64,000 nucleotides of DNA, taken from positions 5,328 to 69,327 of the forward strand of contig CAYXVZ010000025.1 in the NCBI GenBank assembly GCA_964468345.1, read 5' to 3'. Shown piece by piece: positions 1 through 64,000 of this stretch; within the stretch, counting starts at the first letter, position 1; every line of letters starts with the position of its first letter. The translations under genes and the position numbers were made by a program. The notes below the pieces were generated by a model. It had not been told where the DNA came from. It did not search any database and saw nothing but the letters and a program-made list of their open reading frames with translations. The DNA is from an uncultured Heliobacteriaceae bacterium (GTDB lineage: Bacteria; Acidobacteriota; Blastocatellia; RBC074).

Positions 1-2357
1 TGACGCGCGTCGACCATTACATCGGCGACAACGATCACTTCTATTTCACGTGGTGGCGGCAATACGCGGCGATCAACATCGCCTCGCTGCTGCCGGCGGA
101 GATCGCGACCGAAAGTCCGACGACGCCGCAGAACTCGCCGATTCCCCGTTTCAACTGGGAGCACACGTTCAGCCCCACGCTGACGCACCATTTCACGGCC
201 GGCTATCTGAACCGCAACGAGGGCTATGGTTCGCTCAATCTCGGCGTCAACCTGCCGAAGGTGCAGGGTGTGGCCAGCCAGACTTATCTGCCGCAGTTCA
301 CCTTCGGCGACGGCTTCACGCAGATCAGCAATAGTTCGGGCGTCAATGCGCGCAATATCACGACGCGCCCGACCTATGTGTTCAACAACCTGCTGACCTG
401 GGTCCGCGGCGATCACACGCTGAAATTCGGCGGCGAATGGCGCAATGCCGGCGGAAACATCCGCGCGGGCAACAATGAATCAGGCTCGTTCTTCTTTGGG
501 CGCGAAACGACGGGCATTCCGCTGGTCAACAGCGGCCACCCGATCGCCAGCTTCCTGTTCGGCGCGGTGTCGAACGGCAACGTCGATTTCCGCACGGTCA
601 GCGCGTGGTATCCGCGGCAGAACGCATATGTCCTTCACGGCGGCGACACCTGGCGCATGACGCCCAAGCTGACGGTGAATTACGGATTGCGATGGGATGT
701 GTTCACGCCGATGCGCGAGAAATTCAATCGCCTGTCGTTCTTCGACCCAACCGGCGCCAATCCTGGCGCGGGCGGCCGTCCGGGCCGGCTTGCGTTTGCA
801 GGCGACGAGTACGGTTCGGCCAGCTTTGGCGCGGACTTCCCTGAAGAGACCTGGAAGAAAGGCTTCGCCCCGCGACTGGGCATCGCCTATTCATGGGATT
901 CCAAGACCGTGGTTCGGACAGGCTATGGCATCTTCTTCGCACAGGCCTTTTATCCGGGCTGGGGCGGCGGTATGTCGCTCGACGGTTTCAACCTGAACCA
1001 GTCGTTCAGCACGACCGGCACGGGCGGCGTTATTCCGGCGTTCTATCTTCAGAACGGCTTCCCGCAGAACTTCACGCGGCCGCCGTTCATCACCTCGGAT
1101 TTCCGCAACGGGCAATCCATTCTCTATCGGCCGGCCGATGCCAATCGCCGTCCGTATTCGCAGCAGTGGAACCTGACGATCGAGCGTGAACTGCCGCAGG
1201 GCATGTTCCTGAGCGTGGCCTATGTCGGCAACAAGGGCACCCGCCTGCCGTCGAACCTGCAGCCGCTCAATCGCCTCGATCCGCGCACCGCGCGCGTACA
1301 GGCGCTCGGTCCCGATCGCCTGTATAGCGAAGTTCCTGAATCCGGCGTGGCTTTTGCCGGCACGGCGAATGAAGTTCGCGAACCGTATACCGGCTGGGCG
1401 AGACAGTTGAAGTCGAAAGGCTGCAACCCGACTGTGGCCCAGGCCCTGATGCCCTTCCCGCAGTATTGTTCGCAGCTTTTCGGCTTGAATGAAAACGTGG
1501 GCAATTCGACGTTCCATTCCTTCCAGGCCAAGCTCGAAAAACGCTTCAGCAAGGGCGTTTTCTTCCTGGTTTCGTACACGAATTCGAAGCTCATCACCGA
1601 TGCGGCGGATTCGACGCAGCGCGAAGCCAGCCAGTGGAACGCGGCGGGCGGCATTCTGTCTCCCTTCGAACGTCGCCGCAATCGCGCGCTGGCGCCGGAT
1701 GACGTGCCACAGGTGCTTTCAGCGGCTTTCGTTTACGAATTGCCGTTCGGCAACAACAAGCGTTTCCTCAACAAGGGCGGCGCGCTCAATAAACTGGTCG
1801 GCGGCTGGCAGGCCAGCACCGTCTATCGTTATTCGCGCGGCATTCCGTTCTTCTTCACTTCCAGCAACTGCCAGGGCGGCGCGTTTGCGCTCGGCTGTTT
1901 CCCCGGCCTCAAGGATGGCGTCAATCCCTTCCTGCAGGACGTGAATAACTTCGATCCCGCCAAGGGACCGTTGTTCAATATCAATGCCTTTGAGTTTTCC
2001 ACGGGGCGGAGGCGCCCGGATGGCACGACCATCTCCGTCTTTGATGCGGATTCGGGCGTCGCGAATGGGTTTTATACCGGCAGCGGCGTCCGCGTCAGCA
2101 ACCTGCGAAGCTCGAATTTCAAAAACTTCGATGCAACGCTGATCAAGAACACACGCCTGAGCGAAAAGGTCAACTTCCAGTTCCGCGCGGAGTTTTTCAA
2201 CGTCGGCAACTTCCATTACTTCGTGAATGGAAGCAACTTCAACATCGGCGGCAACCTGCCGTTCGATACCAATGTCAGCAGTCCGAACTTCGGACAATTC
2301 ACCGGCAACGTCTCGGCGCCGCGCACGATTCAATTCGGCGCGCGCATCGAGTTCTAA
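1..2357 (+). CDS. TonB-dependent-receptor-like outer membrane protein, 5'-partial (enters window in frame from nt 3)
   Basis: Frame 3 is open from nt 3 to TAA at 2355-2357, the same frame as track ORF 261..2357. Composition is Gly/Asn/Tyr/Phe-rich and beta-barrel-like. C-terminus ...FGARIEF ends in a terminal Phe, as in OMP/TBDR barrels. Same style as 29502..32135. Confidence 0.7.
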   Translation, partial: TRVDHYIGDNDHFYFTWWRQYAAINIASLLPAEIATESPTTPQNSPIPRFNWEHTFSPTLTHHFTAGYLNRNEGYGSLNLGVNLPKVQGVASQTYLPQFTFGDGFTQISNSSGVNARNITTRPTYVFNNLLTWVRGDHTLKFGGEWRNAGGNIRAGNNESGSFFFGRETTGIPLVNSGHPIASFLFGAVSNGNVDFRTVSAWYPRQNAYVLHGGDTWRMTPKLTVNYGLRWDVFTPMREKFNRLSFFDPTGANPGAGGRPGRLAFAGDEYGSASFGADFPEETWKKGFAPRLGIAYSWDSKTVVRTGYGIFFAQAFYPGWGGGMSLDGFNLNQSFSTTGTGGVIPAFYLQNGFPQNFTRPPFITSDFRNGQSILYRPADANRRPYSQQWNLTIERELPQGMFLSVAYVGNKGTRLPSNLQPLNRLDPRTARVQALGPDRLYSEVPESGVAFAGTANEVREPYTGWARQLKSKGCNPTVAQALMPFPQYCSQLFGLNENVGNSTFHSFQAKLEKRFSKGVFFLVSYTNSKLITDAADSTQREASQWNAAGGILSPFERRRNRALAPDDVPQVLSAAFVYELPFGNNKRFLNKGGALNKLVGGWQASTVYRYSRGIPFFFTSSNCQGGAFALGCFPGLKDGVNPFLQDVNNFDPAKGPLFNINAFEFSTGRRRPDGTTISVFDADSGVANGFYTGSGVRVSNLRSSNFKNFDATLIKNTRLSEKVNFQFRAEFFNVGNFHYFVNGSNFNIGGNLPFDTNVSSPNFGQFTGNVSAPRTIQFGARIEF

Positions 2358-2374
2358 GCAGGTCTTTTTCCATA

Positions 2375-2596
2375 GCCCGCGGATGCGGGTGGCGGAATGT
2401 AGCCCAGGGTGAAGGCGAAGCCGGAACCCTGGGTAGTGTTAGATAGAAAACAAGCCCGCGGATGCGGGCGACAGTGATTGCCATATTTATCACTGCCGCC
2501 CGCATCCGCGGGCTTGTTTTTCTCGATAGATTGTCCCAGGGCTCGCGCAATAGCGCGTCGCCCTGGGCTACATTCCGCCGCCCGCATCCGCGGGCC
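2375..2596. repeat. 220-bp nested palindrome between convergent genes
   Basis: Outer arms GCCCGCGGATGCGGGtGGCGGAATGTAGCCCAGGG (2375-2410) and its reverse complement at 2561-2596. Each arm contains its own hairpin (CCCAGGG..CCCTGGG). The centre is a near-perfect 33-bp-stem hairpin. Confidence 0.85.
2444..2523. terminator. bidirectional intrinsic-terminator-like hairpin
   Basis: GAAAACAAGCCCGCGGATGCGGGCGACAGTGAT-(10 nt loop)-ATCACTGCCGCCCGCATCCGCGGGCTTGTTTTTC, a 33-bp stem with one mismatch. T-run on + and A-run on the other side. Confidence 0.8.
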
Positions 2597-2634
2597 GAGG
2601 ACACGCACCGATTTCGGAAATTTGATCCTGCTAT

Positions 2635-3693
2635 TTATTTCCCCGGACCGCGCGCGTCCTTCAATTGCTGAAACCTTGCGATGGCTTCTTTCGCCTTCGC
2701 GGAGTCGCCCTGTTTTTGATAGAGGCGGCCGAGAGCGTAATGCGGATCCGCATAAGTCGCGTCGAACTCCGCGGCGCGTTCGAGCGACGCGATGGCTTCC
2801 TTCCCTCGGTTTTGTTTTTCCAGCAATAAGCCCATTTGATAATGAATCTGCGGCAGGCGATTGTCATAACGCAGGGCTTCCTGCAGGGCGCTTTCGGCTT
2901 CGGCGAGTTTGTTCTGCGCCTGCAGGGTGATGCCGAGATTGAGCGGCGGCCATGGCGAAGGCGTCGTTTGTTTCCGATTGAGTTCGATCGCCACGGCGAA
3001 ATGCTTCACGGCTTCGTCGTATTGCCCGAGATAATCGAAGCACAATCCCAGATTGTCATATGCCCTTGTCATCTGCGGCGCGAGCTCGATGACCTTGCGC
3101 AGCTTCTCGACCGCCGGTTGATATTGCTGCGCGTCGTAATCCATCCGGGCGAGCCAATAAAGGTACAGCGCTTCTTTCGGAAACTCCGCGACCAGTTTTT
3201 CCAACTCCGGCCGCGCCCAGTCCGGACGCTTCAGGCGGATGAAGGCCATGCTCATCGTGAAGCGGCTGCGCGCTTCAAGCGGCGCGATGGCCTTCGATTT
3301 CTGATAGGCGACCGCGGCATTCAGGAATTCTCCATTGAGAAAAAACACGCCGCCCGCAAACGCCAGCAAGGACGCGGCCGCCGGCGATTTCGGCGCGCGC
3401 GCCGTCTCTTTGTCGATCTCCGCGACCAGCAGTTTTTCCGCCGCGGTGTACTCCTGCCGTTTCAATAACGCCGCCAGTTCCTCGCGCTGCGCCTGCGTCA
3501 GCGGCAGATTCGCTGGATTGAGCCCCGCGGGCATCGGCATTTCGGGTGTTTGCGCCCGGGCCGTTGAAGCGATAAAAAACAGCAAAACAAAGGTTCGAAG
3601 GATCAAAGGCTCAAAGAAGATTCGTCTGTTTTTCTTTGAACCCTTGATCCTTTGAACCTTTGTGTTGAACGTTTTACACATTTTCATATGCAT
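2635..3693 (-). CDS. secreted TPR-repeat protein
   Basis: Track ORF 2635..4020 is over-extended; it overlaps the next gene. A plausible start is MHMKMCK.. (3681-3693), followed by signal peptide LILRTFVLLFFIASTARAQTP. Repeated 34-aa TPR-like units (..YYQKSKAIAP.., ..AYDNLGLCFDYLGQYDEAVKHF.., ..HYALGRLYQKQGDSAKAKEAI..). Confidence 0.7.
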   Translation of the reverse strand: MHMKMCKTFNTKVQRIKGSKKNRRIFFEPLILRTFVLLFFIASTARAQTPEMPMPAGLNPANLPLTQAQREELAALLKRQEYTAAEKLLVAEIDKETARAPKSPAAASLLAFAGGVFFLNGEFLNAAVAYQKSKAIAPLEARSRFTMSMAFIRLKRPDWARPELEKLVAEFPKEALYLYWLARMDYDAQQYQPAVEKLRKVIELAPQMTRAYDNLGLCFDYLGQYDEAVKHFAVAIELNRKQTTPSPWPPLNLGITLQAQNKLAEAESALQEALRYDNRLPQIHYQMGLLLEKQNRGKEAIASLERAAEFDATYADPHYALGRLYQKQGDSAKAKEAIARFQQLKDARGPGK

Positions 3694-3719
3694 TCGAAGA
3701 AAAAGAAGCGTACAAGCAT

Positions 3720-4547
3720 TCACTGCGAAGCAGCTTTCGCCGCTTCGATCTTCTGTTTCAGATCCAGCGCTTTTCGGCTCTCGGGCGCGAGCTTCAATTC
3801 GAGATCGATCTCGCGGGCCGCGTCCGCATAGCGTTTTTGCTCGAAATAAATCACGGCCAGGCCCAGATGGATTTCCGCCAGCTTCGGATCGACTTCCGCC
3901 GCGCGATTGTATTCCGCGATGGCCAGGTCGAATTTGCCCTGCCCCAGATATTGCTGCGCCAGCGATTGATGCAGCCGCGCCGAGTCGGGATCGATCGCAA
4001 TCATGCGGCGATAGCTCCATTCCGACAGCCGGCCGAGCGCGCGCCCCAGTTGATAGGCATATTCCGGCTCGCGCGCATCGAGTTCCGCCAGCGCCAGATA
4101 TTGCTCGACGGCCGCGGGCAGGTTCTCGGCCGCTTCATAGGCGCGGGCCAGTTGCAGGCGGGCCTGCGGCTCCGCCGGCAGGAGCTTCACGGCCTGTTCC
4201 AGCGATCGCGTGGCCTCCGCGGTTTTGCCCAGCGCCAGCAGGCTCACGCCGAGCAGCAAATGCGACGGGCCGTTGCCCGGCTCCAGCCGAAGCGCTTCGC
4301 GAAACTGCGCGCCAGCCGCCGCGTGATCGCCCCGGCGTTGAAAAATGATGCCCAGATTGTGATGCGCGAAGGCCGATCGTCCGCGCTGCCCGAGCAATTG
4401 CCGAAAGATCGTTTCGGCTTCCGCCAGGCGATTTTCCTTGAGCGCGGCGAGCCCTTCGGCGGAAAGCGTTTCGGCCGGCGTCTGCGCCAGCGCCGCTGTC
4501 ATCGACAGCGCAAGGCACAGTCCGAAAGATCGGAGAAATGCGTTCAT
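3720..4547 (-). CDS. secreted TPR-repeat protein
   Basis: Signal peptide MNAFLRSFGLCLALSMTAALAQTP from the internal Met (cat at 4545-4547). TPR units (..HHNLGIIFQRRGDHAAAGAQFREALRLEP.., ..LQLARAYEAAENLPAAVEQY..). Start could also be 4604. Confidence 0.7.
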   Translation of the reverse strand: MNAFLRSFGLCLALSMTAALAQTPAETLSAEGLAALKENRLAEAETIFRQLLGQRGRSAFAHHNLGIIFQRRGDHAAAGAQFREALRLEPGNGPSHLLLGVSLLALGKTAEATRSLEQAVKLLPAEPQARLQLARAYEAAENLPAAVEQYLALAELDAREPEYAYQLGRALGRLSEWSYRRMIAIDPDSARLHQSLAQQYLGQGKFDLAIAEYNRAAEVDPKLAEIHLGLAVIYFEQKRYADAAREIDLELKLAPESRKALDLKQKIEAAKAASQ

Positions 4548-4639
4548 AATTACGATTCCATTGTGGGATTGTGCGTTGACAGTATACGCCGGATGAGGCT
4601 TCAATAGGCAAATTCAATTACGCAAATTCAGGCGGTCGA

Positions 4640-6277
4640 ATGAAAGGCAAAAGGCAAAAGGCAAATATCAAAAGGCAAAAGTGGGGAATTCGTGTCTGCC
4701 GACAGGAATCTCGATGTATCCTTTTGCCTTTTGCCTTTCTTCTCTTCCTGATTTCGTCGCCGATCATCGCCCAGACCCCGCGCGAACAGGCGATTCTCGC
4801 CGTGCAGGATCTGATGCAGCAAAATCGCGGAGCCGAGGCAAGGCAGGCGCTGGCAGCGGGCTTCAAAAAGTTTCCGGGCGATGCGGGGCTCGAAAATCTG
4901 TTGGGCATTCTGGAGGCGCAGGAAGGGAATCGCGCCGCGGCGGAAGCGGCCTTCAAACGCGCGCTCACGCGATCGCCGGGGCTGCTCGGCGCCTATTTGA
5001 ATCTCGGCCGCCTGTATCTCGAAAGCGCCGCCACCGATCCGCAGGCGGCAGAAAAGGCGCTCGACATCTATCAGCGCGCGCTGCGCCAACAGCCGGCGAA
5101 CCCTGAAGCCAATTATCAGGCCGCTGTTTTATTGCAGCATCGGGGGGAATATCGGCTCGCGCTCGCCCACCTGCAACGCTTGCCCACGGAATACAAACAG
5201 AGCGCGCAATCGCTGGCCGTTCTCTGCGGTGTGCACGCGGGCCTCGGCAATCGGCAGCAGGCACAGGCCACAGTGGAGGCGCTCACCGTCCATCCCGATT
5301 TTTCCGAAGCGGATCTCATTGGCATTCTGCCCACGCTCGAAAAGGCGCAGCGCGAAGACCTGGCCGTGTCCTTGCTGGAATCGCTCGCCTCGCGCGGCGC
5401 GATCGGCGCGGAATTGCAGCACCGGCTGGGCCTGTTTTATGAGCGGCAGGGACACCTGGATCGCGCGCGCGCAGCGGTTGAAAAAGCCGCGGGGCCGCGT
5501 CCTTCGACTGCGCTGCTGGTTGATCTGGCCCGCATCGCGCATCGACAGCGGGACAATCAAGGCGCGCTCGGCTATCTGGCGCACGCCCGCGATCTCGAAC
5601 CGAACAACGCCTCCGTGCATTATTTTTTCGGCATGGTTTGTGTGGATCTGTTTCTCGGAGCGGAGGCCCAGGTTTCGCTCGGCAAGGCCGTCGCGCTCGA
5701 TCCTGAAAACGCGCAATACAATTATGCAATGGGCGTCGTATCGTCGTTTCGACACGATCCGGCCGAGGCGATCCCGTATCTAAAAAAGTTCCTTGCGCTC
5801 AAACCGGGCGATCCGCAGGGCACGCTGATGCTGGGCATCGTCTATTTCAAAAGCAAGGAGTATGACGCCGCGCAGCGGGAATTGCTGCGCGCGAAAGCAG
5901 ACCGGCCAAGCGCGGCGACGGCGGCTTATTATCTCGGCAGTATTGCGCGATTGAACGGCCAGCTTGAAGAAGCGATCCGCCTCGAACAGGAAGCCCTTGC
6001 GATCAATCCCAATCACGTCGATGCGCTGGCCGAACTCGGGCAGGCGCTGTTGCAGCAGAAACAATACGAGCAGGCGGAAAAGCAATTGCAGAAAGCTCTC
6101 GCGATCAATCCCGACCACTATGCGGCGAATTTCAATCTGTTGACGCTCTATAGCCGCACGCGCGATCCGCGACAGGAGCCGCTGGCCAAACGATTCGAGG
6201 AAATCAAAAAGCTTCGCGAAGAGAAGGCGCAGGACTTCCTTCGCGGCGTGGAGGTGCGGCCCTATGCCGTACCGTAG
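4640..6277 (+). CDS. secreted TPR-repeat protein (about 13 TPR units)
   Basis: Hydrophobic signal segment LLPFAFLLFLISSPIIAQTP followed by many TPR units. The ATG at 4640 and the basic N-tail (KGKRQKANIKRQK) lie inside the GCAAAAG repeat element, so the true start is uncertain. Confidence 0.7.
   Translation: MKGKRQKANIKRQKWGIRVCRQESRCILLPFAFLLFLISSPIIAQTPREQAILAVQDLMQQNRGAEARQALAAGFKKFPGDAGLENLLGILEAQEGNRAAAEAAFKRALTRSPGLLGAYLNLGRLYLESAATDPQAAEKALDIYQRALRQQPANPEANYQAAVLLQHRGEYRLALAHLQRLPTEYKQSAQSLAVLCGVHAGLGNRQQAQATVEALTVHPDFSEADLIGILPTLEKAQREDLAVSLLESLASRGAIGAELQHRLGLFYERQGHLDRARAAVEKAAGPRPSTALLVDLARIAHRQRDNQGALGYLAHARDLEPNNASVHYFFGMVCVDLFLGAEAQVSLGKAVALDPENAQYNYAMGVVSSFRHDPAEAIPYLKKFLALKPGDPQGTLMLGIVYFKSKEYDAAQRELLRAKADRPSAATAAYYLGSIARLNGQLEEAIRLEQEALAINPNHVDALAELGQALLQQKQYEQAEKQLQKALAINPDHYAANFNLLTLYSRTRDPRQEPLAKRFEEIKKLREEKAQDFLRGVEVRPYAVP
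4643..4740. repeat. GCAAAAG-heptamer composite palindrome, copy 1
   Basis: Left arm AAAGGCAAAAGGCAAAAGGCAAATATCAAAAGGCAAAAG, 38-nt spacer, right arm CTTTTGCCTTTTGCCTTTC. Arm sequence is shared with 22590-22680 and 42850-42885. Confidence 0.8.
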
Positions 6278-6296
6278 GGAGCATGGAGTTGCTTGG

Positions 6297-6610
6297 TGGT
6301 GGAACAGGTTAGCAACCTTGTCATTCCCCACATTTTTCGTGTTTTCTTGCGGCCCGAATAGACCCAATTTCCTTAAAAAGCGGTGCTTTTCCAGGCTCCA
6401 GAGGAGCCGAATGTTTATAGTTCGCGCGATTGCTTACGCCCCAAGCTCCGTAGGGGCGAAATGTGCCACATTCCGCTCCTGCGGAGCTTGGGGGCATTTT
6501 CGGCCTGATTCTATAAACATTCCGCCCTCCGGGGCGAATCCGCCACTGAACAAGAGATCCGGAAAATGAAAAGATGTGGGTAATGACAAGGTTCATAACC
6601 TGTTCCACCC
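6297..6610. mobile_element. MITE-like element: 36-bp terminal inverted repeats flanking a structured ~240-bp core
   Basis: Left TIR GGTGGAACAGGTTAGCAACCTTGTCATTCCCCACAT (6297-6332). Right TIR 6575-6610 is its reverse complement with 3 mismatches. The core has nested palindromes (GGCTCCAGAGGAGCC; AGCTCCGTAGGGGCG..CGCTCCTGCGGAGCT; AATGTTTATAG..CTATAAACATT). No ORF. Confidence 0.7.
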
Positions 6611-6685
6611 GGGCGCTTGCCATCTTCCCTTGCTCAATGTTTCGAACCACCACTGATGCGGCCGATTGCAAGACGACAAATCAAC

Positions 6686-7630
6686 ATGCTTGACCTATCT
6701 GGCTTCAAATCCCTGTCTCTTTCTTTGCTTCTGGTATTCTTGTCCATTTCACTCTCCGCGCAAACGCCGGAGATTTCGCGCGCGCTTGATCGGGCGGACT
6801 ATCAACGAGCGGAGAAGCTCGCCTCGGCTTCGTTGCGCACGCGGCCGCGCGATGTCTCGCTGCGACTGCTGCTGGCGCGCGCGATTCTGGGGCAGGGCCG
6901 CTTTCGCGAAGCCGTCGCGGCATTGCGCGGCGTGTTGACGTTCGATCCGAAAAACATCGATGCGCTTTATTACCTGGGCCTCTCGGCCAGTGCTTTGTCG
7001 CAAATGGAATTCGAGCGGCTCTATGCCCTCGCGCCGGAATCGTATCGCGTGCATCAACTGTTAGCCGAGGCCGCGCTGGCGCAGGAAAACCCGGCCGAAG
7101 CGGAAACCGAATACCTGGCCGCGCTCAAGCTCGCTCCCGATTCGCCGGAATTGTTGATCGCCCTGGCAGAGTTGAAACGGACGCAGTCGAAATACGACGA
7201 AGCGATTCCGCTCTATTCCCGCGCGGCGGAAGTGAGCGGAATGAACTACGACATCGCGTATGGCCTCGGGGCGAGTTATTCCTATCAACAGGATTACAAG
7301 CGGGCCGCGGATCATTTTCGGCAGGCGGTGAGGTTCGCGCCGGATGCAACGGCTGCTCGCTATGGGCTGGGAAATGCGCTCTTCCAACTCGGCGAGACCG
7401 AAGCCGCCGTGACGGAGTTGCAGGCTGCGGTTCGGTTGCTGGATACACAGAAACAGGCATGGTTTCTGCTCGGGCGCGCCTATCAAAAACTTGGCCGGCA
7501 GGCTGAAGCCAAAGAAGCCTTCGCCAAAATCGAAGCCATCACCGCGCGGGAATTACAGCGGGAGCAGGGAGCGAGTCGGGAAGAAGAGAAAATCAAAAGG
7601 CAAAGGGCAAATGGCAAAAGGCAAAAGTAA
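6686..7630 (+). CDS. secreted TPR-repeat protein
   Basis: Start taken at MLDLSGFKSLSLSLLLVFLSISLSAQTP (signal peptide). Track ORF from 6617 would begin inside the MITE-like element. TPR units follow. The C-terminal tail ..KIKRQRANGKRQK* is encoded by the GCAAAAG repeat. Confidence 0.7.
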   Translation: MLDLSGFKSLSLSLLLVFLSISLSAQTPEISRALDRADYQRAEKLASASLRTRPRDVSLRLLLARAILGQGRFREAVAALRGVLTFDPKNIDALYYLGLSASALSQMEFERLYALAPESYRVHQLLAEAALAQENPAEAETEYLAALKLAPDSPELLIALAELKRTQSKYDEAIPLYSRAAEVSGMNYDIAYGLGASYSYQQDYKRAADHFRQAVRFAPDATAARYGLGNALFQLGETEAAVTELQAAVRLLDTQKQAWFLLGRAYQKLGRQAEAKEAFAKIEAITARELQREQGASREEEKIKRQRANGKRQK

Positions 7631-7662
7631 AGAGAGGGTCTTTACTTTTGCCTTTTGATTTT
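7590..7662. repeat. GCAAAAG-family palindrome, copy 2; probable bidirectional terminator
   Basis: GGCAAAAGTAAAGA-gaggg-TCTTTACTTTTGCC is a perfect 14-bp stem, nested in AAAATCAAAAGG...CCTTTTGATTTT. Lies between convergent genes. Confidence 0.8.
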
Positions 7663-7663
7663 C

Positions 7664-8590
<927 letters not shown>

Positions 8591-8684
8591 TGAGATGCCT
8601 CTTTCGGAAAAAGTATGAGTCTATCCTTAGACTTGCTTGTTAGTGCATACCTTAGCAGAACCGGGGAGGATCTCAAAATCTGCC

Positions 8685-9090
8685 CGGGAAAGTCTGGGGA
8701 AGTCTGGACAAGTCTGGAGAAGTCTCGGGAAGTCTGGAGAAGTCTCGGGAAGTCTGGAGAAGTCTCGGGAAGTCTGGGGAAGTCTGGAGAAGTCTGGAGA
8801 AGTGATTGATTTATTGGTCTCCCATATTTTCCTGGCTCCGGAGGAGCCATATATTTCTAGACATAAGTTCGCTTTCATTCCGCGCTCCGTAGGAGCGCCA
8901 TCTGCCCAGATGGCGCTCCTACGGAGCGCGGAATATGGGGGCGGGCCATGCTATAAATATTCGGCTCCGCTGGAGCCGTTACCATTCGAGGCTTCAGTGG
9001 TCGGTGCTCAAGACTTCTCAAGACTTTTCAAGACTTTTCAAGACTTTTCAAGACTTTTCAAGACTTCCCGAGACTTGCCCCGACTTCCCC
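8685..9090. repeat. composite palindrome: (GRGAAGTCTS)x12 array, structured core (8822-8975, related to the 6297-6610 core), then inverted (AGACTTYTCA)x8 array
   Basis: Direct decamer array 8685-8803. Core has GGCTCCGGAGGAGCC, CCGCGCTCCGTAGGAGCGCC..GGCGCTCCTACGGAGCGCGG, CTATAAATATT, GGCTCCGCTGGAGCC. Inverted decamer array at 9008-9090. Confidence 0.85.
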
Positions 9091-9604
9091 TCTTTATGCA
9101 TCTGCTGATACTTCTCGCGCAGGCGGAGCGTGAATTCCATTTCGGAGCTGACCGATCGCAGGGCGAGCCGCGTTTCGGCGATCAGCATCACGCAGCCATA
9201 AAATAAAATGACGGTGCCGATAATGCCCAATGTATTGGGCAGCCAGAGAATTTTTTGGGCGACCGGCGGCAGAATGGAGATGAATCCCACGGCCACCATC
9301 GCGGCGACAAAGGTGCTCAAGGCGACGTAAAAACTGGTCAGGGCGTTTTGAATCAGGCGGGTGCGGCGGGCATGGATAGAGATCTGGCGCTCGACCTCGA
9401 TGCGGCGCTCTTCCGGAAAATCGAGGGTTTCCTCCGACTTGGCCATCTCTTCGATCACGCGGCGAAGCTCGCGCACGCGATCGACAATCCGCGCCAGGCG
9501 GGCCGAGGTGGAAATAACGAGCGTCCCGCATGCCGAAATCAGCACGGCGGGCGTGATCATCGCGCTCAGGACATTGAGTCCGGTGCTTGTGGCGTCTTGC
9601 ATAT
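9048..9604 (-). CDS. DUF2721-like small membrane protein
   Basis: Start at MQDATSTGLNVL (cat at 9602-9604); track ORF 9048..9785 is over-extended through the GGGGCGAG repeat. The C-terminal tail KEGKSGQVSGSLEKS is encoded by the GAGAAGTCT array. Has a coiled segment plus 2 TM helices (FYVALSTFVAAMVAVGFISIL / LGIIGTVILFYGCVMLIA). Confidence 0.55.
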
Positions 9605-9605
9605 G

Positions 9606-9748
9606 GGAAAGGGGCGAGGGGCGAGGGGCGAGGGGCGAGATGAAAATGCCGAGTGAGGCGTTAAATTCGTTGCTGTTTATCGCACGGGTGTTAACTCTGC
9701 ACTCCACATTTCCTTCTCGCCCCTCGCCCCTCGCCCCTTTCCTCCTGC
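9606..9748. repeat. GGGGCGAG-octamer composite palindrome, copy 1
   Basis: GGGAAAGGGGCGAGGGGCGAGGGGCGAGGGGCGAG ... ~75 bp ... CTCGCCCCTCGCCCCTCGCCCCTTTCC, between the PCD and DUF2721 genes. Confidence 0.85.
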
Positions 9749-9750
9749 AG

Positions 9751-10029
9751 CTACAATATTGAACTGATTTTTTCCGCCAGCCCAAAGTCCCGGTTCGTCA
9801 GGCCGCCCTGATCGTGCGTCATCAATCGCAGGCGGACTTTGTTCCAGCCGTGAACCAGAATATCGGGGTGATGATCCGCGCTTTCGGCCAGATCGGCAAC
9901 CTGATTGACGAAATGCATGGCCTGTTTGAAATTCTCGAACGCGAAATCACGGACGATTTCATCGCCTTCCCGCTTCCATCCCGCCGCGCGTGTCAGACGA
10001 TCCTGGATCTGTTCTTCACTCAGTTTCAT
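9751..10029 (-). CDS. pterin-4a-carbinolamine dehydratase (PCD/DCoH family)
   Basis: MKLSEEQIQDRL..W.....I.R.F.F.NF..A..F...V...AE...HHPDI.V.GWNKV.L.L.THD.GGLT..D matches the PCD signature [EDKH]xHHPDx(6)Wx(9)HDx(2)GL. Start Met at 10027-10029. Confidence 0.75.
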   Translation of the reverse strand: MKLSEEQIQDRLTRAAGWKREGDEIVRDFAFENFKQAMHFVNQVADLAESADHHPDILVHGWNKVRLRLMTHDQGGLTNRDFGLAEKISSIL

Positions 10030-10224
10030 AGTTGTTTTAGATGTCAGTAGGTCTAGCCAACTTGCAAATGTTCTCATAGATATAGCGGCTTGCACAACGT
10101 AGCAACGCTGTATAGACTGGGCCATCATCGGAAAAATGACGGTGCTTAAACCGGCATATTGGGATAGGGGAGACAGAATTTTTAGAGAAGCATCTACCTC
10201 GAGAGAAGGCGCGGCAGAGGACGA

Positions 10225-12369
10225 TTGCGCTCGGGGAGCGAATTTATACTTATGATAAATGAACGTATGCTTGATCGTCGTTTGGGGCTCGATCCGGCGA
10301 CCCTGATTGGTGTCTATCGCACCATGTATACCTCACGGCGACTGGACGACAAGGAGCTGTTGCTCAAACGACAAAACCGCGTTTTCTTCCAGATCAGCGG
10401 CGCCGGCCACGAAGCGGTTCTCGTTGCGGCGGGCCTGTTATTGCGCCCCGGTTACGATTGGTTTTGGGCCTATTATCGGGATCGCGCCCTGGCATTGCAG
10501 TTGGGAATCACGCCGTATGAGCACCTGCTCGGCGCAGTGGCCGCGCAGGAAGATCCGTTCTCGGGGTCGCGGCAGATGCCGTCGCATTGGAACAATCCGA
10601 AGTTGCATGTGTTTCCGCGTTCTTCCTGCACGGGGACGCAGTTTTTGCAGGCCGTGGGCGCGGCCGAAGCGGGCTATCGGTATTCGATGATCAAAGAGAT
10701 CGAAGATCGCGCTTCGCACTTCAAGCAGAATGAAATCGTGTATGTCTCCGCCGGCGACGGCACGACGAGCGAGGGCGAATTCTGGGAATCGCTCAATACG
10801 GCGTGCAATCTGCGCTTGCCGGTGCTTTACCTGATCGAAGACAACGGATACGCAATCTCGACGCCGGTCGAGGTGCAGACTGCGGGCGGCAGCATTTCGC
10901 GCCTCGTCGCGGGCTTTCCTTCGCTTTATATCGAGGAATGCGACGGCACGGATTTTCTGGAAAGCTATGAAACGCTCGGCCGGGCAATCGATTATTGCCG
11001 CGAACGGCGCGGGCCCGCACTTGTGCATGCACATGTGATCCGCCCCTATTCGCATTCGCAGTCGGACGACGAAACGCAGTACCGCCCTGAAGAAGAGCGG
11101 GCGGCCGATGCGGCGCGCGATCCGATTATGCGCTTCGGCAATCTGTTGCTTCGCGAAGAGATTGCAACGCCCGCGGAATTGCAGCGCGTGCGGGATGAGG
11201 TCGATGCGGAAATCAACGAGGCGGCCGATCGGGCGCTGCAGTTGCCGCAGCCGCCGAAATCGTCGGCGACCATGTTTGTGTATTCGCCGGACGTCGATCC
11301 GACATCGCCGACTTTCGATACGGAACGCCAGGTCGAAGTCAGCGGCAACGAAGGCACGATGGTCGATCTGATCAATCGCTGCATTCATGAAGAGATGGAG
11401 CGGAATCCGCGCATCATCGTTCTCGGGCAGGATGTGGCCGATGCCAGCCGCTCGGAGTATCTCAATCGCGTGAAGGGCAAAGGCGGCGTCTTTAAGGTGA
11501 CGGCGAACCTGCAGCGCGATTTCGGCAGCGACCGCGTCTATAACACGCCGCTGGCCGAAGCTAACATTATGGGCCGCTCGCTCGGCATGGCGGCGCGCGG
11601 GTTGAAGCCCGTGGCCGAAGTTCAGTTCTTCGATTACATCTGGCCGGCCTTTATGCAGATGCGCGATGAGGTGGCGTTGCTGCGATGGCGTTCGAACAAC
11701 ACCTGGAAGTGCCCGATGGTCGTGCGCGTTCCCGTGGGCGGCTATCTCAAGGGCGGCGCGATCTATCACAGCCAGTCCGGCGTCTCGACCTTCACGCAGA
11801 TTCCCGGCTGGCGCGTGGTGATGCCCGCGACGGCGCTCGATGCCAACGGCCTGCTGCGCACGGCGATTCGTTCGGACGATCCGGTACTCTTTCTCGAACA
11901 CAAGCATCTGTACCGGCAGGCGTATAATAAGAGCCAGTATCCGGGCCGCGATTTCATGATTCCCTTCGGCAAGGCCAAGGTCGCGCGCGAAGGCACCGAT
12001 CTGACGATCATCACCTTCGGCGCGCTCGTCCAGCGTTCGCTGGTCGCGGCCAAGCAGGCGGCCGAATCGGATATCAGCGTCGAGGTCATCGACCTGCGCA
12101 GCCTGAGCCCGTACGACTGGGCCGCAATCGAGCGCAGCGTTAAAAAGACCAATCGCGTGATTGTCGCGTATGAAGATCCGCTCTCGTGGGGCTATGGCGC
12201 CGAGATCGTTGCGCGCATCGCGGATGAACTCTTCGATCACCTCGATGCGCCCGTTCGCCGCGTCGCCGCGCTCGATTGCTTCGTCGCCTATGCGCCGGAT
12301 GTGGAAGACGCCATCCTGCCGCAGGTGGAAGACGTCGTCCGCGCGATTCGCGAGACCGCTACGTACTGA
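10225..12369 (+). CDS. TPP-dependent 2-oxoacid dehydrogenase E1 component, fused alpha+beta subunits
   Basis: N-half is E1-alpha-like ([14 protein letters not shown].., [36 protein letters not shown]). C-half is transketolase/E1-beta-like ([50 protein letters not shown]). Start could be Met at 10252. Confidence 0.8.
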
Positions 12370-12371
12370 GA

Positions 12372-12468
12372 AGACGGAGAGAAGGAGGGACGGAGAGAAA
12401 GAGGGAAAACGCTAAATCGAAGCTTTTATCCCTCTTTTGCTCCGTCTTTCTTTCTCTCCATTACATTG
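12372..12468. repeat. GA-rich/TC-rich tandem-17-mer palindrome after the E1 gene (terminator-like)
   Basis: GACGGAGAGAAGGAGGGA-CGGAGAGAAAGAGGGAAAA ... TTTTATCCCTCTTTTGCTCCGTCTTTCTTTCTCTCC. Imperfect complementarity between two GA-rich units and two TC-rich units. Confidence 0.6.
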
Positions 12469-12502
12469 CCTTCCAAAACAAAAAGTCTGCATTGCGAGGT
12501 CA

Positions 12503-12652
12503 GCCCCGTGCAACGGGGCTTGCCCGAAGGGCTATTAGCCGGGCGCTTCAGCGCCCGGCTACCGGCGAATCAATCCCAAAGCCCCGTTCACGGGGCTTTC
12601 CCGAAGGGCTACTAGCCGGGCGCTTCAGCGTCCGGCAGCTGGCGAATCGATC
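12503..12652 (+). repeat. tandem direct repeat, 2 x ~73 bp, each unit with three hairpins, ending 9 nt before the MOSC start codon
   Basis: Unit 1 at 12503-12575 and unit 2 at 12580-12652, about 85% identical. Hairpins GCCCCG-tgcaa-CGGGGC, GCCC-gaa-GGGC, AGCCGGGCGC-ttca-GCGCCCGGCT. Differences between units fall mostly in loops. Confidence 0.8.
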
Positions 12653-12660
12653 AGCACGAG

Positions 12661-13143
12661 ATGGCACAACGCGACGGCGGAAAACTCACGGGCATTTTCA
12701 TCGGCCTGGAAAAGGGCGCGGGGAAACAGCCATTGCCCGAAGCTGAGCTGGTCGCCGAGCATGGCCTGCGCGGAGATCGACACGCCGGCAAGAATCCTCA
12801 ACGGCAGGTGAGCCTGTTTTCCGCCGAACGCCTGCGCGAACTGCAATCGGAAGGGTTCGAAGTCTCAGCCGAAGAACTCTCCGCCAATCTGTTCACCGAA
12901 CATATCGACCTCGATGCCCTGAAACCCCGAACCCAGCTACGCATAGGCGAAGCCGTGATTGAAATCGTGGAACGCAGGACGCCCTGCCGTTCGATCACGC
13001 GCATCGATGCGCGCCTGCCGAAGCGGCTCTATGGACGTTGCGGGCAGTTGGGCCGCATACTGATCAGCGGCCGCGTGCGCGCTGGCGATGAGATCGCCGT
13101 ACTGCCCGACGACCGTCAGGGAACGCTGCAATTCGAAAGCTGA
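12661..13143 (+). CDS. MOSC-domain protein
   Basis: About 160 aa with [19 protein letters not shown], then a conserved Cys ([11 protein letters not shown]), then [15 protein letters not shown], matching the MOSC beta-barrel domain. Confidence 0.7.
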
Positions 13144-13161
13144 TCCCGCAATCCGCCTGAC

Positions 13162-14187
13162 ATGCGCAAATTCCTCTTTCAACGATTGCTTGCGATCGTG
13201 CCGCTGCTCTTTGCCGTGGCGCTGGGCGCGTTTCTGCTCGTGAAACTGGCGCCGGGCGATTTTCTTTCCGACTGGAGCCAGAATCCGCAGATTTCGCCGG
13301 AGATCATTGCCCGGGAGCGGATGCGCCGCGGCCTCGATCAACCGTGGCATGTTCAGTTTCTCAGATGGCTGGGGATGATTGCGCGCGGCGATTTCGGGTA
13401 TTCCTTCGCCTATCACCGGCCCGCGTCCGCGTTATTGGTCGAGCGCCTGTGGAACACGATCGTACTGGCCATCGGCGGCCTTGGGACGGCGCTCGCAATC
13501 GCGGTTCCCTCGGCCGTGTATGCCGCGCGTCATCGCGCCGGCTGGTTCGATCGCGCCGCGGCTGTCATCACGGCCTTTTATCTCTCGATGCCGTCCTTTC
13601 TGCTGGCTCTGCTTGCGCTCGTGTTTGCGGCGCGCACCGGTTGGTTTCCGATTGGAAAAAGCAGTTCCCTCGATGCGGGCGGGTTTTCATTTTTCGAAAA
13701 GCTGGCGGATGGCGTTCATCACTTGATCCTGCCCGCCCTGGTGCTGGCCGCGGGACAGGCGCCGGCTTATTTCCGGCAGCTTCGCGCAAGCTTGCTCGAA
13801 ATCATTACGAGCGATTTCATTCTTGCGGCCCGGGCCCGCGGTTTTGGAGAAAAACGCATCTGGATCTCGCATGCGCTTCGCAATGCGATCAATCCCACCA
13901 TCACGATGTTCGGGCAATCGATCGGCGCGCTGCTCTCGGGCGCGTTTATCGTCGAATCCATCATGTCCTGGCCGGGACTGGGCAGCCTCGCCGTGCGTTC
14001 GCTGCTGGAACGCGACCTCTATGTGCTGGTCACTTGCCTTCTGTTCGCGGCGCTTTTGCTGATGCTGGGAAACCTGCTGGCGGATGTTCTGTTGCTGTGG
14101 AGTGATCCGAAAAGCAGGGATGAGGGATTAGGGGCGAGGGGCGAGAAAAACAGGGGGGCGAGGGGCGAGGGGCGAGAAAAGCAGTGA
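13162..14187 (+). CDS. ABC transporter permease (DppB/OppB-like, peptide/nickel type)
   Basis: Six TM segments. EAA-like loop LILAARARGFGEKRIWISHALRNAINPTI. The C-terminal tail GLGARGEKNRGARGEGREKQ is encoded by the GGGGCGAG repeat. Confidence 0.8.
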   Translation: MRKFLFQRLLAIVPLLFAVALGAFLLVKLAPGDFLSDWSQNPQISPEIIARERMRRGLDQPWHVQFLRWLGMIARGDFGYSFAYHRPASALLVERLWNTIVLAIGGLGTALAIAVPSAVYAARHRAGWFDRAAAVITAFYLSMPSFLLALLALVFAARTGWFPIGKSSSLDAGGFSFFEKLADGVHHLILPALVLAAGQAPAYFRQLRASLLEIITSDFILAARARGFGEKRIWISHALRNAINPTITMFGQSIGALLSGAFIVESIMSWPGLGSLAVRSLLERDLYVLVTCLLFAALLLMLGNLLADVLLLWSDPKSRDEGLGARGEKNRGARGEGREKQ

Positions 14188-14319
14188 TGAGGAAAAAGGG
14201 GAGAGTTGAGTCTATGCCACTAAAATCCATTTTCACGAAGGCGCGCTCCCTCGCCCCTCGCCCCTCAACCCTCGCCCCTGCCCTTCTCGCCCCTCGCCCT
14301 TCGCCCCTCGCCCCTTTCC
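14117..14319. repeat. GGGGCGAG-octamer composite palindrome, copy 2, spanning the junction of two permease genes
   Basis: (GGGGCGAG)n with A-rich interruptions at 14117-14185. Inverted (CTCGCCCC)n at 14248-14319. Contains the stop of 13162..14187 and the putative start of the next gene. Confidence 0.85.
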
Positions 14320-15374
14320 GGACTCTGAATCACAACCTCTTCTTCGGCGGCGCACTGCTCGTCGTGTTTGTGCTGTGCGCGGTGCTGGCGGATTTTCTTT
14401 CGCCGTATTCGCCCGCGGCGGAGCATCGAGAGGCGCCGTCCGCGCCGCCGAGCCGGATTCGCTTTCGGGATGCGGCGGGGCAATGGAGCCCGCGGCCCTT
14501 TGTTTATCGCATTCGCAGCGTCGATCTTCTTTCGCGGCAATATGCCGAAGACGTCGATCGCCCGTATCCACTGCGTTTTTTCGTGACGGGAGAGCCTTAT
14601 CGATTGTTGGGGATGGTTTCCTGCCGGCGGCATTTGTTCGGCGTGGACGAGCCCGCGCGCATCTTCCTGTTTGGCGCCGATGCGCTCGGGCGGGATCTCT
14701 TTTCGCGGCTCTGCGCGGGCGCGCGGCTTTCCTTGTGGACGGCGGCCGCGGCTCTGTTGATTTCCTTGCCGCTGGCCCTGTTCATCGGAGGCATCGCGGG
14801 ATATGCCGGCGGGGTGGCCGATTTTTTGAGCCAGCGATTCATCGAGCTTCTGCTCGCGCTGCCCACCCTGTATCTATTGATCGCCCTGCGCAGCACGCTG
14901 CCCCAACAACTGCCGCCGGGGCGCGTCTTTTTCGCTATGGTCGGATTGATGGCGGTCTTCGGCTGGGCGCATCTTGCGCGCATCATCCGCGGCACGGTGC
15001 TTTCGCTGCGCCAGCAGCCGTTTGTGATGGCCGCGCGGGCGCTGGGCGCTTCGGACCGGCGGATTCTCGTTCGTCATATCTTTCCGCATCTGGCCGGCAC
15101 GCTCTTTCCGCAGGCCGCAATTATCGCGCCGGGTTTCATTCTCGCCGAAATCACTCTATCCTATCTCGGCCTCGGCGTTTCGGATCCCTTGCCCAGTCTT
15201 GGCAAAATGCTCGCCATGGAGGGAGGCCTGACGCAACTCACCCGCTACTGGTGGACGCTTGCCCCTTGCGTTGTCATCTTCTTTCTCAGTCTGACTTTTT
15301 ATCTTCTTTCGGAGGGATTGCGAGAATACTTTCATCCGCGCACGCCCCGCGTGGACGTCTCTAATCAGCTCTGA
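14184..15374 (+). CDS. ABC transporter permease (DppC/OppC-like)
   Basis: TM-rich. Motif MAARALGASDRRILVRHIFPHLAGTLF. The N-terminal ~45 aa are encoded by the CTCGCCCC repeat arm, so the true start is uncertain (14184 or Met at 14214). Confidence 0.75.
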   Translation: MMRKKGRVESMPLKSIFTKARSLAPRPSTLAPALLAPRPSPLAPFRTLNHNLFFGGALLVVFVLCAVLADFLSPYSPAAEHREAPSAPPSRIRFRDAAGQWSPRPFVYRIRSVDLLSRQYAEDVDRPYPLRFFVTGEPYRLLGMVSCRRHLFGVDEPARIFLFGADALGRDLFSRLCAGARLSLWTAAAALLISLPLALFIGGIAGYAGGVADFLSQRFIELLLALPTLYLLIALRSTLPQQLPPGRVFFAMVGLMAVFGWAHLARIIRGTVLSLRQQPFVMAARALGASDRRILVRHIFPHLAGTLFPQAAIIAPGFILAEITLSYLGLGVSDPLPSLGKMLAMEGGLTQLTRYWWTLAPCVVIFFLSLTFYLLSEGLREYFHPRTPRVDVSNQL

Positions 15375-15411
15375 TACCATCCGCTTACTTCGGCATGAAA
15401 ACTTCAATAAA

Positions 15412-17154
15412 ATGAAAAGGACTATGGCGAAACAAGACTACAAATCGCTGCAAGCATTTCTCTGTCTGCTTACGCTTCTGGGGCTGGTTCTCGGCCATGC
15501 GGGATGTGGAAAGAACGAAACCAAGCCCGCCGCGCCCAATCGCATCGTGGTTTCAAAGACGGTTGGGCCGCGGACGTTGAACCGATTGTTCGCCGCGGAC
15601 GAAGTGACGGGCAGCATACTGGATTGCATGAATGCCCGGCTGATTCGCATCAATCGGCAGACGCAACAGGCCGAGGGCGAACTCGCCACGCAATGGCAGC
15701 TTTCGCCGGACGGAAAAACGCTTGAATGCGATTTGCGGACCGATGCGAAGTTCTCCGATGGCCAGCCGTTCACGGCCGAAGACGTGCTGTTCACCTTTCA
15801 GGTACTGCAGGATCCGAAAGTGGCTTCGCCGCTGGCCGACACGTTTCAATCCGGCGGCGGGCAGATGAAGGTCGAGAAGCTCGGCGATCACAAGGTGCGT
15901 TTTGCTTTCTCGTCGCCGCTGGCCGCTGTGGAGCGGCTTTTCGACGGCATCGCCATCCTGCCCAAACACTCGCTCGAAGCGGCCTATCGCGAAGGAAAAT
16001 TCGCCGAAGCCTGGAACCTATCGACGCCGCCCGCGCAGATCGTCGGACTTGGCCCTTTCAAATTGAAAGAAGTCGTCGCCGATCAGCGAATCGTGATGGC
16101 GCGCAATGAGCATTACTGGAAAAAAGACGCGAGCGGAACACAATTGCCTTATCTGGATGAACTGATCATCAGCATCGACGCGGACCGCAGCGCGCAGGTG
16201 CTCAAGTTCCAGAACGGCGAAACCGATCTGCTCTATCCGGTCAATGTCGATGATGTCCCCGCGCTGCAGGCCCTGGAACAACAGGGAAAGATCAAGCTGA
16301 TGGATATGGGGCCGAGCCAGATCCGCGAGATCTTCTGGTTCAATCTCAACGACGGAAAATCCAAGGAAGGCAAACCCTTTCTCGATCCCGTCAAGCGCGC
16401 CTGGTTTTCCGATGTTCGCTTTCGACAGGCCATCTCGCACGCCATCGATCGCGATGCGATCGTCTCGGTCGTCTTCGCGGGCAAGGCGGCGCCGCAATAC
16501 GGTTTTCTCTCGGCGGGCGACAAGCTCTGGCACAACGATCAGGTGAAAAAATTTTCCTATGATGTCGAACGGGCGAAAAGTCTCTTGAAACAAGCCGGTT
16601 TCAAATACACCAGCGGCAACGACCTGATCGACTCCGAAGGACATCCCGTGTCCATCACGATGGTCACCAATGCGAGCAATGCCCTGCGGGGGAAAATGAG
16701 CACCATGATCCAATCGGATCTGGCGAAGATCGGCATCCAGGTCAATATCGCTTCGCTCGAATCGCGCGCGCTGCTTTCGACGATCAACGATACCTTCGCC
16801 TATGAAGCCGCGTTGCTGGCCGTGGTCAGCGGCGACGCCGATCCGAATTCGCACGCGAATATCCTGACCAGCGCTGGAGCCGGTCACTGGTGGTATCCGG
16901 GCCAGAAGCGGCCGGCGACGACGTGGGAGGCGCAGATCGATGCCTTGATGGCCAGGCAGCGCGTCGCGCTCGACCCGGCGCAGCGAAAGGAAGCGTTCAA
17001 TCAGGTGCAGGCCCTGATGGCCGAACAGCAGGCGTTCATCTTTCTCGCTTCGCGTCACCTGCTCGTCGCCGCAAAGCCGGACATCGGCAATCTGAAGCCC
17101 GCGCTCTTGCCTGATTTTGCGTTGTGGAATGCCGATGAATTGAAGCGTCAATAG
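15412..17154 (+). CDS. ABC transporter substrate-binding lipoprotein (SBP family 5, peptide/oligosaccharide type)
   Basis: Lipoprotein signal ..LLGLVLGHAGCGKNE. Length (~580 aa) and internal motifs match family-5 SBPs. It follows the two permeases. Confidence 0.8.
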   Translation: MKRTMAKQDYKSLQAFLCLLTLLGLVLGHAGCGKNETKPAAPNRIVVSKTVGPRTLNRLFAADEVTGSILDCMNARLIRINRQTQQAEGELATQWQLSPDGKTLECDLRTDAKFSDGQPFTAEDVLFTFQVLQDPKVASPLADTFQSGGGQMKVEKLGDHKVRFAFSSPLAAVERLFDGIAILPKHSLEAAYREGKFAEAWNLSTPPAQIVGLGPFKLKEVVADQRIVMARNEHYWKKDASGTQLPYLDELIISIDADRSAQVLKFQNGETDLLYPVNVDDVPALQALEQQGKIKLMDMGPSQIREIFWFNLNDGKSKEGKPFLDPVKRAWFSDVRFRQAISHAIDRDAIVSVVFAGKAAPQYGFLSAGDKLWHNDQVKKFSYDVERAKSLLKQAGFKYTSGNDLIDSEGHPVSITMVTNASNALRGKMSTMIQSDLAKIGIQVNIASLESRALLSTINDTFAYEAALLAVVSGDADPNSHANILTSAGAGHWWYPGQKRPATTWEAQIDALMARQRVALDPAQRKEAFNQVQALMAEQQAFIFLASRHLLVAAKPDIGNLKPALLPDFALWNADELKRQ

Positions 17155-17317
17155 AACTCATCCCGGAGGGATGACAGCAACCAAATCAGAACAAAATACT
17201 TTGGGATAGTTTTACCACGGGGACCATGGGGAAATGACAAATAGATTCAACCTCCCTGCGCCCCCAATGTATCTACAGATGTTTGATCGTTGAATTTGTC
17301 CCGAAGGGACAACGGAG

Positions 17318-17502
17318 ATTAGCCGGTGGTGGAGCGAAGCGTAACCACCGGAACAGCGTGAAAAGATTTCGCGTCCCGGCAGGGACGCCGGACCAGTACT
17401 CATTTTCTGAATACCATCGCTTTGGTCCGGCGCCCCTGCCAGGGCGCAATACAATACTTAATCTATCCGGTGGTTACGCTTCGCTCCACCACCGGCTAAT
17501 CT
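17318..17502. mobile_element. MITE-like element: perfect 36-bp inverted repeats flanking a 113-bp core
   Basis: GATTAGCCGGTGGTGGAGCGAAGCGTAACCACCGGA (17318-17353) and its exact reverse complement at 17467-17502. Each arm is internally palindromic (CCGGTGG..CCACCGG). Small hairpins flank it (GTCCCGAAGGGAC at 17299, GCGCCTTTGGCGC at 17510). No ORF. Confidence 0.7.
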
Positions 17503-17559
17503 CCGTTGCGCCTTTGGCGCAAAGAGTTTTGTGACAGGGTGTCACGATTGCTGGCACGC

Positions 17560-17917
17560 AACGGGACGATCAGATGATCATTACGCCGCGCCTTCCCCAC
17601 GACGACGAAACGCACGCAACGATTTTTCCTTCCGATAACTTCTCTCCGCAAAATGTCTTAGCGCCATCGCGCACATGCTGATTTAAAACAAATTTTACGC
17701 CCACGTATTTTTTCAGCCGAGGGTCATCACTCATAGGGCAATTCAGCGACGATCGATTTTCGATTTCCCCGAACCCCCGTACCAAATCGATCAGCGCAAG
17801 AGTAGAGAATCATAACGAAGCAAACCATTCGAAATTTTTCACGCGCGAATCGCCGCGCGGGGAACAGGTCGAGGTGTGTTCGATTGTGCAGGCGCTGGGA
17901 AACATGGACTGACAAGA
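17560..17917 (+). promoter_or_regulatory. low-GC non-coding leader upstream of the glycosyltransferase operon
   Basis: About 360 bp with no credible ORF and an obvious drop in GC (runs such as TTTAAAACAAATTTTACGCCCACGTATTTTTTCAG). Lies immediately 5' of 17918. Confidence 0.4.
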
Positions 17918-19171
17918 ATGAAAAGAATTCTGGTTTATTCGCACGATACCTATGGATTGGGAAACATTCGACGGATGCTGGCGATTTGCGAGCACCTGGT
18001 CGAATCCGATCCGCAGCTTTCAATTCTGCTGATTACGGGTTCGCCGGTGATTCATAACCTGCGGCTGCCGCCGCAACTGGATTACATCAAACTGCCCTGT
18101 CTGACGCGCACGGAGTACGAAGGCTACGAGGTGAAATATCTCGGCACGGGCGTCGAAGAGACGATTCGGCTGCGCTCGGACCTGATTCTTTCCGCCGTCG
18201 CCAATTACAAGCCCGATCTCTTTCTGATCGACAAGAAGCCCTATGGCGTGAAGAACGAATTGCTGGTGGCGCTCAATTATGCGCGGCTGCATCTGCCCGG
18301 CGCGAAATGGGCATTGGTCCTGCGGGATATTCTCGACAGCCCCGAGCGCACGATCGATGTCTGGCGCAAGCACGGGTACAGCGAGGCCATCGAGTATTTT
18401 TATGAGCGGGTATTCGTGATGGGGACGGAGGAGATTTTCGATCTCTGCGGCGAATATCGACTGCCGAAGCCGGCCGCGAACAAGGTGCGGTATTGCGGTT
18501 ATCTCAAGCGGGCGGCCGTGGCGAAATCATGCGGCGAAGTGCGCGCGCAGTACGGCATCGAATCGGAAAAGCAACTGGTTGTCGTCACGCCGGGCGGCGG
18601 GCAGGACGGATTCCATATTCTTTCCACGTATCTCGACACGCTGGCGCTGTTGCCGCAAAGCGCGCCTTTTCACAGCGTGCTGGTCTCAGGCCCGGAAATG
18701 CCCGCCGTGCAAAAAGAATATCTGCAACGCGTCGCCGCGCGGGATGCCCGCGTCGACTTGCTCGAATTCACGAACGATTCGCTTAGCCTGATGAATGCAG
18801 CCGATCTGGTGATCTCGATGAGCGGCTATAACACGATCTGCGAACTGCTTTCTCTGCGAAAGCGGACGATTGTCGTTCCGCGGGCGCGGCCCGCGCAGGA
18901 ACAATTGATTCGTGCCCAGCGAATGCAGGACCGGAATCTGTTCCCGTTTATTCATCCGGATGAATTGAGTCCGATGCGGCTCAAGGCCGCACTGCTTGAA
19001 AGCCTGCGAGGCGGCGAGGAGAAGCCGGAAGCCTTTGCCCGCGCGTTGTCGCGCGTCGAAATGGGAGCGTTGCCCATCATCGGAAACGAAGTCGCCCAGA
19101 TGCTCTCTGCGCCTGAAAACGTTCCCGCCGCGAAGAAACGAACCTTGATTGGCAAAATCGTCTATGCGTGA
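17918..19171 (+). CDS. predicted glycosyltransferase, MurG/GT28-like (COG4671-type)
   Basis: MKRILVYSHDTYGLGNIRRMLAICEHL...LLITGSP, then C-terminal ...VISMSGYNTICELLSLRKRTIVVPR (GT-B fold, MurG-like). Paralog of 25676..26860. Confidence 0.7.
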   Translation: MKRILVYSHDTYGLGNIRRMLAICEHLVESDPQLSILLITGSPVIHNLRLPPQLDYIKLPCLTRTEYEGYEVKYLGTGVEETIRLRSDLILSAVANYKPDLFLIDKKPYGVKNELLVALNYARLHLPGAKWALVLRDILDSPERTIDVWRKHGYSEAIEYFYERVFVMGTEEIFDLCGEYRLPKPAANKVRYCGYLKRAAVAKSCGEVRAQYGIESEKQLVVVTPGGGQDGFHILSTYLDTLALLPQSAPFHSVLVSGPEMPAVQKEYLQRVAARDARVDLLEFTNDSLSLMNAADLVISMSGYNTICELLSLRKRTIVVPRARPAQEQLIRAQRMQDRNLFPFIHPDELSPMRLKAALLESLRGGEEKPEAFARALSRVEMGALPIIGNEVAQMLSAPENVPAAKKRTLIGKIVYA

Positions 19172-19178
19172 GGATTCC

Positions 19179-20573
19179 ATGTTGAACAAGCCGGATATTT
19201 CATCGACATTCGCTCCCGAAATCGCGTACGTGCTCAAGGGTTTCGGCCGCACGTCAGAAACCTTTATCAGTAATGAAATCTTTCTGCTCGAATCGCTCGG
19301 CGCGCGATTGCAGCTTTTTTCCATCAAGAAACTCGAAGGCCAGCGGCTGCATGGCGTCGTCAGCCGCATCCAGTCGCCGGTCGCCTTTTTGCCGGATGCC
19401 TCGCCGGTCAATGAAACCAATTTCCTGTTCTGGTTGCTGCTCACGCTGCCGGGCTTTTTCGGCGCGCACCTGTATCTGTTTCTCTCGCGCCCCGCGCTGT
19501 ACCTGCGCGTTCTGTTCGAATCCCTCGAATACTGCGTCCGGCTCCGGTCGAAACCGTGGATTCCCAAAAAGGTCTTTTTCAAGGAATTCATTCAGGCCGG
19601 GTATGTGGCGCGGGAGGTGCTGCGCCGGCCCTCGATCCGTCACCTGCATGCGCATTTCTGCCACGGCGCGACGACCGTCACGATGTTCGCCAGCCGCCTG
19701 GCCGGCGTGCCCTTCAGCTTCACCGCGCATGCCAAGGATATCTATCTGGAAGAACTCAATCCGCGCGATCTGCTCGACGTCAAGATGCGCCGCGCGGAGT
19801 TCGTCGTGACTTGCACCGAAGCGAATCTGCGGCATTTGAAACAGCGCGATACGGGCACGACGCCGGTTCACGCGATATATCACGGCCTGGATCTCTCGCT
19901 GTTCACGCCCGCGGAAGAGTCGGCCGCCGTTTCGATTCCTCTGCTGCTCTCGGTCGGCCGGATCGTCGAGAAAAAAGGCTTCGATTATCTGATCCGCGCC
20001 TGTCATTTGCTGCGTCGACAGGGACGCGTCTTCAAATGCCTGATCGTGGGCGGGGCCGACAAGCATTCCGAGTTTATCAAGGGGCTGATTCGCGATCTGG
20101 AACTGGAAGACGTCGTCGAGATGCGTTCTTCAGTCACGCAGGAAGAACTGAAACAAATCTATCAACAGGCCACGGTCTTCGCGCTGCCATGTTTGATCGG
20201 CGACAACGGCGACCGGGACGGCATTCCGAACGTGCTGGTCGAGGCGATGGCCATGCAGTTGCCAGTCGTTTCGACTTCGATCTCGGGCATTCCGGAACTT
20301 GTGCAATCGGGCGTGAACGGTTTGCTCGTGGCATCGCGCGATGAAGTGCGGCTCGCCGAGGCTATCCGGGCGCTCTTCGACAATCCGGGACTTCGCCAGC
20401 GCCTTGGGCGGGCCGCGCGAGCGCGCGTGCTCGAATCCTTCGATTCCAGCCGCAATACGCAATTTCTCAAAGCCCTGTTCGATGCCAGGCTGCGCGCGGC
20501 GCTGCCCGCCAGAGATCGCCGGGCGGCGGAACCGGTGCGGGAAAAAGCAGAAAGCGGGGTGCGAATCCGATGA
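19179..20573 (+). CDS. GT4 glycosyltransferase, WcaL/AmsK-like
   Basis: N-terminal ETFISNEIFLLESLGA.., central HAHF..GATTVTMFASRLAGVPFSFTAHAKD, C-terminal GT4 core (LPCLIGDNGDRDGIPNVLVEAMAMQLPVVSTSISGIPELV). GAGGA Shine-Dalgarno before the ATG at 19179. Paralog at 38185. Confidence 0.8.
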   Translation: MLNKPDISSTFAPEIAYVLKGFGRTSETFISNEIFLLESLGARLQLFSIKKLEGQRLHGVVSRIQSPVAFLPDASPVNETNFLFWLLLTLPGFFGAHLYLFLSRPALYLRVLFESLEYCVRLRSKPWIPKKVFFKEFIQAGYVAREVLRRPSIRHLHAHFCHGATTVTMFASRLAGVPFSFTAHAKDIYLEELNPRDLLDVKMRRAEFVVTCTEANLRHLKQRDTGTTPVHAIYHGLDLSLFTPAEESAAVSIPLLLSVGRIVEKKGFDYLIRACHLLRRQGRVFKCLIVGGADKHSEFIKGLIRDLELEDVVEMRSSVTQEELKQIYQQATVFALPCLIGDNGDRDGIPNVLVEAMAMQLPVVSTSISGIPELVQSGVNGLLVASRDEVRLAEAIRALFDNPGLRQRLGRAARARVLESFDSSRNTQFLKALFDARLRAALPARDRRAAEPVREKAESGVRIR

Positions 20574-22549
20574 TTGCAAAAACGGCTCATCCAATTTTTC
20601 AGGGCGTCTGCGGGACGCTTTCGCGCGGGGCTTTGCTGAATTACTTTTCGCGCCGCGAATCGGTTCGGTATTTTCCCGTGATCGATGAAACCCAGACCAG
20701 TCCAACCCGGACCGCCCAGGTCTTGCAGAACATTTTCGAGTTCAACGAAGAAGCGCATCGCCTGCCGCCCGATTTCGATTGGACCCAAAACCCGAGCCCG
20801 GATGTCGAGTGGCTGATCCTGTTGCACAAGTTCTATTACGCGACGGGACTCGGCATTGCGTACGATGAGTCATGGGATGAGCGCTATGCGCGCAAATGGA
20901 TTGAACTGACGCAGCGCTGGATGGATCAGGTCCCGCCGGATTTTCTGCCGAGCGATGTCGCCGGGCGAAGGATTCAGAACTGGATTTCAGCGCATTACTA
21001 TTTCATCAACCAGATGTTGCCGGTCTCGATCGGGCCGGAATTTTATGACCGCTTTCTGGAATCGCTTCACGCGCAGGTGGGGCATTTGCGCAACAATCTC
21101 ACACCGTCGCGCAATCATCGCACGCTCGAACTGTGGGCGATTTTCTATGCCGCGGTCGTTTTTCCCGAATTTCGCGAATCGCGCGCCTGGCGCGAGTTTG
21201 CGATCGAGGAACTGGCCCGAAATGCGGAATCGGATTTTCTGGCGGATGGCGTTCACTGCGAACTGTCGACGGACTATCACCACATCGTCCTGCGAAACTT
21301 CCTGCACGTCGTGCGCCTCGCGCGAATGAATTCGATCTCGCTTCCGCGGGCGCTCGAAAAGAAAGTGAAACTCGCGCTGCAGTTCGCGATGCACGCGCAC
21401 CGGCCGGACGGCGCGATTCCGGCGCTCAGCGATGGGGACAGCATGTCTTATCTGCCGCTGCTGCAATGGGGCGCCGAACTCTACGATGACGAAGCGATGC
21501 TTTATGTCGCGACCCAAGGCAAGCAGGGACGGCCGCCCGCCGATCGTTGCCGCGCTTTTCCGCAGGGCGGCTATTACACGCTGCGCAGCGGTTGGGGAGG
21601 TCGTGAATCGGCCTTCGGCGATGAGCGCGCTCTGATCTTCGACTGCGGTCCGATCGGCGAGGGCAATCACGGCCATCTCGATCTATTGCATTTCGAGGCT
21701 TCCGCCTATGGACAATCGCTGATCGTCGATCCGGGCCGTTACACATATCACGAGCCCAAGGAGGATGGGGAATACAACTGGCGCGTGCATTTTCGCCGGA
21801 CCCGCGCGCATAACACGGTTGTGATCAACGATCAGGATCAGGCGCGCTATGAATTTCGAAAGTCGAAATTCAAGATCTCCGGGCCGCATCCGGGCTATCG
21901 AATGAATCAATTCGTCTCCCTCGCGGGGCTCGATTACCTGCACGGCACGGCCCTCAGCCACGAATATCCGGCCGTGCACGAGCGGAAGATCCTTTTTGCC
22001 GCCGGCGAATACTGGATCGTTCTCGACCGGCTGACGGCCGAAACCCCGCACCAGTATGAACAATTGTTTCATCTGTCCGACGCCGCGCATGGGCGCGTAA
22101 CGGGAGTCATCAATGGGGAAACGCGCATCGTCGATGCTCCGCACCTGCGCATCGCCAGCCTGCGTGAAGACGATTGCGCGATGACGATTGAAAGCGACTG
22201 GGTCTCGCGGGTATATGGATCGAAACATCCCGCCCCTGTGTTGTGCTTCCGGCGCAATGCCGCGACGACGGATTTCACGACGGTCTTGCTCCCCTATCGG
22301 GATCAGCGGCCCGGACTGTCGATCGAGCCCGTGCTCATCGAAGGCGGCGCAAACGAATGCACGGCCTTTCGCGTGAAGATCGAACGCAACGGCGAGCGGA
22401 TCGAAGATCTTTTCGCGATCGTTCATTCGCGCCGCCGGGAATCGTATGCCTGCGACGGCATCGAGTTTTCCGGCACGGCGCTGCACGTTCGGCGAAATGC
22501 GAAAGGGCAGGCGATCACCCGGAACGTGGTTCCTTTCATTGAGTCATAA
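20570..22549 (+). CDS. heparinase II/III-like protein (polysaccharide-lyase-like)
   Basis: ATGA overlap with the upstream gene. N-terminal alpha/alpha toroid region (..WLILLHKFYYATGL.., NHRTLELWAIFYAAV). C-terminal Hepar_II_III region (GNHGHLDLLHFEASAYGQSLIVDPGRYTY, HNTVVINDQDQ). Confidence 0.8.
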   Translation: MIAKTAHPIFQGVCGTLSRGALLNYFSRRESVRYFPVIDETQTSPTRTAQVLQNIFEFNEEAHRLPPDFDWTQNPSPDVEWLILLHKFYYATGLGIAYDESWDERYARKWIELTQRWMDQVPPDFLPSDVAGRRIQNWISAHYYFINQMLPVSIGPEFYDRFLESLHAQVGHLRNNLTPSRNHRTLELWAIFYAAVVFPEFRESRAWREFAIEELARNAESDFLADGVHCELSTDYHHIVLRNFLHVVRLARMNSISLPRALEKKVKLALQFAMHAHRPDGAIPALSDGDSMSYLPLLQWGAELYDDEAMLYVATQGKQGRPPADRCRAFPQGGYYTLRSGWGGRESAFGDERALIFDCGPIGEGNHGHLDLLHFEASAYGQSLIVDPGRYTYHEPKEDGEYNWRVHFRRTRAHNTVVINDQDQARYEFRKSKFKISGPHPGYRMNQFVSLAGLDYLHGTALSHEYPAVHERKILFAAGEYWIVLDRLTAETPHQYEQLFHLSDAAHGRVTGVINGETRIVDAPHLRIASLREDDCAMTIESDWVSRVYGSKHPAPVLCFRRNAATTDFTTVLLPYRDQRPGLSIEPVLIEGGANECTAFRVKIERNGERIEDLFAIVHSRRRESYACDGIEFSGTALHVRRNAKGQAITRNVVPFIES

Positions 22550-22589
22550 GGGCGCTATTTGTGCCTCACCATAACGGAGGAAAGAAAAA

Positions 22590-22680
22590 TTAAAAGGCAA
22601 AAGGCAAATATCAAAAGGCAAAAAGATTGCCGGAAAGTCGATGTGATAAGGCGAGGTTCGCACTTTTGCCTCTTGATTTC
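22590..22680. repeat. GCAAAAG-family palindrome, copy 3
   Basis: TAAAAGGCAAAAGGCAAATATCAAAAGGCAAAAAG ... CACTTTTGCCTCTTGATTTC, after the stop of the heparinase-like gene. Confidence 0.8.
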
Positions 22681-22760
22681 TTTGACAGGGGGCCAATCTT
22701 ATCCTGCTCTGATTTATCGGTCTTGAATTTTTAGATCGGTTTGCAGTTGCGTGTACGGTC

Positions 22761-22844
22761 AGCCACGAATGCACACGAATAAGCACGAATGACGCTACGC
22801 CAGATCATTAAGTTCATTGGTGTTCATTCGTGAATATTCGTGGC
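22761..22844. repeat. CACGAAT-repeat palindrome upstream of the kinase/GT/ABC operon
   Basis: GCCACGAATGCACACGAATAAGCACGAATGAC ... AGTTCATTGGTGTTCATTCGTGAATATTCGTGGC: three direct then three inverted CACGAAT units, 60-150 nt upstream of the 22906 start. Confidence 0.75.
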
Positions 22845-22905
22845 AAATAATTCTCTAAATTTTCATACACTGAGATGAAAATTGCTCTAGGAGTGCCTGA
22901 AACAA

Positions 22906-24372
22906 ATGATTACGCAAGCAGTACCAAATTGCGATTCCATGCTGCCGCAACTCGATTGGGTGTTGAACCCGGCGCGAATGCGGCTGATTTTTGCCGAAGC
23001 CCTTTTTGCGGAATCGGCGCGATACCGGATTGCGGAATGCGAAATTCTGCAAACGCGATACAAGCCAGGCAAAAACTGTCTGGTCAGCTATGGGATAAAA
23101 ATCATCGACGCCGAAACCGGCGAAGGCTTCACGCAAATGCTGTGCGCGCGGATCTATCCGCCCGAAGCCAGCCGCTCCCGCTTTGCGAAGACGTTTCCGC
23201 ATCCGGCGGCACCCGCGCCTTTCAAGGCATCGGTGATTCATCTGCCCGCGCTCGAGATGATCGTCTGGCTGTTTCCCTGCGAGCGAAAATTGACGGGCCT
23301 GCCGCAACTTGCGGACGCGGGGTTGCTCGAACGAGAGATTCTGCCGCCGGTGATCGCCGCGAATTTCGGCGCGGAATGGGGAATTGCCGAGTTGGGCACA
23401 GAGATCGTTCATTACGTTGCCGAGCATACCTGCATGCTGCGAGCGCAGGTTCGATTGCAAAATGAGCGGACCGGCGAACAACGGCATGAAACGCTGTTCG
23501 GGAAAACCTATTACAACGACGATGGCGCGCGAAGCTTTCAAACAATGCGGCAATGCGTGGAGCAGAAAGGGCGTGTCGCCTTTGCCCGGCCGCTCGCCTA
23601 TCAGGCGGAAATTCGCACGCTGTGGCAGCTCGGACTTGCGGGGCATTCCCTGCATGAAGAGCGCAAATCAGGCCGAATAGGAAGGAGCTTCCGGCCGCAA
23701 TTGCGAAAGGCCGGCGCGGCGTTGGCGGCATTTCATCAGATTCCGGTGGATGGGATTCCGCGGCAGTCCGAGGCGGAGTGCCTGGCGCGTCTCGACCGGC
23801 TCGACCAGATGGTTGCGATTGCGCGGCCCGCGCACGCGCAACGCGTGGGGGAATTGATCGAGGCCATCAAATGTGGGCGGCCGGCCTTACGGTCCGTCGC
23901 GACCCTGCATGGCGATCTGCATCTGAAAAATTTTTTCCTGAGCAACGGTGAGATTGCCATGATCGATCTCGATAACGTTCACGTAGGCGATCCGCATCTG
24001 GAGCTCGGCAGCTTTCTGGCCAGTCTCTATTTTCAGGAACTGTTGAACGGAAGGCGCCTCGACGCCGCCCGCGTCGATGGACAGGTCTTTGTGAACGCGT
24101 ATGTGGAATGGATTCCATGGACGATCGAGCAGGGGGCGCTGGAATGGGCCACCGCTTATGCGCTGCTGTCCGAGCGCGTCTATCGGCTGATTACGCGATG
24201 CAAGCATGACGACGCATCAATCCTGGAGCGCCTGCTCGATTGCGCGGAGGAACTGATCGCCCGAACGCTTTTTTCGTCGGAAGCGCCTCAAGACGGTGTC
24301 GCCGAACCCACTTTCATGGAAAGGAACCAGCCGCAATGGAATTTGAGCATCTCGTCCGGCCGCAGGGCGTAA
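22906..24372 (+). CDS. aminoglycoside-phosphotransferase (APH)/protein-kinase-like fold protein
   Basis: GGAG Shine-Dalgarno 12 nt upstream. Catalytic-loop-like HGDLHLKNFFLSNGEIAMIDLDNVHVGDPHLELGSF (Brenner motif HGDxHxxN plus a D-loop). Confidence 0.7.
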   Translation: MITQAVPNCDSMLPQLDWVLNPARMRLIFAEALFAESARYRIAECEILQTRYKPGKNCLVSYGIKIIDAETGEGFTQMLCARIYPPEASRSRFAKTFPHPAAPAPFKASVIHLPALEMIVWLFPCERKLTGLPQLADAGLLEREILPPVIAANFGAEWGIAELGTEIVHYVAEHTCMLRAQVRLQNERTGEQRHETLFGKTYYNDDGARSFQTMRQCVEQKGRVAFARPLAYQAEIRTLWQLGLAGHSLHEERKSGRIGRSFRPQLRKAGAALAAFHQIPVDGIPRQSEAECLARLDRLDQMVAIARPAHAQRVGELIEAIKCGRPALRSVATLHGDLHLKNFFLSNGEIAMIDLDNVHVGDPHLELGSFLASLYFQELLNGRRLDAARVDGQVFVNAYVEWIPWTIEQGALEWATAYALLSERVYRLITRCKHDDASILERLLDCAEELIARTLFSSEAPQDGVAEPTFMERNQPQWNLSISSGRRA

Positions 24373-25679
24373 TCACAAGCCTGCAGCATCGACTGCCGAA
24401 TCTGTCGCAGGGAGACTTCGAAATCGATCAGTGCCGGATTCTGCACCTGAATTACAAGCGGTATCTCAAGCCCGCCTCGCGGGACAAGTCCTGTTTATCG
24501 GCCGCCTATCAACTCGAGATCGAGCGCAGGACGACCGGCGAGCGGAATTCGCAGATCATTTACGCCAAGGCTTTTCTCGGGAACCGCAGCTACGGTGAAT
24601 TGGAGAAAGCCTTGCGCCGCCCCTTGCGCCCCACAAAACTTGGCATTCCGCTGGTTCATCTGAACGATCTCGGGATGGTGATCTGGACCTTTCCGAACGA
24701 TCCGGAAATGACATGGCTCGGGGAATTGACGGATGCCGAAGCGGTTCGAAAGCATCTGCCCATCGAGGCCGATGCCGACCTTGAAATCGAGATCGTCAAT
24801 TATCGTCCTGAAGTGCGATGCACCCTGCGGTATGAATTTGACGGCCGCGCGCTCTATGGCAAAACCTTTTGCGACGATCGCAGTGCGGAGATTTACCGGC
24901 GAATGGAATGGCTCTGGACCTTGCAGCGGCAAGCGCCCGGCGCGTTTCCGATGGCGCAGCCGCTCGGCTATGACAAATCGCTGCGCACGATCTGGCAGGA
25001 GGAATGGACCGGTGAACCGTTGGCGGCGGCGCTCACTTTTGAGAATTACGCTGCCATCGCGGCGCAGATCGCAGCCCGGCTCGCTTTTCTGCATCAGGCC
25101 GCCGTGCCGGCCTCTTTGCCCACCGAATCGCGCCTCGATCCGGAGGCACAGCTCGACGAGGTGAAAAAGAAAATCGATAAGCTTTGCATGGCCTTTCCGC
25201 CGCTTGCGTCCCAGTTGCAGCGGCTCGGGACGGAATTGCTGCTCAAACAACGGCTCCTGCCGGAAGCGCGGCCCTGTCTGCTGCACGGGGATTTTCATTT
25301 GCGGCAGATGCGCATCCGGCGGGACGAGATCGCGCTATTTGACTTCGACGAATTGGCCGCCGGCGATCCGGCCGAGGATCTGGCCAACTTCATTGCGGAC
25401 ATGTATGCGCATACCTCGGGATATGCCGTCGAGGAATATCCGTTGCTTCCTTCGCTCGCCCCCAATGTCGCCTCCGCCCTGCTCGATTCGTACATGCAAT
25501 GCACAACGGCCGCCGTCGCGCCGGATCGCCTGCAATGGCATCTGGCCGTGCAATCGCTGACGCGGGCCTATCGCGCCTGGCTGCAGCAGCCGCCTCGCCT
25601 GGAAGAACAGGTGCAATATTTAATCGACTTCGCGTATCAAACGCTGATGAGTTCGACACTCAACGTCAGCAGGATATGA
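24336..25679 (+). CDS. APH/kinase-like fold protein (second, tandem)
   Basis: LLHGDFHLRQMRIRRDEIALFDFDELAAGDPAEDLANFIADMY. Start at MEFEHLV overlaps the upstream gene by 37 nt; the start could be later. Confidence 0.65.
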   Translation: MEFEHLVRPQGVITSLQHRLPNLSQGDFEIDQCRILHLNYKRYLKPASRDKSCLSAAYQLEIERRTTGERNSQIIYAKAFLGNRSYGELEKALRRPLRPTKLGIPLVHLNDLGMVIWTFPNDPEMTWLGELTDAEAVRKHLPIEADADLEIEIVNYRPEVRCTLRYEFDGRALYGKTFCDDRSAEIYRRMEWLWTLQRQAPGAFPMAQPLGYDKSLRTIWQEEWTGEPLAAALTFENYAAIAAQIAARLAFLHQAAVPASLPTESRLDPEAQLDEVKKKIDKLCMAFPPLASQLQRLGTELLLKQRLLPEARPCLLHGDFHLRQMRIRRDEIALFDFDELAAGDPAEDLANFIADMYAHTSGYAVEEYPLLPSLAPNVASALLDSYMQCTTAAVAPDRLQWHLAVQSLTRAYRAWLQQPPRLEEQVQYLIDFAYQTLMSSTLNVSRI

Positions 25680-26860
25680 ACCGATCGATGAAGAGAAAAG
25701 TTTTATTTTATTGCCAGCACGTTCTTGGCATGGGCCATCTGGTTCGCAGCGCCGAAATCGTTCGCGGCCTGATCGATGAAGGAATGTCGGTTTCGTTTCT
25801 CAACGGAGGCGAACTGGCGCCGGGCACCGCGCTGCCCGTGGGAATGCGCGTCGTCATGCTGCCGGCGCTGGCCTCGGATGCGGATTTCAAGGATCTGCGC
25901 GCGGCCGATTCCTCGCTGGCGGTTGAAGAGATTCTGCAACGGCGCAAGGAAATGATTCTCGCGGAATATCGCCGCTTTCAACCGGACGTTCTGGTGATCG
26001 AACTGTTTCCCTTCGGTCGCAGGAAATTCGCTTTCGAATTGATGCCCCTGCTCGAAGAAGTTCGCGCTCACGGCGGCCGGACGAAAATCGTTTGCAGCTT
26101 GCGCGATATCCTGGTGAGCAAGCGCGATCAAACGCGATTTGAGGACAAGGTGATCGCCGCGATGAACGAATATTTCGATCTGTTGCTCGTTCATTCCGAT
26201 CCGCGGCTGCAAACGCTCGATGAAACTTTTCCGCGGATCGGCGAAATCCGAACGCCGATCCGCTATACCGGCTTTGTCGCGGAGCAGGTGGACGAAACAG
26301 CATCCGCGGAGCCCGTAGCCGCGGGACTGGCGCGAATTCTGGTCAGCATCGGCGGCGGCCGGGTCGGCGCGGAGTTGCTGGAATCCTCGATCGCCGCCAG
26401 CCGCGTGCTCGACGGCCTGTTGCCGCATCGGATGCAGCTTTTCGCCGGACCGTATATGGCCGAAGAGGAATACCGGCGGTTGCGGGAACTCGCGGCGCGC
26501 GCGCCGTCGGTTCGATTCAATCGGCATACGACCCGTTTTCTTTCGCATTTGAAAGTCGCGGACCTGTCGGTGAGCATGGCCGGATACAACACCTGCATGA
26601 ATATTTTGACCACCGGAACGCGATCGCTTGTCGTGCCGTTCACGGGCGGAAACAACCAGGAACAGACGATTCGGGCGCAAAAGCTCGAACAGCTCGGCGC
26701 GCTGCGCATGCTTGCGCCCGGTGAGCTCCAGCCGGATTTGCTGGCGCGCCGAATTCTTCATTCGCTGGAGCAGGATCGCGGGCGACCGAGCCCGCTCGAT
26801 CTGAACGGGCGAAAGACCGCCGCGCGCGAAATCGCGCTCTGCGCGGGAGGCAACGGATGA
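25676..26860 (+). CDS. predicted glycosyltransferase, MurG/GT28-like (COG4671-type), paralog of 17918
   Basis: ATGA overlap with the upstream stop. RKVLFYCQHVLGMGHLVRSAEIVRGL.., C-terminal ..LSVSMAGYNTCMNILTTGTRSLVVPF. Confidence 0.7.
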   Translation: MNRSMKRKVLFYCQHVLGMGHLVRSAEIVRGLIDEGMSVSFLNGGELAPGTALPVGMRVVMLPALASDADFKDLRAADSSLAVEEILQRRKEMILAEYRRFQPDVLVIELFPFGRRKFAFELMPLLEEVRAHGGRTKIVCSLRDILVSKRDQTRFEDKVIAAMNEYFDLLLVHSDPRLQTLDETFPRIGEIRTPIRYTGFVAEQVDETASAEPVAAGLARILVSIGGGRVGAELLESSIAASRVLDGLLPHRMQLFAGPYMAEEEYRRLRELAARAPSVRFNRHTTRFLSHLKVADLSVSMAGYNTCMNILTTGTRSLVVPFTGGNNQEQTIRAQKLEQLGALRMLAPGELQPDLLARRILHSLEQDRGRPSPLDLNGRKTAAREIALCAGGNG

Positions 26861-27618
26861 ATGAGGAACTGAGCCTGCTGCGCCAGGCGCTCGAACAACT
26901 CGAACAGGAAGGGCGCGCCATCGACGTTTTTTTCCGGGATGACGACATCGACTGCAAGGAAGATTCGTTGCGGCGCATGCTGGATGTTTTTTATCTCCAC
27001 GGCGTGCCCGTCAATCTCGAAGTCATACCGGGGGCGCTGAAGGATGAGGCCGTCGGCTGGCTGCGCCAACAACTCGCGGACTTTCCCGGCCTGATCGAAT
27101 TGAATCAGCACGGCTGGATGCACACCAATCACGAACTCGAAGGAAAGAAATGCGAATTCGGTCCGTCGCGCAGCTTCGAGCAGCAGATCGCCGATCTGGC
27201 AAAAGGGAAGCACTGCATGGACCAGGCTTTCCCCGGCGCGTGGATTCCGGTCTTCACGCCGCCCTGGAACCGCTGCACGTCCGATACATACCTTGCGATC
27301 GAGGCGCTCGGCTTTCGCGCGCTTTCCAGGGATCGAGGCGATGTGCCGGTGACGGCCTATAACTTCGCGGAGATCTCGACCTCGATCGACATCATCCGAT
27401 GGAAAGGCGAGACACGGCTCAAAGAGCCCGCCGAGATTCTCGCGGCCGTTCGCGAACAAACCCGCATCGACGAGCCGATCGGCATTTTGCTTCATCACAA
27501 GGTGATGACTTCGGCCGCGCTGAGTTTGTTGTCGCTGTTGATCGAAACGCTGAGCCGGTCTCGCTCCGTGCGGTTTCACCGGTTTCAGGATTTGCTTCGC
27601 GACGAAAGGTCAGAATGA
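26857..27618 (+). CDS. polysaccharide-deacetylase-like (NodB-like) protein, tentative
   Basis: ATGA overlap. FFRDDDI (TFDDG-like motif 1), NQHGWMH (H-x-x-x-H-like motif 2), ..FTPPWNR... The assignment is weak. Confidence 0.45.
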   Translation: MNEELSLLRQALEQLEQEGRAIDVFFRDDDIDCKEDSLRRMLDVFYLHGVPVNLEVIPGALKDEAVGWLRQQLADFPGLIELNQHGWMHTNHELEGKKCEFGPSRSFEQQIADLAKGKHCMDQAFPGAWIPVFTPPWNRCTSDTYLAIEALGFRALSRDRGDVPVTAYNFAEISTSIDIIRWKGETRLKEPAEILAAVREQTRIDEPIGILLHHKVMTSAALSLLSLLIETLSRSRSVRFHRFQDLLRDERSE

Positions 27619-29459
27619 AGAGCAAAATCGGGAATCGATTTCGACATATCGTAAAGGCCCATCTGTTGCGAATGAAAGGGCGCGTGCTGCTGGCCGCGCT
27701 TTGCATGACGGCCTATATCGTGGCGGAGCTGCTGGCGCCCTGGCCGCTGAAGCTGATTTTCGATCATGTGTTGCTCGAACGGCCGCTGCCTGCAAGCCTG
27801 GCTCCGATGAGCGGCCTTTTCGCGGCCGGCAAAACGACGGCGGTGGTCGCGCTGGCGGCATCGATTCTGCTGCTCGCATTGCTGCGGGGCAGCTTTTCCT
27901 ATGCGCAGCTCTACCTGACTTCCTTCATCGGACATCGCCTGGTGTTCACGCTGCGGCAGGAACTGTTCGCCCACGTACAGCGTCTTCCGCTCGGTTTTCA
28001 CCAGCGGACGCGGGCCGGAGAACTGCTCAACAAGCTGACCGGCGACACCCAGACGCTTCGCGATGTCTTTTCGGGAGCGGCTCTCGAATTCGCCACGCAG
28101 GTGCTGATTCTGATTGGAATGTTCTGCATTCTGTTTTTGCTCAACTGGCGGCTGAGCCTGGCGGCGCTGGCGACCTTTCCGTTTCTGGGGTACGCCATCT
28201 TTTCGGTCTATCGCAAGATCAAGATCTCGGCGCGCAAACAACGCGAGAAAGAAGGCCGGGTGGCCGCGCGCGTCAGCGAGGTCTTCGGCGCGGTGCATCT
28301 GGTCAAAGCCTTTGCCCGCGAAAATCACGAACAGAAACTTTTCGATGCCGAAAATTCCGAAACGCTGAACGACACGCTGCGCACCTCGCGGCTGGAAGCG
28401 CGCGCTTCGCGCGCGGTCGAGGTGATCAATTCCTGCGGCATCTGCCTCGTCGTTCTGTTCGGCGCGCTGCTGGTGGTGCGCGGCGAAATGACGCCCGGCG
28501 GCGTGTTGATTTTCACGGCGTATCTCACATCGATGTACAAGCCCCTGCGCAGCATGGCGAAACTCACCACGCAGTTTTCACGCGCGCAGGTGAGCGCCGA
28601 ACGCATTTCAATGCTGCTCGAAACCAAAACCGAAGAACACGGCGACGGCGGCGTCAAAGTGGGCCGGCTGCATGGCGACATCAGATTCGGGCAGGTGTGG
28701 TTCGGTTACGAGCCGTCGCAGATGGTCCTGCGCAGCGTCTCTTTCGCCATCCAACCCGGCCAACTGGTGGCGCTGGTCGGCTCGTCGGGCGCGGGCAAAT
28801 CGACGATCGCAAACCTGTTGATGCGGATGTATTCGCCGCAATCCGGCGCCATCTTTATCGACGGCCGGGACGCGCGCGGCATCGATCGACAGTCGCTTCG
28901 CAATCAGATTGCCGTGGTGCTGCAGGATTCGCTGTTGTTCGGCTTTTCCATTCGCGACAACATCGCCTATGGCAAGCCCGGCGCGACGATGGAAGAGATC
29001 GTGCTTGCGGCCAAACACGCGCACGCGCACGAATTCATTCTCGGGCTTCCCGATGGGTACGACACGATGCTCGGCGAACGGGGTTGCACGCTTTCCGGCG
29101 GACAACGCCAGCGCCTGTGCCTGGCGCGGGCGCTGCTCAAGGAATCCTCCATCGTTCTGCTGGATGAGCCCACGGCCGCGATCGATGCCGAATCGAGCGC
29201 CCTGATCGATCGAACCATTGCCGCGTGGCGGCGGGGCAAGACCACGCTCGTCATCACGCACTCGTTTTCGAATATGCAGAAATACGACAAGATCATCGTC
29301 CTCAAACAGGGAAAGGTTCTCGAAATCGGCACGCATCAGCAACTGCTCGCCGCGCGGGGATATTATTTCGATCTGTACCGATTGCAGGGCCGCGGCGGCG
29401 ACGACTCCCCGGCCCCGGCTCCGCCCCGCTATCGGGAACAGAGCATCATCAATCTATAG
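27615..29459 (+). CDS. ABC exporter, fused TMD-NBD (MsbA/type-I exporter-like)
   Basis: ATGA overlap. Six TM helices, then Walker A GSSGAGKST, Q-loop, signature LSGGQRQRLCLARAL, Walker B IVLLDEPTAAID, H-loop LVITH. Confidence 0.85.
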   Translation: MKSKIGNRFRHIVKAHLLRMKGRVLLAALCMTAYIVAELLAPWPLKLIFDHVLLERPLPASLAPMSGLFAAGKTTAVVALAASILLLALLRGSFSYAQLYLTSFIGHRLVFTLRQELFAHVQRLPLGFHQRTRAGELLNKLTGDTQTLRDVFSGAALEFATQVLILIGMFCILFLLNWRLSLAALATFPFLGYAIFSVYRKIKISARKQREKEGRVAARVSEVFGAVHLVKAFARENHEQKLFDAENSETLNDTLRTSRLEARASRAVEVINSCGICLVVLFGALLVVRGEMTPGGVLIFTAYLTSMYKPLRSMAKLTTQFSRAQVSAERISMLLETKTEEHGDGGVKVGRLHGDIRFGQVWFGYEPSQMVLRSVSFAIQPGQLVALVGSSGAGKSTIANLLMRMYSPQSGAIFIDGRDARGIDRQSLRNQIAVVLQDSLLFGFSIRDNIAYGKPGATMEEIVLAAKHAHAHEFILGLPDGYDTMLGERGCTLSGGQRQRLCLARALLKESSIVLLDEPTAAIDAESSALIDRTIAAWRRGKTTLVITHSFSNMQKYDKIIVLKQGKVLEIGTHQQLLAARGYYFDLYRLQGRGGDDSPAPAPPRYREQSIINL

Positions 29460-29501
29460 GCAGAAGCTTTTCCTCGATAACTTCTCATTCCGGAGAAAAA
29501 C

Positions 29502-32135
29502 ATGTTCAGTCTGAAATCGGCGATGGCTCCGCTGGGGCTCGCAATCGCCTTGCCATTGGTGTGTCTTGCGCAGAATACGGTTGCCGAATTGCCGGGAAAC
29601 TGGCCGATCCGCACGCCCAAATGGACGCAGGAAACGAAGACGTCCGGCCTGACGGGCACGGTGGAAGATCCAACCGGCGCCGTCATTCCGAATGCCGCGG
29701 TGACGCTGACGGGAAAAACGAACGGCCAGGTCAAAAAAGTCGTGGCGGACGCGGCGGGCGGTTTCAGCATTTCGGACGTGCCCGCCGGCGATTACATTCT
29801 CAAGGCAAAGGCGGAAGGCTTCGAATCCGCGGAGCGGGAGCTGAAAGTCGGCGCGGGGCCGATGGCGCCGATTCAACTGCAACTTCGCATTGCAGCCAAG
29901 GGCGAAGAGGTTAATGTGAGCGGCAAGAGCCGCGATGAGGAAGATCGCATCACGCTCGATCGCAACGCCGATCGACTGACGCTCGATGAAGACCTGCTCA
30001 AATCGCTGCCGTCGAACGCCGACAATATTCTCGGCGTTGCGGGCAATTTCGTTTCGCCGGGAGCGCTCGGCGGCGAAGGCCTCACCATCAGCGTCGATGG
30101 CGTCGAATCGGGCGGATTGTCGCTGCCGGCCAATTCGATCAAACGGCTGCGCATCAATCGCAATCCCTATTCGGCCGAATTTCGCCGGCCGGGCAAGGCC
30201 CGCATCGAAGCGCAGACCGATGAAGGCTCGTTGCGGCGTTTTCGGGGAAGGTTCGCAATGTACGCGCGAAACTCCGCGTTCGATGCGCGCAATGCCTTTG
30301 CGCGGACGCGCCCCGACCTCGACCGAAAGCTGTTCGAAGCAAATCTATCCGGCCCGATTCTCGCGAAGCGGATGGCCTTTCTGATCAGCGGCGAACGCCT
30401 GCTCAATGACGAAAGCGCGATCATCAATGCCCGCACCCTCGCCGGCCCGGTCGTGTCGAACGTCGTGACGCCCGAACGGCGAACCGGCTTTCTGGCCCGG
30501 TTGGAATATCGCCCCCGGGACAGCCACACGCTGTCGCTGCTGTACAACTATCGCGATCAGCTTGAAAGCAATCGCGGCATCGGCGGATTGCGCCTGGCCG
30601 AGCAGGCGATCAATACGCGGCAGCGAATCAACCGGCTGCAGTTCACCGATCGGCTGGTTCTTTCGCCCCGGCTGCTGAATGAATTTCGCGTTGTGGCGCA
30701 GCGTGAAAATCTGATTCGCGGCATGGCGGGCGCTTCGCCGGCGATCGTCGTCATCGGCGCCTTCACGGGCGGCCCGGCCGCGACCTTTCGAAAAGTCGAT
30801 GAAACCTCCGTGCGCATTGTGGACATCGCAAGCTATGTGGCCGGCCGGCATTCGCTCAAATTCGGCGGCGAGTTTCGCCCGAATCGCATTGCTGCGACCG
30901 ATCAATCGAATTTCGCGGGGACCTTCGAATTTTCGAGCCTCGATCAATTCGCGTCACAGCGGCCGTTTGTTTATCGCATCAATCGCGGCCTGCCGCAGGT
31001 CCTGTTCTCGCAGAACGAAGTCGCCGGTTTCATTCAGGACGATTGGAAGCTGCGCCGCAATCTGAACGTCGTGTTCGGCGCCCGCTATCAATGGCAACAG
31101 AATCTGGAAGACCGGAACAATATCGCGCCGCGATTGTCTGTGGCCTATCAGCCGGGCGGCGATCAAAAGACCGTGATTCGCGCCGGCATCGGCATGTTTT
31201 ATGAGCGCGTCGCCGAGGAAGTCACACAACGCGCCCGGCTTTATGACGGCGCGCGCATTCGCGAAACGGTGATTGCCAATCCGTCCTTTCCGATTGCGTC
31301 GCAACCCGCGGGATCGCAACCGCCGCCCAGCCTCGTTCGCGTCGCTCCCAACCTGCGCGCGCCCTATCTGTGGCAGGCAGGCGTCAGCGTCGAGCGCGAA
31401 CTGCGCAAGGGAACGCAACTCACCGTCGAATATCAGGCGCTCAACGGGCGCAAGCTGCTTCGCTCGCGCAATATCAACGCGCCGCTGCCGTCGACGGGCC
31501 TTCGTTTCGATCCGGCATTCCTGAATATCAATCAGGTGGAATCCTCGGCGGCTTCGCGCGGGCATTCGCTGGGACTGACCGTTCGCACACAGATCGGCAA
31601 GCGATTGCAGGCCATGGCGCAGTATGTTTATTCGCGGAACCGAAACGACACGAGCGGCCTGTTTTCCCTGCCGGCCAACAACTTCGATTTGCGGCCGGAA
31701 TGGGGCCGCGCCGATTTCGATCAACGACATCGTTTTAATCTGACCGGCACGGCGATGCTGCCCGCCGATTTTCAAATCGGAACGATTGTGAGCTTCGGGT
31801 CGAGCCTGCCCTATGACATCACGACGGGTTTTGACGACAACCGCGATTCAGTGGCGAATGACCGGCCCGCGGGGGGGACGCGCAATCTGGGACGCGGCCC
31901 GAATCTGGCCAGAGTCGATCTGCGGCTGACGCGCGCGTTTCGCATTCCGCGCCTGCTCGACCGGGGCCGGGATTCGACATCGAACAACCTCGAATTCAGC
32001 ATAGACATTTTCAATCTTTTCAATCGGGTCAATTTCAATAATTTCATCGGCGCGCAGAGCTCGCCCTTCTTCGGACGGGCCGCCGCCGCGGCCGAAGCGC
32101 GGGCATTGCAGTTTTCGAGCCGGTATAAGTTTTAA
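29502..32135 (+). CDS. TonB-dependent-receptor-like outer membrane protein with N-terminal CarboxypepD_reg domain
   Basis: Signal peptide. TGTVEDPTGAVIPNAAVTLTG..GQVKKVVADAAGGFSISDVPAGDYILKAKAEGF (CarboxypepD_reg). Long beta-barrel region ending ..FSSRYKF (terminal Phe). Confidence 0.8.
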   Translation: MFSLKSAMAPLGLAIALPLVCLAQNTVAELPGNWPIRTPKWTQETKTSGLTGTVEDPTGAVIPNAAVTLTGKTNGQVKKVVADAAGGFSISDVPAGDYILKAKAEGFESAERELKVGAGPMAPIQLQLRIAAKGEEVNVSGKSRDEEDRITLDRNADRLTLDEDLLKSLPSNADNILGVAGNFVSPGALGGEGLTISVDGVESGGLSLPANSIKRLRINRNPYSAEFRRPGKARIEAQTDEGSLRRFRGRFAMYARNSAFDARNAFARTRPDLDRKLFEANLSGPILAKRMAFLISGERLLNDESAIINARTLAGPVVSNVVTPERRTGFLARLEYRPRDSHTLSLLYNYRDQLESNRGIGGLRLAEQAINTRQRINRLQFTDRLVLSPRLLNEFRVVAQRENLIRGMAGASPAIVVIGAFTGGPAATFRKVDETSVRIVDIASYVAGRHSLKFGGEFRPNRIAATDQSNFAGTFEFSSLDQFASQRPFVYRINRGLPQVLFSQNEVAGFIQDDWKLRRNLNVVFGARYQWQQNLEDRNNIAPRLSVAYQPGGDQKTVIRAGIGMFYERVAEEVTQRARLYDGARIRETVIANPSFPIASQPAGSQPPPSLVRVAPNLRAPYLWQAGVSVERELRKGTQLTVEYQALNGRKLLRSRNINAPLPSTGLRFDPAFLNINQVESSAASRGHSLGLTVRTQIGKRLQAMAQYVYSRNRNDTSGLFSLPANNFDLRPEWGRADFDQRHRFNLTGTAMLPADFQIGTIVSFGSSLPYDITTGFDDNRDSVANDRPAGGTRNLGRGPNLARVDLRLTRAFRIPRLLDRGRDSTSNNLEFSIDIFNLFNRVNFNNFIGAQSSPFFGRAAAAAEARALQFSSRYKF

Positions 32136-32175
32136 CGATTGACATCATGACGCGACCTTACCTATCGTACCGTCC

Positions 32176-32757
32176 ATGACGGACTATATAGGTCTCTCTG
32201 ATGCCGAGTTGATTTCAATGTGCCTCAAGCAGGATGCCGGTGCATGGGAAGCCCTGATTCAGAGATACCACAGGCTCATCACTTCCATCACATTCAAATT
32301 CGCCCTTACGGCCGAAGACGCCGCCGATATTTATCAACTGGTGTGCATGCGGCTCTATCAGCAGATGGCGGGGCTGCGAAAACAGGAAAAGCTCAGTTCC
32401 TGGGTGATCACCGTCACGGTCCGCGAATGCTGGAAGCTGAAGAAACACCCCCTGCTGACGAACTCCCTCGATGCCCAGGCCGAGGCGGTCGGTTTTGAGC
32501 TGGCCGATGAACGAACGGTGCCGTTCGACGAATCGCTGGTCCTGATCGAAAAGCAGCACCAGATTCGGCGCGCGATGGAGCTCTTGCCTGAAAATTGCCG
32601 TCGCATGCTCGAAATGCTGTTCTTCGAAGACGAGCCTGCCTCCTATACCGAAATCAGCCAGCGGCTCGGGACGCCGGTCCCCAGCATTGGGCCGACCCGG
32701 GCCCGGTGCCTGGAAAAAATGAAACAATCCCTCAAGACCGTCGGCTTTTTACGCTGA
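32176..32757 (+). CDS. ECF-family RNA polymerase sigma factor
   Basis: Region 2 (..ALIQRYHRLITSITFKF..AEDAADIYQLVCMRLYQ..) and region 4 HTH (LPENCRRMLEMLFFEDEPASYTEISQRLGTPVPSIGPTRARCLEKMK). Confidence 0.85.
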   Translation: MTDYIGLSDAELISMCLKQDAGAWEALIQRYHRLITSITFKFALTAEDAADIYQLVCMRLYQQMAGLRKQEKLSSWVITVTVRECWKLKKHPLLTNSLDAQAEAVGFELADERTVPFDESLVLIEKQHQIRRAMELLPENCRRMLEMLFFEDEPASYTEISQRLGTPVPSIGPTRARCLEKMKQSLKTVGFLR

Positions 32758-32840
32758 CAATGTATTTTTTTCCCGTACCTGGCTCACTCATATGCCGGCC
32801 GGAAGGAGTGTCTTCGGCTTGCGCCCATGTCCAGCAACCC

Positions 32841-33491
32841 ATGGAGCTTCTGATTATGAAATGTCCTTCGATTGATCGATGGCTGAGCTACACACAAAAT
32901 CTGCTGCCCGAAGCCGATAAAGCTTTAATGTTCACGCACCTGCAGGAAGGGTGCGGAAATTGCAAAGAGAACCTGCAGTGGTTGGATGAGGTCGGGCGGG
33001 TGGCCCGGCAGGATCGATCATTTTTACTCCCCGAAGAAACCGTAAAAGGCATGGTGGCATGGTTCCGGTCGCAACCGGCGCCGGCTGGCGGCAAGCTGCG
33101 CCAACTGGTGGCAAGCCTGCTTTTTGACAGTGTTTTGCCGCTTCGCGAAGCCGCCGTTCGAAACGATTCAGCGGCATCCGTGCAGGCGGCCAGCCGGCAA
33201 ATGTTGTTTCAGACGGAAGGCTACGACATCGATCTTCGGTTCGAGTCCCTCGAAACGAGTCAGCAGGAAGACCTGCTCGGGCAGATTGTGTCTCAGGCGG
33301 AGCCGATTCCGGCTACAGAAACCGTGACAGTGCGCTTGTTGCAGGAAGAAGGGGAGAGCGCGATGGTTGAAGCGGATGCCTCGGGATTTTTCCGATTCGC
33401 GGGGATTTCCTCGGGCGTTTACGATCTGAAAATTGAGATGGCGGACGTCGAGATCCTGCTCAGCGAGATTCCAACCGCGCGGAAGAAATAA
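32841..33491 (+). CDS. putative zinc-finger anti-sigma factor with C-terminal CarboxypepD_reg-like beta-sandwich
   Basis: Directly downstream of the ECF sigma. HLQEGCGNCKENLQW (ZAS-like HxxxCxxC). C-terminal ..VTVRLLQEEGE..ADASGFFRFAGISSGVYDLKIE. Start 32841 or 32856. Confidence 0.55.
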   Translation: MELLIMKCPSIDRWLSYTQNLLPEADKALMFTHLQEGCGNCKENLQWLDEVGRVARQDRSFLLPEETVKGMVAWFRSQPAPAGGKLRQLVASLLFDSVLPLREAAVRNDSAASVQAASRQMLFQTEGYDIDLRFESLETSQQEDLLGQIVSQAEPIPATETVTVRLLQEEGESAMVEADASGFFRFAGISSGVYDLKIEMADVEILLSEIPTARKK

Positions 33492-33516
33492 TTCAGAAGT
33501 TGTTGCTGCATCCCGA

Positions 33517-36375
33517 ATGAAAATGGAAGTGACAAATAAATCGACGATACCCGAACTGGTTCACAGGCTGATCGATGCTTATCTTGGGACCGCGAACCAG
33601 GCGGCGGTCCCGAAGGGGGATATCGATTATCCGCTGATGGAGCAGTTCAAACGGGAAGTCGATCAATGGATTCGATCGGACGCGCGCCGCGCGCTGCAGA
33701 TCGCGGAACTGGCCGAGTCGCTTTCGAAAAAGGCGAGCGACCCGCGCGCCCGCGCGCTGGGAGCGCGGATGCGGGCGATGGCGCTGCACGTGCAGAGCCG
33801 ATATGCCGAAGCATTGGAATCTTATGAACAGGCGCGGTCACTCTATGCCGCCGCCGGTTGCGATGTGGATCGGGCGCGCGTGGAGCGCGCGATGGTGGAT
33901 GCCTGCATTTATCTGGGCGGCTATGATGACGCGCTTCGGCTGGCCGAGCAGGCGCGCGAAGTGTTCACGCGGCATCATGAAACGCTGCTGCTGGCGCAGC
34001 TCGAATCGAATGCCGGCAATATTTATCACCGGCTCGATCGCAATCTGGAGGCGCTGGCCTGTTATGACCGCGCCGACCGCGAATTTGCGGCGCTGGATGA
34101 CCGCGACGGCCTGGCCCGCGTTTCCTTCAATCGCGCGAACGTCTATTGCAATCTCGACGATTATCAGCAGGCCGAAATTCTTTACCAGCGCGCTTACGAT
34201 CTGCATACGGAACTGGAAAATCCGACCGGAGCCATGCAGGCCCGCTATAGTCTCGGGTACCTGCATTTTCTCCGCGGCGCTTATCACCAGGCGATGCGAA
34301 TCCTGGCCGAGGTGCGCATCGAGGCGATTCAACTCGGCGACGAACAGACGGCCGCGCTCTGCATTCTGGATCTGGCAGAAATTTACCTGCAGCTCAACGT
34401 GCTCGATGACGCCGCGACGCTCGCGACGGATGCGCGGCGCCTGTTTGAGCGGCTGGAGATGCGTTATGAAGCCGCCCGCGCGCTGACCTTTTTGGGCATT
34501 GCCAGCCTGCGGCAGGAAAAGCTGGCGGATGCGGAGCGCGCTTTCATCGAGGCGCGAAAGGAATTCGAGGCCGAGGGCAACCAGGTTCACCTGGGAATGA
34601 TCAGCCTTCACCAGGCCGAGATGCATCTGTTTCGCGAAGATTGGCTGCAGGCGAAGGCGCTGGCGGCCGAGGCGCGAGAGATATTCGGCCGGCAGCAGTT
34701 GCGCGCCCGCGCGTGCGCGGCGCAGATCGTGGAAGCCCGCGCCCTGCTCGGCAGCGGCGACCGTTCGCGCGAGCAATGCGAAACCATCGAGGCCTTGTGC
34801 GGCGAACTGGATCTGCACTGGCTCAAGGTGCAGGCGCATGAATTGCTCGGCGATGTCGCGCTGGCGGAAGGTCAGGCGGCGAATGCTTATGAGCAATACG
34901 CAGCGTCGATCGCCTGCATCGAACAGATCCGCAGCAGCATTCGCGTCGACGAGTTCCGCAGCGCCTTTTTCCGCGACAAGCTGCGCGTCTATGAAAAACT
35001 AATCAGTCTTTGCCTCGACGAACAAACGCCGCACCGCCAGGCCGAAGCCTTTTATTATCTGGAAGCTTCCAAATCCCGCACGCTCGTCGATCTTCTGGTC
35101 AATGAGATCGGCATGATGCCCGAGGCCGCCAGCCCGCAGGCCGCCGAACTCCATCGCCGCTGGAAAGAGCTTCGCGAAAAGCTGCACTGGCACTACAACA
35201 AAAGCAATCGCATCGAATCGCAGGGAAAAAGCCGTCTGCTCGGCGCCGATGAACGCGCGCGGCATGAGATTGCCTCGTGCGAGCAGGAGCTGTCTGCCCT
35301 GATGCGACAGTTGCAATACCAGGATCCGCATTTCCAGTGGTTGAAAAAACATTCGGGCATCACGGTCGAGGAACTGCGCGGCCTGCTCGATGAGGATGAA
35401 ATCGTCCTCGAGTATTATTTCGATCGGAACCAACTCGAAATCTTCGTGATCGATTGGCATTCGTTGTGCGTCCGGACAGGACCGGTCGATGTGCAAGCCA
35501 TCGGCGAACTGGTCCAAAAGCTTCGCTTCCAACTGAACCGATTCCAATACGGTTCGACCTATGTCGCGGCGCACGCGGCCCGCATGCTCAGGGAAGCGCG
35601 CGAATGCCTTCATCAATTATGGCAGGCCTTGATAGCGCCCGTGGCGGATTTGCTGCGCGAGAGAAAGCTGATCATCGTCCCTTTCGGCGGACTTCACAAC
35701 GTGCCTTTTCAGGCGCTCTATGACGGCGAACGTTATCTGATCGAAACCAATGAGCTGACGCAGATGCCCAGCGCGCAGCTTTTGAAATCCTGCTCCATCC
35801 CGGCGTCGAGGAATTATGAGCATGCCCTGCTCATCGGAGCGGCCGATGAAATTGCGCCCCAGATCACCCAGGAAACCCAGGCCATTCGCAACATCTTTCC
35901 CGAAGCCCGCTGTTTTCTCGGCGAAGAGGCGACCGGCGAGGCGCTGCTGCGGCACGCCGGTGAAAGCGATATTCTTCATATCGCCAGCCATGCCGTCTTC
36001 CGGCAAGACAATCCGATGTTTTCCGCGTTCAAGCTGGCCGATAAATGGCTCAATTTCTATGACATCTGCGGACTGAAACTGCCTGCCTCGCTGGTCACGC
36101 TCAGCGGTTGCAGCACAGGAACGAGCCGGATCTCCGCCGGCGATGAGCTGTTGGGATTGGCCCGCGGTTTTCTCACCGCCGGCGCGGATTCGCTGGTGGT
36201 CAGCTTGTGGGAAGTCGATGACGTCGCGACGGCCCGGCTGATGACCAGCTTTTACCAGCAATTACGATGCGGAAAAAACGCCGCCGCCGCCCTGCGGCGC
36301 GCCGTCATCGAGATCCAGGGAATTCACGAACACCCGTATTATTGGGCCCCGTTCGTGCTGATTTCCCGAATCTGA
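33517..36375 (+). CDS. TPR-repeat / CHAT-domain protein (caspase-like protease)
   Basis: N-terminal ~600 aa of TPR-like repeats. C-terminal CHAT with His/Cys dyad context ..DILHIASHAVFRQDNPMFSAFKL.. and ..LVTLSGCSTGTS.., ending ..HPYYWAPFVLISRI. Track start 33433 is over-extended. Confidence 0.8.
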   Translation: MKMEVTNKSTIPELVHRLIDAYLGTANQAAVPKGDIDYPLMEQFKREVDQWIRSDARRALQIAELAESLSKKASDPRARALGARMRAMALHVQSRYAEALESYEQARSLYAAAGCDVDRARVERAMVDACIYLGGYDDALRLAEQAREVFTRHHETLLLAQLESNAGNIYHRLDRNLEALACYDRADREFAALDDRDGLARVSFNRANVYCNLDDYQQAEILYQRAYDLHTELENPTGAMQARYSLGYLHFLRGAYHQAMRILAEVRIEAIQLGDEQTAALCILDLAEIYLQLNVLDDAATLATDARRLFERLEMRYEAARALTFLGIASLRQEKLADAERAFIEARKEFEAEGNQVHLGMISLHQAEMHLFREDWLQAKALAAEAREIFGRQQLRARACAAQIVEARALLGSGDRSREQCETIEALCGELDLHWLKVQAHELLGDVALAEGQAANAYEQYAASIACIEQIRSSIRVDEFRSAFFRDKLRVYEKLISLCLDEQTPHRQAEAFYYLEASKSRTLVDLLVNEIGMMPEAASPQAAELHRRWKELREKLHWHYNKSNRIESQGKSRLLGADERARHEIASCEQELSALMRQLQYQDPHFQWLKKHSGITVEELRGLLDEDEIVLEYYFDRNQLEIFVIDWHSLCVRTGPVDVQAIGELVQKLRFQLNRFQYGSTYVAAHAARMLREARECLHQLWQALIAPVADLLRERKLIIVPFGGLHNVPFQALYDGERYLIETNELTQMPSAQLLKSCSIPASRNYEHALLIGAADEIAPQITQETQAIRNIFPEARCFLGEEATGEALLRHAGESDILHIASHAVFRQDNPMFSAFKLADKWLNFYDICGLKLPASLVTLSGCSTGTSRISAGDELLGLARGFLTAGADSLVVSLWEVDDVATARLMTSFYQQLRCGKNAAAALRRAVIEIQGIHEHPYYWAPFVLISRI

Positions 36376-36424
36376 CAAGCAGGCGAAGACTCCCCCGACT
36401 TGCGTTTGCAAAGGAGATCGATTC

Positions 36425-37666
36425 ATGACACAGAGAATGTTACAGACCTGCTTTCTTCTTGCGATATTCCTTTTCTGGGTTGGATTCAACGAAGCCGGCG
36501 TGAAAACGCTCGCCTCGAAAGGCGCCAAAACTCCTGGCGCGCCGGATAGCTATCGCGCCGGCGAAGTGGTTGTGGGCATGGTTGCCGGCGGAGACGTGCA
36601 GGCGCTGGTCGCCCGGCACGATATGACGATCAAGGACCGCATCCCGGGGACCGATCAATGGTTGTTGGCGACGCCCCGGACGGTCGAGGAAACGCTCACA
36701 CGTCTCGCAACCGAAACCAGCGTGCTTTTCGCGGGGCCAAACAACAACTTTCGTCATGCCGAAATTCGCCAGCGCAGCCAGGCATTCATCGATCAGCGCA
36801 GCCAGGCGTTCATCGATGGCCAGTCGCCGGTCGATTTTTACGGCCAGCCCTCGCTTCCTCGATTGCATCTGGCTGAAGCGCATCAGATCAGCATGGGCTC
36901 CGGCGTTCGCGTCGCCGTGATCGATACCGGCATCGACTTTGCGCATCCGGCCTTCGCGGGACGGATTCTCTCGCCATATTACGATTTTCTCGACAACGAT
37001 CCCGATCCGCAGGAAATGTTGGGAGGCGCCGGCTCGGGCCACGGAACTTTCGTCGCCGGCCTGGTCGCGCTAGCCGCGCCGGGCGCGATGATTATGCCCC
37101 TGCGCGCGTTCGGCCCCGACGGCAGCGGAAACACCTTCGACATCGCCCGCGCCATTCGTTACGCCGCCGATAATGGCGCCCAGATCATCAATATGAGCTT
37201 CGGCCTGCTCGGCCGCGATGCGATGATCGAAGATGCGCTTTCCTATGCCTATGAGCGCGTCTATATGGTTGCGGCGGCGGGGAACGACAACCAGTACGCC
37301 ATTCATTTTCCGGGCGCGCGATCGAGCAAGACGCTCAGCGTGACTTCGACCGATCACCTCGACCTTCGGGCGCCCTTTTCGAATTATCATCGCGATATTC
37401 ATGTTTCCGCGCCGGGCGTCGACCTGTTTAGCGCCTATCCCGGAAAACGCTGGGCGCGTTGGAGCGGCACTTCTTTTTCCACCGCTCTCGTCACGGGCGA
37501 AGCTGCCCTCGTGCTGCGCCTGAATCCTTCGCTCGGCCGCAAGGATCTAAATGAGATTCTCACTAATGCCGGCGTCAATATCGATGGCCTGAATCCCGGT
37601 TTTGCCCGAACCCTCGGCGAGGTCCGCATCGACTTCCTCTCGGCGGTTCGAAGGGCGCGGGAATAA
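36425..37666 (+). CDS. secreted S8-family (subtilisin-like) serine peptidase
   Basis: Signal peptide. Catalytic triad motifs VAVIDTGIDFAHPAF (Asp), GHGTFVAGL (His), GTSFSTALVTGEAAL (Ser). Contains an in-frame 24-nt tandem duplication (IRQRSQAFIDQRSQAFID). Confidence 0.85.
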   Translation: MTQRMLQTCFLLAIFLFWVGFNEAGVKTLASKGAKTPGAPDSYRAGEVVVGMVAGGDVQALVARHDMTIKDRIPGTDQWLLATPRTVEETLTRLATETSVLFAGPNNNFRHAEIRQRSQAFIDQRSQAFIDGQSPVDFYGQPSLPRLHLAEAHQISMGSGVRVAVIDTGIDFAHPAFAGRILSPYYDFLDNDPDPQEMLGGAGSGHGTFVAGLVALAAPGAMIMPLRAFGPDGSGNTFDIARAIRYAADNGAQIINMSFGLLGRDAMIEDALSYAYERVYMVAAAGNDNQYAIHFPGARSSKTLSVTSTDHLDLRAPFSNYHRDIHVSAPGVDLFSAYPGKRWARWSGTSFSTALVTGEAALVLRLNPSLGRKDLNEILTNAGVNIDGLNPGFARTLGEVRIDFLSAVRRARE

Positions 37667-38184
37667 GCCGATTTCCCCCCGGATCGCCGGCGGAAATCGG
37701 ATTATGGATCAAAATTTAGAAAATAGGGTCTTGAGCATGACTCCGCCTCTTTAGTATATTGAGACATCACGAACACACACGCAGTATGTGCTCCGACATA
37801 ATGCATCCCGTCAAGATCGTGTAATTTGAAACCTCGAATAATTCAGATTACATCCATCGCTTTTTCAATCAACAGCAACGATCCCGTCTCATTGGTTAGC
37901 ACGGGCTTAGACTGACATGTACCTGTCTGGAATCTGTCCGATCGCGTCTGTGGGGACCGACGATCGGGATCAGGAGATGCGTCTATTGCTGTCGCTTGAT
38001 GCCCGGATACTCGCCGTTGCCACCTGATGTGTTCGAATCTCACCTTCGAGCCTTCCTTCATATATTCATAGACTTTTTGTCGACGCACGTATCAGCTGCC
38101 CCGCCACGATACCTGTTGTGCCCTCTGTACCAATCGTGTTTGAACAATCGAATCGAAAAAAACAACTGAGAAGAAGAGACAATA
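37667..38184 (+). promoter_or_regulatory. ~500-bp low-GC non-coding region upstream of the second WcaL-like GT4 gene
   Basis: No ORF. AT-rich stretches (TTAGAAAATAGGG, TTTAGTATATTGAGACATCACGAACACACACGCAGTATGTG, CAATAATGATGATG). Ends at the GT4 start. Confidence 0.4.
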
Positions 38185-39606
38185 ATGATGATGAGAAATA
38201 CTGAGGGAATGGACCAGGAATCTACTACCGCACGCCGGCCAGAGATCGGATATATCGTTCGAACGTTCGGCCGGAACCCGGAAAACTTTATTACCAACGA
38301 AATCTATATGCTCGAATCGCTCGGCGCGAAGCTGTCGATTTTTTCCATCAATCGACTGCGCAATCCGCCGGCCGAGGGAATTTTCAGCCGCATTCGGTCT
38401 TCGATCACCTACCTGCCGAATGCCGAACAGATGGAAAACGACAGTTATCTGATTTCGCTTTATCTTTCCTTCATTGCCTATGCGAAAGCGCATCTGTGGC
38501 TGCTCAGCGCGTCGCCGCTCACATATGTGAGCACGCTTTTCGAGGCGATTCATTTTTGCTTTCGCTATGCGCCGAGCCGGACAAGCCCCCGCAAGATCTT
38601 TCTGCGGGATTTCATTCGCGCCGGCTATGTCGCGGCGCAGGTCGTGAAGCAGGGAAACATCAAGCACCTGCATGCGCACTTCGCACATAACGCGACGACG
38701 ATCGCGATGTTCGCGAGCCGCCTGTCGGGCGTTCCGTACAGCTTCGCGGCGCATGCGCAGGACACCTTCGTCGATGAAGTCAATCCTGGCGATTTGTTGC
38801 AGATCAAGACCGATCGCGCGCGATTCGTCGTGGCGAGCACGGAAGGCAACTACCGCCACCTCGAAAGCATTTCCGAAGAAGAGACGCCGCTGCACCTGCT
38901 GTATCAAGGACTGGATCCTTCCTACTTCATGCGCACGGGAGAGCTGCCGCAACGTCCGGTGCAAAGCAAGCCGCTGATCGTTTCGGTCGGGCAGATGGTC
39001 GATAAGAACGGCTATGAATACCTGATCAAGGCATGTCATCTGTTGCGCGAACAGGGCAAGCATTTCAAATGCCTGATCGTCGGCCCGCAGGAAGACAATT
39101 TCCATCGCCTGAAAAGAATGATTCAGGAGATGCGGCTGGAAGGCACCGTCTCCCTTCGTCCTTCGATGCAGCCGCAGCAGATGCGCGAACTGTATTCGCA
39201 GGCCACCTTGTTTGCATTGCCCTGCCTGGTCGGTGAAAACGGCGAGCGCGACGGCATTCCGATGCCGATGATCGAGGCTATGGCCATGCGCGTTCCGGTC
39301 GTCTCGACCTACACTTCGGGCATCACCGAATTGATTCAATCGGGCATCGATGGCAAGCTCGTTCCGTCCAAAGATGAAGTCCGGCTGGCCGAGGCCATCG
39401 GGGAATTGCTCGACAATCCGAAACTGCGCCAGCGCCTGGCCGAGGCCGCCCGCGCCCGCGTCGTTCGTCATTTCGACGCGACCCGCAACATCGGCTATCT
39501 GAAAAACCTCTTTATCGAATCGCTTCGCACGCAGATCAAACCGAAGTATGCCCTCGCCGAACTTCCGGTCGAATCGGCAATGAACACCGAAGCGACGATG
39601 TCCTGA
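38185..39606 (+). CDS. GT4 glycosyltransferase, WcaL/AmsK-like (paralog of 19179..20573)
   Basis: ENFITNEIYMLESLGA.., HAHFAHNATTIAMFASRLSGVPYSFAAHAQD, LPCLVGENGERDGIPMPMIEAMAMRVPVVSTYTSGITEL. About 50% identity to the first copy across the full length. Confidence 0.8.
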   Translation: MMMRNTEGMDQESTTARRPEIGYIVRTFGRNPENFITNEIYMLESLGAKLSIFSINRLRNPPAEGIFSRIRSSITYLPNAEQMENDSYLISLYLSFIAYAKAHLWLLSASPLTYVSTLFEAIHFCFRYAPSRTSPRKIFLRDFIRAGYVAAQVVKQGNIKHLHAHFAHNATTIAMFASRLSGVPYSFAAHAQDTFVDEVNPGDLLQIKTDRARFVVASTEGNYRHLESISEEETPLHLLYQGLDPSYFMRTGELPQRPVQSKPLIVSVGQMVDKNGYEYLIKACHLLREQGKHFKCLIVGPQEDNFHRLKRMIQEMRLEGTVSLRPSMQPQQMRELYSQATLFALPCLVGENGERDGIPMPMIEAMAMRVPVVSTYTSGITELIQSGIDGKLVPSKDEVRLAEAIGELLDNPKLRQRLAEAARARVVRHFDATRNIGYLKNLFIESLRTQIKPKYALAELPVESAMNTEATMS

Positions 39607-39892
39607 ACGCGGCGGCATTCAATTCAAAATCCAGAGAGCACGAGGGAACAAGCGTCCTTCGTGCTCTTTATTTTTGCGATCGCGCGCGGAATCGGAGGTT
39701 GTTGAAACCGGCCGCAATTCCGGTGGCGTATATGCACGTGCAATTGCATCGTTGTGGGATAATGTCCGCCGGTCTGTTTTTCACCGATAACTTCTCAATT
39801 CTGTCTGTGTCGCCGGATTTATGGTTCGGCCCGCGCCGGGCCGTTTCTGTCGCTTCGCGCGCCGGTCGAGCCGCGGAAGGAAAGTAACAAGA

Positions 39893-40675
39893 ATGGTTCA
39901 TAACACACCCGAGGCCGCATCAATCCTGTGGCGGCATTGGAACGAATTGACCCGCATTGATGAACTGCCCTCCGCGTGCCGGCCGTCGGATCGCGCGGCG
40001 GGGTATGCGATTCAGGCGGCGTTCGCCGGGCTTTCAGGCCAGGCCGTGGCCGGCTGGAAAATCGCTGCCACCAGCCGCGCGGGCCAGTTGCACATCGGCG
40101 TCGATGGCCCGCTGGCGGGCCGCTTGCTGGCCGATCGCATGCGCAGCCCCGGCGCGACCATTTCGCTTCGGCAAAATCTGATGCGCGTTGCCGAAGCGGA
40201 ATTCGCGTTTCGATTTGCCCGGCCCTTGCCCAAACGAGAGGAAGCTTACACGGTCGACGAAGTCCTCGCCGCGGTCGAGTCGCTGCATCCGGCCATCGAA
40301 GTCCCGGATTCCCGCTATCACGATTTCGCGCGCGTCGGCGCGCCGCAATTGATCGCCGACAATGCCTGCGCTTGCTGGTTTGTGCTCGGCTCCGCGACCA
40401 CGGCGGACTGGCGGTCGATGGACCTGATCGCGCATCGCGTCACCGCCTATTGCAACGATGCGGTTGCCGGCGAAGGCAGCGGCGTCAACGTTCTGGGCGA
40501 TCCGCGCGTGGCGCTCGCCTGGCTGGCCAATGAGGTCTGCCAGTACGCCGACGGCCTGCGGGCCGGCGACGTCGTCACCACCGGCACCTGTGTTCCGCCC
40601 GTCGCCATTCTGCCCGGCGACCGGGTTGCCGTGGATTTCGGTCCCCTCGGTAGCCTGGACGTGAAATTTACTTGA
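39893..40675 (+). CDS. 2-keto-4-pentenoate hydratase / 2-oxohept-3-enedioate hydratase family (MhpD/HpaH-like)
   Basis: ..AAGYAIQAAFAGL..GQAVAGWKIAATSRAGQ.., ..GDVVTTGTCVPPVAILPGDRVAVDFGPLGSLDVKFT, typical of this FAH-fold hydratase family. Confidence 0.7.
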   Translation: MVHNTPEAASILWRHWNELTRIDELPSACRPSDRAAGYAIQAAFAGLSGQAVAGWKIAATSRAGQLHIGVDGPLAGRLLADRMRSPGATISLRQNLMRVAEAEFAFRFARPLPKREEAYTVDEVLAAVESLHPAIEVPDSRYHDFARVGAPQLIADNACACWFVLGSATTADWRSMDLIAHRVTAYCNDAVAGEGSGVNVLGDPRVALAWLANEVCQYADGLRAGDVVTTGTCVPPVAILPGDRVAVDFGPLGSLDVKFT

Positions 40676-40676
40676 T

Positions 40677-40796
40677 CCATTCGTTATTTCCGTCTGTTCC
40701 ATTCTCTCAAGAATTTCTTTGGGTACGGTCCGCACGCTTCGTGCTCTTCGTTTCTTCGTGGTAAAAGCTTTATTCCAAAATTGTTTGCACTGCTTT
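40677..40796. repeat. half-copy of the CACGAAGAR/ACGGAA composite element
   Basis: TTCGTTATTTCCGTCTGTTCC ... CGCTTCGTGCTCTTCGTTTCTTCGTGGTAAAAGCTTTATTCCAAAATTGTTTGCACTG. Collinear with the right half of 50729-50985 and with 55900-55960 (reverse complement). Confidence 0.75.
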
Positions 40797-40851
40797 AGAT
40801 GATAACCCTTTGCGCGCACGCAGTACGCGCGCCTCACCCGAGAGGCAAAAG

Positions 40852-42786
40852 ATGAAAAAGATAACCCGCGTTTTCTCGTCGGTCATGGTGGCTGTGTTGC
40901 TGCTTGGCGCGCTGCAAACGGGGCCGATGCCGTCGGCCGCCGCCCAGGGGCAGGTGCCCGCGCTCGGCGATTTCGACGCGGGAAAAAGCGAACTGCGCCC
41001 GATGATCGAACGCTTCGTGGCCGATCGCGGCAGTCTCACCCGATCCTATCCGGTCCAGATTTCGCAGAACCGGCAGGCTCGCTTCAAACAGTTTTATCAG
41101 GACTGGCTCGCGTTGCTGGGCAAAATGAACTTCGAAACGCTGAGCGCCGAAGGCAAGGTCGATTATGTTCTTTTCCGAAATCACCTGGAGCATGAACTGC
41201 AACAGGTCGATATCGACGGCCGCGCGCTGGCCGAGATTGCGCCGTTTATGCCCTTCGCCGATCAGATCGTCGCCCTGGCCGAAGCGCGCCGCCGGATGGA
41301 AAAGATCGATCCCGCGAAACTCGCCGCGCAGCTCAACGAGATGAACAAACAGGTCGAAGCCTCGCGCCGCGCGCTGGAAACCTCGCTTCGCGCCGAGCCC
41401 GGAAGGCTCAAGCGATCGGTCGCCAATCGCGCGGCGACGACGCTGGGCAGCCTGCGCAACACGCTTCGCACCTGGTACGGCTATTACAGCGGCTACGATC
41501 CGCTCTTCACATGGTGGGTGGAAGAACCCTATAAGACCATCGACCAATCGCTCGCGTCCTATGCGACGTTTGTGAATGAGCGCATCGTGGGCATTCGCAC
41601 CGCGGAGAGCGCGGCAACCATGGCGCAGCAGCAGGGGGCGCAGGGACCGCAGGCCGGCGGACGCGGCGCGGGGCCCGGCGGAGGCGGCTTTGCCGCCGGC
41701 GGGCGGCCGGGCGGCGGTGGATTCGGCGGCGGCCAGGGGCGTCCCGTGACGGCCCGGCCGGGCGATGCCAGCGACATCATCGGCGATCCCATCGGACGCG
41801 ACGCCTTGATGATCGAGCTTGCGGCCGAGATGATTCCGTATACGCCCGAAGAGTTGATCGACATCGGCTATAAGGAACTTGCCTGGTGCGAGAATGAAAT
41901 GAAAAAGGCTTCGCGCGAACTGGGCTTTGGCGACGACTGGCACAAGGCGCTCGAACACGTCAAGAACAAGTACGTGGAGCCCGGCAAACAAACCGAAGTC
42001 ATCAAGGACCTCGCGATGGAAGCCATCGAGTATGTGGAGAAGAACAATCTTGTCACCGTTCCGCCGCTGGCCCGCGAATCATGGCGCATGGAAATGATGT
42101 CGCCCGAGCGGCAACTGGTCAGTCCTTTCTTTCTCGGCGGCGAAGTCATTCAGGTTTCGTATCCGACCAACACCATGGCGCACGAACAGAAGATGATGAG
42201 CATGCGCGGCAACAATCCGCATTTTTCCCGCGCGACGGTGCATCACGAACTGATCCCGGGCCATCACCTGCAGGGCTTTATGACCCAGCGATACAAATCC
42301 TATCGCGGCCTGTTCAGCACGCCGTTCTGGGGCGAGGGCTGGGCGCTGTATTGGGAGCTGCTGCTGTGGGATCGCGGCTTTCCCAAAACGCCCGAGGACC
42401 GCATCGGCTTTCTGTTCTGGCGCAGCCATCGGTGCGCGCGCATCGTCTTTTCCCTGAGCTTTCATATGGAAAAGATGACGCCGCAGGAATGCATCGAACT
42501 GCTGGTCAACAAAGTCGGCCATGAACGCGACAATGCGACGGCCGAAGTGCGGCGCTCCTTTGCCGGCGATTACGGCCCGCTCTATCAGGCGGCCTATCTG
42601 CTCGGCGGATTGCAGATCTATTCGCTGCACAAAGAACTCGTGAAGACGGGCAGGATGACCGATCGCGACTTTCACGACACCATCCTCAAAGAGAATCGCA
42701 TCCCGATCGAAATGGTTCGCGCCATTTTGACCAAGCAGAAACTCACGAAGGATTTCAAAACGCAGTGGCGGTTTTATGGATCGTGA
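40852..42786 (+). CDS. secreted DUF885-family putative metallopeptidase
   Basis: Signal peptide MKKITRVFSSVMVAVLLLGALQTGPMPSAAAQ. HHELIPGHHLQGF...FWGEGWALYWE (DUF885 zinc motif). Contains a Gly-rich low-complexity insert (GGRGAGPGGGGFAAGGRPGGGGFGGGQG). Confidence 0.7.
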   Translation: MKKITRVFSSVMVAVLLLGALQTGPMPSAAAQGQVPALGDFDAGKSELRPMIERFVADRGSLTRSYPVQISQNRQARFKQFYQDWLALLGKMNFETLSAEGKVDYVLFRNHLEHELQQVDIDGRALAEIAPFMPFADQIVALAEARRRMEKIDPAKLAAQLNEMNKQVEASRRALETSLRAEPGRLKRSVANRAATTLGSLRNTLRTWYGYYSGYDPLFTWWVEEPYKTIDQSLASYATFVNERIVGIRTAESAATMAQQQGAQGPQAGGRGAGPGGGGFAAGGRPGGGGFGGGQGRPVTARPGDASDIIGDPIGRDALMIELAAEMIPYTPEELIDIGYKELAWCENEMKKASRELGFGDDWHKALEHVKNKYVEPGKQTEVIKDLAMEAIEYVEKNNLVTVPPLARESWRMEMMSPERQLVSPFFLGGEVIQVSYPTNTMAHEQKMMSMRGNNPHFSRATVHHELIPGHHLQGFMTQRYKSYRGLFSTPFWGEGWALYWELLLWDRGFPKTPEDRIGFLFWRSHRCARIVFSLSFHMEKMTPQECIELLVNKVGHERDNATAEVRRSFAGDYGPLYQAAYLLGGLQIYSLHKELVKTGRMTDRDFHDTILKENRIPIEMVRAILTKQKLTKDFKTQWRFYGS

Positions 42787-42817
42787 TTGCGATCTTGAAG
42801 TGAATCGGTAAAGAAGA

Positions 42818-42888
42818 AAATCAAAAGGCAAAAGTAAGAACGCTCTTTACTTTTGCCTTTTGATATTTGCCTTTTGCCTTTTGATTTC
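42818..42888. repeat. GCAAAAG-family palindrome, copy 4; probable bidirectional terminator
   Basis: GAAAATCAAAAGGCAAAAGTAAGA-acgc-TCTTTACTTTTGCCTTTTGATATTTGCCTTTTGCCTTTTGATTTC, between convergent genes. Confidence 0.8.
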
Positions 42889-42889
42889 T

Positions 42890-43756
42890 TCAGCCGCGCA
42901 GAGTGCGTTCGCTCCACTCCTTTAAGGTCGTCGGCGTGGTCGTTTCCGCCGTTCGCTTCTCCGCCACAGCGCCGGGTTGCTGCAGTGCTTGATACATTTG
43001 CACATAAGCCGCGGCGAATCCTTTGCTCAGGCCGGCGCCGTGAAAAGCTTCATAAGCCTGTTCGGGCGTGATCTGGATGTGGCGCACCGGGCGGCCGATT
43101 GCTTCGCCCAGAATCTGGGCGGCTTCCGCAAAGCTCACATCGGCCGGGCCGTGCACGCCGCGAATATTGCGCCCTTTCCAGCTTCGATGCAGCAGCGCCT
43201 CCGCCGCCACATCGCCGATATCTTGCGTGGCGACCATCGGGTATTTCGTGTCGGCCGGAAATGGATAATAAATCGCGCCCTCATTTTTCATTCCCGCAAG
43301 GCCGTGCAAAAAATTCTCCATAAAAAAGCCTGCCCGCAGGTGCAATGTATTTGGCGCCGCTTCATCCAAAAGTTTTTCGACCAGACCGACCCCAGTGATT
43401 GGACCGGCGTTTTCGAGTTGCGCTCCCGTGCTTGAAATGCTGACGACATGCGGAACCTTGTTTTCCCGAATGGCATTAGCCGCAATGGTCCCGAACTGAC
43501 GGGTATAGCCGATCACATCTTCCTGGGAATAATCCGTCGGCGTGACCCACAGCACGGCTTCCGCGCCGCGAAAGGCTTTCGATACAAGTTCGGAATCGAG
43601 CAACGAGCCCTGATGAATTTCGATTTGCCCGCGAATCTCCGGTGCGAGCTTGTCGGGATTGCGAACGATGACGGAAACCTTCGCGCCGGCTTTTAAGAGC
43701 TGTTGCAGCGCGCGGCTGCCGATATTGCCCGTGGGCGTTGAAATCACGATTGACAT
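42890..43756 (-). CDS. NmrA-like NAD(P)-binding protein (atypical SDR)
   Basis: MSIVISTPTGNIGSRALQQLLKAGAKVSVIVRNPDKL (Rossmann TGxxGxxG). Strong Shine-Dalgarno GGAGGAGG upstream. Divergent from the AraC regulator. Confidence 0.75.
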   Translation of the reverse strand: MSIVISTPTGNIGSRALQQLLKAGAKVSVIVRNPDKLAPEIRGQIEIHQGSLLDSELVSKAFRGAEAVLWVTPTDYSQEDVIGYTRQFGTIAANAIRENKVPHVVSISSTGAQLENAGPITGVGLVEKLLDEAAPNTLHLRAGFFMENFLHGLAGMKNEGAIYYPFPADTKYPMVATQDIGDVAAEALLHRSWKGRNIRGVHGPADVSFAEAAQILGEAIGRPVRHIQITPEQAYEAFHGAGLSKGFAAAYVQMYQALQQPGAVAEKRTAETTTPTTLKEWSERTLRG

Positions 43757-43847
43757 AACCTTCCTCCTCCAGTTGTTGTTGATCTATCCTCGAAAGGCAG
43801 GGTAATCTTGCCGGGCAGGATTTTCTATGTGAGGGAAGCCAGGTTTT

Positions 43848-44828
43848 ATGTCAGATCGTCCACAGTCCGATGCCTTGAACGAAGCGCTCAACACGATTCG
43901 CGTGCGCAGCACGGTGTATTGCCCCATCGAAATCGCCGCGCCATGGGGATTGCAGATTCCCGAGGAAGCGGGCTCGCCTTTTTTCATTTTGACGAAAGGA
44001 CGGGCATGGCTCGAGATCGAATCGTTGCGGATTCGTCGCTGGCTCCATACGGGAGATTTTTTGTTGCTTACGAAAAGCTGCGTGACGCGTATTTCCGATT
44101 CACCGCAGTCGAAGCTCATGGACTTGCCTGAATGGCTGCGCCGCAACCCGCCGCAGGCCGATGGAACGTTCAAGGTCAAAGGCCGCGGCGAAGTTTCGAA
44201 GTTCATCGGCGGTACCTTTCTGATCGAGAATCACGAAAGCCATCCGCTGTTGAAAGTCCTGCCGCCATTTCTGCATTTTTCCGCCACGACGACGGAGCAG
44301 AAAGGCAACGGCAGGCTGGATCACTGGCTGGACACGACCATCGGCTTTCTTCTCTCGGAGGTGAAATCGCGCCGGCCGGGCGCGACGCCCATCATCGCCC
44401 GCCTCTCCGACATCCTGTTCATACAGGCGGTGCGCGCATTCGCGGTCACGAATAGCTGCGGGCAACAGAACTGGTTTGCGGCCGCGGCGGACGCGCAGAT
44501 CGGCGAAGCGCTCGCGCGCATTCACCGCGCGCCGCAGGATGCCTGGACCGTCGAGAAACTCGCCGCCGTCGCGGGGATGTCCCGCTCCGCCTTTGCGGCG
44601 CGCTTTTCCGCATTGGTGGGCGAGCCCCCGCTTCGCTATCTTTCGCGCTGGCGCATGCACCTCGCAATTGAAATGCTTCGCGAAGGCCGCCTCTCGACCG
44701 CCGAAATCTCTTCGCAAATGGGCTATGAAAGCGAAGCCGCTTTCAGCAAGGCCTTTAAAAAATGGAATGGCCGCGGCCCCGGCGCTTATCGGGCTTCAAA
44801 GACGGCGCGGCAATCGATAGCAAGGTGA
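43848..44828 (+). CDS. AraC-family transcriptional regulator (cupin N-domain + AraC HTH)
   Basis: C-terminal ..WTVEKLAAVAGMSRSAFAARFSALVGEPPLRYLSRWRMHLAIEMLREGRLSTAEISSQMGYESEAAFSKAFKK, which is the AraC/XylS HTH signature. Confidence 0.8.
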   Translation: MSDRPQSDALNEALNTIRVRSTVYCPIEIAAPWGLQIPEEAGSPFFILTKGRAWLEIESLRIRRWLHTGDFLLLTKSCVTRISDSPQSKLMDLPEWLRRNPPQADGTFKVKGRGEVSKFIGGTFLIENHESHPLLKVLPPFLHFSATTTEQKGNGRLDHWLDTTIGFLLSEVKSRRPGATPIIARLSDILFIQAVRAFAVTNSCGQQNWFAAAADAQIGEALARIHRAPQDAWTVEKLAAVAGMSRSAFAARFSALVGEPPLRYLSRWRMHLAIEMLREGRLSTAEISSQMGYESEAAFSKAFKKWNGRGPGAYRASKTARQSIAR

Positions 44829-44884
44829 GGTGTTCTCGAGATCCGCGGATTGGCTTTGGTCCTTATTTCCGCGGGGCCGGGTTC

Positions 44885-45310
44885 TTATTGCCCTTTTTCC
44901 GCGCGTTGTTTGAGCGCTGTTGCGAATTCGTCGAAAGCGGGCTGCAAGTCCGGGATGGATTTTTCGATCAGGGGCGAGAGCAGGCCACTGAATACTTCGT
45001 GCATGCGAAACTCGACGCTGCCGTCGTTTTTCGGCGTCAGGGAATAGGTTCGTTCGCCCTTGAAAAGGCCGAGCGGCATCCCGCCGGTCCAGACCATTTT
45101 TTGCCTCGGAACGAACTCCGCGACTTTGACGGGAAAGGCGCGGCCCGGATTGATTCGTGTATGGACGGTGACTTTTTCACCGGGCGCAATGCGGCCCTCA
45201 ATTTTATCGATTGTTGGATTCCATTCCGTCCAACGGGCGGCATCTGTCAAAATATTCCAAATTTTTTCGGCGGACGATTGAATGACGATTGAAGTGGCGA
45301 ACGATTTCAT
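44885..45310 (-). CDS. SRPBCC-superfamily (polyketide-cyclase/Bet v1-like) protein
   Basis: MKSFATSIVIQSSAEKIWNILTDAARWTEWNP.. is a typical SRPBCC N-terminus. Track ORF to 45508 is over-extended. Confidence 0.6.
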   Translation of the reverse strand: MKSFATSIVIQSSAEKIWNILTDAARWTEWNPTIDKIEGRIAPGEKVTVHTRINPGRAFPVKVAEFVPRQKMVWTGGMPLGLFKGERTYSLTPKNDGSVEFRMHEVFSGLLSPLIEKSIPDLQPAFDEFATALKQRAEKGQ

Positions 45311-45587
45311 AAGATTGGCTCCATTGGCTGTAAATCCGCGGTAACAGGTTGATCGTTGCTTGAATACGGAATCATCAATACGGTCAGAATATGGCCACGC
45401 GCGGCGCTCGAAAAGTTTCTTGCGCGCTGATACTACAACGATGTATACGCTGATGGGAATGCCCGACGAATGTGCTGGCCAGTATGTATTACGCAGTGAT
45501 TTCGCCATGGCTTTTTCTTTGCTAGTCCCTTATTTTGTCCCTTCGAGCACGCATGGCGAATTCACCCCAAAGGAATATTTCTCCCGC

Positions 45588-47183
45588 ATGAAAACGATTC
45601 TTGTCTCTTTTCCGAAGACAATTCTATTTGTTGTATTGGCGCTGGCATCCCTTTGCGAAGTCCGCGCGCAGGTCGTTGCGCCGTCGGCCGAACAGCGCGC
45701 CGCGCGCTATCTCGAAGCGATTCGCGCGCAGCCGCTGGACGTCTATGCCTTTCTGCGGGAGATGCCCAAGGGCGGCGATCTGCATATGCATTTGTCGGGC
45801 TCGGTCTATGCGGAATCGTTTATCGAATGGGCGGCGGAAAAGCCCGAGCTTTGCGTCGATCCGGCGACGCTGGCGGCGACGGTGTGCAGCGGCACGACGC
45901 GGCCGACCTTTAAACAGGTGCTTGCGGACGGCGTGCTTTATCGGCGCGTCGTCGATGCATGGTCGATGCGCAACTGGCAGAATTCGGGCCTGAGCGGGCA
46001 CGATCAGTTTTTCGATTCTTTCGGCAAATTCGGCATGGCAACGGGCGGGCGATTGGGCGAGATGGTCGTTGAACTGGCGAATCGAGCCGCCGCGGAGCGC
46101 GTGAGCTATCTCGAAATCATGCTTTCCGCGGATGGCGGCCGCTTTCGCGAAGCCGGCCGCCGGTTGCAATGGCCTTCCGACGAAGAGCTTTTCAAAATGT
46201 CGCCGGCGGATTTGGCGGCCCTTTTCGCGAAAAAGCGCGAAGAACTCCTCGCTGGCGGCATCCTGCAACCGCTGCCCGGCGCGACCGGCACTGCTATTCA
46301 GGAAACCCGGGCGACAATCGACGCGCTCCATCGGACGGTCCGCGATACGCTGCGCTGCAACGATCCCGCCCAGGCCGCGCCGGCCTGTCGCGTGACGATC
46401 CGCTATATCACGCAGGTGACGCGCCTGATTCCGAACCCGGAAGTCTTTGCGCAGATTGTCGGCGCGATGGAATTGATGAAAGCCGATCCGCGCGTTGTCG
46501 GCCTGAACCTCGTCCAGCCCGAAGACGGCCGCGCTGCCATTCGAAACTTCACGCTCCACATGCGGATGCTCGATTCGATGGCCGGCGTGAAAGACTATGA
46601 AAAGAACCGCATCGCGCTGCACGCGGGGGAACTCGCGCCCGGCCTCGTTGCGCCCGAAGCCCTGCGCTTTCACATCCGCGAATCGGTGCAACTCGGTCGC
46701 GCGCGCCGCATTGGCCACGGCGTCGATATCATGTATGAAGACCGGCCGTACGAGTTATTGAAGGAAATGGCCGCCAAACGCATCCTCGTCGAAATCTGCC
46801 TGAGCAGCAACGACGGCATTCTCGGCGTGCGCGGCAAGGAGCATCCGCTGGCGAATTATTTGCGCTTCGGCGTGCCCGTCGCGCTCGCCACCGATGACCT
46901 CGGCGTCGCCCGCTCCGAAATGACGCAGGAATATCTCAAGGCCGTTCGCGAACAGGGACTCGGCTATCTGCAACTGAAAGCCATGGCGCGCAACAGCCTG
47001 GAATATTCGTTTGTAGGTGGTGAGAGTTTTTGGAAGGACGCGAAACAGCGAATCCCGGTCCCTGCCTGTCGGGTTGCGGCTTCTTCGACCTGCCGCCAAT
47101 ATCTCGAGAAGAACGAACGGGCGCGCCTGCAGTCCGATCTTGAAGCGGCCTTCGCGCGCTTCGAAAAAGACTGCTGTCGATAA
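45588..47183 (+). CDS. secreted adenosine/AMP-deaminase-family protein
   Basis: Signal peptide MKTILVSFPKTILFVVLALASLCEVRAQ. PKGGDLHMHLSGS (metal-binding HxH), GHGVDIMYED, ..ATDDLGVARSEMTQEY (deaminase signature). Confidence 0.8.
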   Translation: MKTILVSFPKTILFVVLALASLCEVRAQVVAPSAEQRAARYLEAIRAQPLDVYAFLREMPKGGDLHMHLSGSVYAESFIEWAAEKPELCVDPATLAATVCSGTTRPTFKQVLADGVLYRRVVDAWSMRNWQNSGLSGHDQFFDSFGKFGMATGGRLGEMVVELANRAAAERVSYLEIMLSADGGRFREAGRRLQWPSDEELFKMSPADLAALFAKKREELLAGGILQPLPGATGTAIQETRATIDALHRTVRDTLRCNDPAQAAPACRVTIRYITQVTRLIPNPEVFAQIVGAMELMKADPRVVGLNLVQPEDGRAAIRNFTLHMRMLDSMAGVKDYEKNRIALHAGELAPGLVAPEALRFHIRESVQLGRARRIGHGVDIMYEDRPYELLKEMAAKRILVEICLSSNDGILGVRGKEHPLANYLRFGVPVALATDDLGVARSEMTQEYLKAVREQGLGYLQLKAMARNSLEYSFVGGESFWKDAKQRIPVPACRVAASSTCRQYLEKNERARLQSDLEAAFARFEKDCCR

Positions 47184-47219
47184 GATCTGTAGTGCGGCGC
47201 CAGGTCGCCGCACTACAGA

Positions 47220-47609
47220 TTATTGATCCTTAAACGCCTCATCGACCTCGATTCGATAGCCGTGCGCCAGGCGGTTCGTCTCATTCGCCATTCCGACCAC
47301 GGCCATCAGCTCGCCGAACATCTCATCCGTCATGCCCAGGCTTCGCGCGGCCGCCGTGTGCGAGGCGATGCAGTATTCGCAACCGTTCGTCGCGCTGACC
47401 GCAATGTAAATCATCTGCTTCGTCAAGGGATCGAGCGCGCCGGGGCCCATCGTTTCCTTGATGCTTTCCCAGGTTCGCTTGAGCGTCGCCGGATGATGGG
47501 CCAGCGCCTTCCAGAAATTGTTCACGCTATCGGTCTTTCGCACCGCCATAATGTCGTCATACACGGCGCGTACTTCCGCAGAGGCTTCATCGTATTCGAT
47601 CATTTTCAT
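47220..47609 (-). CDS. carboxymuconolactone-decarboxylase-family (AhpD-like) protein
   Basis: MKMIEYDEA..., ..IAVSATNGCEYCIASHT.. (CxxxH AhpD-core motif). GAGGA Shine-Dalgarno upstream. Confidence 0.75.
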   Translation of the reverse strand: MKMIEYDEASAEVRAVYDDIMAVRKTDSVNNFWKALAHHPATLKRTWESIKETMGPGALDPLTKQMIYIAVSATNGCEYCIASHTAAARSLGMTDEMFGELMAVVGMANETNRLAHGYRIEVDEAFKDQ

Positions 47610-47625
47610 CTGTTGTTCCTCGATA

Positions 47626-47678
47626 CAAAAAATGTGGGACAGAAAAATAACATTTCTTATTTTTCTGTCCCACATTTT
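47626..47678 (-). terminator. intrinsic terminator of the EamA gene
   Basis: AAAAATGTGGGACAGAAAAATAA-catttc-TTATTTTTCTGTCCCACATTTTT is a perfect 23-bp stem. On the minus strand it is followed by a T-run (TTTTTTGTATCG). Confidence 0.75.
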
Positions 47679-47698
47679 TCTGTTGATGGACTGGCCCA

Positions 47699-48652
47699 TC
47701 AACTCAGTGACGGCGCGCACTCTTCGGTTGCTTCAATTCGGCGGGCTTCTTCTTTCTCAGCCTTCGCCGGTTTTTGCCCCGTGATCAGGATGACCGAACT
47801 GACGATCACCGCCGCGCCGAGCAGCATCTTGCCCGTGAACGATTCGCCCGCGAAGGCCCAGCCCAGAATCACCGCGACAACCGGATTCACATAGGCATAG
47901 GTCGCGACCATTGACGGCGTGGCGTTTTTCAGCAGCCAGCTATAAGCCGTGAACCCGATCAGCGAGCCGAAGACATACAGATAAACCAGTCCCAGCCATG
48001 AAGAGGTCGAGACTGCGCTGATGTCGAACCCGTTCCATTCGCCGCGCAGCGCGCCCGCCAGCAGCAGGACCGAGCCGCCCATCAGCATCTGCATGCCCGC
48101 CATCACCAGCGGCGACTTATTCGCCTGCGCGCGCAATCCATAAATCGAGCCGGCCGCCCAGGTGACGGCGCCCACAAGCACGAACAGCGTGCCGCGCAAG
48201 GGATTCGCTCCCTCTGACACCGCGCCGATCCCGCCGTTGCCGATCAGCAGATAAACGCCGAAAAATCCCACCAGAATGCCCAGGATGACTTTCAGACTCG
48301 GGACCGGGCCTTTTAACCACCACCAACTGAGCAGCACGATCCAGAACGGCTCCGTCGCGACCAGCAGCGCCGTGAGGCTCGATGAAATATGGTGCTCCGC
48401 CAACACGACGCCGCCCGTGCCGCCCATAAAGAGCAGCACGCCGACCACGAAAGCAGAGCGCCATTGCGGCCATGTCGGCCGTTCATAGTTGCGCGAAAAA
48501 CGGCCGGCGAGAAACAGCGTCACCCCCGCCAGCAGAAAGCGCGAGCCCGTCATCGTAAAGGCGGGCAGCGTTTCGATCGCGAACTTGATCGCCAGATACG
48601 TCGATCCCCAGAGAACATAGATCGCGGCGAAGGCCGCAATCAGGATCAACAT
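47699..48652 (-). CDS. EamA/DMT-family transporter
   Basis: Ten predicted TM helices in two EamA repeats (..AAFAAIYVLWGSTYLAIKFAIE.., ..FVLVGAVTWAAGSIYG..). Confidence 0.75.
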   Translation of the reverse strand: MLILIAAFAAIYVLWGSTYLAIKFAIETLPAFTMTGSRFLLAGVTLFLAGRFSRNYERPTWPQWRSAFVVGVLLFMGGTGGVVLAEHHISSSLTALLVATEPFWIVLLSWWWLKGPVPSLKVILGILVGFFGVYLLIGNGGIGAVSEGANPLRGTLFVLVGAVTWAAGSIYGLRAQANKSPLVMAGMQMLMGGSVLLLAGALRGEWNGFDISAVSTSSWLGLVYLYVFGSLIGFTAYSWLLKNATPSMVATYAYVNPVVAVILGWAFAGESFTGKMLLGAAVIVSSVILITGQKPAKAEKEEARRIEATEECAPSLS

Positions 48653-48742
48653 GCTCTTTTCCGAATTTTGTTTTACAAGACCTTTCCAACGCATTCCTTC
48701 TCTCCTTCTCCTGCCTGATTCTTTTTGATCAGTTCGTTATTA

Positions 48743-48806
48743 ACCAAGAAGAAACGAAGAACACGAAGCCTTCTCTCCTTCGTGCTCTTCGTTTCTTCGT
48801 GGTTGC
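48743..48806. repeat. CACGAAGAR-nonamer palindrome
   Basis: AACCAAGAAGAAACGAAGAACACGAAG-(12 nt)-CTTCGTGCTCTTCGTTTCTTCGTGGTT. Arms are 3 tandem ~9-mers. Lies between the EamA and Lrp genes. Confidence 0.85.
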
Positions 48807-48815
48807 TTTAAGTAG

Positions 48816-49298
48816 TTACTTTGAAGCGCGTTTCTTTTTATCGGCTTTGTTTTCGCCTTCGATGGGAAGTTCCATCGTTTCCTTGATCGTTTGCAATACG
48901 ACGGTGGTGCGCGTGTTGATGATTTCGGGAATGGGCTTCAGCTTTTCCCGCAGCAACCGCCCCAGATCTTCGGTGTTCTGCGCGCGAACCTTGAGCAGGT
49001 AACAGTCTTCGCCCGCGACGTCGTGCACTTCCAGCACCTCGGGGATGACCGCCAGCAGCGGTTCGATTGCGCCGCAGGAATTCGTTCGAATAAAGACGAA
49101 GGCCGTCAATCCGAACCCCATCACCGCCGGATCGAGATCCGCCGCATAGCCGCGGATCACGCCGCTTTCTTCCAGCTTCCGCACGCGTTCCAGCACGGCG
49201 GACGGCGCAAGGTCGACCTGCCGGGCAAGCTCCGCATTCGACGTGCGCGCATCTTTCTGAAGGATGTTCAGTATTTTTCTGTCAATTGCGTCGATCAT
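48816..49298 (-). CDS. Lrp/AsnC-family transcriptional regulator
   Basis: MIDAIDRKILNILQKDARTSNAELARQVDLAPSAVLERVRKLEESGVI (HTH), then a RAM domain. Confidence 0.85.
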   Translation of the reverse strand: MIDAIDRKILNILQKDARTSNAELARQVDLAPSAVLERVRKLEESGVIRGYAADLDPAVMGFGLTAFVFIRTNSCGAIEPLLAVIPEVLEVHDVAGEDCYLLKVRAQNTEDLGRLLREKLKPIPEIINTRTTVVLQTIKETMELPIEGENKADKKKRASK

Positions 49299-49394
49299 TC
49301 TGTTTATTGACCGAAAACAGAATAATCTGCGGCGATCGGGTTGTCAATGAAATTCTAATTTCAGGCGCAAGCGGACCGAGGTATCCTGCGCGCT

Positions 49395-50036
49395 ATGAAA
49401 AAAGGAACCCCGTCGCTTGCAAAGATTTTGTTCATCGGCAACAGCTTCACCGCGCGGAACGACATGCCCGGACTGATTGCGCAATTGGCTGCGCATCGCG
49501 GTCTGCAATTGCAGCATGCACTGATTTCGGCGGGCGGCGCTTCGCTGCGCATGCATTGGAACAAGGGAGAAGCGCAACAGAGGATCGCGCAGGGCGGCTA
49601 CGATTACGTCGTTCTGCAGGAGCAGAGCACGCTGCCCGTCAAAAATGCCGCACGCATGCATGAAAATATCCGTCTCTTCGATGACGCGATTCGGGCCGCC
49701 GGCGCAAAGACCGCGCTTTATCTCACCTGGGCGCGCGCAAATGCGCCCGACACGCAGGCCGCGATCAATGAAGCCTATGCCTCGATCGCCAAAGAACTCG
49801 GCGCGACGCTCGTCCCCGTCGGCATCGCGTGGCAAAACTTCCTCGCCAAATACGATCAGCCCGCTTTGCATGACAAGGATCAAAGCCATCCCACGCCGGC
49901 CGGCTCCTATCTCGCGGCCTGTGTCTTCCTGAAATCGCTCCTCGGCGAAGATCCACGCGGCATTCCCTGCGATCTGAAAGGACTCGCCGCCCCGGATGCG
50001 GAGAAATTGCAGAAGATTGCATGGGCGGTAAAATGA
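49395..50036 (+). CDS. SGNH/GDSL-like hydrolase family protein, tentative
   Basis: ILFIGNSFTARND (GDS-like block I with Ser), ..GYDYVVLQEQS.., ..DQSHPTPAGSYL (block V D-x-x-H). Confidence 0.5.
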   Translation: MKKGTPSLAKILFIGNSFTARNDMPGLIAQLAAHRGLQLQHALISAGGASLRMHWNKGEAQQRIAQGGYDYVVLQEQSTLPVKNAARMHENIRLFDDAIRAAGAKTALYLTWARANAPDTQAAINEAYASIAKELGATLVPVGIAWQNFLAKYDQPALHDKDQSHPTPAGSYLAACVFLKSLLGEDPRGIPCDLKGLAAPDAEKLQKIAWAVK

Positions 50037-50094
50037 TTGACTATTGGTACCAGGAACAACGGCGCTATAATCGCGGACGGCAGCCAGCGATTTT

Positions 50095-50724
50095 TTGGAG
50101 GTGAGAGTTATGGCCGTAGCTGAAGCTGAATTGAAAGTAACTATTGAGGAATATCTGCGACATGAGCGTGAGGCCGAAGAACGTCATGAATATCTCAATG
50201 GCCTCGTCTACGCGATGGCTGGCGAGAGTCCGGACCATGGCATCATCAGTGTAAATTTGGTCCGAGAACTTAGTGTTCGTTTACGCGGAGGTCCCTGCCA
50301 GCCTTTTACGAAAGACACCAAGGTTCGATGCGGGCCGAATCCACTGCCGCCTCATTCAATGCGCGGGTTGTTCGCCTATCCGGATATTGTTGTTGTCTGC
50401 GGTGAACGGCAATATCACGACAAGTACAAGGATGTTCTGCTCAATCCGACGGTGATCATTGAAATTCTCTCCAAAACAACCAAGGATTTCGATCGGGGAG
50501 AAAAGTTCGAGCATTACCGGACCTGGCTGCCATCGCTGCAGGAATACGTCTTGGTGCATCAAAGCCAGCCGCGCATCGAACATTTCGAGCGGCAGAAAAC
50601 AGGACAATGGTTATTGACCACGATTGACGGGATGGAGGCAGTGCTTCCCTTGCAATCCCTTGATTGCACGCTTGCCTTGCGGGATATTTACGAAGGAATC
50701 GCGTTTTCGGTAGTGCCTGAATAG
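50095..50724 (+). CDS. Uma2-family (DUF820) putative endonuclease
   Basis: ..EYLNGLVYAMAGESPDHGIISVNL.., PDIVVVCGE.., ..IIEILSKTTKDFDRGEKFEHY.., which is the PD-(D/E)xK-like Uma2 pattern. Confidence 0.7.
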   Translation: MEVRVMAVAEAELKVTIEEYLRHEREAEERHEYLNGLVYAMAGESPDHGIISVNLVRELSVRLRGGPCQPFTKDTKVRCGPNPLPPHSMRGLFAYPDIVVVCGERQYHDKYKDVLLNPTVIIEILSKTTKDFDRGEKFEHYRTWLPSLQEYVLVHQSQPRIEHFERQKTGQWLLTTIDGMEAVLPLQSLDCTLALRDIYEGIAFSVVPE

Positions 50725-50728
50725 GAAA

Positions 50729-50985
50729 TTCACCACGAAGACACGAAGAGCACAGAGCAGCGAAGCCGCAACCAAATCAATGAAAGAGAGAAACGGAAAT
50801 AACGGAACAGACGGAATAGACAGCCTTTCTCTTTCGTTTATTCCGTTATTTCCGTTTGTTCCGTACTCTCTCTTCTCACAGCGCAAATTTCTTGCTGAAA
50901 ACAAGAAGTTGCTCTTGTGTTTCACGAAGAAGAAAAGAACCACGAGCGCCTTTTTCTTCGTGCTCTTCGTGTCTTCGTGGTGAAT
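50729..50985. repeat. nested composite palindrome: outer CACGAAGAR arms enclosing an inner (AACGGAANAN)x3 palindrome
   Basis: Outer TTCACCACGAAGACACGAAGAGCAC (50729-) pairs with CTTCGTGCTCTTCGTGTCTTCGTGGTGAA (50955-50985). Inner GAAACGGAAATAACGGAACAGACGGAATAGA pairs with TCGTTTATTCCGTTATTTCCGTTTGTTCCGT. Fills the gap between convergent genes. Confidence 0.8.
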
Positions 50986-50986
50986 C

Positions 50987-51322
50987 TCAACCTTTCTTCT
51001 TGGATTCCGCCAGGAAATCGCCGAGTCGATCCAGACGGCGTTGCCACGTTGTGCGGCGATCGGCGATCCAGCGTTCGGCCACGGAAAGGCCCGCCGGTTC
51101 GAGGCGGCAGGTGCGGACGCGGCCTTCTTTCTCGGTCCGCACCAGGCCGCTTTCTTCCAGCACCTGCAAATGCTGCACAACGGCGGCCAATGTCATATCG
51201 AGCGGCTCGGCCAGCCGCGAAACAGAGATCGGCTCTTCGCTCAGCCGCTCCAGAATGGCCCGCCGCGTCGGATCGGCCAGCGCGCGAAAGACCTGATCCA
51301 GGTTGGCCGCCACGCTACGCAT
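50987..51322 (-). CDS. ArsR/SmtB-family transcriptional regulator
   Basis: ..FRALADPTRRAILERLSEEPISVSRLAEPLDMTLAAVVQHLQVLEESGLV (winged HTH). Confidence 0.8.
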   Translation of the reverse strand: MRSVAANLDQVFRALADPTRRAILERLSEEPISVSRLAEPLDMTLAAVVQHLQVLEESGLVRTEKEGRVRTCRLEPAGLSVAERWIADRRTTWQRRLDRLGDFLAESKKKG

Positions 51323-51794
51323 GACTTTTCAGTTCCTTTGCCAGTGATTCCAGCAACGCCCGCCAGCCTTGCTCGCGCATCTGCGGTCCATCCGCCCCTT
51401 CGAAATAAGCCCCCTGTTCCGTGAAGATCAGTTTCGTTCCGTCGCCATCGGCCACTAATTCCACCGTCGCCAGCGAAGCCGAGAATCGTTTGCCGGCCAT
51501 ATTCATCGTGTAGGCCAGCACAATGCGACGATCTGCCTCGATGTCCAGATAGGTCGTCTCATTCCCGAAAAGCGTCCCCGGAAACGGCGTGCCCTCGCCG
51601 AATTGATAGGTCGCGCGCTCGCTGCCGCCCACTCGAAAGTCCATCTCAAACGATACCACCGTCGAATGCTCCCCTTGCGCAAACCAGCGGCGCTTGCTGT
51701 CCGGTTCCGCAAAGGCCGCAAACACCCGCTCCACCGAAGCCGGATAGCTTCGCTCGATCACAAACGTATTGTGCGTAATGCTTCGTTCACTCAT
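51315..51794 (-). CDS. SRPBCC/AHSA1-like (activator of Hsp90 ATPase homolog) protein
   Basis: MSERSITHNTFVIERSYPASVERVFAAFAEPDSKRRWF... Strong Shine-Dalgarno GGAGGA. Overlaps ArsR by 8 nt, which is the classic ArsR-AHSA1 pair. Confidence 0.7.
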   Translation of the reverse strand: MSERSITHNTFVIERSYPASVERVFAAFAEPDSKRRWFAQGEHSTVVSFEMDFRVGGSERATYQFGEGTPFPGTLFGNETTYLDIEADRRIVLAYTMNMAGKRFSASLATVELVADGDGTKLIFTEQGAYFEGADGPQMREQGWRALLESLAKELKSHA

Positions 51795-51965
51795 TTCTTT
51801 TCCTCCTGGATTCAATAGTTAAGCGATGGCTTTAGTATTGCGCGGCAAGTCTCAATTGTCAAGTGAATACTTAAGTATCGATTCATGACCGAAAATAGGA
51901 ATTGCGATATGATGCCCATCGCAGTCACTCGGTACACTTCAGTCAGAGGCAGAATCCTAGAAGCC

Positions 51966-52532
51966 ATGGATGCCACGGATACGACGCAATTGCTCAATCA
52001 ATTTTCGAATGGGGACGCGGAAGCCGCGGGCCGCCTGATTCCGCTTGTCTATGAAGACCTGCGGCAGATGGCGGAGTGGTATATGAAACAGGAGCGCAAG
52101 GGGCATACATTGCAACCGACGGCGCTGGTCAATGAGGTGTATCTGCGGCTGTTTCAAAAGAAGGTCGAATACGCGAGGCGGGAGCATTTTTTCGCCGTGG
52201 CGTCGCAGGTGATGCGTCATCTGCTGGTCGATTACTCCCGGCGGATTCGTGCCGCGCGTCGCCAGGGCGAGCGGCATAAGATATCGCTCGATGAAATTCC
52301 CGATCCGCAACTGCCGGTGCGCGAGGATCTGGTGCGGCTGCACGAAGCCCTCCAGGATTTCGAGCGGCTGCATCCCCGCGCCGGGCGGGTCGTGGAAATG
52401 CGCTTTTTCGGCGGCTTTCACATCGAAGAGATCGCGCAGGCACTCGACACTTCGCCGGCGACGGTCAAGCGGGACTGGGAATTCGCGCAGGCCTGGCTGC
52501 ATCGGTATCTGGCGAATGGAAATCATTCATAG
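51966..52532 (+). CDS. ECF sigma factor, TIGR02999-like (Ser/Thr-kinase-associated type)
   Basis: MDATDTTQLLNQFSNGDAEAAGRLIPLVYEDLRQMAEWYMKQERKGHTLQPTALVNEVYLRLF is the characteristic N-terminus of this family. C-terminal region-4 HTH. Immediately upstream of the STK. Confidence 0.8.
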   Translation: MDATDTTQLLNQFSNGDAEAAGRLIPLVYEDLRQMAEWYMKQERKGHTLQPTALVNEVYLRLFQKKVEYARREHFFAVASQVMRHLLVDYSRRIRAARRQGERHKISLDEIPDPQLPVREDLVRLHEALQDFERLHPRAGRVVEMRFFGGFHIEEIAQALDTSPATVKRDWEFAQAWLHRYLANGNHS

Positions 52533-52552
52533 TCCTTCACGCCTCTGCCACG

Positions 52553-55500
52553 ATGGACAACAACAGAGAACAACAAATCAGAGAGCTGTTCGACGCGGCG
52601 ATCGAGATGCCCTCGGAAGAGCGCGCAATTTATCTTGCGACGGCAACGATGGAAGAATCCTTGCGCGAAGAGGTCCATCGCCTGATCGCATCGAGCAAAG
52701 TCGCGCCCGACTTCCTGAGCCGGGAACGCTGGCTGGGCGGTTTGTTCGGCGGCCTGGAAACAAAGCCGCCAGCTTTGATGGAGGGGCGCCGGATCGGGCC
52801 GTATCAAGTCATCCGGGAACTCGGCGTGGGCGGCATGGGCACGGTGTATCTAGCGCACCGCGCCGATGAGGTGTATGAAAAGCAGGTGGCCATCAAACTG
52901 GTTCGCCCCGATGCGCTGGCGCGTTTTTATCAGGAGCGCCGCATCCTGGCGCGGCTCGAACATCCGAACATCGCGCGCCTGATCGATGGCGGGCAGACGG
53001 ACGATGGCCTGCAATATCTCGTCATGGAGTATGTCGAGGGGCGAACGATTACCGATTACTGCGCGCATCGCCAGCTTTCCCTGCAACAACGATTGCAGCT
53101 CTTCCGCCAGGTCTGCGACGCCGTTCAACACGCCCACCGGAATCTCGTCATCCACCGCGATCTGAAGCCCACCAATATTCTGGTCGATGAGAGCGGCGCG
53201 CCGAAGCTGCTGGATTTCGGCATCGCGAAGCTGGTCGATCCGGAGGAGCAGAGCGAAACGCTGACCCAGGCGGGCATGCTTGCGCTCACGCCCGAATATG
53301 CCAGCCCCGAACAGGTGCGGGGCGAAACGGTCGCGACGACGACGGATGTGTACAGCCTGGGCGTATTGCTCTATGAGCTTTTGACGGGCAGCCGCCCGTA
53401 TCGCATTCAATCGCGTTTTGCGCCGGAGATCATTCGCGCCGTCTGCGAGGAAGAGCCCGAAAAGCCCGGCCTGCGCGTGCCCGCGCTGCGCGGCGATCTC
53501 GAGAACATCATGCTGATGGCGCTGCGCAAGGACGCGGCAGCGCGCTATCAGTCGGTCGAAGAATTCGGCAATGATCTGCGCCGCTATCTCGAAGGAGAAA
53601 TGGTCGCCGCGCGCCCCGCGACGTTTCGCTATCGGGCGGAAAAATACATCAAGCGCAATCGCGCGCTGGTCGCGGCCGGCACGGTCTTGTTTCTCGCTCT
53701 GCTTGTCGGGCTGGGAATCTTGTTCTGGCAGTTGCGGGCTTCCCGTTCGCGCGAACAGGCGCAGCGCCGCGAGCTGTATTCGATTCGCATGATGCAGGCC
53801 AGCAACGACTGGTTCGGCGACAACCCGCGAAGCTATAACGAAATCCTGCAAAGTCCTCCGATCGTGCCGCAGGCGGGCGAAGAAGATTTGCGCGGTTTGG
53901 AATATCAGTATCTATGGCACCTCGGCCATCGGGAGCGCTTCACCTTCGATTCAGTGGATACTGTCGATTTCTCTTACATGAAGGATGAAAGCGGCTACTT
54001 GCTTTCGGTACGAGACAATCGCGAGTTCACGCTCTGGCAGATCCCCTCGGGGAAGCGGATTCTGGTTCGCAACTTTCCTGCCCCGATAGAATGGCGAAAT
54101 TCCATTCCCGCTTCCGGAAATCCTTGCATCATCTATATCGATGACGGTCACGCGCTTATGCGTATGGATTTGCTCGAAGGCACGAAATGGCAAGTGCTGA
54201 GAGATCAGGAAAGCACGTTCACATATTTTGGGGGAATAGAAGGCAAAGAATGGTTAACGGCGGGTCCAAAGGGACGAATCAAACGCTGGGATTGGCGAAC
54301 GGGGCGGTATCTCGGCGCATTTGAAACCGGGATCGACCGCGTGACATATATGGGGCACACCCCGCAGCAAGGTGACCGGGTACTTGTCTTCGGCAACGCC
54401 GGAGAAATCCAGATCTGGGACCCGCCCCGAAACTCCCTCTTGATGACGCTGCCCGCCGGTTCGTTCGCAATATTTGCCGCAACGGTCCACGGATTGCTGG
54501 TGACTCGCCTCGGGAATGGCTCGCTGATCGTTTATGACCTGAAGACATTACGAAAACTGAATTCGCTTTCGCTCCCTGCCTCAGTGGGGGCTGTTGGACT
54601 TTTGCCCAACAAGCAAGTCGCTGCCGCCATTCCAGACGATAATAGTGTGCGCATTTACGATCTGCCTTCCTTGCGGATTCGGCATACGCTTCGCGGCCAT
54701 ACGGAATGGATTAATGCATTTAACGGTTCCAAAAATGGAAAGTGGATCGCGACTGCCAGCAGTGACCGGACGGTGAAACTATGGGATGCCAAAACCTTTG
54801 AAGAACTGGCGACAATTCGTGGACACCTGGACGATGTTTCTCTCGCGTATTTCATCGATCACGCCGGGCACCTGATTTCAAAGAGTGAAAAGACAATAAA
54901 AGTATGGCCTATGTCCGAGGTTCTCCGTCCTGAAGTTGTGCGCGGTCATGCCGGGAAAGTCTTTTCTGTCGCTTTTTCGCCCGACGGAAAGCTGTTGGCC
55001 AGCGCAAATCAGGACCGGACTATTCGCCTGTGGAATCCGGCCACGGGCGCCCTTGTCAATACGCTGACGGGACACCCGGGCCAGATTTTCTGTGTTTCTT
55101 TTTCTCCCGATGGCAAACATCTGGTTTCATCCGGCGAAGGGTCGAAGACGCAACCGGCGGTCGCGGCGCGCACCTGGGATGTGGCAACGGGGAAGGCGCA
55201 ATTCGAATTATGTTGCCATCGTGAGCAGATCCATTTTGCCTCGTACTCGCCCAATGGCAGGATGATTGCGACGGCCAGCGATGACAGGACAATCAAGCTT
55301 TGGGACGCAGTCAGCGGACGCGAACTTCGCAGCCTGGGCGGAGCGCCGCGCGAACTCTGGTCGTTGGCCTTCACGCCCGACGGACGATCGATCGCGGGTG
55401 GAACGGATCGAGGCGAGGTCTTTTTCTGGGATATAGAAACCGGTCGCCTCGAAAAACGAATGCAGGCGCACCCGGGATCGATCTGGTCCATCGCCTTTTC

Positions 55501-55825
55501 GCCCGATGGCCGCACCTGGGCCACCGCCAGCGGAGATGCCACGGCGCGCCTGTGGGATACCGCGACGCGCACGCTCCTTCGCGAATTCAAGGGCCATGCC
55601 GACGGGCTGTTCGAACTCGCCTTCTCGCCCGACGGCACGCGCCTCGCGACCGCCAGCAACGATAAAACCGTGCGTTTCTGGAATGTCGCCACCGGCCATG
55701 CCGTTCTGAACCTGCAAGGCCACACCGCACAGGTCTGGTCCGTCGCCTTCTCGCCCGACGGCCGAACGCTCGCCACCGGCAGTTGGGATCAAACGATCCG
55801 GCTCTATCGCGCGGCGGAGCGATAA
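52553..55825 (+). CDS. Ser/Thr protein kinase with TM segment and C-terminal WD40 beta-propeller repeats
   Basis: Hanks kinase motifs (GGMGTVYLA, VAIK, HRDLKPTNILV, DFGIAK, SPEQ). One TM helix (LVAAGTVLFLALLVGLGILFW). At least 8 WD40 repeats (..SASNDKTVRFWNVATG.., ..GSWDQTIRLY..). Confidence 0.9.
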   Translation: MDNNREQQIRELFDAAIEMPSEERAIYLATATMEESLREEVHRLIASSKVAPDFLSRERWLGGLFGGLETKPPALMEGRRIGPYQVIRELGVGGMGTVYLAHRADEVYEKQVAIKLVRPDALARFYQERRILARLEHPNIARLIDGGQTDDGLQYLVMEYVEGRTITDYCAHRQLSLQQRLQLFRQVCDAVQHAHRNLVIHRDLKPTNILVDESGAPKLLDFGIAKLVDPEEQSETLTQAGMLALTPEYASPEQVRGETVATTTDVYSLGVLLYELLTGSRPYRIQSRFAPEIIRAVCEEEPEKPGLRVPALRGDLENIMLMALRKDAAARYQSVEEFGNDLRRYLEGEMVAARPATFRYRAEKYIKRNRALVAAGTVLFLALLVGLGILFWQLRASRSREQAQRRELYSIRMMQASNDWFGDNPRSYNEILQSPPIVPQAGEEDLRGLEYQYLWHLGHRERFTFDSVDTVDFSYMKDESGYLLSVRDNREFTLWQIPSGKRILVRNFPAPIEWRNSIPASGNPCIIYIDDGHALMRMDLLEGTKWQVLRDQESTFTYFGGIEGKEWLTAGPKGRIKRWDWRTGRYLGAFETGIDRVTYMGHTPQQGDRVLVFGNAGEIQIWDPPRNSLLMTLPAGSFAIFAATVHGLLVTRLGNGSLIVYDLKTLRKLNSLSLPASVGAVGLLPNKQVAAAIPDDNSVRIYDLPSLRIRHTLRGHTEWINAFNGSKNGKWIATASSDRTVKLWDAKTFEELATIRGHLDDVSLAYFIDHAGHLISKSEKTIKVWPMSEVLRPEVVRGHAGKVFSVAFSPDGKLLASANQDRTIRLWNPATGALVNTLTGHPGQIFCVSFSPDGKHLVSSGEGSKTQPAVAARTWDVATGKAQFELCCHREQIHFASYSPNGRMIATASDDRTIKLWDAVSGRELRSLGGAPRELWSLAFTPDGRSIAGGTDRGEVFFWDIETGRLEKRMQAHPGSIWSIAFSPDGRTWATASGDATARLWDTATRTLLREFKGHADGLFELAFSPDGTRLATASNDKTVRFWNVATGHAVLNLQGHTAQVWSVAFSPDGRTLATGSWDQTIRLYRAAER

Positions 55826-55899
55826 GCGATCCAGTCCCTCTCGCTCTCATTCCGCCGCGTTTCCTCTCGGCTTGTGCCTTCCTTGCATGGCTTGATCTA

Positions 55900-56016
55900 G
55901 ATCAGTGCAAACAACTTTGGGACAAAGCTTTTACCACGAAGAAACGAAGAGCACGAAGAAAGACGAAAGAATAAGCCTTCTCTCTTTCTTCGTGCTCTTC
56001 GTTTCTTCGTGGTTGT
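55900..56016. repeat. CACGAAGAR-nonamer palindrome with conserved 5' flank
   Basis: CAGTGCAAACAACTTTGGGACAAAGCTTTT then ACCACGAAGAAACGAAGAGCACGAAGAAAGA-(19 nt)-TCTTTCTTCGTGCTCTTCGTTTCTTCGTGGT, a perfect 31-bp stem. After the STK gene. Confidence 0.85.
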
Positions 56017-56210
56017 GCCTTTCTTCGTTGTCCTGATTTAGTTGTAAAAAATCCAGTGACTGTCCCGGCCGGAGAGGCAATTCAATTTGCCATTAAAATC
56101 GGGTCGGCTATAATCCCCCCGCTTTCGGCGGTCTTTCTTGGCGGAACCTTTGAACAATACAATTCGATACCGTCGCGTGGCCATTCGTTCCGGCGCTCTG
56201 TGATCGAAGC

Positions 56211-56810
56211 GTGGACATGCGGCGGAGTCTTTCTATCTGGCAGCGGAGAATGGCAGACTGGGATCTTTTTTATTCATGGCTGGACCCCAATCCGGAGCGT
56301 GCCGAGGAGGCATATAAGAAGCTTCGCCAGTCGTTGATCAAGTTTTTCACGAAGATGAAACGGCAGGATTGCGAGACGCTTGCGGATGACACCATCGAGC
56401 GCCTCGTGCAGATTCTCTCCAAATCACCCGCGACGCTTTCTATCGATCCTTTTCGCTATGCCGTGGGCGTTGCGCGTTGCATTTCCCTGGAACATTTTCG
56501 AAATCATGTAAAGCCGCGGGCCGAGTTTTCGGACCAGGTGCTGCAGACGCTTGCGCCCGCAACTTCCTCCGCCGAAGCTGAACTTCTCGACCGCTGCCTG
56601 GCTCGTTGCCTGGGCGAACTCGATCGCTCCCGGCGGGACCTCCTGCTCCGGTATTACCACTTCGAGAGGCAGGACAGCAAAAAAATTCGCGATCGAATCG
56701 CCATCGAAATGGGAATCACGATCAATTCGCTGCGGTTGAAGATCATGCGCATCAAGGATGAACTGCGCGACTGCATTTCAGCTTGCCGCGAAGCCGACAC
56801 TGCCGGCTGA
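56211..56810 (+). CDS. divergent sigma-70/ECF-like factor, tentative
   Basis: Region-2-like AEEAYKKLRQSLIKFFTKM..ADDTIERL. Region-4-like ..RRDLLLRYYHFERQDSKKIRDRIAIEMGITINSLRLKIMRIKDELRDCI. Start uncertain (56211, 56217 or 56250). Confidence 0.5.
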   Translation: MDMRRSLSIWQRRMADWDLFYSWLDPNPERAEEAYKKLRQSLIKFFTKMKRQDCETLADDTIERLVQILSKSPATLSIDPFRYAVGVARCISLEHFRNHVKPRAEFSDQVLQTLAPATSSAEAELLDRCLARCLGELDRSRRDLLLRYYHFERQDSKKIRDRIAIEMGITINSLRLKIMRIKDELRDCISACREADTAG

Positions 56811-56908
56811 AAATATTCTTGCAGTTTTCATGAAATTATCCGCCGCATTTCGGCATTAGTGAGTGAATGAAGAGTGCCTGCAAATCGATTGCCTCGGAGC
56901 CATGAGCT

Positions 56909-57928
56909 ATGAATACGCACTCAAGCGAGGAAAACTTATTGCGCCTGTACCTGCTCGGGGCCACGACTTTCGAGGAAGACGAGGAGATCGAGCGACGCCT
57001 CGACGACATCTCGTTGAAAGAGGAGTTGCGGGAAGCGGAAGAGGATTTGATCGACGATTATGCGCGGGGCGTGCTGCCCGGCGATCAACGAATGTTGTTT
57101 GAAATGAACTTCCTCGTGCGGCCGGAGCGACAACAGAAGGTATCGATTGCGCAGGCGGCGGTGCGATATGCGCAATCGCAGCCGCGGTCCGTTCCGGGGA
57201 CTCCCGCTTCGCCCGCGGAGAAGCCCGAGGTGAATGCAGGGGGATGGCTGCGCCGAATGTTTCGCCCCGCATGGGCAATCCCGATCTTTGCGTTGTTGCT
57301 GGTTGGCGTTGGGGCGATGCTCTGGCGGTCCGGAGGCGACCGTTCAGATATCGGCCTCGCAATCAAAGCGATGAATCAGGCCTATCGCGCGCGCCGCCCG
57401 CTGGAAGTCCGTATCTCGGGCCTGGACTACGCGATCTATCCGAAGACGCTTGGAGGAGAAGAACGGCCGATCGAAGCGCCGGCAATCGATCGCGCGGAAC
57501 GAATCCTGCTGGATGAGATGGCCGAGCGCCCAAGTCCGGCGGCGCAGCACGCGCTCGGCCAGGTATATCTGACACAGAAAAAATTCAAAGAGGCCCAGGA
57601 TTTATTTGTCGCGGCCCTGCAGGCGGAACCCGGCAATGCTCGTTTGCTGAGCGATCTCGGCGCGGCCCTCTTTGAACGATGGCTGCGGGAACGCGGGCCG
57701 GGCCAGCCCGCCGCCACGGAAGAATTACGCAGCCAGAGCCTTGAATACTTTACGAAAGCGTTGACGCTGGATGCCAGGCTGCTCGACGCCCGTTTCAATC
57801 GCGCACTGCTCTATCAATATTCCGGCCAGACGGAGTCGGCGCGCGCCGAATGGCAGCTTTATCTGAAAGAAGACTCGGACTCCCCTTGGTCGAAAGAAGC
57901 TGAAATCAATCTCAGATCCCTGAAGTAG
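56909..57928 (+). CDS. putative membrane anti-sigma factor with TPR sensor domain
   Basis: Acidic N-terminal region (LYLLGATTFEEDEEIERRLDD..), one TM helix (WAIPIFALLLVGVGAMLW), extracytoplasmic TPR region. Directly downstream of the sigma-like gene. Confidence 0.5.
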   Translation: MNTHSSEENLLRLYLLGATTFEEDEEIERRLDDISLKEELREAEEDLIDDYARGVLPGDQRMLFEMNFLVRPERQQKVSIAQAAVRYAQSQPRSVPGTPASPAEKPEVNAGGWLRRMFRPAWAIPIFALLLVGVGAMLWRSGGDRSDIGLAIKAMNQAYRARRPLEVRISGLDYAIYPKTLGGEERPIEAPAIDRAERILLDEMAERPSPAAQHALGQVYLTQKKFKEAQDLFVAALQAEPGNARLLSDLGAALFERWLRERGPGQPAATEELRSQSLEYFTKALTLDARLLDARFNRALLYQYSGQTESARAEWQLYLKEDSDSPWSKEAEINLRSLK

Positions 57929-57963
57929 TTTTTTATCTCGCATCGAAAACGAGGAACGATACC

Positions 57964-60900
57964 GTGGCTGTGAAAGGCGATCGGAAAGCTCGCCGGATTC
58001 GCAGGCAGAAGCTCGTGTTTTTCCCGCGGAGCCGGAAACAACTCGTGCCGCTTATTCTCTTGGCCGTGCCCGCCCTTTTGGCCGCGGGCGCCTGTCATCT
58101 CGGGCGACCCTCGTCCACGGAGGAGGGAATGACGGCGCTTGTGAATGCCTTTCGGTTGCAGCGCCCGCTCGATTCGCGGATCAGCGGTTTCGACTATGCT
58201 CCGCGGCTGGAGACGCGCGGGAATGCCGATGCCGGAGCGGACAAAGCGGCCTGGAACCGGGCGGAACGCCTGTTGCTCGATGCAGAGGCGGAACATCCCG
58301 GCGCGGCCGCTTCGCATGCCCTCGGCCGGATGTATCTCGCAAAAAGGGACTTCGAGACCGCGATCAAACAGTTCGAGATCGCGATGAAGGCCGGGCCCGC
58401 AACGGCTGCGCTGTATTGCGATCTGGGCGTTGCGATGTTGGAGCAAACGCTCGCCCATCCCGCGTGGCGGGAATCCGGGGCGGAGGTCGAACGGCTCTCC
58501 ATGGTTTTGGAACGCTTCGATCAGGCGCTGGCCCTGGCTCCCACCATGCCGGAGGCATTGTTCAATCGCGCGCTTCTCTATGAACATCTGTCGCTGCCGC
58601 AACGCGCCCGCGAAGGCTGGCAATCGTATCTCGCGCTGGATGCCGCTTCGCCGTGGGCGGAGGAAGCCCGCCGAAATTTGCGGCGACTGGAAAGCGCGGA
58701 GCCGCCGGCCCCGGCGCCTTCCACCCAACTGGTCGAGGATCTCGGAAACGCCATGCAGGCCAGAGACGACGAACGCGCATGGCGAATCATCAGTCAAAAT
58801 CGCGATCGGATCGGCAGCGTTGCCGCCGGCACAGTGGTCGAAGCTTTTAAGGAAGCCTGCGACCGCGGGGACGCCGCGCGGGCCGGGCAATTGTTGAACG
58901 CACTGCGCTATGCAGGCGACGTCGAGAACCGGCTTGCGGGCGATCGCTTCATCACGGACCTTGCGGCCTATTACAAACGCTCCGGCGCTCATCCGAAAGC
59001 GTCTTTGGCCAAAGGCCGCGCCGCGCTCAAGGCCGGTTTGGGATGGCTGAAAGCGCTGGATCTCGATCGGGCGAGAGAGTCCTTATTGCAGGCGAAACAG
59101 CTTTTCGCGCAAAGCGGCGATCTCATGGAATCGTTGCAAGCCGATTTCCTGCTGGCGGGCTGTTATCGCAAGCAGGCCGAATTGCCGGCGCGCGCGGCCA
59201 TCTATGACCGCATGGCGCAGGTCTGCCGGAAATCGCAATACAAATGGCTCTTGATGCAGGTCCTGCTCGAACAGGCTTCTCTCGAAGGCGGGCTGGCCAA
59301 TTACTCCAATGTCATCGAGCGCAGCCGCGAAGCGCGCGAGATTGCGAAGGCGATCGACGACCGCAGCGGATGGGCTTCGTCCCTGTTGCAGGGCGCCGAG
59401 GCGCTCTTTTATATGGGGAATCACCATGAATCGCTGCGGCTCTATTACGAAGGGATTTCCATGACCAATCAGCGGCCGGCGAGCCTGTGGGTGCGCTGGG
59501 CGCTCAATATGTGCACCGCCTTTCCGCTGAATGCGCTGGGAAGAACGACCGCGGCCGCCGCGTATCAGCAGGAATCGCTCCGGCTGGCCCGTCTCATCAA
59601 CAGTCCGAAACAGATCGGCCTGTCCCATGTTCATCTGAGCTGGACCCATGCCTTTCAGCGGCGTTTTGACGAAGCGATGCAACAGGCGCAACAGGCGCGC
59701 GATTATGCGCAGAGCATTCCCGAGGGCGATGTGCGCAGGGAATTGCTCGCGCTCGCTTCGCTGCGCCTCGGGCAGCTCTTTGCCCAGCGCGGCGATTTTA
59801 TACGGGCCGGGGAATATTTCGATCAATCCCTGGGTTTATACGACGGACTGAATTCGCAGGAAGCCTTTCGATATAGCGCGCAGAAAGGGAAATTGATCGC
59901 GGCCCTCGCGCGGGGCGAATCCGCCGGCATGGAATCGCAGATTGCCACGGTCGTCGAGCTGTACGAAAAGTTCCGCGGCAAGATTCGCGAGGAATCCTCT
60001 CGAAACAGTTTCTTCGACGGCGAACAGAGCATCTACGATATCGCTATCGACTTCTGGTATGCGCAAAAGCGCGATGAACGGGGAGCGTTTGAATTGTCCG
60101 AACGTTGCCAGGCGCGCTCGCTGCTGGATGCCGTCAGCACGGGTCCGATCGAAATCGAGGAAGCCGGCGCGCCTGATCTGGCCTACAAAGAGGTCGCGGC
60201 TTCGTTGTCGTTGGCCGAGATCGAAGCGCGCCTGCCGCCCAAAGCCCAGATCGTGCAATATGCGGTGCTTAAGGACCGGCTGTTGCTCTATGTGCTCTCG
60301 CCGGGGCGGCGCCTGGTCGTTCGCGAACAAAAAATTTCCGCGCAGGAACTCCATCGACAAATTGCATCTTATTTGGAGCAGCTTACGCGGCGACCGCAGC
60401 CCGGCGAGTCCTTTCAACCGGAGCCCGCGCAGCGCCTCTATCAATCCTTGATCGAACCCGTCGCGGATCTGCTCGACCGGCAGAAACAGCTTTGCATCGT
60501 GCCGGATAAGGCGCTCAATCAGCTTCCCTTCGCCGCGTTGCTTGCGCCAGAGACCGGGCGCTTTCTGATCGAAGATTTCGCCCTGGTTTTCGCCCCCAGC
60601 GCGACCATGTTCATCCTCGGCTCTGAGATCGCCGCGGCAAAAGCCGGCGTTCGCGCCGAACAGTTGTTGAGCGTCGGCAATCCAGCTTTCGATCGAGATC
60701 TGTTTTCGCAGGAGTATCTGGATCCGGCTGAACAGGAGGCCCGCTCCATCGCGGACCTGTACATACGTCCCCGGCGGCTCTTGGGACCGGAAGCCACGCG
60801 CGATCGCTTTGTGCGGGATCTGGATCAGGTCGATGTGTTGCACATGGCCGTTCACGGCCTGGTCGATGAACGATCTCCCATGCGTTCGAAGCTGCTGCTG

Positions 60901-61302
60901 GCCAAAAGCGGGCCGGGGCCTTCCGCCTCCGAGGCGCAGGCGGGCGCTCTGTTCGTGCATGAAATCTATCGTTTGCCGCTCGCGCGCCTGCGGCTGGTCG
61001 TGCTCGCCGCCTGCCGCTCCGGCGTCGAACGTTATTACGGCGGCGAAGGCATGATCGGCATCTCGCGTCCCTTTCTCGCGAAAAAAGTTCCTCTCGTCGT
61101 CGCCGGCCTCTGGGATGCTTTTTCGCCCGCCACCCGGGAATTGATGATCGGCCTTCATCAAGGGAGAAAGACGAATCGACTCGCGACCGCCGATGCGCTC
61201 CGGCAGTCGCAATTGAAAATGCTGCACGATCCGAGCGCGCTTTATCGCCACCCGCATTACTGGGCGGCCTTCGAATGCATCGGCGGTTACGCGGAGTTTT
61301 GA
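57964..61302 (+). CDS. membrane-anchored TPR-repeat / CHAT-domain protein (caspase-like protease)
   Basis: N-terminal basic segment plus a TM helix (LVPLILLAVPALLAAGA). Residues ~60-250 are paralogous to the sensor domain of 56909..57928 (RISGxDYA, NRAERLLLD, HALGxxYL, LFNRALLY, SPWxxEAxxNLR). C-terminal CHAT (..VLHMAVHGLV.., ..LVVLAACRSGVE.., ..HPHYWAAFECIGGY). Confidence 0.8.
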   Translation: MAVKGDRKARRIRRQKLVFFPRSRKQLVPLILLAVPALLAAGACHLGRPSSTEEGMTALVNAFRLQRPLDSRISGFDYAPRLETRGNADAGADKAAWNRAERLLLDAEAEHPGAAASHALGRMYLAKRDFETAIKQFEIAMKAGPATAALYCDLGVAMLEQTLAHPAWRESGAEVERLSMVLERFDQALALAPTMPEALFNRALLYEHLSLPQRAREGWQSYLALDAASPWAEEARRNLRRLESAEPPAPAPSTQLVEDLGNAMQARDDERAWRIISQNRDRIGSVAAGTVVEAFKEACDRGDAARAGQLLNALRYAGDVENRLAGDRFITDLAAYYKRSGAHPKASLAKGRAALKAGLGWLKALDLDRARESLLQAKQLFAQSGDLMESLQADFLLAGCYRKQAELPARAAIYDRMAQVCRKSQYKWLLMQVLLEQASLEGGLANYSNVIERSREAREIAKAIDDRSGWASSLLQGAEALFYMGNHHESLRLYYEGISMTNQRPASLWVRWALNMCTAFPLNALGRTTAAAAYQQESLRLARLINSPKQIGLSHVHLSWTHAFQRRFDEAMQQAQQARDYAQSIPEGDVRRELLALASLRLGQLFAQRGDFIRAGEYFDQSLGLYDGLNSQEAFRYSAQKGKLIAALARGESAGMESQIATVVELYEKFRGKIREESSRNSFFDGEQSIYDIAIDFWYAQKRDERGAFELSERCQARSLLDAVSTGPIEIEEAGAPDLAYKEVAASLSLAEIEARLPPKAQIVQYAVLKDRLLLYVLSPGRRLVVREQKISAQELHRQIASYLEQLTRRPQPGESFQPEPAQRLYQSLIEPVADLLDRQKQLCIVPDKALNQLPFAALLAPETGRFLIEDFALVFAPSATMFILGSEIAAAKAGVRAEQLLSVGNPAFDRDLFSQEYLDPAEQEARSIADLYIRPRRLLGPEATRDRFVRDLDQVDVLHMAVHGLVDERSPMRSKLLLAKSGPGPSASEAQAGALFVHEIYRLPLARLRLVVLAACRSGVERYYGGEGMIGISRPFLAKKVPLVVAGLWDAFSPATRELMIGLHQGRKTNRLATADALRQSQLKMLHDPSALYRHPHYWAAFECIGGYAEF

Positions 61303-61359
61303 GCCATTACAAAACTTCGAATTGATAAGAACACGAAAAACAATGATCTGAGGAAAACT

Positions 61360-62199
61360 ATGAGCAGCTTATTTGAGTTGAAAAAAGAAATAACAGCCAG
61401 TCCACATGTCAGTTTTCACTTTGAAGGAGTCATCGCACTGGGGGTTCGAGATAACAGCAATCGCTTCGATGCGGGAATCATCAAGGATCCAAATAACGAA
61501 GGGGAAGTTGAAAAACATATTCGGTCCATTACTGTTACCAAAGTGCTTAAACAGGAACGCACAGTATTGATCTCAATGAGTGGAATGAGAGGAGATGAGT
61601 TGGTGCTTGATTTCAAAGAGATAAATCCAGGACGAATCAACCTATTTGAGGGCAAGAAGAACCCATTCGATGTAATCAACGCTTTCAAATGGGTGATCGA
61701 TGTCGAAAAGCACATGCATAACAATAATAGAGTTAAGGTCGTAGACTCTGCGCTTCGCACTGTTCTTCGCGTACTAAATACCCCTGACACACTGTTTTAT
61801 GCTGACGATGTGGTTACAGATCCCATCCCTACGGAAGAAGAGAATGGGTCGAAATTGTCTAATATTGATGCTTCTGCTGAATGTATAAAGGCTCTTGTGC
61901 CTTTGAGGCGTACCCTATTTCTCAAGAAAAAAGTGTCTGATGGACGATTTATCGACTTGTGTGAATTGAATGTTGAGGACGATGTTCGGTACGAGATCGT
62001 TTTCAAAAATTCCTGCAATCCGATTGAATGTGAAGATGAAGATATTGATGTGGCTCCGATCTATAACAATTTGATTGGGAAGCCGAGCGGTGCAAGTCTG
62101 CGTCGCATCTTCAAAGTGAAAGCAAGACTTACTCCAGCGTCCCAGTGTGCGCCTATTAACTTCGGTGTATCCGGAGAATTGCCTGATCCGGCAAGTTGA
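61360..62199 (+). CDS. hypothetical protein, compositionally foreign (~43% GC), no recognisable domain
   Basis: Clean 279-codon ORF immediately after the TPR-CHAT gene. Codon usage is AT-biased, unlike all neighbours. No motif I can assign. Confidence 0.6.
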   Translation: MSSLFELKKEITASPHVSFHFEGVIALGVRDNSNRFDAGIIKDPNNEGEVEKHIRSITVTKVLKQERTVLISMSGMRGDELVLDFKEINPGRINLFEGKKNPFDVINAFKWVIDVEKHMHNNNRVKVVDSALRTVLRVLNTPDTLFYADDVVTDPIPTEEENGSKLSNIDASAECIKALVPLRRTLFLKKKVSDGRFIDLCELNVEDDVRYEIVFKNSCNPIECEDEDIDVAPIYNNLIGKPSGASLRRIFKVKARLTPASQCAPINFGVSGELPDPAS

Positions 62200-62579
62200 T
62201 CGCTTATCGAAGGAATCCCCCAATGGGGACTGGTTTTCTACATTCCTCCGTCTCAGCACCCAAACGGTGCTGAGACGGGGTAGCAGCGGCTGAGGACGTT
62301 GATGGAAACTGTGGGGAGCGCCTCTTCCCGCGAAGGCGTCCATTCGCTAGCCGAAGCCCGCCTTCCTCGAAGCATCAAAATTGTTCTGAAAATTTTCTCT
62401 CCCGCCTACATATGATGAGATCGCAAAAAAATTTCAGCCGATCGAAAAAGTTTTTTTGCGCTCCGCCCGCCTGCAAACCGAGCTTTATAAAATTCGTGAC
62501 CATCCGAGAGGCGCAAGAGTCTTACCCATGACTGAAAAATTCGGTTTCGGACAGGGAACTTCAATTGTGGAGAAGAGAG

Positions 62580-63095
62580 ATGAAGGTGCGAAATATATTC
62601 TTCGTTGTCATTGCTGTGTCGATCCTCGGCATCGCAACCCTCTATGCGCAGGAAGGCGGCCGCCGCGGCCGTCCGGGCGGGCCTGAGATGATGCGTCGCT
62701 TTCCCGTGATGGCTGTGCTGGATGCAAACGCCGATGGCGAGATCTCAGCGGAAGAGATCACCGGCGCCTCCGCGGCCTTGCGCAAACTCGATAAAAACGG
62801 CGACGGCAAACTGACGGAAGAGGAAATCCGGCCGAATTTTGAAGGCGGTCCCGGCGGCCGGCGCGGCGAAGGACCCGGCGGCCCCAATCCCGAGGAAATG
62901 GTCAACCGCCTGCTCGAATTCGATAAAAACAGCGACGGCAAACTCAGCAAAGACGAAGTGCCCGAGCGAATGAGCGGCCTCTTTGAACGCGGCGACGCCA
63001 ATAAAGACGGCGTCCTCACCAAAGACGAACTGCGCAAACTCGCCGAAGCGCAATCCGGTGGCAGCCCCCGCCGCGAAGACCACGATCACGAGTGA
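62580..63095 (+). CDS. secreted EF-hand calcium-binding protein (4 EF-hand loops)
   Basis: Signal peptide MKVRNIFFVVIAVSILGIATLYAQ. Loops DANADGEISAEE, DKNGDGKLTEEE, DKNSDGKLSKDE, DANKDGVLTKDE. GGAGAAG Shine-Dalgarno before the start. Confidence 0.75.
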   Translation: MKVRNIFFVVIAVSILGIATLYAQEGGRRGRPGGPEMMRRFPVMAVLDANADGEISAEEITGASAALRKLDKNGDGKLTEEEIRPNFEGGPGGRRGEGPGGPNPEEMVNRLLEFDKNSDGKLSKDEVPERMSGLFERGDANKDGVLTKDELRKLAEAQSGGSPRREDHDHE

Positions 63096-63302
63096 AAGTC
63101 CAGAGAAGTCTAGAGAAGTCTCGGGAAGTCTGGAGAAGTCTCGGGAAGTCTAGAGAAGTCTAGAAAGGTCTAGAAAAGTCCCGAAAAGTTTCGAATCGTC
63201 TGAATGGTAGAACTTAGAACTGTATTGACTTCCCGAGACTTCTCAAGACTTCTCCAGACTTTCCGAGACTTCTCAAGACTTCTCAAGACTTTCCGAGACT
63301 CT
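63096..63302. repeat. GAGAAGTCTN-decamer composite palindrome, copy 2 (no embedded core)
   Basis: (CAGAGAAGTCTAGAGAAGTCTCGGGAAGTCTGGAGAAGTC...)x~10, a ~32-bp centre, then the inverted array (GACTTCCCGAGACTTCTCAAGACTTCTCCAGACTT...). Confidence 0.85.
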
Positions 63303-63323
63303 ACATAGAGGAATCAACATCCC

Positions 63324-64000
63324 ATGAAATTCATGATAGTTCTGGCGGGCCTGCTGCTATTGGCTCTCGGCAGCAGCCCCGCGTCTGAGGCCCGTGCGCC
63401 CTGGCGCGTCTCGCAATATGAAAATGTGCTCGGCACCTCGTTCGAATTGAAGCTGGCGGGCGGATCGAGCGCCGATGCCGCGCGCGCCGAGGGCGCTGCG
63501 CTGGCAGAGATCGAGCGCCTGTCGCACATCCTGAGCGGCTATGAGAAAGACAGCGAGTTCAGTCGCTGGTTGCAAACATCAGGGCAGCCGGTGCAGGTTT
63601 CGCCTGAATTGTACGAAGTGCTGAATCTCTTTCAGCAATGGCGCGCCCGCACCGATGGCGCGCTCGATCCGGCCGCGCAGGTCGTGTCGAAACTTTGGAA
63701 AAATGCCGCGGCCGCGCAGCGCACGCCCAACGCGGATGAATTACAGGCCGCGGTCGCAAAGATCCGCCAACCGCAATACCGACTCGATGAATCCGCGCAC
63801 ACCGCGATGCGAACGGGCGATGCGCCGCTGATTCTCAACTCCTTCGCCAAAAGCTACATCATCCACCGGGCGGCTGATGCCGCGATGAAAACCGCGAAGA
63901 TCAAGGGGCTGGTGCTCAACATTGGCGGCGATCTGGTCGTGCGCGGCGATGTCGCGGAGCCCGTGGCAATTGCCGATCCGAAGGCCGATGCCGAAAACGA
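63324..64000 (+). CDS. FAD:protein FMN transferase (ApbE family), 3'-partial
   Basis: Open frame to the window end. Signal peptide MKFMIVLAGLLLLALGSS. ..APLILNSFAKSYIIHRAAD.. resembles the ApbE ..GIAKGYAVD.. core. Confidence 0.65.
   Translation, partial: MKFMIVLAGLLLLALGSSPASEARAPWRVSQYENVLGTSFELKLAGGSSADAARAEGAALAEIERLSHILSGYEKDSEFSRWLQTSGQPVQVSPELYEVLNLFQQWRARTDGALDPAAQVVSKLWKNAAAAQRTPNADELQAAVAKIRQPQYRLDESAHTAMRTGDAPLILNSFAKSYIIHRAADAAMKTAKIKGLVLNIGGDLVVRGDVAEPVAIADPKADAEN

Follow-up and report, generated by a model that had tools for sequence, protein, structure and literature searches.

Tandem-unit hairpins between genes of an acidobacterium: a composite decamer locus, its sister families and a putative role at transcript 3' ends

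Positions 8685-9090 of the acidobacterial DNA analyzed here (one stretch of 64 kb, hereafter the window) carry a long run of short units and, beyond a gap, a run of the complementary units. What kind of element is this, how would it have been built, and does it serve the cell? A preliminary description of the window had read the locus as decamer units facing reverse-complement units, and its sequence is indeed so composed. It is, moreover, a composite of two intergenic palindromic repeats, namely an outer decamer hairpin and a module placed in its loop. The left arm (8685-8803, plus strand) consists of 11 full and one truncated NNNN-AAGTCT units with the consensus RGRR-AAGTCT, and its cores are spaced by exactly 10 nt across the 11 full units. 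Tandem Repeats Finder (TRF) reports this arm with period 10 (11.4 copies) and with period 40 (3.0 copies, score 201), and a 20-nt higher-order repeat, GGAGAAGTCTCGGGAAGTCT, occurs in it three times. The arm adjoins the promoter-like ctaB leader (8591-8684, minus strand); a second strain has exactly this leader sequence beside a different array. The right arm (9007-9090, plus strand) contains eight AGACTT-NNNN units, the reverse complement of the left unit, with seven AGACTT cores and one CGACTT, four identical TTCA units in a row, and a TRF period of 10 (5.9 copies, 97% matches); the DUF2721 open reading frame runs into it and has its last 14 codons and its stop codon (9048-9050) there. The two arms are 77-82% complementary.

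The 203 nt separating the arms harbor a nested palindromic module of 160 bp (8826-8985), which belongs to a second repeat family and has a homologue at 6385-6545 (mean column identity of 73%, in both orientations). At its centre lies a perfect palindrome (8877-8934) with 28-nt arms, a 2-nt loop and 100% complementarity. A consensus scan called two terminator-like hairpins in the module, each followed by a T-rich tail: TGGCTCCGGAGGAGCCA (8833-8849, plus strand), which faces rightward transcription, and CGGCTCCAGCGGAGCCG (8962-8978, minus strand), which faces leftward transcription, the direction of the genes flanking the locus. The module is MITE-like. Similarly to MITEs, the elements of the window are small, numerous and intergenic and end in inverted repeats, and one 284-nt element (6312-6595) shows filled-site versus empty-site polymorphism; the tandem-unit families differ from MITEs in that their terminal inverted repeats vary in unit number and the internal sequence is not carried between copies. 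Judging from the sequence, we lean towards regarding the focal locus as a large copy of a decamer hairpin plus a MITE-like module, belonging to a hairpin class of long-unit repeats that would grow by slippage, with a putative 3'-end role.

We then focused our attention on the remainder of the window. The preliminary description had counted at least 14 loci and at least seven families of this design; we found approximately 15 full tandem-unit hairpin loci in eight families, with unit sizes of 7-16 nt, including one family that it had not listed, the CAAAGGWT octamer palindrome between two TPR genes (3583-3667). All loci that it named exist, and a few details had to be amended: the GGGGCGA unit has 7 nt and not 8, the CACGAAGA unit has 8 nt with three copies per arm, and the locus at 40677 is the right half of an element only. 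The decamer family has a second copy at 63094-63301, with 10 and 8 units around a 34-nt loop, which extends from the stop codon of an EF-hand gene to a point 22 nt short of the start codon of ApbE. The GCAAAAG heptamer family is present four times: inside the 5' end of a TPR open reading frame (4642-4739), between the convergent TPR and ctaB genes (7582-7664), at 22579-22683 and, in the opposite orientation, between the convergent DUF885 and NmrA genes (42810-42887). The unit order TCAAAAG-GCAAAAG-GCAAATA-TCAAAAG-GCAAAAG is common to these four loci, which indicates that they were copied from a template and not independently invented; in two of the four copies, the loops are unrelated. The GGGGCGA heptamers occur between PhhB and DUF2721 (9606-9742, 4 and 3 units) and between two Opp permease genes (14114-14315). 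The CACGAAGA octamer family has one copy between EamA and AsnC (48742-48804, 3 and 3 units), one at 55933-56013, and one in a composite (50728-50985) located downstream of a Uma2 gene in a convergent spacer, where its arms surround an ACGGAA 9-mer palindrome (50793-50866). The half element (40682-40761) consists of right arms, one of the ACGGAA type (40682-40708) and one of the CACGAAGA type (40737-40761), with no left arms. A CACGAAT decamer palindrome (22764-22832) and a 16-mer (GACGGAGAGAARGAGG, two copies) with an imperfect complementary arm (12373-12459) complete the set. The gene content of the window is that of an ordinary chromosome, the neighbors of the arrays are housekeeping genes, and Rfam and tRNA scans of the window returned no family match and no tRNA. 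All families in the window have a purine- or A-rich 5' arm and a pyrimidine- or U-rich 3' arm; among relatives, the purine-rich arm comes first in only about 35 of 50 elements, so that this is a tendency and not a law.

The motif pair AAGTCT-N4-AAGTCT occurs 26 times in the window and never in 100 dinucleotide shuffles. By a strict TRF-based definition, the window holds eight pairs of an array and a reverse-complement array, against none in each of 20 shuffles, which contained 18-35 weak arrays and no pairs; 50 kb of Escherichia coli K-12 likewise yielded no paired arrays. Long inverted repeats were found at 20 loci, compared with 0-1 in shuffled sequence. The earlier view that the loci fold as long hairpins is borne out by folding energies of -212.4 kcal/mol (z = -14.7) and -113.7 kcal/mol (z = -9.3). 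Collapsed or chimeric repeats introduced during assembly could be suspected, as the short-read contigs of the same organism end inside the repeats. Nevertheless, the same decamer architecture is found in about 30 loci of independent Acidobacteriota assemblies, and such architecture recurs in dozens of assemblies from different projects, in sensible gene context and with unique sequence on both sides of the arrays; the arrays are therefore not assembly artefacts, an explanation that we regard as practically impossible.

A pattern scan of genome collections showed the decamer family to be almost confined to Acidobacteriota/Blastocatellia assemblies; the nine matches in viral contigs were all solitary direct arrays in unrelated context. 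In the Acidobacteriota loci, 35 paired decamer elements stand at non-orthologous sites, and a comparison of the decamer loci between MAGs yielded no orthologous pairs. An arm typically comprises 3-6 units and a loop 9-45 nt, the loop sequences bear no relation to each other, and the largest copies are those of the window. The outer hairpin, (RGRR-AAGTCT)n - loop - (AGACTT-YYCY)m, is thus a family dispersed in Blastocatellia-type Acidobacteriota. The architecture itself is a lineage-wide theme, as had been supposed from the window. The ctaB neighborhoods of related acidobacterial contigs (0.8 Mb) contain 260 arrays, of which 138 have period 7, and all 42 neighboring same-unit pairs are reverse-complement, none being direct or mirror. 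Paired arrays there have a median of 3.9 and 3.8 units per arm and a median loop of 28 nt, and the modal size of heptamer arrays in the relatives is about four units.

We found no description of such repeats in Acidobacteria in the literature. Nevertheless, the novelty of the design was overstated at first, since close precedents exist in Xanthomonas (PMC4692102) and in the STRR of cyanobacteria (PMC2670836). The focal arms, with 11.4 and 5.9 copies by TRF and the motif pair found 26 times against none in shuffles, fall within the long simple sequence repeats (LSSR) as PMC4679880 cites them from Mrazek 2007: units of 5-11 nt, head to tail, beyond chance length. The decamer family and its sisters of 7-16 nt are long-unit simple-sequence-repeat hairpins, a class that includes the STRR and the inverted GGGAATC arrays of Xanthomonas. 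In the latter (Rehm et al. 2015, PMC4692102), as here, two arrays lie on opposite strands across a short gap and can form a stem-loop or cruciform; they are intergenic, dispersed, located at or over stop codons with a mode of about four units, and not kept at the same genes between related species. The focal locus shares the inverted same-unit pairing and the location at a stop codon, and its 11 and 8 units make it much longer than that mode. In Xanthomonas there is in essence a single heptamer family, G-rich and able to form quadruplexes, whereas at least eight families of 7-16 nt are present here in 64 kb; RGRR-AAGTCT has no G-tracts, and GGGGCGA (9606, 14114) alone resembles the Xanthomonas unit in kind. 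The focal decamer differs further in its 6-nt core with a variable spacer, its up to 11 units, its class-wide occurrence and its nested loop palindromes.

The STRR heptamers of cyanobacteria also form hairpins, e.g., between hupS and hupL within an operon, and transcript stability or translational coupling have been proposed as their roles (PMC2670836). Both they and the present elements are intergenic 7-bp tandem units, and the hairpins between ctaB and the next gene match the operon setting; however, STRR belong to heterocystous cyanobacteria and are mostly single direct arrays, whereas here inverted pairing is the rule and the host is acidobacterial. The focal unit has 10 nt, the sisters GCAAAAG and GGGGCGA being the heptamers, and the decamers are found almost only in Acidobacteriota/Blastocatellia, that is, outside heterocyst-forming cyanobacteria. 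The TAACTGA arrays of Beggiatoaceae, cyanobacteria and Bacteroidetes resemble the present ones in being packed from stop codon to next start and in their sporadic phylogeny, but they are almost all direct (169 sets, compared with a single indirect repeat), take their orientation from the downstream start codon and are not hairpins (MacGregor 2015, PMC4679880). Other contiguous or interspersed repeat systems were considered and rejected: CRISPR arrays have 24-48-nt repeats with unique spacers, whereas the units here are contiguous 7-10-mers in inverted arrays; and for integron attC sites or telomerase-like repeat addition, the units are contiguous, the neighbors are housekeeping genes, and templated addition finds no support. 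Altogether, the tandem-unit hairpins that crowd the intergenic spaces of this soil-type bacterium are real and fast-evolving, and differ from their precedents in the number of families, in unit size and in the class-wide decamer.

How would such arms be built? The two arms gain and lose units independently of each other, by single or double units. The left arm has a higher-order period of 20/40 nt and the right arm has its identical TTCA run, so that the repeats are arm-specific, and at other loci the arms are likewise homogenised separately (e.g., CGGA four times against GGGG eight times at locus L054). The unit number of one arm does not correlate with that of the other (Spearman 0.03, p = 0.88), and the mirror-order test of unit variants was negative for the decamers, the spacer variants of one arm not mirroring those of its partner (observed 0.7125, null 0.708, p = 0.63). 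As every Logan short-read contig stops inside the repeats, the strain comparison covers a single array edge and a single apex insertion. It showed a ctaB leader identical over 100 nt beside an array in which the units are ordered differently or number one more; the arrays change faster than their unique flanks. The suggestion of replication slippage has thus become the best-supported route of arm growth, and PMC4679880 cites such a proposal by Mrazek for heptamers. Slippage within arms would be the engine of growth, and the arms would stay complementary through template switching at the hairpin, known as quasipalindrome correction, or because pairing is under selection. Pairing selection alone would be insufficient for the decamers, because the 6-nt core is near-invariant and the 4-nt spacers of the two arms do not complement each other. 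Moreover, spread from site to site would require some trans-acting route.

A transposase or recombinase acting on hairpins had also been suggested as the mechanism that generates the design. A hairpin-specific recombination or transposition that inserts palindromic units at apices, self-insertion building both the arrays and the nested palindromes, would explain why the unrelated 284-nt palindromic element (6312-6595) occupies the very apex of a hairpin with a 14-bp stem, which is intact and free of the element in another strain, and why palindromes are nested at 8804-9006, 50728-50985 and locus L030; Acidobacteria, in addition, are reported to have a group of RAYT-like tyrosine transposases to themselves, the TIRYTs (PMC3733652). 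Such insertion predicts equal unit numbers and a mirrored order of variants, neither of which the decamer family shows, and the latest expansions affect one arm only. Traces of a mobile element were not seen either: no direct repeats representing target-site duplications were visible at the outer edges of 35 decamer and four GCAAAAG elements, whose degenerate edges make the element boundaries uncertain; no gene recurred beside the arrays; and no RAYT homologue was found by phmmer with E. coli RayT in the approximately 1.5 Mb examined, a small and not genome-wide sample. The sequence examined thus lends no support to the proposed enzyme and gives no route of dispersal, and we judge apex insertion to be very unlikely. 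Only slightly less remote, in our opinion, is a structure-targeting mobile DNA of Acidobacteria devoid of a transposase in cis, in which a trans-acting hairpin enzyme (e.g., the TIRYTs) would recognize AAGTCT and place palindromic elements at the apices of existing hairpins, repeated insertion and slippage together producing the arms and the nested palindromes.

The REP, BIME and REPIN systems with their RAYT transposases have to be considered here as well, as ordinary REP or BIME families, with no tandem-unit substructure beyond the window, had been put forward as the finding that would refute the shared design. Like the present elements, they are high-copy intergenic palindromes after genes, with genome-specific families that are sometimes clustered or nested, and for both an action as RNA hairpins has been proposed (PMC3733652). 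However, the arms here are made of tandem units in variable copy number, the loops are unrelated between copies, no GTAG/CGTC tag was seen at the arm ends in the family sequences inspected, and tandem-unit arms recur beyond the window in relatives.

The spacer between ctaB and the next gene in relatives showed how quickly the units themselves turn over. It holds a tandem-unit hairpin whose units differ between contigs: contigs with 98% identical CtaB can have different units, and contigs 25-30% apart can share them, and GCAAAG and GTAAAT, three copies each, stand in the same register when aligned from the stop codon. The flanks of locus L126 resemble those of locus L137, and such spacer alleles may reflect concerted evolution in situ or import by recombination. 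At orthologous junctions, the unit sequence is replaced, or undergoes a concerted change that affects every unit of both arms, and the design persists, i.e., about four units, a loop of about 28 nt and then the complementary units. In some relatives, the orthologous DUF2721-ctaB spacers have no element at all, and the element is therefore dispensable there.

Such observations could mean that the hairpins have no function, being self-sustaining mutational by-products or selfish slippage-prone hairpins that are tolerated where genes and promoters stay intact, and located after stop codons because they are tolerated only where neither is broken. Presence and absence at orthologous spacers, the quick turnover of unit families, the surplus unpaired units of the longer arm and the open reading frames passively extended into arrays all fit this reading, as do orientation classes near background and the absence of a G-U strand bias. 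It does not readily account for the hairpin kept between ctaB and the next gene in about 30 diverged contigs whose units have turned over completely, nor for the palindromes in all five convergent spacers of the window and in no divergent one, nor for heptamer arrays that cluster at about four units, as in Xanthomonas (PMC4692102). We therefore hold a complete lack of function to be a serious possibility, albeit a doubtful one.

If, instead, the slippage-built hairpins do have a 3'-end role, the transcript would fold into a very long hairpin immediately after the stop codon, which would serve as a 3'-end, terminator or intercistronic stabiliser structure, the bulk of the 12-unit length being a non-adaptive surplus of slippage. 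In the ctaB spacers of relatives, arrays start 0-6 nt past stop codons. Within the window, palindromic elements are located in 5/5 convergent, 11-12/15 long co-directional and 0/5 divergent spacers, positions that fit 3'-end or intercistronic hairpins. The elements had been described as often lying between convergent genes, with a role as terminators in mind; however, most lie between co-directional genes in background proportions, the orientation of 71 elements according to crude gene calls being 55 tandem, 7 convergent and 9 divergent. Many stand within apparent operons, 10-20 nt ahead of the next ribosome-binding site, and consequently they are not simple full terminators. Intrinsic terminators, including bidirectional ones, resemble them in being located directly after stop codons, in the presence of such structures in every convergent spacer of the window, and in the purine- or A-rich 5' and pyrimidine- or U-rich 3' arms seen in all window families, but the present stems reach 30-110 nt with periodic mismatches, the loops reach 200 nt, and no clean U-tract follows the decamer arms, which thus lack the short G+C-rich stem, 3-8-nt loop and U-tract of an intrinsic terminator. 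Accordingly, the consensus scan did not call the decamer arms; it called the two module hairpins (8833-8849, plus strand; 8978-8962, minus strand) and the GCAAAAG element at 7615-7657, in the second copy of that family, which is the best terminator-like match within positions 1-20000. We also searched for a signal of selection at the RNA level, and neither folding energy nor mismatch counts revealed one: the sense hairpin was more stable than the antisense hairpin in only 11/32 spacers, and G-U-compatible mismatches (G-U vs. A-C) numbered 60 in sense and 49 in antisense (p = 0.34), leaving no strand signature. The function of the hairpins is, on this evidence, putative.

The arrays could also act as duplex DNA. 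A protein-binding array, as had been suggested, is possible for the decamer family: the arrays would be platforms for a sequence-specific protein, the hairpin potential being incidental, with a nucleoid or insulator protein, or transposase end-binding sites as in Tn7 or Mu, as candidates. The AAGTCT core is near-invariant and recurs every 10 nt, i.e., in the phase of one helical turn known from iterons and binding-site arrays, with a spacer limited to RGRR; the spacers of one arm do not complement those of the other, and the arms differ in length without correlation; many genomes retain the core, at sites that are not orthologous and around unrelated loops; and an isolated inverted pair, AAGTCT-N6-AGACTC, stands in the ctaB leader. 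A plain array of sites, however, would not need the inverted pairing, which is near-universal, and eight unrelated unit families in 64 kb would need many dedicated proteins. In addition, no gene recurs beside the arrays, no protein family being found next to decamer arrays in more than 3/41 loci, target duplications were not seen, and isolated AAGTCT/AGACTT sites outside the arrays occur at chance frequency (12 observed, 13.4 expected), for which reason the idea of a regulon-type motif was discarded. Overall, we consider the binding platform to be an unlikely general explanation.

The STRR and the Xanthomonas heptamers have been known for decades. The present lineage represents an unusually rich natural experiment on the function and the generating mechanism of such repeats, with many families per genome and one class-wide decamer family. 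Junctions at which the architecture persists while the units turn over allow one to ask whether the hairpin is selected, and how arms and units are kept in step. There are practical consequences as well, as these repeats fragment short-read assemblies of Acidobacteria, create spurious open reading frames and extend the ends of real genes.

The locus at 8685-9090 is built as the preliminary description had it, with an AAGTCT array at 8685-8803 and an AGACTT array at 9007-9090. The left arm holds 11 AAGTCT cores, spaced exactly 10 nt apart, and a twelfth that is truncated; the right arm carries seven AGACTT cores and one CGACTT, and the arms are 77-82% complementary. The other loci named in that description are also present in the window, with four corrections; in its list of families, GGGGCGA is a heptamer and CACGAAGA an octamer, and locus 40677 exists but only as a right half. 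An eighth unit family, CAAAGGWT (3583-3667), was missing from the list. The motif pair AAGTCT-N4-AAGTCT was counted 26 times in the window and was absent from all 100 shuffles, a strict search for arrays paired with their reverse complement returned 8 pairs in the window and none in 20 dinucleotide shuffles or in 50 kb of sequence from E. coli K-12, and long inverted repeats were detected at 20 loci, versus 0-1 in shuffles. This class of tandem-unit hairpin repeats is real, dense and lineage-wide. It was also observed that short-read (Logan) contigs of this organism (L163-L169 and L071-L073) all end approximately 25-150 nt from a gene end, inside repeats, indicating that the repeats systematically fragment short-read assemblies.

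To follow the decamer family in relatives, one genome per species was scanned with three GAAGTCT units. The matches listed came mostly from Acidobacteriota/Blastocatellia MAGs, with at least ~25 loci in one MAG; there, the listed arrays were nearly always paired, with an AAGTCT array first, then a loop and an AGACTT array, and those listed in other phyla were mostly solitary. The 35 paired elements gave the unit consensus R-G-R-R-A-A-G-T-C-T and typically have 3-6 units per arm and a loop of 9-45 nt, both window copies being the largest of the set. Loops are unrelated from copy to copy, and the elements occupy the whole space from a stop codon to the following start codon. Moreover, a set not selected for repeats (80 metagenome loci with CtaB relatives of 57-69% identity, plus the window; 0.8 Mb) contained 260 tandem arrays of period 6-12 nt, 138 of them with period 7 and 94 belonging to inverted pairs. 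Adjacent arrays of the same unit were reverse-complementary in 42 pairs, with no direct and no mirror pair; median array sizes were 3.9 and 3.8 units, and the median loop 28 nt. Viral contigs yielded no related arrays, and our literature search found no paper describing tandem-unit hairpin repeats in Acidobacteria. A hairpin family without tandem units, in which each arm is itself a palindrome (GTGGCACAGACTTCAGTCTGTG...), lies upstream of ctaB in contigs L095 and L100 and downstream in L125, L144, L145 and L147; it has the AGACT/AGTCT core in common with the decamer family.

The focal locus is composite, with 203 nt between its arrays, and this loop contains a 160-bp palindromic module (8826-8985), homologous to 6385-6545 (73% mean column identity, in both orientations) and enclosing a perfect palindrome with 28-nt arms (8877-8934). 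Two small G+C-rich hairpins with T-rich tails in the module score as terminator-like, one per entry direction. In both modules, a GGCTCCnnnGGAGCC hairpin and GAATRTTTATAG are followed by a long palindrome centred on GCTCCGTAGGRGCG, after which the first two parts recur in mirror image; the small hairpins of the modules resemble back-to-back terminators. The RNA folding energy is -212.4 kcal/mol (z = -14.7) for the minus strand of 8680-9095 and -113.7 kcal/mol (z = -9.3) for 63090-63305, the other decamer locus of the window.

The same module forms the core of a 284-nt palindromic element (6312-6595, in the region 6298-6609), which has terminal inverted repeats of ~27 nt (CAACCTTGTCATTCCCCACATTTTT...) and interrupts a hairpin with a 14-bp stem, GGTGGAACAGGTTA-G-TAACCTGTTCCACC, precisely at its apex. 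In L070, a Logan contig from a second strain, that hairpin is intact (6233-6261), giving a filled-site versus empty-site polymorphism. The apex position and the core shared with the focal loop indicate that nesting arises at least partly via insertion into hairpin loops. As a rival explanation of the elements, for which this polymorphism speaks, a hairpin-apex insertion mechanism is considered very unlikely. No target duplications are visible at the outer edges of decamer or GCAAAAG elements, where degenerate array ends make the boundaries uncertain, and no recurrent gene family was found beside arrays. RAYT-like transposases peculiar to Acidobacteria have been reported (Di Nocera et al., PMC3733652); a search of ~1.5 Mb of loci recovered no RAYT homologue. 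Nested palindromes without tandem units include a 199-bp element with perfect 43-nt arms (17310-17508) and a 222-bp one with 35-nt arms (2374-2595); at the inner GCCCGCGGATGCGGGC hairpins of the latter, T-runs occur on both strands. At 47628-47679, a further palindrome (AAAAATGTGGGACAGAAAAATAA, arms of 23 nt) has the AAAAATGTGGG motif in common with the ends of the 284-nt element. The 16-mer palindrome is adjoined by 1.9 copies of a 77-nt unit (87% identity; 12502-12652), each copy holding two G+C-rich hairpins (GCCCCGTnnACGGGGC and GCCGGGCGCTTCAGCGCCCGGC).

Decamer-family arms evolve independently: the two arms show no correlation in unit number (rho = 0.03), variants of the spacer in one do not mirror those in the other (observed 0.7125, null 0.708, p = 0.63), and homogenisation is separate in each. 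In the focal locus, the left arm has a higher-order period of 20/40 nt (GGAGAAGTCTCGGGAAGTCT three times) and the right arm a run of four identical TTCA units, so the latest expansions were separate in each arm. Arrays also change faster than their flanks; in L070, ctaB is 98.5% identical to that of the window and its 100-nt leader identical, while the array edge has a different unit order or one unit more. In that contig, an ACGAAA-type-unit hairpin replaces the GCAAAAG hairpin 3' of ctaB (1084-1160), and ctaB and the TPR gene are separated by a peptidase gene of 3.7 kb (1518-5207). In ~30 contigs, a hairpin of ~3-4 tandem units per arm lies between ctaB and the gene that follows it, the unit varying by contig (GTCAGT, GTAAAT, GTCCCAT, GCAAAG, CAGTTTT, GTGATAA and others) with arms that remain complementary. 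Units differ despite 98% identical CtaB, and the same units recur in contigs 25-30% apart. From the stop codon, three GCAAAG and three GTAAAT units align in one register, so that every unit differs at the same two positions. Together with the immediate flanks of contig L126, which resemble those of L137, this points to concerted change within arrays and allele exchange by recombination as probable processes at this junction. The DUF2721-ctaB spacer has no element in some relatives, and GAGGATC or CATATTT hairpins in others. The unit order TCAAAAG-GCAAAAG-GCAAATA-TCAAAAG-GCAAAAG with a two-unit right arm is common to four GCAAAAG loci, as is a 25-nt arm, variable positions included, to four CACGAAGA loci; copies of one family thus descend from one template.

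Regarding genomic position, palindromic elements occur in 5/5 convergent window spacers, in 11-12 of the 15 co-directional ones longer than 100 nt and in 0/5 divergent ones. Crude gene calls over all loci placed 55 elements in tandem, 7 in convergent and 9 in divergent settings (background 372, 76 and 100, respectively), which does not support the earlier suggestion that they often sit between convergent genes. Hairpins at the ctaB junction stop 10-20 nt short of a ribosome-binding site and start codon; their position is intercistronic, as is that of the STRR hairpin separating hupS from hupL (PMC2670836). Sense-hairpin stability was in excess in only 11/32 ctaB spacers (p = 0.25), and G-U-compatible mismatches (sense 60 versus antisense 49, p = 0.34) gave no RNA-strand signature. 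That the elements are purely non-functional is rather doubtful in our assessment. It is also improbable that the decamer core is a DNA-binding array; isolated AAGTCT sites showed no enrichment.

The focal locus is flanked by ctaB (UbiA family, 7664-8590), a DUF2721 gene and a pterin-4a-carbinolamine dehydratase gene, all on the minus strand. The DUF2721 ORF has its stop codon within the right arm, which thus encodes the final 14 codons of that ORF. Repeat-encoded tails were noted both there (9048-9090, KEGKSGQVSGSLEKS) and in the TPR protein at 6617-7630 (7590-7630, ...KIKRQRANGKRQK), each running to the stop, and arrays create long spurious ORFs (e.g., 8637-9206). A GCAAAAG element (4642-4739) falls within the 5' coding region of a TPR ORF, in frame and at the beginning of the ORF (4640-4760); the purine-rich arm gives KGKRQKANIKRQK and the pyrimidine-rich arm LLPFAFLLFL, products that together read like putative charged and hydrophobic signal-peptide parts, ending at AQ/TP. 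A promoter-like ctaB leader, conserved in relatives, adjoins the left arm. In relatives L074-L111, a promoter-like box and 5' leader ~110 nt upstream of ctaB are strongly conserved (TTTGGAAAAGCC...TATCTTATCGCTTACC...CATTCTTCATCATTCGGAAGGTAATTCC-ATG); the window leader (8591-8684) is divergent and holds an isolated AAGTCT-N6-AGACTC inverted pair. The remaining window genes are ordinary chromosomal ones (TPR proteins, 2-oxoacid dehydrogenase E1, Opp permeases, an AsnC regulator and others), and Rfam and tRNA scans found no match in the window. Segments 19242-20428 and 38266-39461, 19 kb apart with 72-78% DNA identity, are probably paralogous genes. The gene immediately upstream of the composite CACGAAGA/ACGGAA element (50095-50724) encodes a putative endonuclease of the Uma2 family (PF05685); cyanobacteria, a group in which STRR also occur, show a great expansion of this family.

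Similar repeats have been described elsewhere. Xanthomonas has 186 GGGAATC heptamer arrays, with a mode of four units and a strong bias to positions at or over stop codons, and in 70-75 cases two sites lie close together in convergent orientation, making stem-loops possible (Rehm et al. 2015, PMC4692102). Filamentous cyanobacteria have STRR heptamer hairpins (PMC2670836), and heptamers are the commonest long-unit repeats in the survey by Mrazek, as summarised in PMC4679880, where polymerase slippage is proposed. Runs of (GGGGCGA)3-4 at 9610-9639 and 14155-14176, on one strand of each arm, are canonical G-quadruplex motifs, analogous to the G4-forming heptamers of Xanthomonas and Nostoc. Overall, we lean towards the following as the most likely account: the elements would be dispersed, REP/STRR-like families whose arms expand by slippage and stay complementary through concerted evolution, occupying positions where hairpins act at 3' ends or between cistrons, and the extreme length of the 8685-9090 locus would be mostly surplus. 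Hairpin repeats of this kind are already known from the Xanthomonas GGGAATC arrays and cyanobacterial STRR, and those described here represent a variant in Acidobacteriota.

Follow-up and report, generated by a model that had tools for sequence, protein, structure and literature searches.

The window analysed here, a single stretch of 64 kb, contains two large palindromic elements, both of them intergenic. Element A separates two TPR genes and element B lies between a UbiA-family gene and a short ORF (Table 1). In each element, an outer shell of inverted repeats encloses a smaller structured core, and the parts of the two cores follow the same order: a small palindrome (P1), a ATGTTTATAG tail, a spacer of about 18-20 nt, a central hairpin with two further palindromes (P2 and P3), a second spacer, the mirrored tail (CTATAAAYATTC) and a last palindrome (P4). 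P1 is a 5-3-5 palindrome in both cores (GGCTCC-NNN-GGAGCC). The central hairpin measures 27-28 bp and carries one small palindrome per arm, P2 reading GCTCC-GTA-GGRGC and P3 reading GCTCC-TRC-GGAGC. The starts of the small palindromes are spaced by 50, 30 and 48-49 nt in A as well as in B. An initial annotation of this DNA had listed ordered sub-palindromes for the two elements, and every motif that it named was found in its place.

Table 1. Positions in the window of elements A and B, their parts and a related hairpin that lacks a core.
Feature	Position	Sequence or size	Remarks
Element A	6297-6610	314 bp	Intergenic, between TPR genes 4640-6277 (+) and 6656-7630 (+)
A, outermost 14-bp stem, left arm	6298-6311	GGTGGAACAGGTTA	Stands alone in related strain (L001)
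A, second shell, left arm	6314-6337	AACCTTGTCATTCCCCACATTTTT	Absent from L001
Core A	6388-6543		Four-hairpin family copy; 144-nt HMM match 6394-6537
Core A, P1	6394-6408	GGCTCCAGAGGAGCC	
Core A, tail	6409-6420	GAATGTTTATAG, 12 nt	
Core A, central hairpin	6439-6493		Arms 6439-6465 and 6467-6493, 89% complementary
Core A, P2	6445-6457	GCTCCGTAGGGGC	Within central-hairpin arm
Core A, P3	6475-6487	GCTCCTGCGGAGC	Within central-hairpin arm
Core A, mirrored tail	6511-6522	CTATAAACATTC	
Core A, P4	6523-6536	CGCCCTCCGGGGCG	Variant CGCCC-TCCG-GGGCG
A, second shell, right arm	6570-6593	AAAGATGTGGGTAATGACAAGGTT	
A, outermost 14-bp stem, right arm	6596-6609	TAACCTGTTCCACC	
Element B	8685-9090	406 bp	Intergenic, between UbiA-family gene 7664-8590 (-) and ORF 9094-9531 (-)
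B, shell, left arm	8685-8803	GAAGTCTGGR decamer array	11.4 tandem copies
Core B	8828-8983		Four-hairpin family copy; 144-nt HMM match 8834-8977
Core B, P1	8834-8848	GGCTCCGGAGGAGCC	
Core B, tail	8849-8860	ATATATTTCTAG	Degenerate
Core B, central hairpin	8877-8934		Arms 8877-8904 and 8907-8934, 100% complementary
Core B, P2	8884-8896	GCTCCGTAGGAGC	Within central-hairpin arm
Core B, P3	8915-8927	GCTCCTACGGAGC	Within central-hairpin arm
Core B, mirrored tail	8951-8962	CTATAAATATTC	
Core B, P4	8963-8977	GGCTCCGCTGGAGCC	
B, shell, right arm	9007-9090	TCAAGACTTT and variants	Inverted decamer array
Core-less decamer-array hairpin	63094-63300		Arms 63094-63180 and 63227-63300, about 42-46 nt between

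The shells of A and B have no sequence in common when compared directly, which agrees with the initial annotation, where the outer inverted repeats had been described as entirely different. In element A the inverted arms (6298-6337 and 6570-6609) are 40 nt long and 90% complementary; the terminal inverted repeats annotated there are indeed present, and had been given a length of 36 bp. Each arm of the A shell is itself a small hairpin, and the short direct repeats AGGTT...AACC could mediate a central deletion. Core B occupies the middle of the loop of its decamer shell and is bordered by non-complementary spacers of 30 nt on the left (8804-8833) and 29 nt on the right (8978-9006). The right arm of the B shell reaches to within 4 nt of the stop codon in the neighboring ORF.

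The two cores are similar beyond chance

Cores A and B are 73% identical across 144 of 144 nt. Their local alignment reached a score of 57, against 17.7 ± 2.4 in 500 dinucleotide shuffles (z = 16.6). We also searched the whole 64 kb with a family HMM that was built from 50 cores of other genomes and contained no window sequence. Its sole matches in the window were core A (E = 7.7e-31) and core B (E = 5.8e-28), both over the full length of the model. With at most one mismatch, the motif GCTCCNNNGGAGC was found at 10 sites in the window, seven of them inside A and B (mean of 3.95 and maximum of 8 in shuffles). The view that one palindromic core is carried in two different shells, proposed in the initial annotation, is borne out by the alignment and by the independent HMM. 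The similarity spans the entire 144 nt and goes far beyond a chance likeness of short GC-rich palindromes. Compared to the family consensus, both cores present 71-77% identity, and the parts that depart from it are the left tail of B and P4 of A. The window copies have thus diverged from the consensus and are therefore probably old insertions.

A repeat family found in several phyla

We scanned genomes, with one genome per species, for the three-palindrome pattern at the observed spacing, which yielded at least 120 stretches. The pattern imposed fixed GCTCC stems and the genome-derived set is consequently biased; a second set, selected by protein and described below, was used wherever this bias mattered. 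Palindrome spacing among the loci listed was 49-50, 28-37 and 49-50 nt, and the loci of the scan have in common the hairpin, the ATGTTTATAG tail and a gnCATnTG extension of P2 and P3. Among the matches listed, the family HMM matched 117 of 120 loci, a figure that is partly circular since the model was built from a subset of the same loci; the window provides the independent test. These 120 loci contained 168 distinct HMM matches, and the source genome of the window was not represented among them. By taxon, the family loci among the matches listed comprised 68 Acidobacteriota (Blastocatellia, Pyrinomonadaceae and Chloracidobacterium), 38 Bacteroidota, 4 Verrucomicrobiota and 6 MAGs labelled Heliobacteriaceae, and the family occurred in unrelated gene contexts in several phyla. 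Single MAGs harbored up to at least seven family loci, and the window has two copies in 64 kb, both intergenic. Copies within one genome were more alike (median identity of 80%, maximum of 99%) than copies of different genomes (median of 67%), as expected for amplification within genomes.

Conservation across the family extends only about 6 purine-rich nucleotides past P1 and P4. The TTTTCCWG stretch shared on the left of both window cores is explained by this flank, since it belongs to the family homology. With homology running out this close to P1 and P4, the shells do not belong to the family unit, and the modular build suggested in the initial annotation is supported by the fact that the unit homologous to approximately 170 copies elsewhere ends at these points. 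A literature search of incomplete coverage yielded general papers on REP, RAYT and TIRYT sequences and no paper describing the four-hairpin repeat; a full-text search with the motif strings returned unrelated primers only.

The hairpins are selected as structures

The hairpin of the family is selected as a structure. Among tail-anchored sites of the protein-selected loci, a perfect 5-bp stem was present at a fixed offset in 162 of 190 cases, and these stems were of 26 types with compensating changes (e.g., GCTCC/GGAGC, GCCCC/GGGGC, ACTCC/GGAGT and GCGCC/GGCGC). The tail-anchored sites of the genome loci presented a perfect 5-bp stem in 163 of 240 cases, compared to 0.9% of random positions. 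When 145 units were aligned without gaps, changes on both sides of the stem appeared in 101 cells, compared to 34 ± 4 in shuffles. Covariation scored 0.384; the score was 0.193 in shuffles, none of 500 shuffles reached 0.384, and it remained at or below 0.200 when the 3' partners were slid.

The predicted folds of the window elements as single-stranded DNA are much more stable than those of shuffles, with -88.2 kcal/mol (z = -11.1) for 6297-6610 and -63 kcal/mol (z = -11.1) for 8804-9006, the inner part of element B. The core is nearly symmetric on both strands, with 78-81% self-complementarity. The most common loop of the unit is GTA (64 of 162 units), which is also the most common loop in P2 (33 of 51), and a G follows it. 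Relative to the long central stem this GTA(G) is at the 5' foot, yet it lies inside the mini-hairpin.

In other genomes, the repeats enclose a gene for a Y1 HUH transposase

All ORFs of the 120 listed loci were clustered, and one protein family of about 155 aa was directly flanked by hairpin units in 10 of these loci. The protein scored 86 bits against the Pfam model Y1_Tnp (PF01797; cutoff of 23) and 68.5 against the NCBIfam IS200 equivalog (cutoff of 55), and its 28.8 bits against the NCBIfam model REP_Tyr_transpos (RAYT) were below the cutoff of 80. The nearest solved structures were TnpA of ISDra2 and of IS608, with marginal support (E about 1e-4). The hairpin-flanked Y1 proteins measure 153-159 aa and possess the HUH motif DHVH, DHIH or DHLH, a WQ motif (WQEGFGAF) and YIQNQESHH or YILNQEKHH; D-H-x-H and Y-x-x-x-Q are invariant in an alignment of these proteins, which come from the related loci outside the window. 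Motifs and lengths match the signature of subclass 1.2 of TnpA_Y1, an assignment made by motif and not by profile.

In the reverse test, 80 metagenome loci were selected by the protein alone from at least 582 stretches encoding relatives. GCTCC-N3/4-GGAGC was found within 250 nt of the Y1 gene in 53 of the 80 loci, on both sides in 37 of them, and in only 1 of 251 control windows located at least 700 nt away. The family HMM matched 53 of the 80 loci. In a constant layout, the units were oriented forward upstream of the gene (29 loci) and as reverse complements downstream (34 loci). The nearest upstream hairpin ended at a median of 29 nt before the ATG, with loops that were mostly GTA, GTCA and GTTA, and the nearest downstream hairpin started at a median of 13 nt past the stop codon, with loops that were mostly TAC, TGAC and TAAC. 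In silico deletion of the ORF produced, in 31 of 72 loci, a near-full-length match to the family HMM that spans the junction.

In these other genomes, the full unit begins with the P1 hairpin (5-bp stem, 3-4-nt loop, consensus GCTCC-GTA-GGAGC), followed after 3 nt by ATGTTTATAG and then by a spacer of about 25 nt. The middle consists of the P2 hairpin, gnCATG and the gene of the Y1 HUH transposase of about 155 aa. The right side is the mirror of the left, with P3, a spacer, CTATAAACAT and P4. Since the gene is bracketed by the same modules and its deletion in silico recreates the core, the four-hairpin core is, judging from its sequence, the transposase unit without its gene. The tip of the central hairpin is the position that the gene takes in the full version. 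No Y1 gene was detected in the 64-kb window by tblastn; with the gene missing there, the P2 and P3 modules abut and thereby form the central hairpin, which reads as a 'double-foot' GTAG...CTAC REP. The initial annotation had considered the elements as possibly mobile, and the bracketed transposase gene, the recreated core and the greater similarity of copies within genomes all point in this direction. The sequence was also read directly for target-site duplications, and none was seen flanking the cores or the composites A and B. Their absence is expected under Y1 transposition, yet it is not diagnostic for Y1.

Both window cores lie at the tips of hairpins at gene 3' ends

Nearly all inverted-repeat hairpins of the window start 0-25 nt past a stop codon, including A, B and the hairpin at 63094-63300. 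Many of them are inverted arrays of 7-10-nt tandem repeats, and several of these array hairpins have no core. By their placement, the shells of A and B appear to be hairpins of the host that follow the 3' ends of genes, much as terminators do. The A and B shell and spacer sequences presented no real BLAST match in the approximately 200 loci compared.

A contig of a related strain (L001), with flanking genes 84-98% identical, presents only GGTGGAACAGGTTA-c-TAACCTGTTCCACC at the site of element A. This small hairpin is exactly the outermost 14-bp stem of A, whose loop is filled by 284 bp (6312-6595) in the window. The difference could reflect an insertion, or equally a central deletion of a long palindrome. 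The decamer type of hairpin that surrounds core B was found empty at 63094-63300, where its start coincides with the stop codon of a gene that ends at 63095. In an alignment of B with this hairpin, the arrays align and the loops have in common just a short CGAATGGTA-like stretch, with no exact insertion point.

Cores were also found within inverted arrays of other units, namely a heptamer array (GCAGTAG) in a Blastocatellia MAG (L111) and an 8-mer array in a Flavobacterium genome (L027). For 10 of 47 cores, the complementarity of the flanks exceeded the 99th percentile of permuted controls. Because clearly complementary flanks accompany only about a fifth of the cores elsewhere, location at a tip is no rule. 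The outer inverted repeat GCATTAGTTTCTACACAAGT is found together with the core at loci from several MAGs of one Blastocatellia subfamily (L019, L035, L051 and L110); this repeat is conserved across loci and MAGs of the subfamily, and some shells therefore travel with the core. The suggestion of the initial annotation that such elements nest in other palindromes agrees with the lone stem of the related strain, the empty decamer shell, the cores in unrelated arrays and the complementary flanks.

The elements also interrupt short-read assemblies, with contigs of this organism ending at 6494-6498 and 8739-8745. Exact-protein matches for genes 6656-7630 and 7664-8590 led only to short-read contigs that stop inside the palindromes, and a search for contigs crossing A or B through the exact proteins of genes 4640-6277 and 9094-9531 returned nothing. 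For genes of the window, the closest nucleotide matches lay in Acidobacteriota loci, which makes this phylum the probable source.

Proposed origin of the cores and alternative explanations

We consider it likely, with a probability of roughly 80%, that the cores derive as non-autonomous copies from a small Y1 transposase unit and are similar to a REPIN, a MITE or a PATE. By analogy with the TnpA of IS200/IS605 and with RAYT enzymes, the hairpins would fold in single-stranded DNA, where a cognate Y1 enzyme, acting as a dimer and assumed to be encoded elsewhere in the genome, would bind them in trans. The enzyme would recognize the hairpins together with adjacent conserved sequence, either the tail or GTAG, and would cut at a fixed site near it. 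The element might then be excised and reinserted, or copied, without target duplication. These steps are modelled on the behavior of IS200/IS605 TnpA and of E. coli TnpA_REP (PMC6006769, PMC3333891, PMC3733652). We infer both movement itself and insertion at hairpin tips. Two options might explain a core at a tip: the loop of an extruded hairpin may offer single-stranded target DNA, or a palindromic insert may leave the host stem intact and so be tolerated. The location could thus reflect targeting of single-stranded loop DNA, or equally tolerance of a palindromic insert.

Alternatively, the cores might act mainly at the level of RNA or transcription, as bidirectional terminators, mRNA-stabilizing hairpins or structured non-coding RNA, and be kept for that role. 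The cores begin 0-25 nt past a stop codon, as do almost all other hairpins of the window, the P1 and P4 units (hairpin and T-rich ATGTTTATAG) were all marked by a simple scan as terminator-like sequences that face inward, and covariation of the stems suits RNA as well as DNA. However, Rfam 15 yielded no match at gathering scores in the whole window and, with E-values up to 10 across 6250-9150, only chance-level hairpin matches to miRNA models. The near symmetry of the element on both strands, its unrelated gene contexts in several phyla, the bracketed transposase gene whose deletion recreates the core, the short stems of just 5-7 pairs and the weak T-run of the tail likewise argue against such a role, and we regard it as quite improbable as the main explanation. 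A later, secondary use of the cores as terminators is possible, as the outer units resemble weak inward-facing intrinsic terminators. Their regularly spaced 5-3-5 palindromes also resemble protein-binding sites, and the four palindromes might accordingly be operators of a dimeric DNA-binding protein (a regulator or nucleoid protein) at fixed spacing, or owe their likeness to chance. We give this almost no credence: the stem bases change in compensating pairs while the sequence itself is not conserved, which fits a folded single strand and not a duplex operator, the repeats occur in unrelated gene contexts and in association with a transposase, and a chance meeting of GC-rich palindromes is ruled out by the z-score of 16.6 and the HMM E-values near 1e-30.

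A different possibility is that shell and core form one unit, so that the 314 bp of A and the 406 bp of B move as composites, or that the arrays arise around a landed core (e.g., by slippage or template switching). The GCATTAGTTTCTACACAAGT repeat that accompanies the core in one subfamily points this way, as do the second shell of A (6314-6337 and 6570-6593), which is missing along with the core in the related strain, and the recurrence of cores flanked by inverted tandem arrays. On the other hand, a decamer shell and several other array hairpins of the window have no core, and the array unit differs each time (decamer in the window, heptamer in L111 and 8-mer in L027). Family homology moreover ends about 6 nt beyond P1 and P4, the A and B shell sequences are missing from the other approximately 200 loci, and about 37 of 47 cores lack complementary flanks. 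This makes a common unit of shell and core unlikely. We also considered attC sites, CRISPR repeats and iteron- or origin-like arrays; these do not fit the motifs, and the link to the transposase accounts for the data.

Returning to the cores as gene-less copies of a Y1 unit, a broader proposal joins two linked claims: that the cores constitute the repeat population of subclass 1.2 Y1 enzymes across Acidobacteriota, Bacteroidota and Verrucomicrobiota, and that they prefer the single-stranded tips of extruded palindromes, namely inverted-array hairpins at gene 3' ends. We advance this pair of claims tentatively, as an idea that has some chance of being correct but is probably not right in full. 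No prior description of a preference of Y1 elements for the tips of extruded palindromes was found in the literature searched. The novelty lies in the association of the repeat with subclass 1.2 Y1 proteins, which is moderately novel, and in the unexplained liking for hairpin tips.

The proposed origin explains the two 'palindromes within palindromes' of the window as the gene-less ends of a single-strand-DNA transposase unit lodged in terminator-like hairpins. It also ties a widespread repeat family of soil bacteria to a Y1 subclass that was reported without repeats. The repeat and the Y1 enzyme can be tested together, as DNA substrate and protein, outside Proteobacteria, and cores that are repeatedly nested in hairpin tips provide a natural test case for extruded palindromes as single-stranded targets.

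Comparison with known systems

DDE TIR-MITEs (e.g., Correia/NEMIS and ERIC) are derived from DDE transposases and have terminal inverted repeats bounded by target-site duplications. The cores resemble them in being small, gene-less, intergenic, palindromic and multi-copy. In contrast to these elements, no duplications flank A or B, about 6 purine-rich nt and not a duplication mark the end of the family homology, and the enzyme that accompanies the repeats is of the Y1 HUH type.

REP, BIME and REPIN sequences form 'REPtrons' with RAYT (TnpA_REP) genes in E. coli, Pseudomonas and Stenotrophomonas (PMC3333891, PMC3733652, PMC6006769). As in REPtrons, the repeats described here are short intergenic palindromes of which a genome has several, most of them placed behind the 3' end of a gene and without target duplications, and inverted pairs of them form a larger hairpin, the central hairpin of A and B, with one GCTCC-N3-GGAGC unit per arm. 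In other genomes these repeats stand on both sides of one small Y1 HUH gene, the window itself having no Y1 gene, and GTAG with a 12-bp stem and CTAC may recall the 'double-foot' REPs (PMC6006769). Unlike in REPtrons, the associated protein is IS200-like (class 1) and not a class 2 RAYT, GTAG takes up the loop of a 5-bp mini-hairpin together with its first stem base, and each side has two hairpin modules and a ATGTTTATAG tail, which results in a 144-nt four-hairpin unit. The hosts are Acidobacteriota, Bacteroidota and Verrucomicrobiota, whereas those of REPtrons are Proteobacteria.

Subclass 1.2 of TnpA_Y1 was defined by DH[IV]H, WQ, Y---Q--HH, a specific C-terminal tail and a median length of 148 aa, and it was found in Bacteroidetes (Quentin et al. 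2018, PMC6006769). The proteins described here, assigned on motifs alone, resemble it in signature, length and occurrence in Bacteroidetes. Subclass 1.2 was reported without associated REPs or typical terminal structures (PMC6006769), whereas hairpin units stand beside the gene in 53 of our 80 protein-selected loci, and many of our hosts are Acidobacteriota, a group that the paper does not list for this subclass. The automatic search for REPs in that survey required GT[AG]G at the foot of the stem (PMC6006769), which may explain why no repeats were seen for subclass 1.2. Since the survey reported no REPs for this subclass (PMC6006769), the link between repeat and protein is carried entirely by the statistics presented here.

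TIRtrons with their TIRYT proteins (PMC3733652) and the class 3 Y1 genes of Acidobacteria and Planctomycetes (PMC6006769) are flanked by long, sometimes double-palindromic, inverted repeats. They resemble our system in that the long flanking inverted repeats also form moderately abundant repeat families, and in their occurrence in Acidobacteria. They differ in that class 3 proteins have NHVH and YV..EQ and that the flanking motifs are a CnGA foot and GGGGWSAS. No sequence relation was seen between these TIRtron and class 3 motifs and the unit of GCTCC-GTA-GGAGC and ATGTTTATAG.

The system has in common with IS200/IS605 elements the Pfam family of its Y1 HUH transposase, the lack of target duplication and hairpins near the ends, which by analogy would be recognized as single-stranded DNA. 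Palindrome-associated transposable elements (PATEs) are gene-less IS200/IS605 derivatives, and the cores resemble such derivatives in being made of two joined ends. The ends of IS200/IS605 are distinct and in the same orientation, whereas those described here are inverted copies with two hairpins each. Likeness to the solved TnpAs is just marginal (E about 1e-4), and the gene appears to be rare relative to gene-less copies. The system works like REPIN-RAYT and like gene-less IS200/IS605 elements, failing one defining feature of each.

Variation and assembly breaks around cores A and B

Comparison of window 6589-8745 with a contig from a related strain (L001, from Logan SRR29398965) indicates that gene order around cores A and B, the two four-hairpin repeats that are each nested in another hairpin, varies between strains. 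In L001, the UbiA and TPR genes are separated by a gene encoding a 1229-aa trypsin-like/BACON protease, and the region upstream of the TPR gene carries a different hairpin, of the AAAAGGC type. The decamer array upstream of UbiA is the same as in the window. Logan short-read contigs of the same organism (L002-L004, L205, and L206) end at window positions 6494-6498, the centre of core A, or 8739-8745, within the decamer array around core B. Because these contigs stop inside the palindromes, it follows that de Bruijn assemblies are broken by them, and short-read MAGs probably under-represent such palindromic elements.

Other hairpin elements and Y1 transposase units

A further element of the window has the nested design of cores A and B with a different hairpin and tail (see table). 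It begins 7 nt past the stop codon of the gene that ends at 2357, and its central hairpin (32 nt, at 2447-2520) contains its characteristic short hairpin again within the arms, with a CCCAGGG...CCCTGGG hairpin on either side. This element was not matched by the core HMM, a profile built from 50 core copies of other genomes. It may represent a sister family of repeats, served by a separate Y1 enzyme. Two more intergenic multi-hairpin elements are unrelated in sequence: one has a 58-nt inverted repeat (91%) with several GC-rich mini-hairpins, and the other consists of 1.9 tandem copies of a 77-nt unit that is built of three mini-hairpins.

Hairpin elements of the window and their coordinates
Feature	Window position	Sequence
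Nested-hairpin element	2364-2597	hairpin GCCCGC-GGAT-GCGGGC; tail GGAATGTAG
Multi-hairpin element	12502-12652	
Multi-hairpin element	17295-17523	
Inverted-array hairpin	3583-3667	
Inverted-array hairpin	7587-7664	
Inverted-array hairpin	9606-9742	
Inverted-array hairpin	12373-12460	
Inverted-array hairpin	14109-14315	
Inverted-array hairpin	42810-42874	
Inverted-array hairpin	48742-48804	
Inverted-array hairpin	50725-50988	
Inverted-array hairpin	55933-56013	
Inverted-array hairpin	63094-63300	

In a soil metagenome (L131), a Y1 transposase unit lies directly downstream of a homologue of window gene 10225-12369 (L131 61-1209 against window 11180-12328, 73% identity); at the matching site, the window has other hairpin elements (12373-12652) instead. 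At two further loci (L116 and L105), the TAG stop of the Y1 gene falls inside the hairpin GGCTCCG-TAG-GAGCC, covering the loop and the first base of the 3' stem, so that the reading frame extends into the repeat. In some genomes (L007, L049, L061, L068, L106, L121, and L146), the hairpin units are arranged head to tail in tandem arrays that have a period of ~25, 50, 126, or 165 nt. These arrays often adjoin a Y1 gene and replace the inverted four-hairpin form there.

Hairpins built of inverted arrays

In many hairpins of the window, each arm is an array of short tandem repeats and the two arms are mutually inverted. The units are heptamers (GGGGCGA and AAAAGGC), 8-mers of the CACGAAGA and CTTTGAAC types, the decamer GAAGTCTNGR, and one 16-mer. 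Nearly all of these hairpins begin 0-25 nt downstream of a stop codon. Inverted arrays of a similar kind are present in loci of Acidobacteriota and Bacteroidota (L008, L027, L051, L066, L074, L110, L111, L123, and L124). We take the inverted-array hairpins of the window to be reminiscent of the STRR heptamer repeats of cyanobacteria.

Follow-up and report, generated by a model that had tools for sequence, protein, structure and literature searches.

A conserved operon in an uncultured acidobacterium with a predicted role in making and exporting a phosphorylated acidic glycan

The window, which here denotes the whole stretch of 64,000 nucleotides that was analysed, harbors between positions 17918 and 29459 an array of eight open reading frames, G1 to G8, all on the forward strand, in agreement with the coordinates and strand of the initial annotation. 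A ninth gene, G9 (29502-32135), begins 42 nt downstream of G8. The features of the locus are as follows.

G1, 17918-19171, forward strand: GT-B glycosyltransferase, nucleotide-sugar domain of the GT28 C-terminal type, 417 aa; paralogue of G6.
G2, 19164-20573, forward strand: GT4 (retaining-type family) glycosyltransferase, 469 aa.
G3, 20570-22549, forward strand: heparinase III (PL12) homologue, cytoplasmic, 659 aa.
Spacer, 22550-22905, no strand: 356 nt, AT-rich, between G3 and G4.
G4, 22906-24372, forward strand: sugar-kinase-like phosphotransferase of the maltokinase type, with an N-terminal cap and an APH fold, 488 aa.
G5, 24336-25679, forward strand: second kinase, paralogue of G4, with a maltokinase/GlcN-kinase signature in the catalytic loop, 447 aa.
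G6, 25676-26860, forward strand: second GT28_C-type GT-B glycosyltransferase, 394 aa (390 aa if it starts at 25688).
G7, 26857-27618, forward strand: CE4-fold (NodB-type) deacetylase-like enzyme, DUF2334, 253 aa.
G8, 27615-29459, forward strand: ABC exporter with fused TMD and NBD, MsbA/HepA/NdvA type, 614 aa.
G9, 29502-32135, forward strand: beta-barrel protein of the outer membrane with the domains CarboxypepD_reg and OMP_b-brl_4 and a signal peptide.

The domain assignments first made for G1 to G8 were all recovered by Pfam and NCBIfam searches (two Glyco_tran_28_C, GT4, Hepar_II_III_N plus Hepar_II_III_C, two APH, DUF2334, and ABC_membrane plus ABC_tran). The genes are tightly packed, with 4-nt ATGA overlaps at four junctions (G2/G3, G5/G6, G6/G7 and G7/G8), an 8-nt overlap between G1 and G2, which becomes a gap of 7 nt if G2 starts at 19179, and a 37-nt overlap between G4 and G5. 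The start of G6 is ambiguous, as the public annotation of the same contig places it 12 nt later (25688 instead of 25676), and with this start the G5/G6 overlap becomes an 8-nt gap. Of the junctions described in the initial annotation, the ATGA overlaps at 20570, 26857 and 27615 and the 37-nt overlap at 24336 therefore stand, whereas the ATGA at 25676 depends on the start chosen. The eight genes had also been described as one operon; they do form a conserved block, but that description leaves out both G9 and the 356 nt between G3 and G4.

This spacer divides the array into G1-G3 and G4-G8. It contains CACGAAT heptads that form a 31-nt inverted repeat (22762-22844), and it may represent an internal regulatory region. 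It is peculiar to this window, the G3 and G4 frames abutting or overlapping in all eight relatives that were measured (L010-L013, L018, L030, L033 and L068). In several other Acidobacteria an epimerase gene occupies this position, and no remnant of one is present in the window's spacer. With this spacer in between, G1-G3 need not be transcribed together with G4-G9 in this genome.

The order and strand of the genes are kept in around 80 loci, drawn from genomes of 10 or more phyla. The hosts, many of them little-studied environmental lineages, include Acidobacteriota, Nitrospirota, Chloroflexota, Gamma- and Betaproteobacteria and Bacteroidota, together with Calditrichia, Trueperaceae, Phycisphaeraceae, Nitrospinaceae and Binatia. 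One locus (L087) belongs to a cultured strain, Bryobacterales F-183. The full set of eight genes is found in 35 of the 53 loci whose span is complete; 10 others carry 1-2-4-6-7-8 and a further 6 carry 1-2-3-4-6-7-8. The recurrence of the same order on one strand across so many phyla is far beyond chance, and the block is thus conserved as a unit. We found no published description of this operon, and the earlier view that it matches no characterised pathway is upheld.

G1 and G6 are paralogues with 27% identity, and their Glyco_tran_28_C domains score 53.7 bits (cut-off 22) and 46.4 bits, respectively. G1 reaches 32.7 bits against the murG equivalog, whose cut-off is 250, and has over 3000 homologues at around 50% identity across phyla; neither a transmembrane segment nor a signal peptide was predicted in it. 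G2, which in related loci invariably lies after G1, matches Glycos_transf_1 with 123 bits, stays under the equivalog cut-offs for both EpsE (179.6 against 400) and WcaL (121.6 against 537.6), and has a single hydrophobic segment at residues 87-105. G7 has a CE4 fold in which the metal and catalytic residues are invariant, and natural fusions of G6 and G7 into one protein of 660-725 aa are found in many phyla.

G3 matches the structure 4mmh in the PDB with an E-value of 1.1e-41, and scores 177 bits for the HepC equivalog, whose cut-off is 700. Like the PL12 heparinases III of Pedobacter heparinus and Bacteroides thetaiotaomicron, it has both Pfam domains and the Asn/Tyr/His triad, N182, Y236 and H367 aligning with HepIII Asn240, Tyr294 and His424 (PMC12088678). 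The triad is invariant in 67 orthologues. Unlike those enzymes, G3 lies within a biosynthetic operon and is cytoplasmic, since no signal peptide was predicted in it. Animal DS-epimerase 1 has the heparinase III fold as well (PMC8006597), and on account of this common fold G3 may be an epimerase; its predicted activity is thus that of a uronate lyase or of a C5-epimerase.

The two kinases are paralogues with 28% identity, and natural G4-G5 fusions occur. G4 is found in all loci retrieved and matches APH with 57.4 bits; K200, HGDLHLKN and IDLD are invariant in its 77 orthologues. The best Foldseek match of its AF2 model (pLDDT 90) is the maltokinase 4u94, over the full length. In G5 the motifs HGDFHxxQ and FDFD are kept in orthologues. 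Both kinases share with the mycobacterial maltokinase Mak/Pep2 and with the actinobacterial glucosamine kinase SjGlcNK the succession of cap, intermediate subdomain and C-lobe, and the HGD/DxH catalytic loop with its DxH sugar-binding motif. The signature HGDxHxxQ/DFD, in which Gln replaces Asn, is common to G5, Mak and SjGlcNK, whereas G4 keeps the canonical Asn. The likeness in sequence is nevertheless marginal, with profile E-values of 5e-4 for Mak and 0.5 for GlcNK and a TIGR02457 score of 18 bits (cut-off 375), and Mak's partners TreS and GlgE are missing here. The GlcNK gene, too, is found in a cluster with that of a GT-B glycosyltransferase (PMC6520443). These features support the assignment of G4 and G5 as sugar-type kinases. 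A generic antibiotic-resistance identity is ruled out by this architecture, by the motifs and by an APH(3') score of 19 bits, where the cut-off is 205. The analogy once drawn with the Kdo kinase KdkA is not borne out, as neither the Kdo-kinase nor the WaaP family is matched and the nearest architecture is that of maltokinase. Cyanobacteria and other lineages have a core of G1, G6, GT4 and ABC genes that lacks the kinases, which suggests that the kinases act as tailoring steps, although they could act on free sugars instead of the glycan. G5 without G3 was seen in 0 of 11 loci (Fisher p = 4e-7, a value that ignores kinship between loci).

G8 is the only integral membrane protein among G1-G8; apart from the hydrophobic segment in G2, the enzymes have neither predicted transmembrane segments nor signal peptides. 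It has predicted transmembrane segments, scores 163.6 bits for ABC_membrane and 123 bits for ABC_tran, and reaches 430.9 bits against the MsbA equivalog (cut-off 602). MsbA-type exporters are best known for the transport of lipids, lipid-linked oligosaccharides and cyclic glucans, and less so for long linear polymers. Orthologues of G9 with 45-57% identity hold the same slot in acidobacterial loci, and this position makes G9 a candidate outer-membrane exit for the product. No plug domain was detected in G9, and no periplasmic adaptor joining it to G8 was found. The G9 family is very abundant in Acidobacteria, with a further copy in the window at 3-2357. Other Gram-negative phyla have, in about 16 loci, an Alginate_exp porin gene immediately after the final core gene and in the same orientation, and the Chloroflexi loci contain no outer-membrane protein.

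Related loci also embed a TviB-like UDP-GlcNAc 6-dehydrogenase (567 bits), UDP-glucose 6-dehydrogenases and GalE/TviC-like epimerases. The window's own operon contains neither a sugar dehydrogenase nor an epimerase, so that the case for uronic acid here rests on the relatives and on G3. Taken with the alginate-type porins and the cytoplasmic PL12 homologue, these dehydrogenases point to a secreted uronic-acid glycan. On balance, G1-G9 are probably a conserved operon whose product is a secreted acidic glycan. This glycan would contain uronic acid and HexNAc, be N-deacetylated, uronate-modified and phosphorylated, and leave the cell by way of the ABC exporter and a barrel in the outer membrane. 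We infer the substrates, the order of the reactions, the length of the polymer and the identity of the product. In such a scheme the three cytoplasmic GT-B enzymes, the paralogous G1 and G6 and the GT4 enzyme G2, would build an oligo- or polysaccharide from nucleotide sugars, most likely HexNAc and hexuronic acid. G7 would N-deacetylate the HexNAc added by G6, and G3 would abstract the uronate C5 proton, leading to C5-epimerisation or eliminative trimming. The maltokinase-like G4 would O-phosphorylate the glycan, and G5 would phosphorylate the residue or chain end generated by G3. Finally, G8 would carry the finished product through the inner membrane and G9 through the outer membrane.

The initial annotation had leaned towards a glycolipid, and a phosphoglycolipid, though unlikely, deserves the closest attention among the alternatives. 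Here, the GT28-like enzymes would glycosylate a membrane lipid, for instance diacylglycerol or a polyprenol, G2 would extend the head group, the kinases would phosphorylate it and the MsbA-like exporter would flip it to the outer leaflet. MurG, MGD1 and UgtP glycosylate membrane lipids, to our knowledge GT28 members act on lipid acceptors, and plant galactolipids are made by a GT28 and a GT4 enzyme. The nearness of G8 to MsbA, the hydrophobic segment of G2 and the lack of both a polymerase and a chain-length regulator are in keeping with this. However, the GT28 match is limited to the nucleotide-sugar-binding C-terminal domain, with a murG score far below cut-off, acyltransferase and lipid-synthesis genes are absent, and the PL12 homologue, the relatives' dehydrogenases and their alginate-type porins better fit a soluble anionic chain. 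It is improbable that the product is instead a secreted small glycoside or pseudo-oligosaccharide natural product, pumped out in a phosphorylated, inactive form for self-protection in the manner of streptomycin-6-phosphate or corramycin. The structural neighbours of G4 do include antibiotic kinases, the corramycin phosphotransferase among them, a histidine phosphatase adjoins the kinases in 18 related loci, and the pairing of GT4 with a deacetylase is familiar from the aminoglycoside, mycothiol and bacillithiol pathways. Yet no scaffold-forming enzyme, such as a cyclitol synthase, an aminotransferase or an NRPS/PKS, is encoded in the window or its relatives, stable synteny across at least 10 phyla would be unusual for a secondary metabolite, and the PL12 homologue and the porins are left unexplained.

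The two ABC permease genes and the SBP_bac_5 gene directly upstream (13162-17154) remain syntenic in acidobacterial relatives, and a cytoplasmic lyase with a sugar kinase is a catabolic motif. Salvage or remodelling, in which the lyase and kinases process a uronic-acid oligosaccharide imported by these Opp-like genes and the glycosyltransferases re-use the sugars, is still very improbable: the importer is missing from loci outside Acidobacteria, the conserved core consists of three glycosyltransferases, an exporter and an outer-membrane porin, and an unsaturated-uronate hydrolase and downstream catabolic genes are absent. We give least credence of all to the glycosylation and phosphorylation of a RiPP-like peptide or a surface protein tied to neighbouring CHAT and S8 proteases. 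A TPR-CHAT and S8 pair adjoins the operon here and in Chloroflexi loci, and the RiPP kinases LxmK and TvaE are among the structural neighbours of G4; against this, the window has a second TPR-CHAT gene, which indicates that such genes are common here, and the NCBIfam LxmK matches are weak (35 bits against a cut-off of 315). Furthermore, G8 has no peptidase domain, and a conserved small ORF is absent, with G3 and G4 abutting in relatives and the small ORFs of the spacer not credible.

The secreted acidic glycan would follow a Wzy-independent route that depends on an ABC exporter, as first suggested; no Wzx, Wzy or Wza was found in the window. By analogy only, the proposed steps may be set beside the maturation of animal heparan sulfate by the N-deacetylase NDST, the C5-epimerase Glce, the O-sulfotransferases, the xylose kinase Fam20B and its companion phosphatase PXYLP1, with phosphate in place of sulfate; the glycosyltransferases are non-homologous to EXT and a heparan backbone is not implied. 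As in the ABC-dependent polysaccharide pathways that have end-capping kinases, those of E. coli O9a (WbdD-Wzm/Wzt) and of group 2 capsules (KpsMT), Wzx and Wzy are absent, and the glycan would be completed in the cytoplasm by GT-B/GT4 enzymes and exported by an ABC transporter; as with WbdD, an enzyme of the protein-kinase fold would phosphorylate it. The present operon differs in that its transporter is a fused MsbA-type half-transporter and not an ABC-2 pair, its kinases are maltokinase-like with an N-terminal cap, unlike WbdD, and neither a polyprenol-phosphate or Kdo-linker initiating enzyme, nor a primer, nor PCP/OPX proteins were identified. With alginate (AlgG, AlgL, AlgE) it would share an anionic uronic-acid polymer and C5 modification at the polymer level, and its relatives carry the AlgE-family porin. 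In contrast to the membrane-bound or periplasmic Alg8/44 and AlgG/L/X, the enzymes here are all cytoplasmic and export would proceed through an ABC pump, and in the window a TonB-receptor-like barrel takes the place of AlgE.

The operon comprises eight genes on the plus strand, G1 to G8, delimited by ORF listing and translation, and a ninth, G9, that begins 42 nt after G8.

Genes of the operon
17918-19171, plus strand: G1, GT-B glycosyltransferase with a GT28-type C-terminal domain
19164-20573, plus strand: G2, GT4 glycosyltransferase
20570-22549, plus strand: G3, homologue of heparinase III (family PL12)
22906-24372, plus strand: G4, APH-fold kinase
24336-25679, plus strand: G5, APH-fold kinase
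25676-26860, plus strand: G6, GT-B glycosyltransferase of the same type as G1
26857-27618, plus strand: G7, CE4-fold deacetylase-like protein
27615-29459, plus strand: G8, MsbA-type ABC exporter
29502-32135: G9, outer-membrane barrel protein

Four-nucleotide ATGA overlaps are found at G2/G3, G5/G6, G6/G7 and G7/G8, and G1/G2 and G4/G5 overlap by 8 nt and 37 nt, respectively. The start of G6 is uncertain, as the public call on an identical contig lies 12 nt later and with it the G5/G6 overlap is lost. GC3 ranges from 0.64 to 0.73 across all nine genes, the same as in adjacent genes. The initial annotation had described an eight-gene, same-strand operon for an ABC-exported, phosphorylated glycoconjugate made by a non-Wzy route. 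The eight genes, their strand and this general character largely stand, but the limits of the operon need revision, since neither the gap between G3 and G4 nor G9 had been mentioned.

This gap is an AT-rich spacer of 356 nt (22550-22905), which harbors a direct repeat, AAAAGGCAAAA (22585-22623), and a 31-nt inverted repeat with three CACGAAT heptads per arm (22762-22792 and 22814-22844). Eight relatives were measured, and in these the reading frames of G3 and G4 touch or run into each other, leaving no spacer; in several other Acidobacteria an epimerase gene occupies this position, of which tblastn gave no remnant signal in the spacer. The region resembles an inserted operator or promoter and may have been acquired as an internal site of regulation. 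As a source of a RiPP precursor peptide it was rejected, because its small ORFs are implausible and it is missing from relatives. Upstream of G1, a 763-nt intergenic region contains a near-perfect, nested hairpin of around 230 nt (17295-17523), with outer arms of 58 nt that are 91% complementary and inner arms of 25 nt. Folded as RNA, it has a dG of -161 kcal/mol (z = -17 against shuffles), and its 29-nt core, CCGGTGGTTACGCTTCGCTCCACCACCGG, occurs within the window only in its two arms. A MITE-like element, an insulator or terminator and a structured RNA are all conceivable. Rfam searches for riboswitches and known RNAs in the two long intergenic regions, and in the window as a whole, found no match above the gathering thresholds, and promoter and terminator scans returned sites no more frequently than in shuffled sequence.

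Homologous loci, denoted here by L-numbers, were gathered by exact-context look-ups and a scan of genome collections, giving around 80 with a relative of G4, and gene order was derived by comparing the window proteins with every ORF of these loci by BLASTP. The initial annotation had left room for the operon not being conserved as a unit elsewhere; across these loci the genes share one strand and a single recurring order, G1-G2-(second GT4)-G3-G4-(G5)-G6-G7-G8. Judged by record titles, the carriers encompass Acidobacteriota (Blastocatellia, and Bryobacterales with the cultured strain F-183, L087, whose operon lies around 5.02 Mb in AP025252), Nitrospirota (Nitrospira and Candidatus Manganitrophus), proteobacteria (Methylococcales, Thiothrix, Burkholderiales/Thiobacillus), Chloroflexota, Bacteroidota, Calditrichia, Trueperaceae, Phycisphaeraceae, Nitrospinaceae and Binatia. 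Among the 53 loci containing both G1 and G8, all eight genes are present in 35, the set 1-2-4-6-7-8 in 10 and the set 1-2-3-4-6-7-8 in 6. G5 is never found without G3 in these loci (both, G3 only, G5 only, neither: 35/7/0/11; Fisher p = 4e-7, uncorrected for kinship). G6 and G7 form a single fused protein in many phyla. Cyanobacteria and other lineages possess a kinase-free core of G1, G6, a GT4 enzyme and usually the ABC exporter, which makes the kinases and G3 look like tailoring modules that were joined to a core of glycosyltransferases and exporter. Five of the carriers are metagenome-assembled genomes labelled as "uncultured Heliomicrobium sp." or Heliobacteriaceae, of the Firmicutes (L010, L032, L044, L046 and L071). 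Their operons are 45-67% identical to acidobacterial ones, and L010 also has an acidobacterial G9-type outer-membrane protein and sigma factor; these labels are probably wrong.

G1 and G6 are paralogous GT-B enzymes (27% identity) whose match to GT28 is limited to the C-terminal nucleotide-sugar-binding domain (Glyco_tran_28_C) rather than covering both Rossmann domains, and they score 32.7 and 36.8 bits with the murG equivalog, for which the cut-off is 250. G2 is an EpsE/WcaL-like GT4 enzyme that misses both equivalog cut-offs. Relatives of G1 far outnumber those of G4, with more than 3000 matches. In three homologues of G1 (proteins P0093, P0109 and P0123) the glycosyltransferase is fused to a CheY-like receiver domain, and a stand-alone receiver or OmpR-type two-component system precedes many of the operons; these arrangements suggest phosphorylation-dependent control of the first glycosyltransferase.

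G3 is, on sequence grounds, a true homologue of heparinase III but not an orthologue. Its Hepar_II_III_N and Hepar_II_III_C domains both pass in Pfam (158 and 123 bits) and it matches PDB entry 4mmh with E = 1.1e-41, whereas the HepC equivalogs of NCBIfam remain below cut-off (177 against 700 and 100 against 600). The catalytic Tyr294 and His424 of heparinase III and its neutralizing Asn240, as seen in 4MMH (PMC12088678), align with Y236, H367 and N182 of G3, which are invariant among 67 orthologues. G3 departs from the secreted or periplasmic degradative type of PL12 enzyme, as it is part of a biosynthetic operon and no signal peptide or transmembrane segment is predicted; lacking a signal peptide, it would be cytoplasmic, unlike the degradative heparinases. 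It could act as a lyase or a C5-epimerase; removal of the proton at C5 is the first step of either reaction. Animal DS-epimerase 1 shares its fold and the layout of its active site with the PL8, PL12 and PL21 lyases (PMC8006597). Agl32, an archaeal GlcA C5-epimerase, was rejected as a precedent for a heparinase-like epimerase, since its paper mentions neither heparinases nor lyases. Two tandem heparinase III-like paralogues occur in loci of Nitrospira/Nitrospirota and Methylococcaceae/Methylococcales (L056, L063, L065, L066, L069, L073, L074, L076 and L085), and L063 carries a pair of G5-type kinases as well. These lineages seem to have duplicated the tailoring module.

The kinases G4 and G5 are paralogues (28% identity) in which an extension of around 200 residues precedes the APH fold. 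The predicted model of G4 (pLDDT 90) has the cap, intermediate subdomain and C-lobe architecture of Mak/Pep2 and GlcN kinase, and its top Foldseek match in the PDB is the mycobacterial maltokinase 4u94, over the full length (515 columns, E = 5.6e-12). K200, HGDLHLKN and IDLD are kept in G4 orthologues, and HGDFHxxQ and FDFD in those of G5. The HGDxHxxQ loop with its Mg-binding Gln, together with a DFE/DFD motif, is thus found in G5 and its orthologues and is absent from G4. This is the signature of maltokinase (HGD, Mg-binding Gln310, DFE) and of glucosamine kinase (DVHGDFHVGQI, DFD), in both of which the D-x-H of the catalytic loop touches the sugar. With the TreS_Cterm maltokinase model (TIGR02457), G5 nevertheless reaches 18.1 bits against a cut-off of 375 and G4 has no match. 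Run against the PDB, a G4-family profile finds Mak at 5e-4 and GlcNK at 0.53; as MTR kinase and maltokinase are matched only marginally, G4 and G5 constitute a distinct sugar-kinase-like family, with around 1,900 cluster representatives for G4 (50% identity, E <= 1e-30). G4~G5 fusions exist among metagenomic proteins, such as P0284 (910 aa), the C-terminal half of which is 47% identical to G5.

An identity as generic antibiotic-resistance enzymes, which the initial annotation had seen as a possible objection, was rejected: the curated APH(3') model (NF033068) gives 19.4 bits against a cut-off of 205, and only the general Pfam APH fold passes (57.4 bits). The analogy that it had drawn with the Kdo kinase KdkA was not borne out by sequence or structure, as KdkA and WaaP are absent both from the Pfam and NCBIfam matches of G4 and G5 at E <= 0.01 and from the top 50 structural neighbours of the G4 model. 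The "conflict" domain TCAD9, precomputed on some homologues, was also discarded (27 bits against 40, spanning only the kinase catalytic loop).

G7 passes DUF2334 in Pfam (32.1 against 26 bits) and fails Polysacc_deac_1 (17 against 23.1 bits). Its predicted model (pLDDT 89) is a deformed (beta/alpha) barrel of the CE4/NodB type, in which an Asp-Asp pair for base and metal, H-x3-H metal ligands and a catalytic His motif are all in place. They are arranged as D29-D30, H85-x3-H89 and H213-H214, which we take to be the CE4 motifs MT1, MT2 and MT5, and D29, D30, H85, H89 and H214 are invariant. G8, the only integral membrane protein within G1-G8, has the general architecture of a fused ABC exporter and is closest to MsbA, HepA and NdvA; it scores 430.9 bits against 602 with the MsbA model (TIGR02203), and HepA, NdvA/ChvA and PglK are likewise below cut-off. 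G9 combines a signal peptide, a CarboxypepD_reg domain and an outer-membrane barrel, with no plug domain detected. Its orthologues in acidobacterial loci (45-57% identity) fill the slot held elsewhere by an alginate-type porin, and the Chloroflexi loci have no outer-membrane gene in this position. Other ORFs inside or beside the operons were clustered and their representatives annotated.

Accessory families in the homologous loci
OmpR-type response regulators or two-component systems: 24 loci, upstream
Alginate_exp (AlgE-type) outer-membrane porin: 21 loci, in around 16 immediately following the last core gene, on its strand
Histidine phosphatase: 18 loci, adjoining the kinases
Predicted HIGH-type nucleotidyltransferase (weak, motif only) fused to a third APH-fold kinase: 14 loci
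Additional glycosyltransferases: 11 loci
GalE/TviC-like 4-epimerases: 10 loci, between G3 and G4 in several Acidobacteria
NDP-sugar 6-dehydrogenases: 6 loci

In L043 (Methylococcaceae), G7 is followed directly by a TviB-like UDP-GlcNAc 6-dehydrogenase (567 bits, cut-off 592), a UDP-glucose 6-dehydrogenase and an epimerase. The nucleotidyltransferase-kinase fusion is a protein of around 530-630 aa with an N-terminal HxGH-motif region (CTP_transf_like, weak, E = 0.12), and is carried by L021, L023, L026, L041, L047, L053, L054, L056, L062, L063, L065, L074, L075 and others. In the loci examined it never occurs together with the histidine phosphatase, which suggests two alternative chemistries, one coupling a kinase to nucleotidyl activation and the other to a phosphatase.

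Every equivalog-level test thus failed (HepC, maltokinase, APH(3'), MurG, MsbA, WcaL and EpsE), and no published description of the cluster was found in the literature, whether by COG4671 or by gene combination. Sequence searches of G1, G5 and G7 against the PDB gave nothing useful. A known defence system was rejected, since PADLOC models gave no matches to G1-G7 and only generic ABC ATPase similarity to G8. The view that the pathway is not Wzy-dependent was upheld, as neither a scan of ORFs throughout the window nor the recurrent accessory families of the roughly 80 loci revealed a Wzx flippase, Wzy polymerase or PCP/OPX protein; one weak Wzy_C call lies around 7 kb upstream of a kinase-less cyanobacterial cluster, L089. 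In its logic the operon follows ABC-transporter-dependent glycan pathways, and it is reminiscent of capping by WbdD kinases, of the C5 chemistry of alginate and of the maturation of heparan sulfate.

We favor, with moderate confidence, a composite model in which the operon makes a secreted acidic glycan of uronic acids and HexNAc that would be deacetylated, phosphorylated and exported by the ABC pump. What the analysis shows is the anatomy, folds, residues and conservation of the genes, from which this chemistry is inferred. An intact PL12 active site, along with the dehydrogenases, speaks for hexuronic (and/or HexNAc-uronic) acids in the product, and the fusion of the CE4 enzyme to a glycosyltransferase argues that HexNAc is installed and then de-N-acetylated. 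Glycosyltransferase/deacetylase pairs are familiar from NodC/NodB, PIG-A/PIG-L and MshA/MshB, which the G6~G7 pairing recalls. A dedicated porin of the AlgE type points to secretion of an anionic chain, and the placing of all enzymes in the cytoplasm, with just one ABC exporter, to completion of the product before export. That G5 depends strictly on G3, and that G4~G5 fusions exist, suggests phosphorylation of the G3 product by G5; G4, present in every locus retrieved through it, would phosphorylate another position.

A glycolipid flipped by the MsbA-like pump, which the initial annotation had named beside an oligosaccharide, has precedents in GT28 enzymes and MsbA, but lipid genes are missing and the PL12 enzyme, dehydrogenases and porin are present, so that we now consider it unlikely and have moved to the secreted acidic glycan. 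It is very unlikely that the product is a phosphorylated glycoside of the pro-drug type: the structural neighbours of the kinase, the phosphatase and the exporter would fit, whereas scaffold enzymes are absent and conservation is broad and stable. The Opp-like importer upstream could point to salvage of imported oligosaccharides, yet it accompanies the operon in Acidobacteria only, making this reading highly improbable. Glycosylation of a peptide or protein tied to the CHAT and S8 genes downstream is hardly credible, as no precursor gene is present and CHAT genes are common in the window.

A product of the favored kind, a phosphorylated, partly de-N-acetylated uronic-acid glycan, would represent a new tailoring chemistry for exopolysaccharides with dedicated maltokinase-like glycan kinases, and would give a cytoplasmic PL12 enzyme a biosynthetic role. 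Metal-binding, glycosaminoglycan-like polyanions have been reported from granular-sludge EPS (PMC10483923), for which the operon would be a candidate genetic basis. The carriers are ecologically central and poorly cultured, including soil Acidobacteria, nitrite-oxidising Nitrospira, methanotrophs, sludge Chloroflexi and the manganese oxidiser Candidatus Manganitrophus; with one cultured carrier (Bryobacterales F-183) and enzymes all predicted to be soluble, the model is directly testable. A bolder scheme, quite unlikely to hold as a whole, sees a phosphate-based bacterial counterpart of heparan-sulfate-type glycosaminoglycans. Here, a heparosan-like HexNAc/uronate backbone would be made by non-canonical GT-B enzymes, N-deacetylated in the cytoplasm by G7 in an NDST-like step and C5-epimerised by G3, a PL12-fold enzyme acting as an epimerase. 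O-phosphorylation by the glycan kinases G4 and G5 would replace O-sulfation, and the pattern would be edited by the histidine phosphatase in relatives. If so, the operon would underlie some of the "GAG-like" polyanions of environmental biofilms.

Directly upstream of the operon, an Opp/Dpp-type importer (13162-17154) consists of two permease genes and one for an SBP_bac_5 binding protein, and no gene for an ATPase adjoins them. Synteny of the importer with the operon is seen in acidobacterial relatives (L002, L010-L013) and not in other phyla. G9 is followed at 32176-37666 by genes for an ECF-type sigma factor (32176-32757), a 298-aa protein that matches no family, a TPR-CHAT protein of 980 aa and an S8 subtilase. 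Where the window has this sigma factor gene right behind G9, many relatives have instead a two-component system upstream. Two further ORFs on the minus strand, 38092-39618 (508 aa) and 49344-50183 (279 aa), have coding-like GC3 and no Pfam family at E <= 1e-5. In four Chloroflexi loci (L004/L005, L029, L039), the homologous operon is likewise preceded immediately by a TPR-CHAT and S8 pair, and CHAT matches lie near the operon in several others, which may reflect a real association or the mere abundance of these genes. The window holds another TPR-CHAT gene (1132 aa, 57904-61302), which weakens the case for a functional link. Together with a fusion of a Ser/Thr protein kinase to a long WD40 array (1176 aa, 52295-55825), it belongs to a signalling repertoire that is typical of developmentally complex bacteria.
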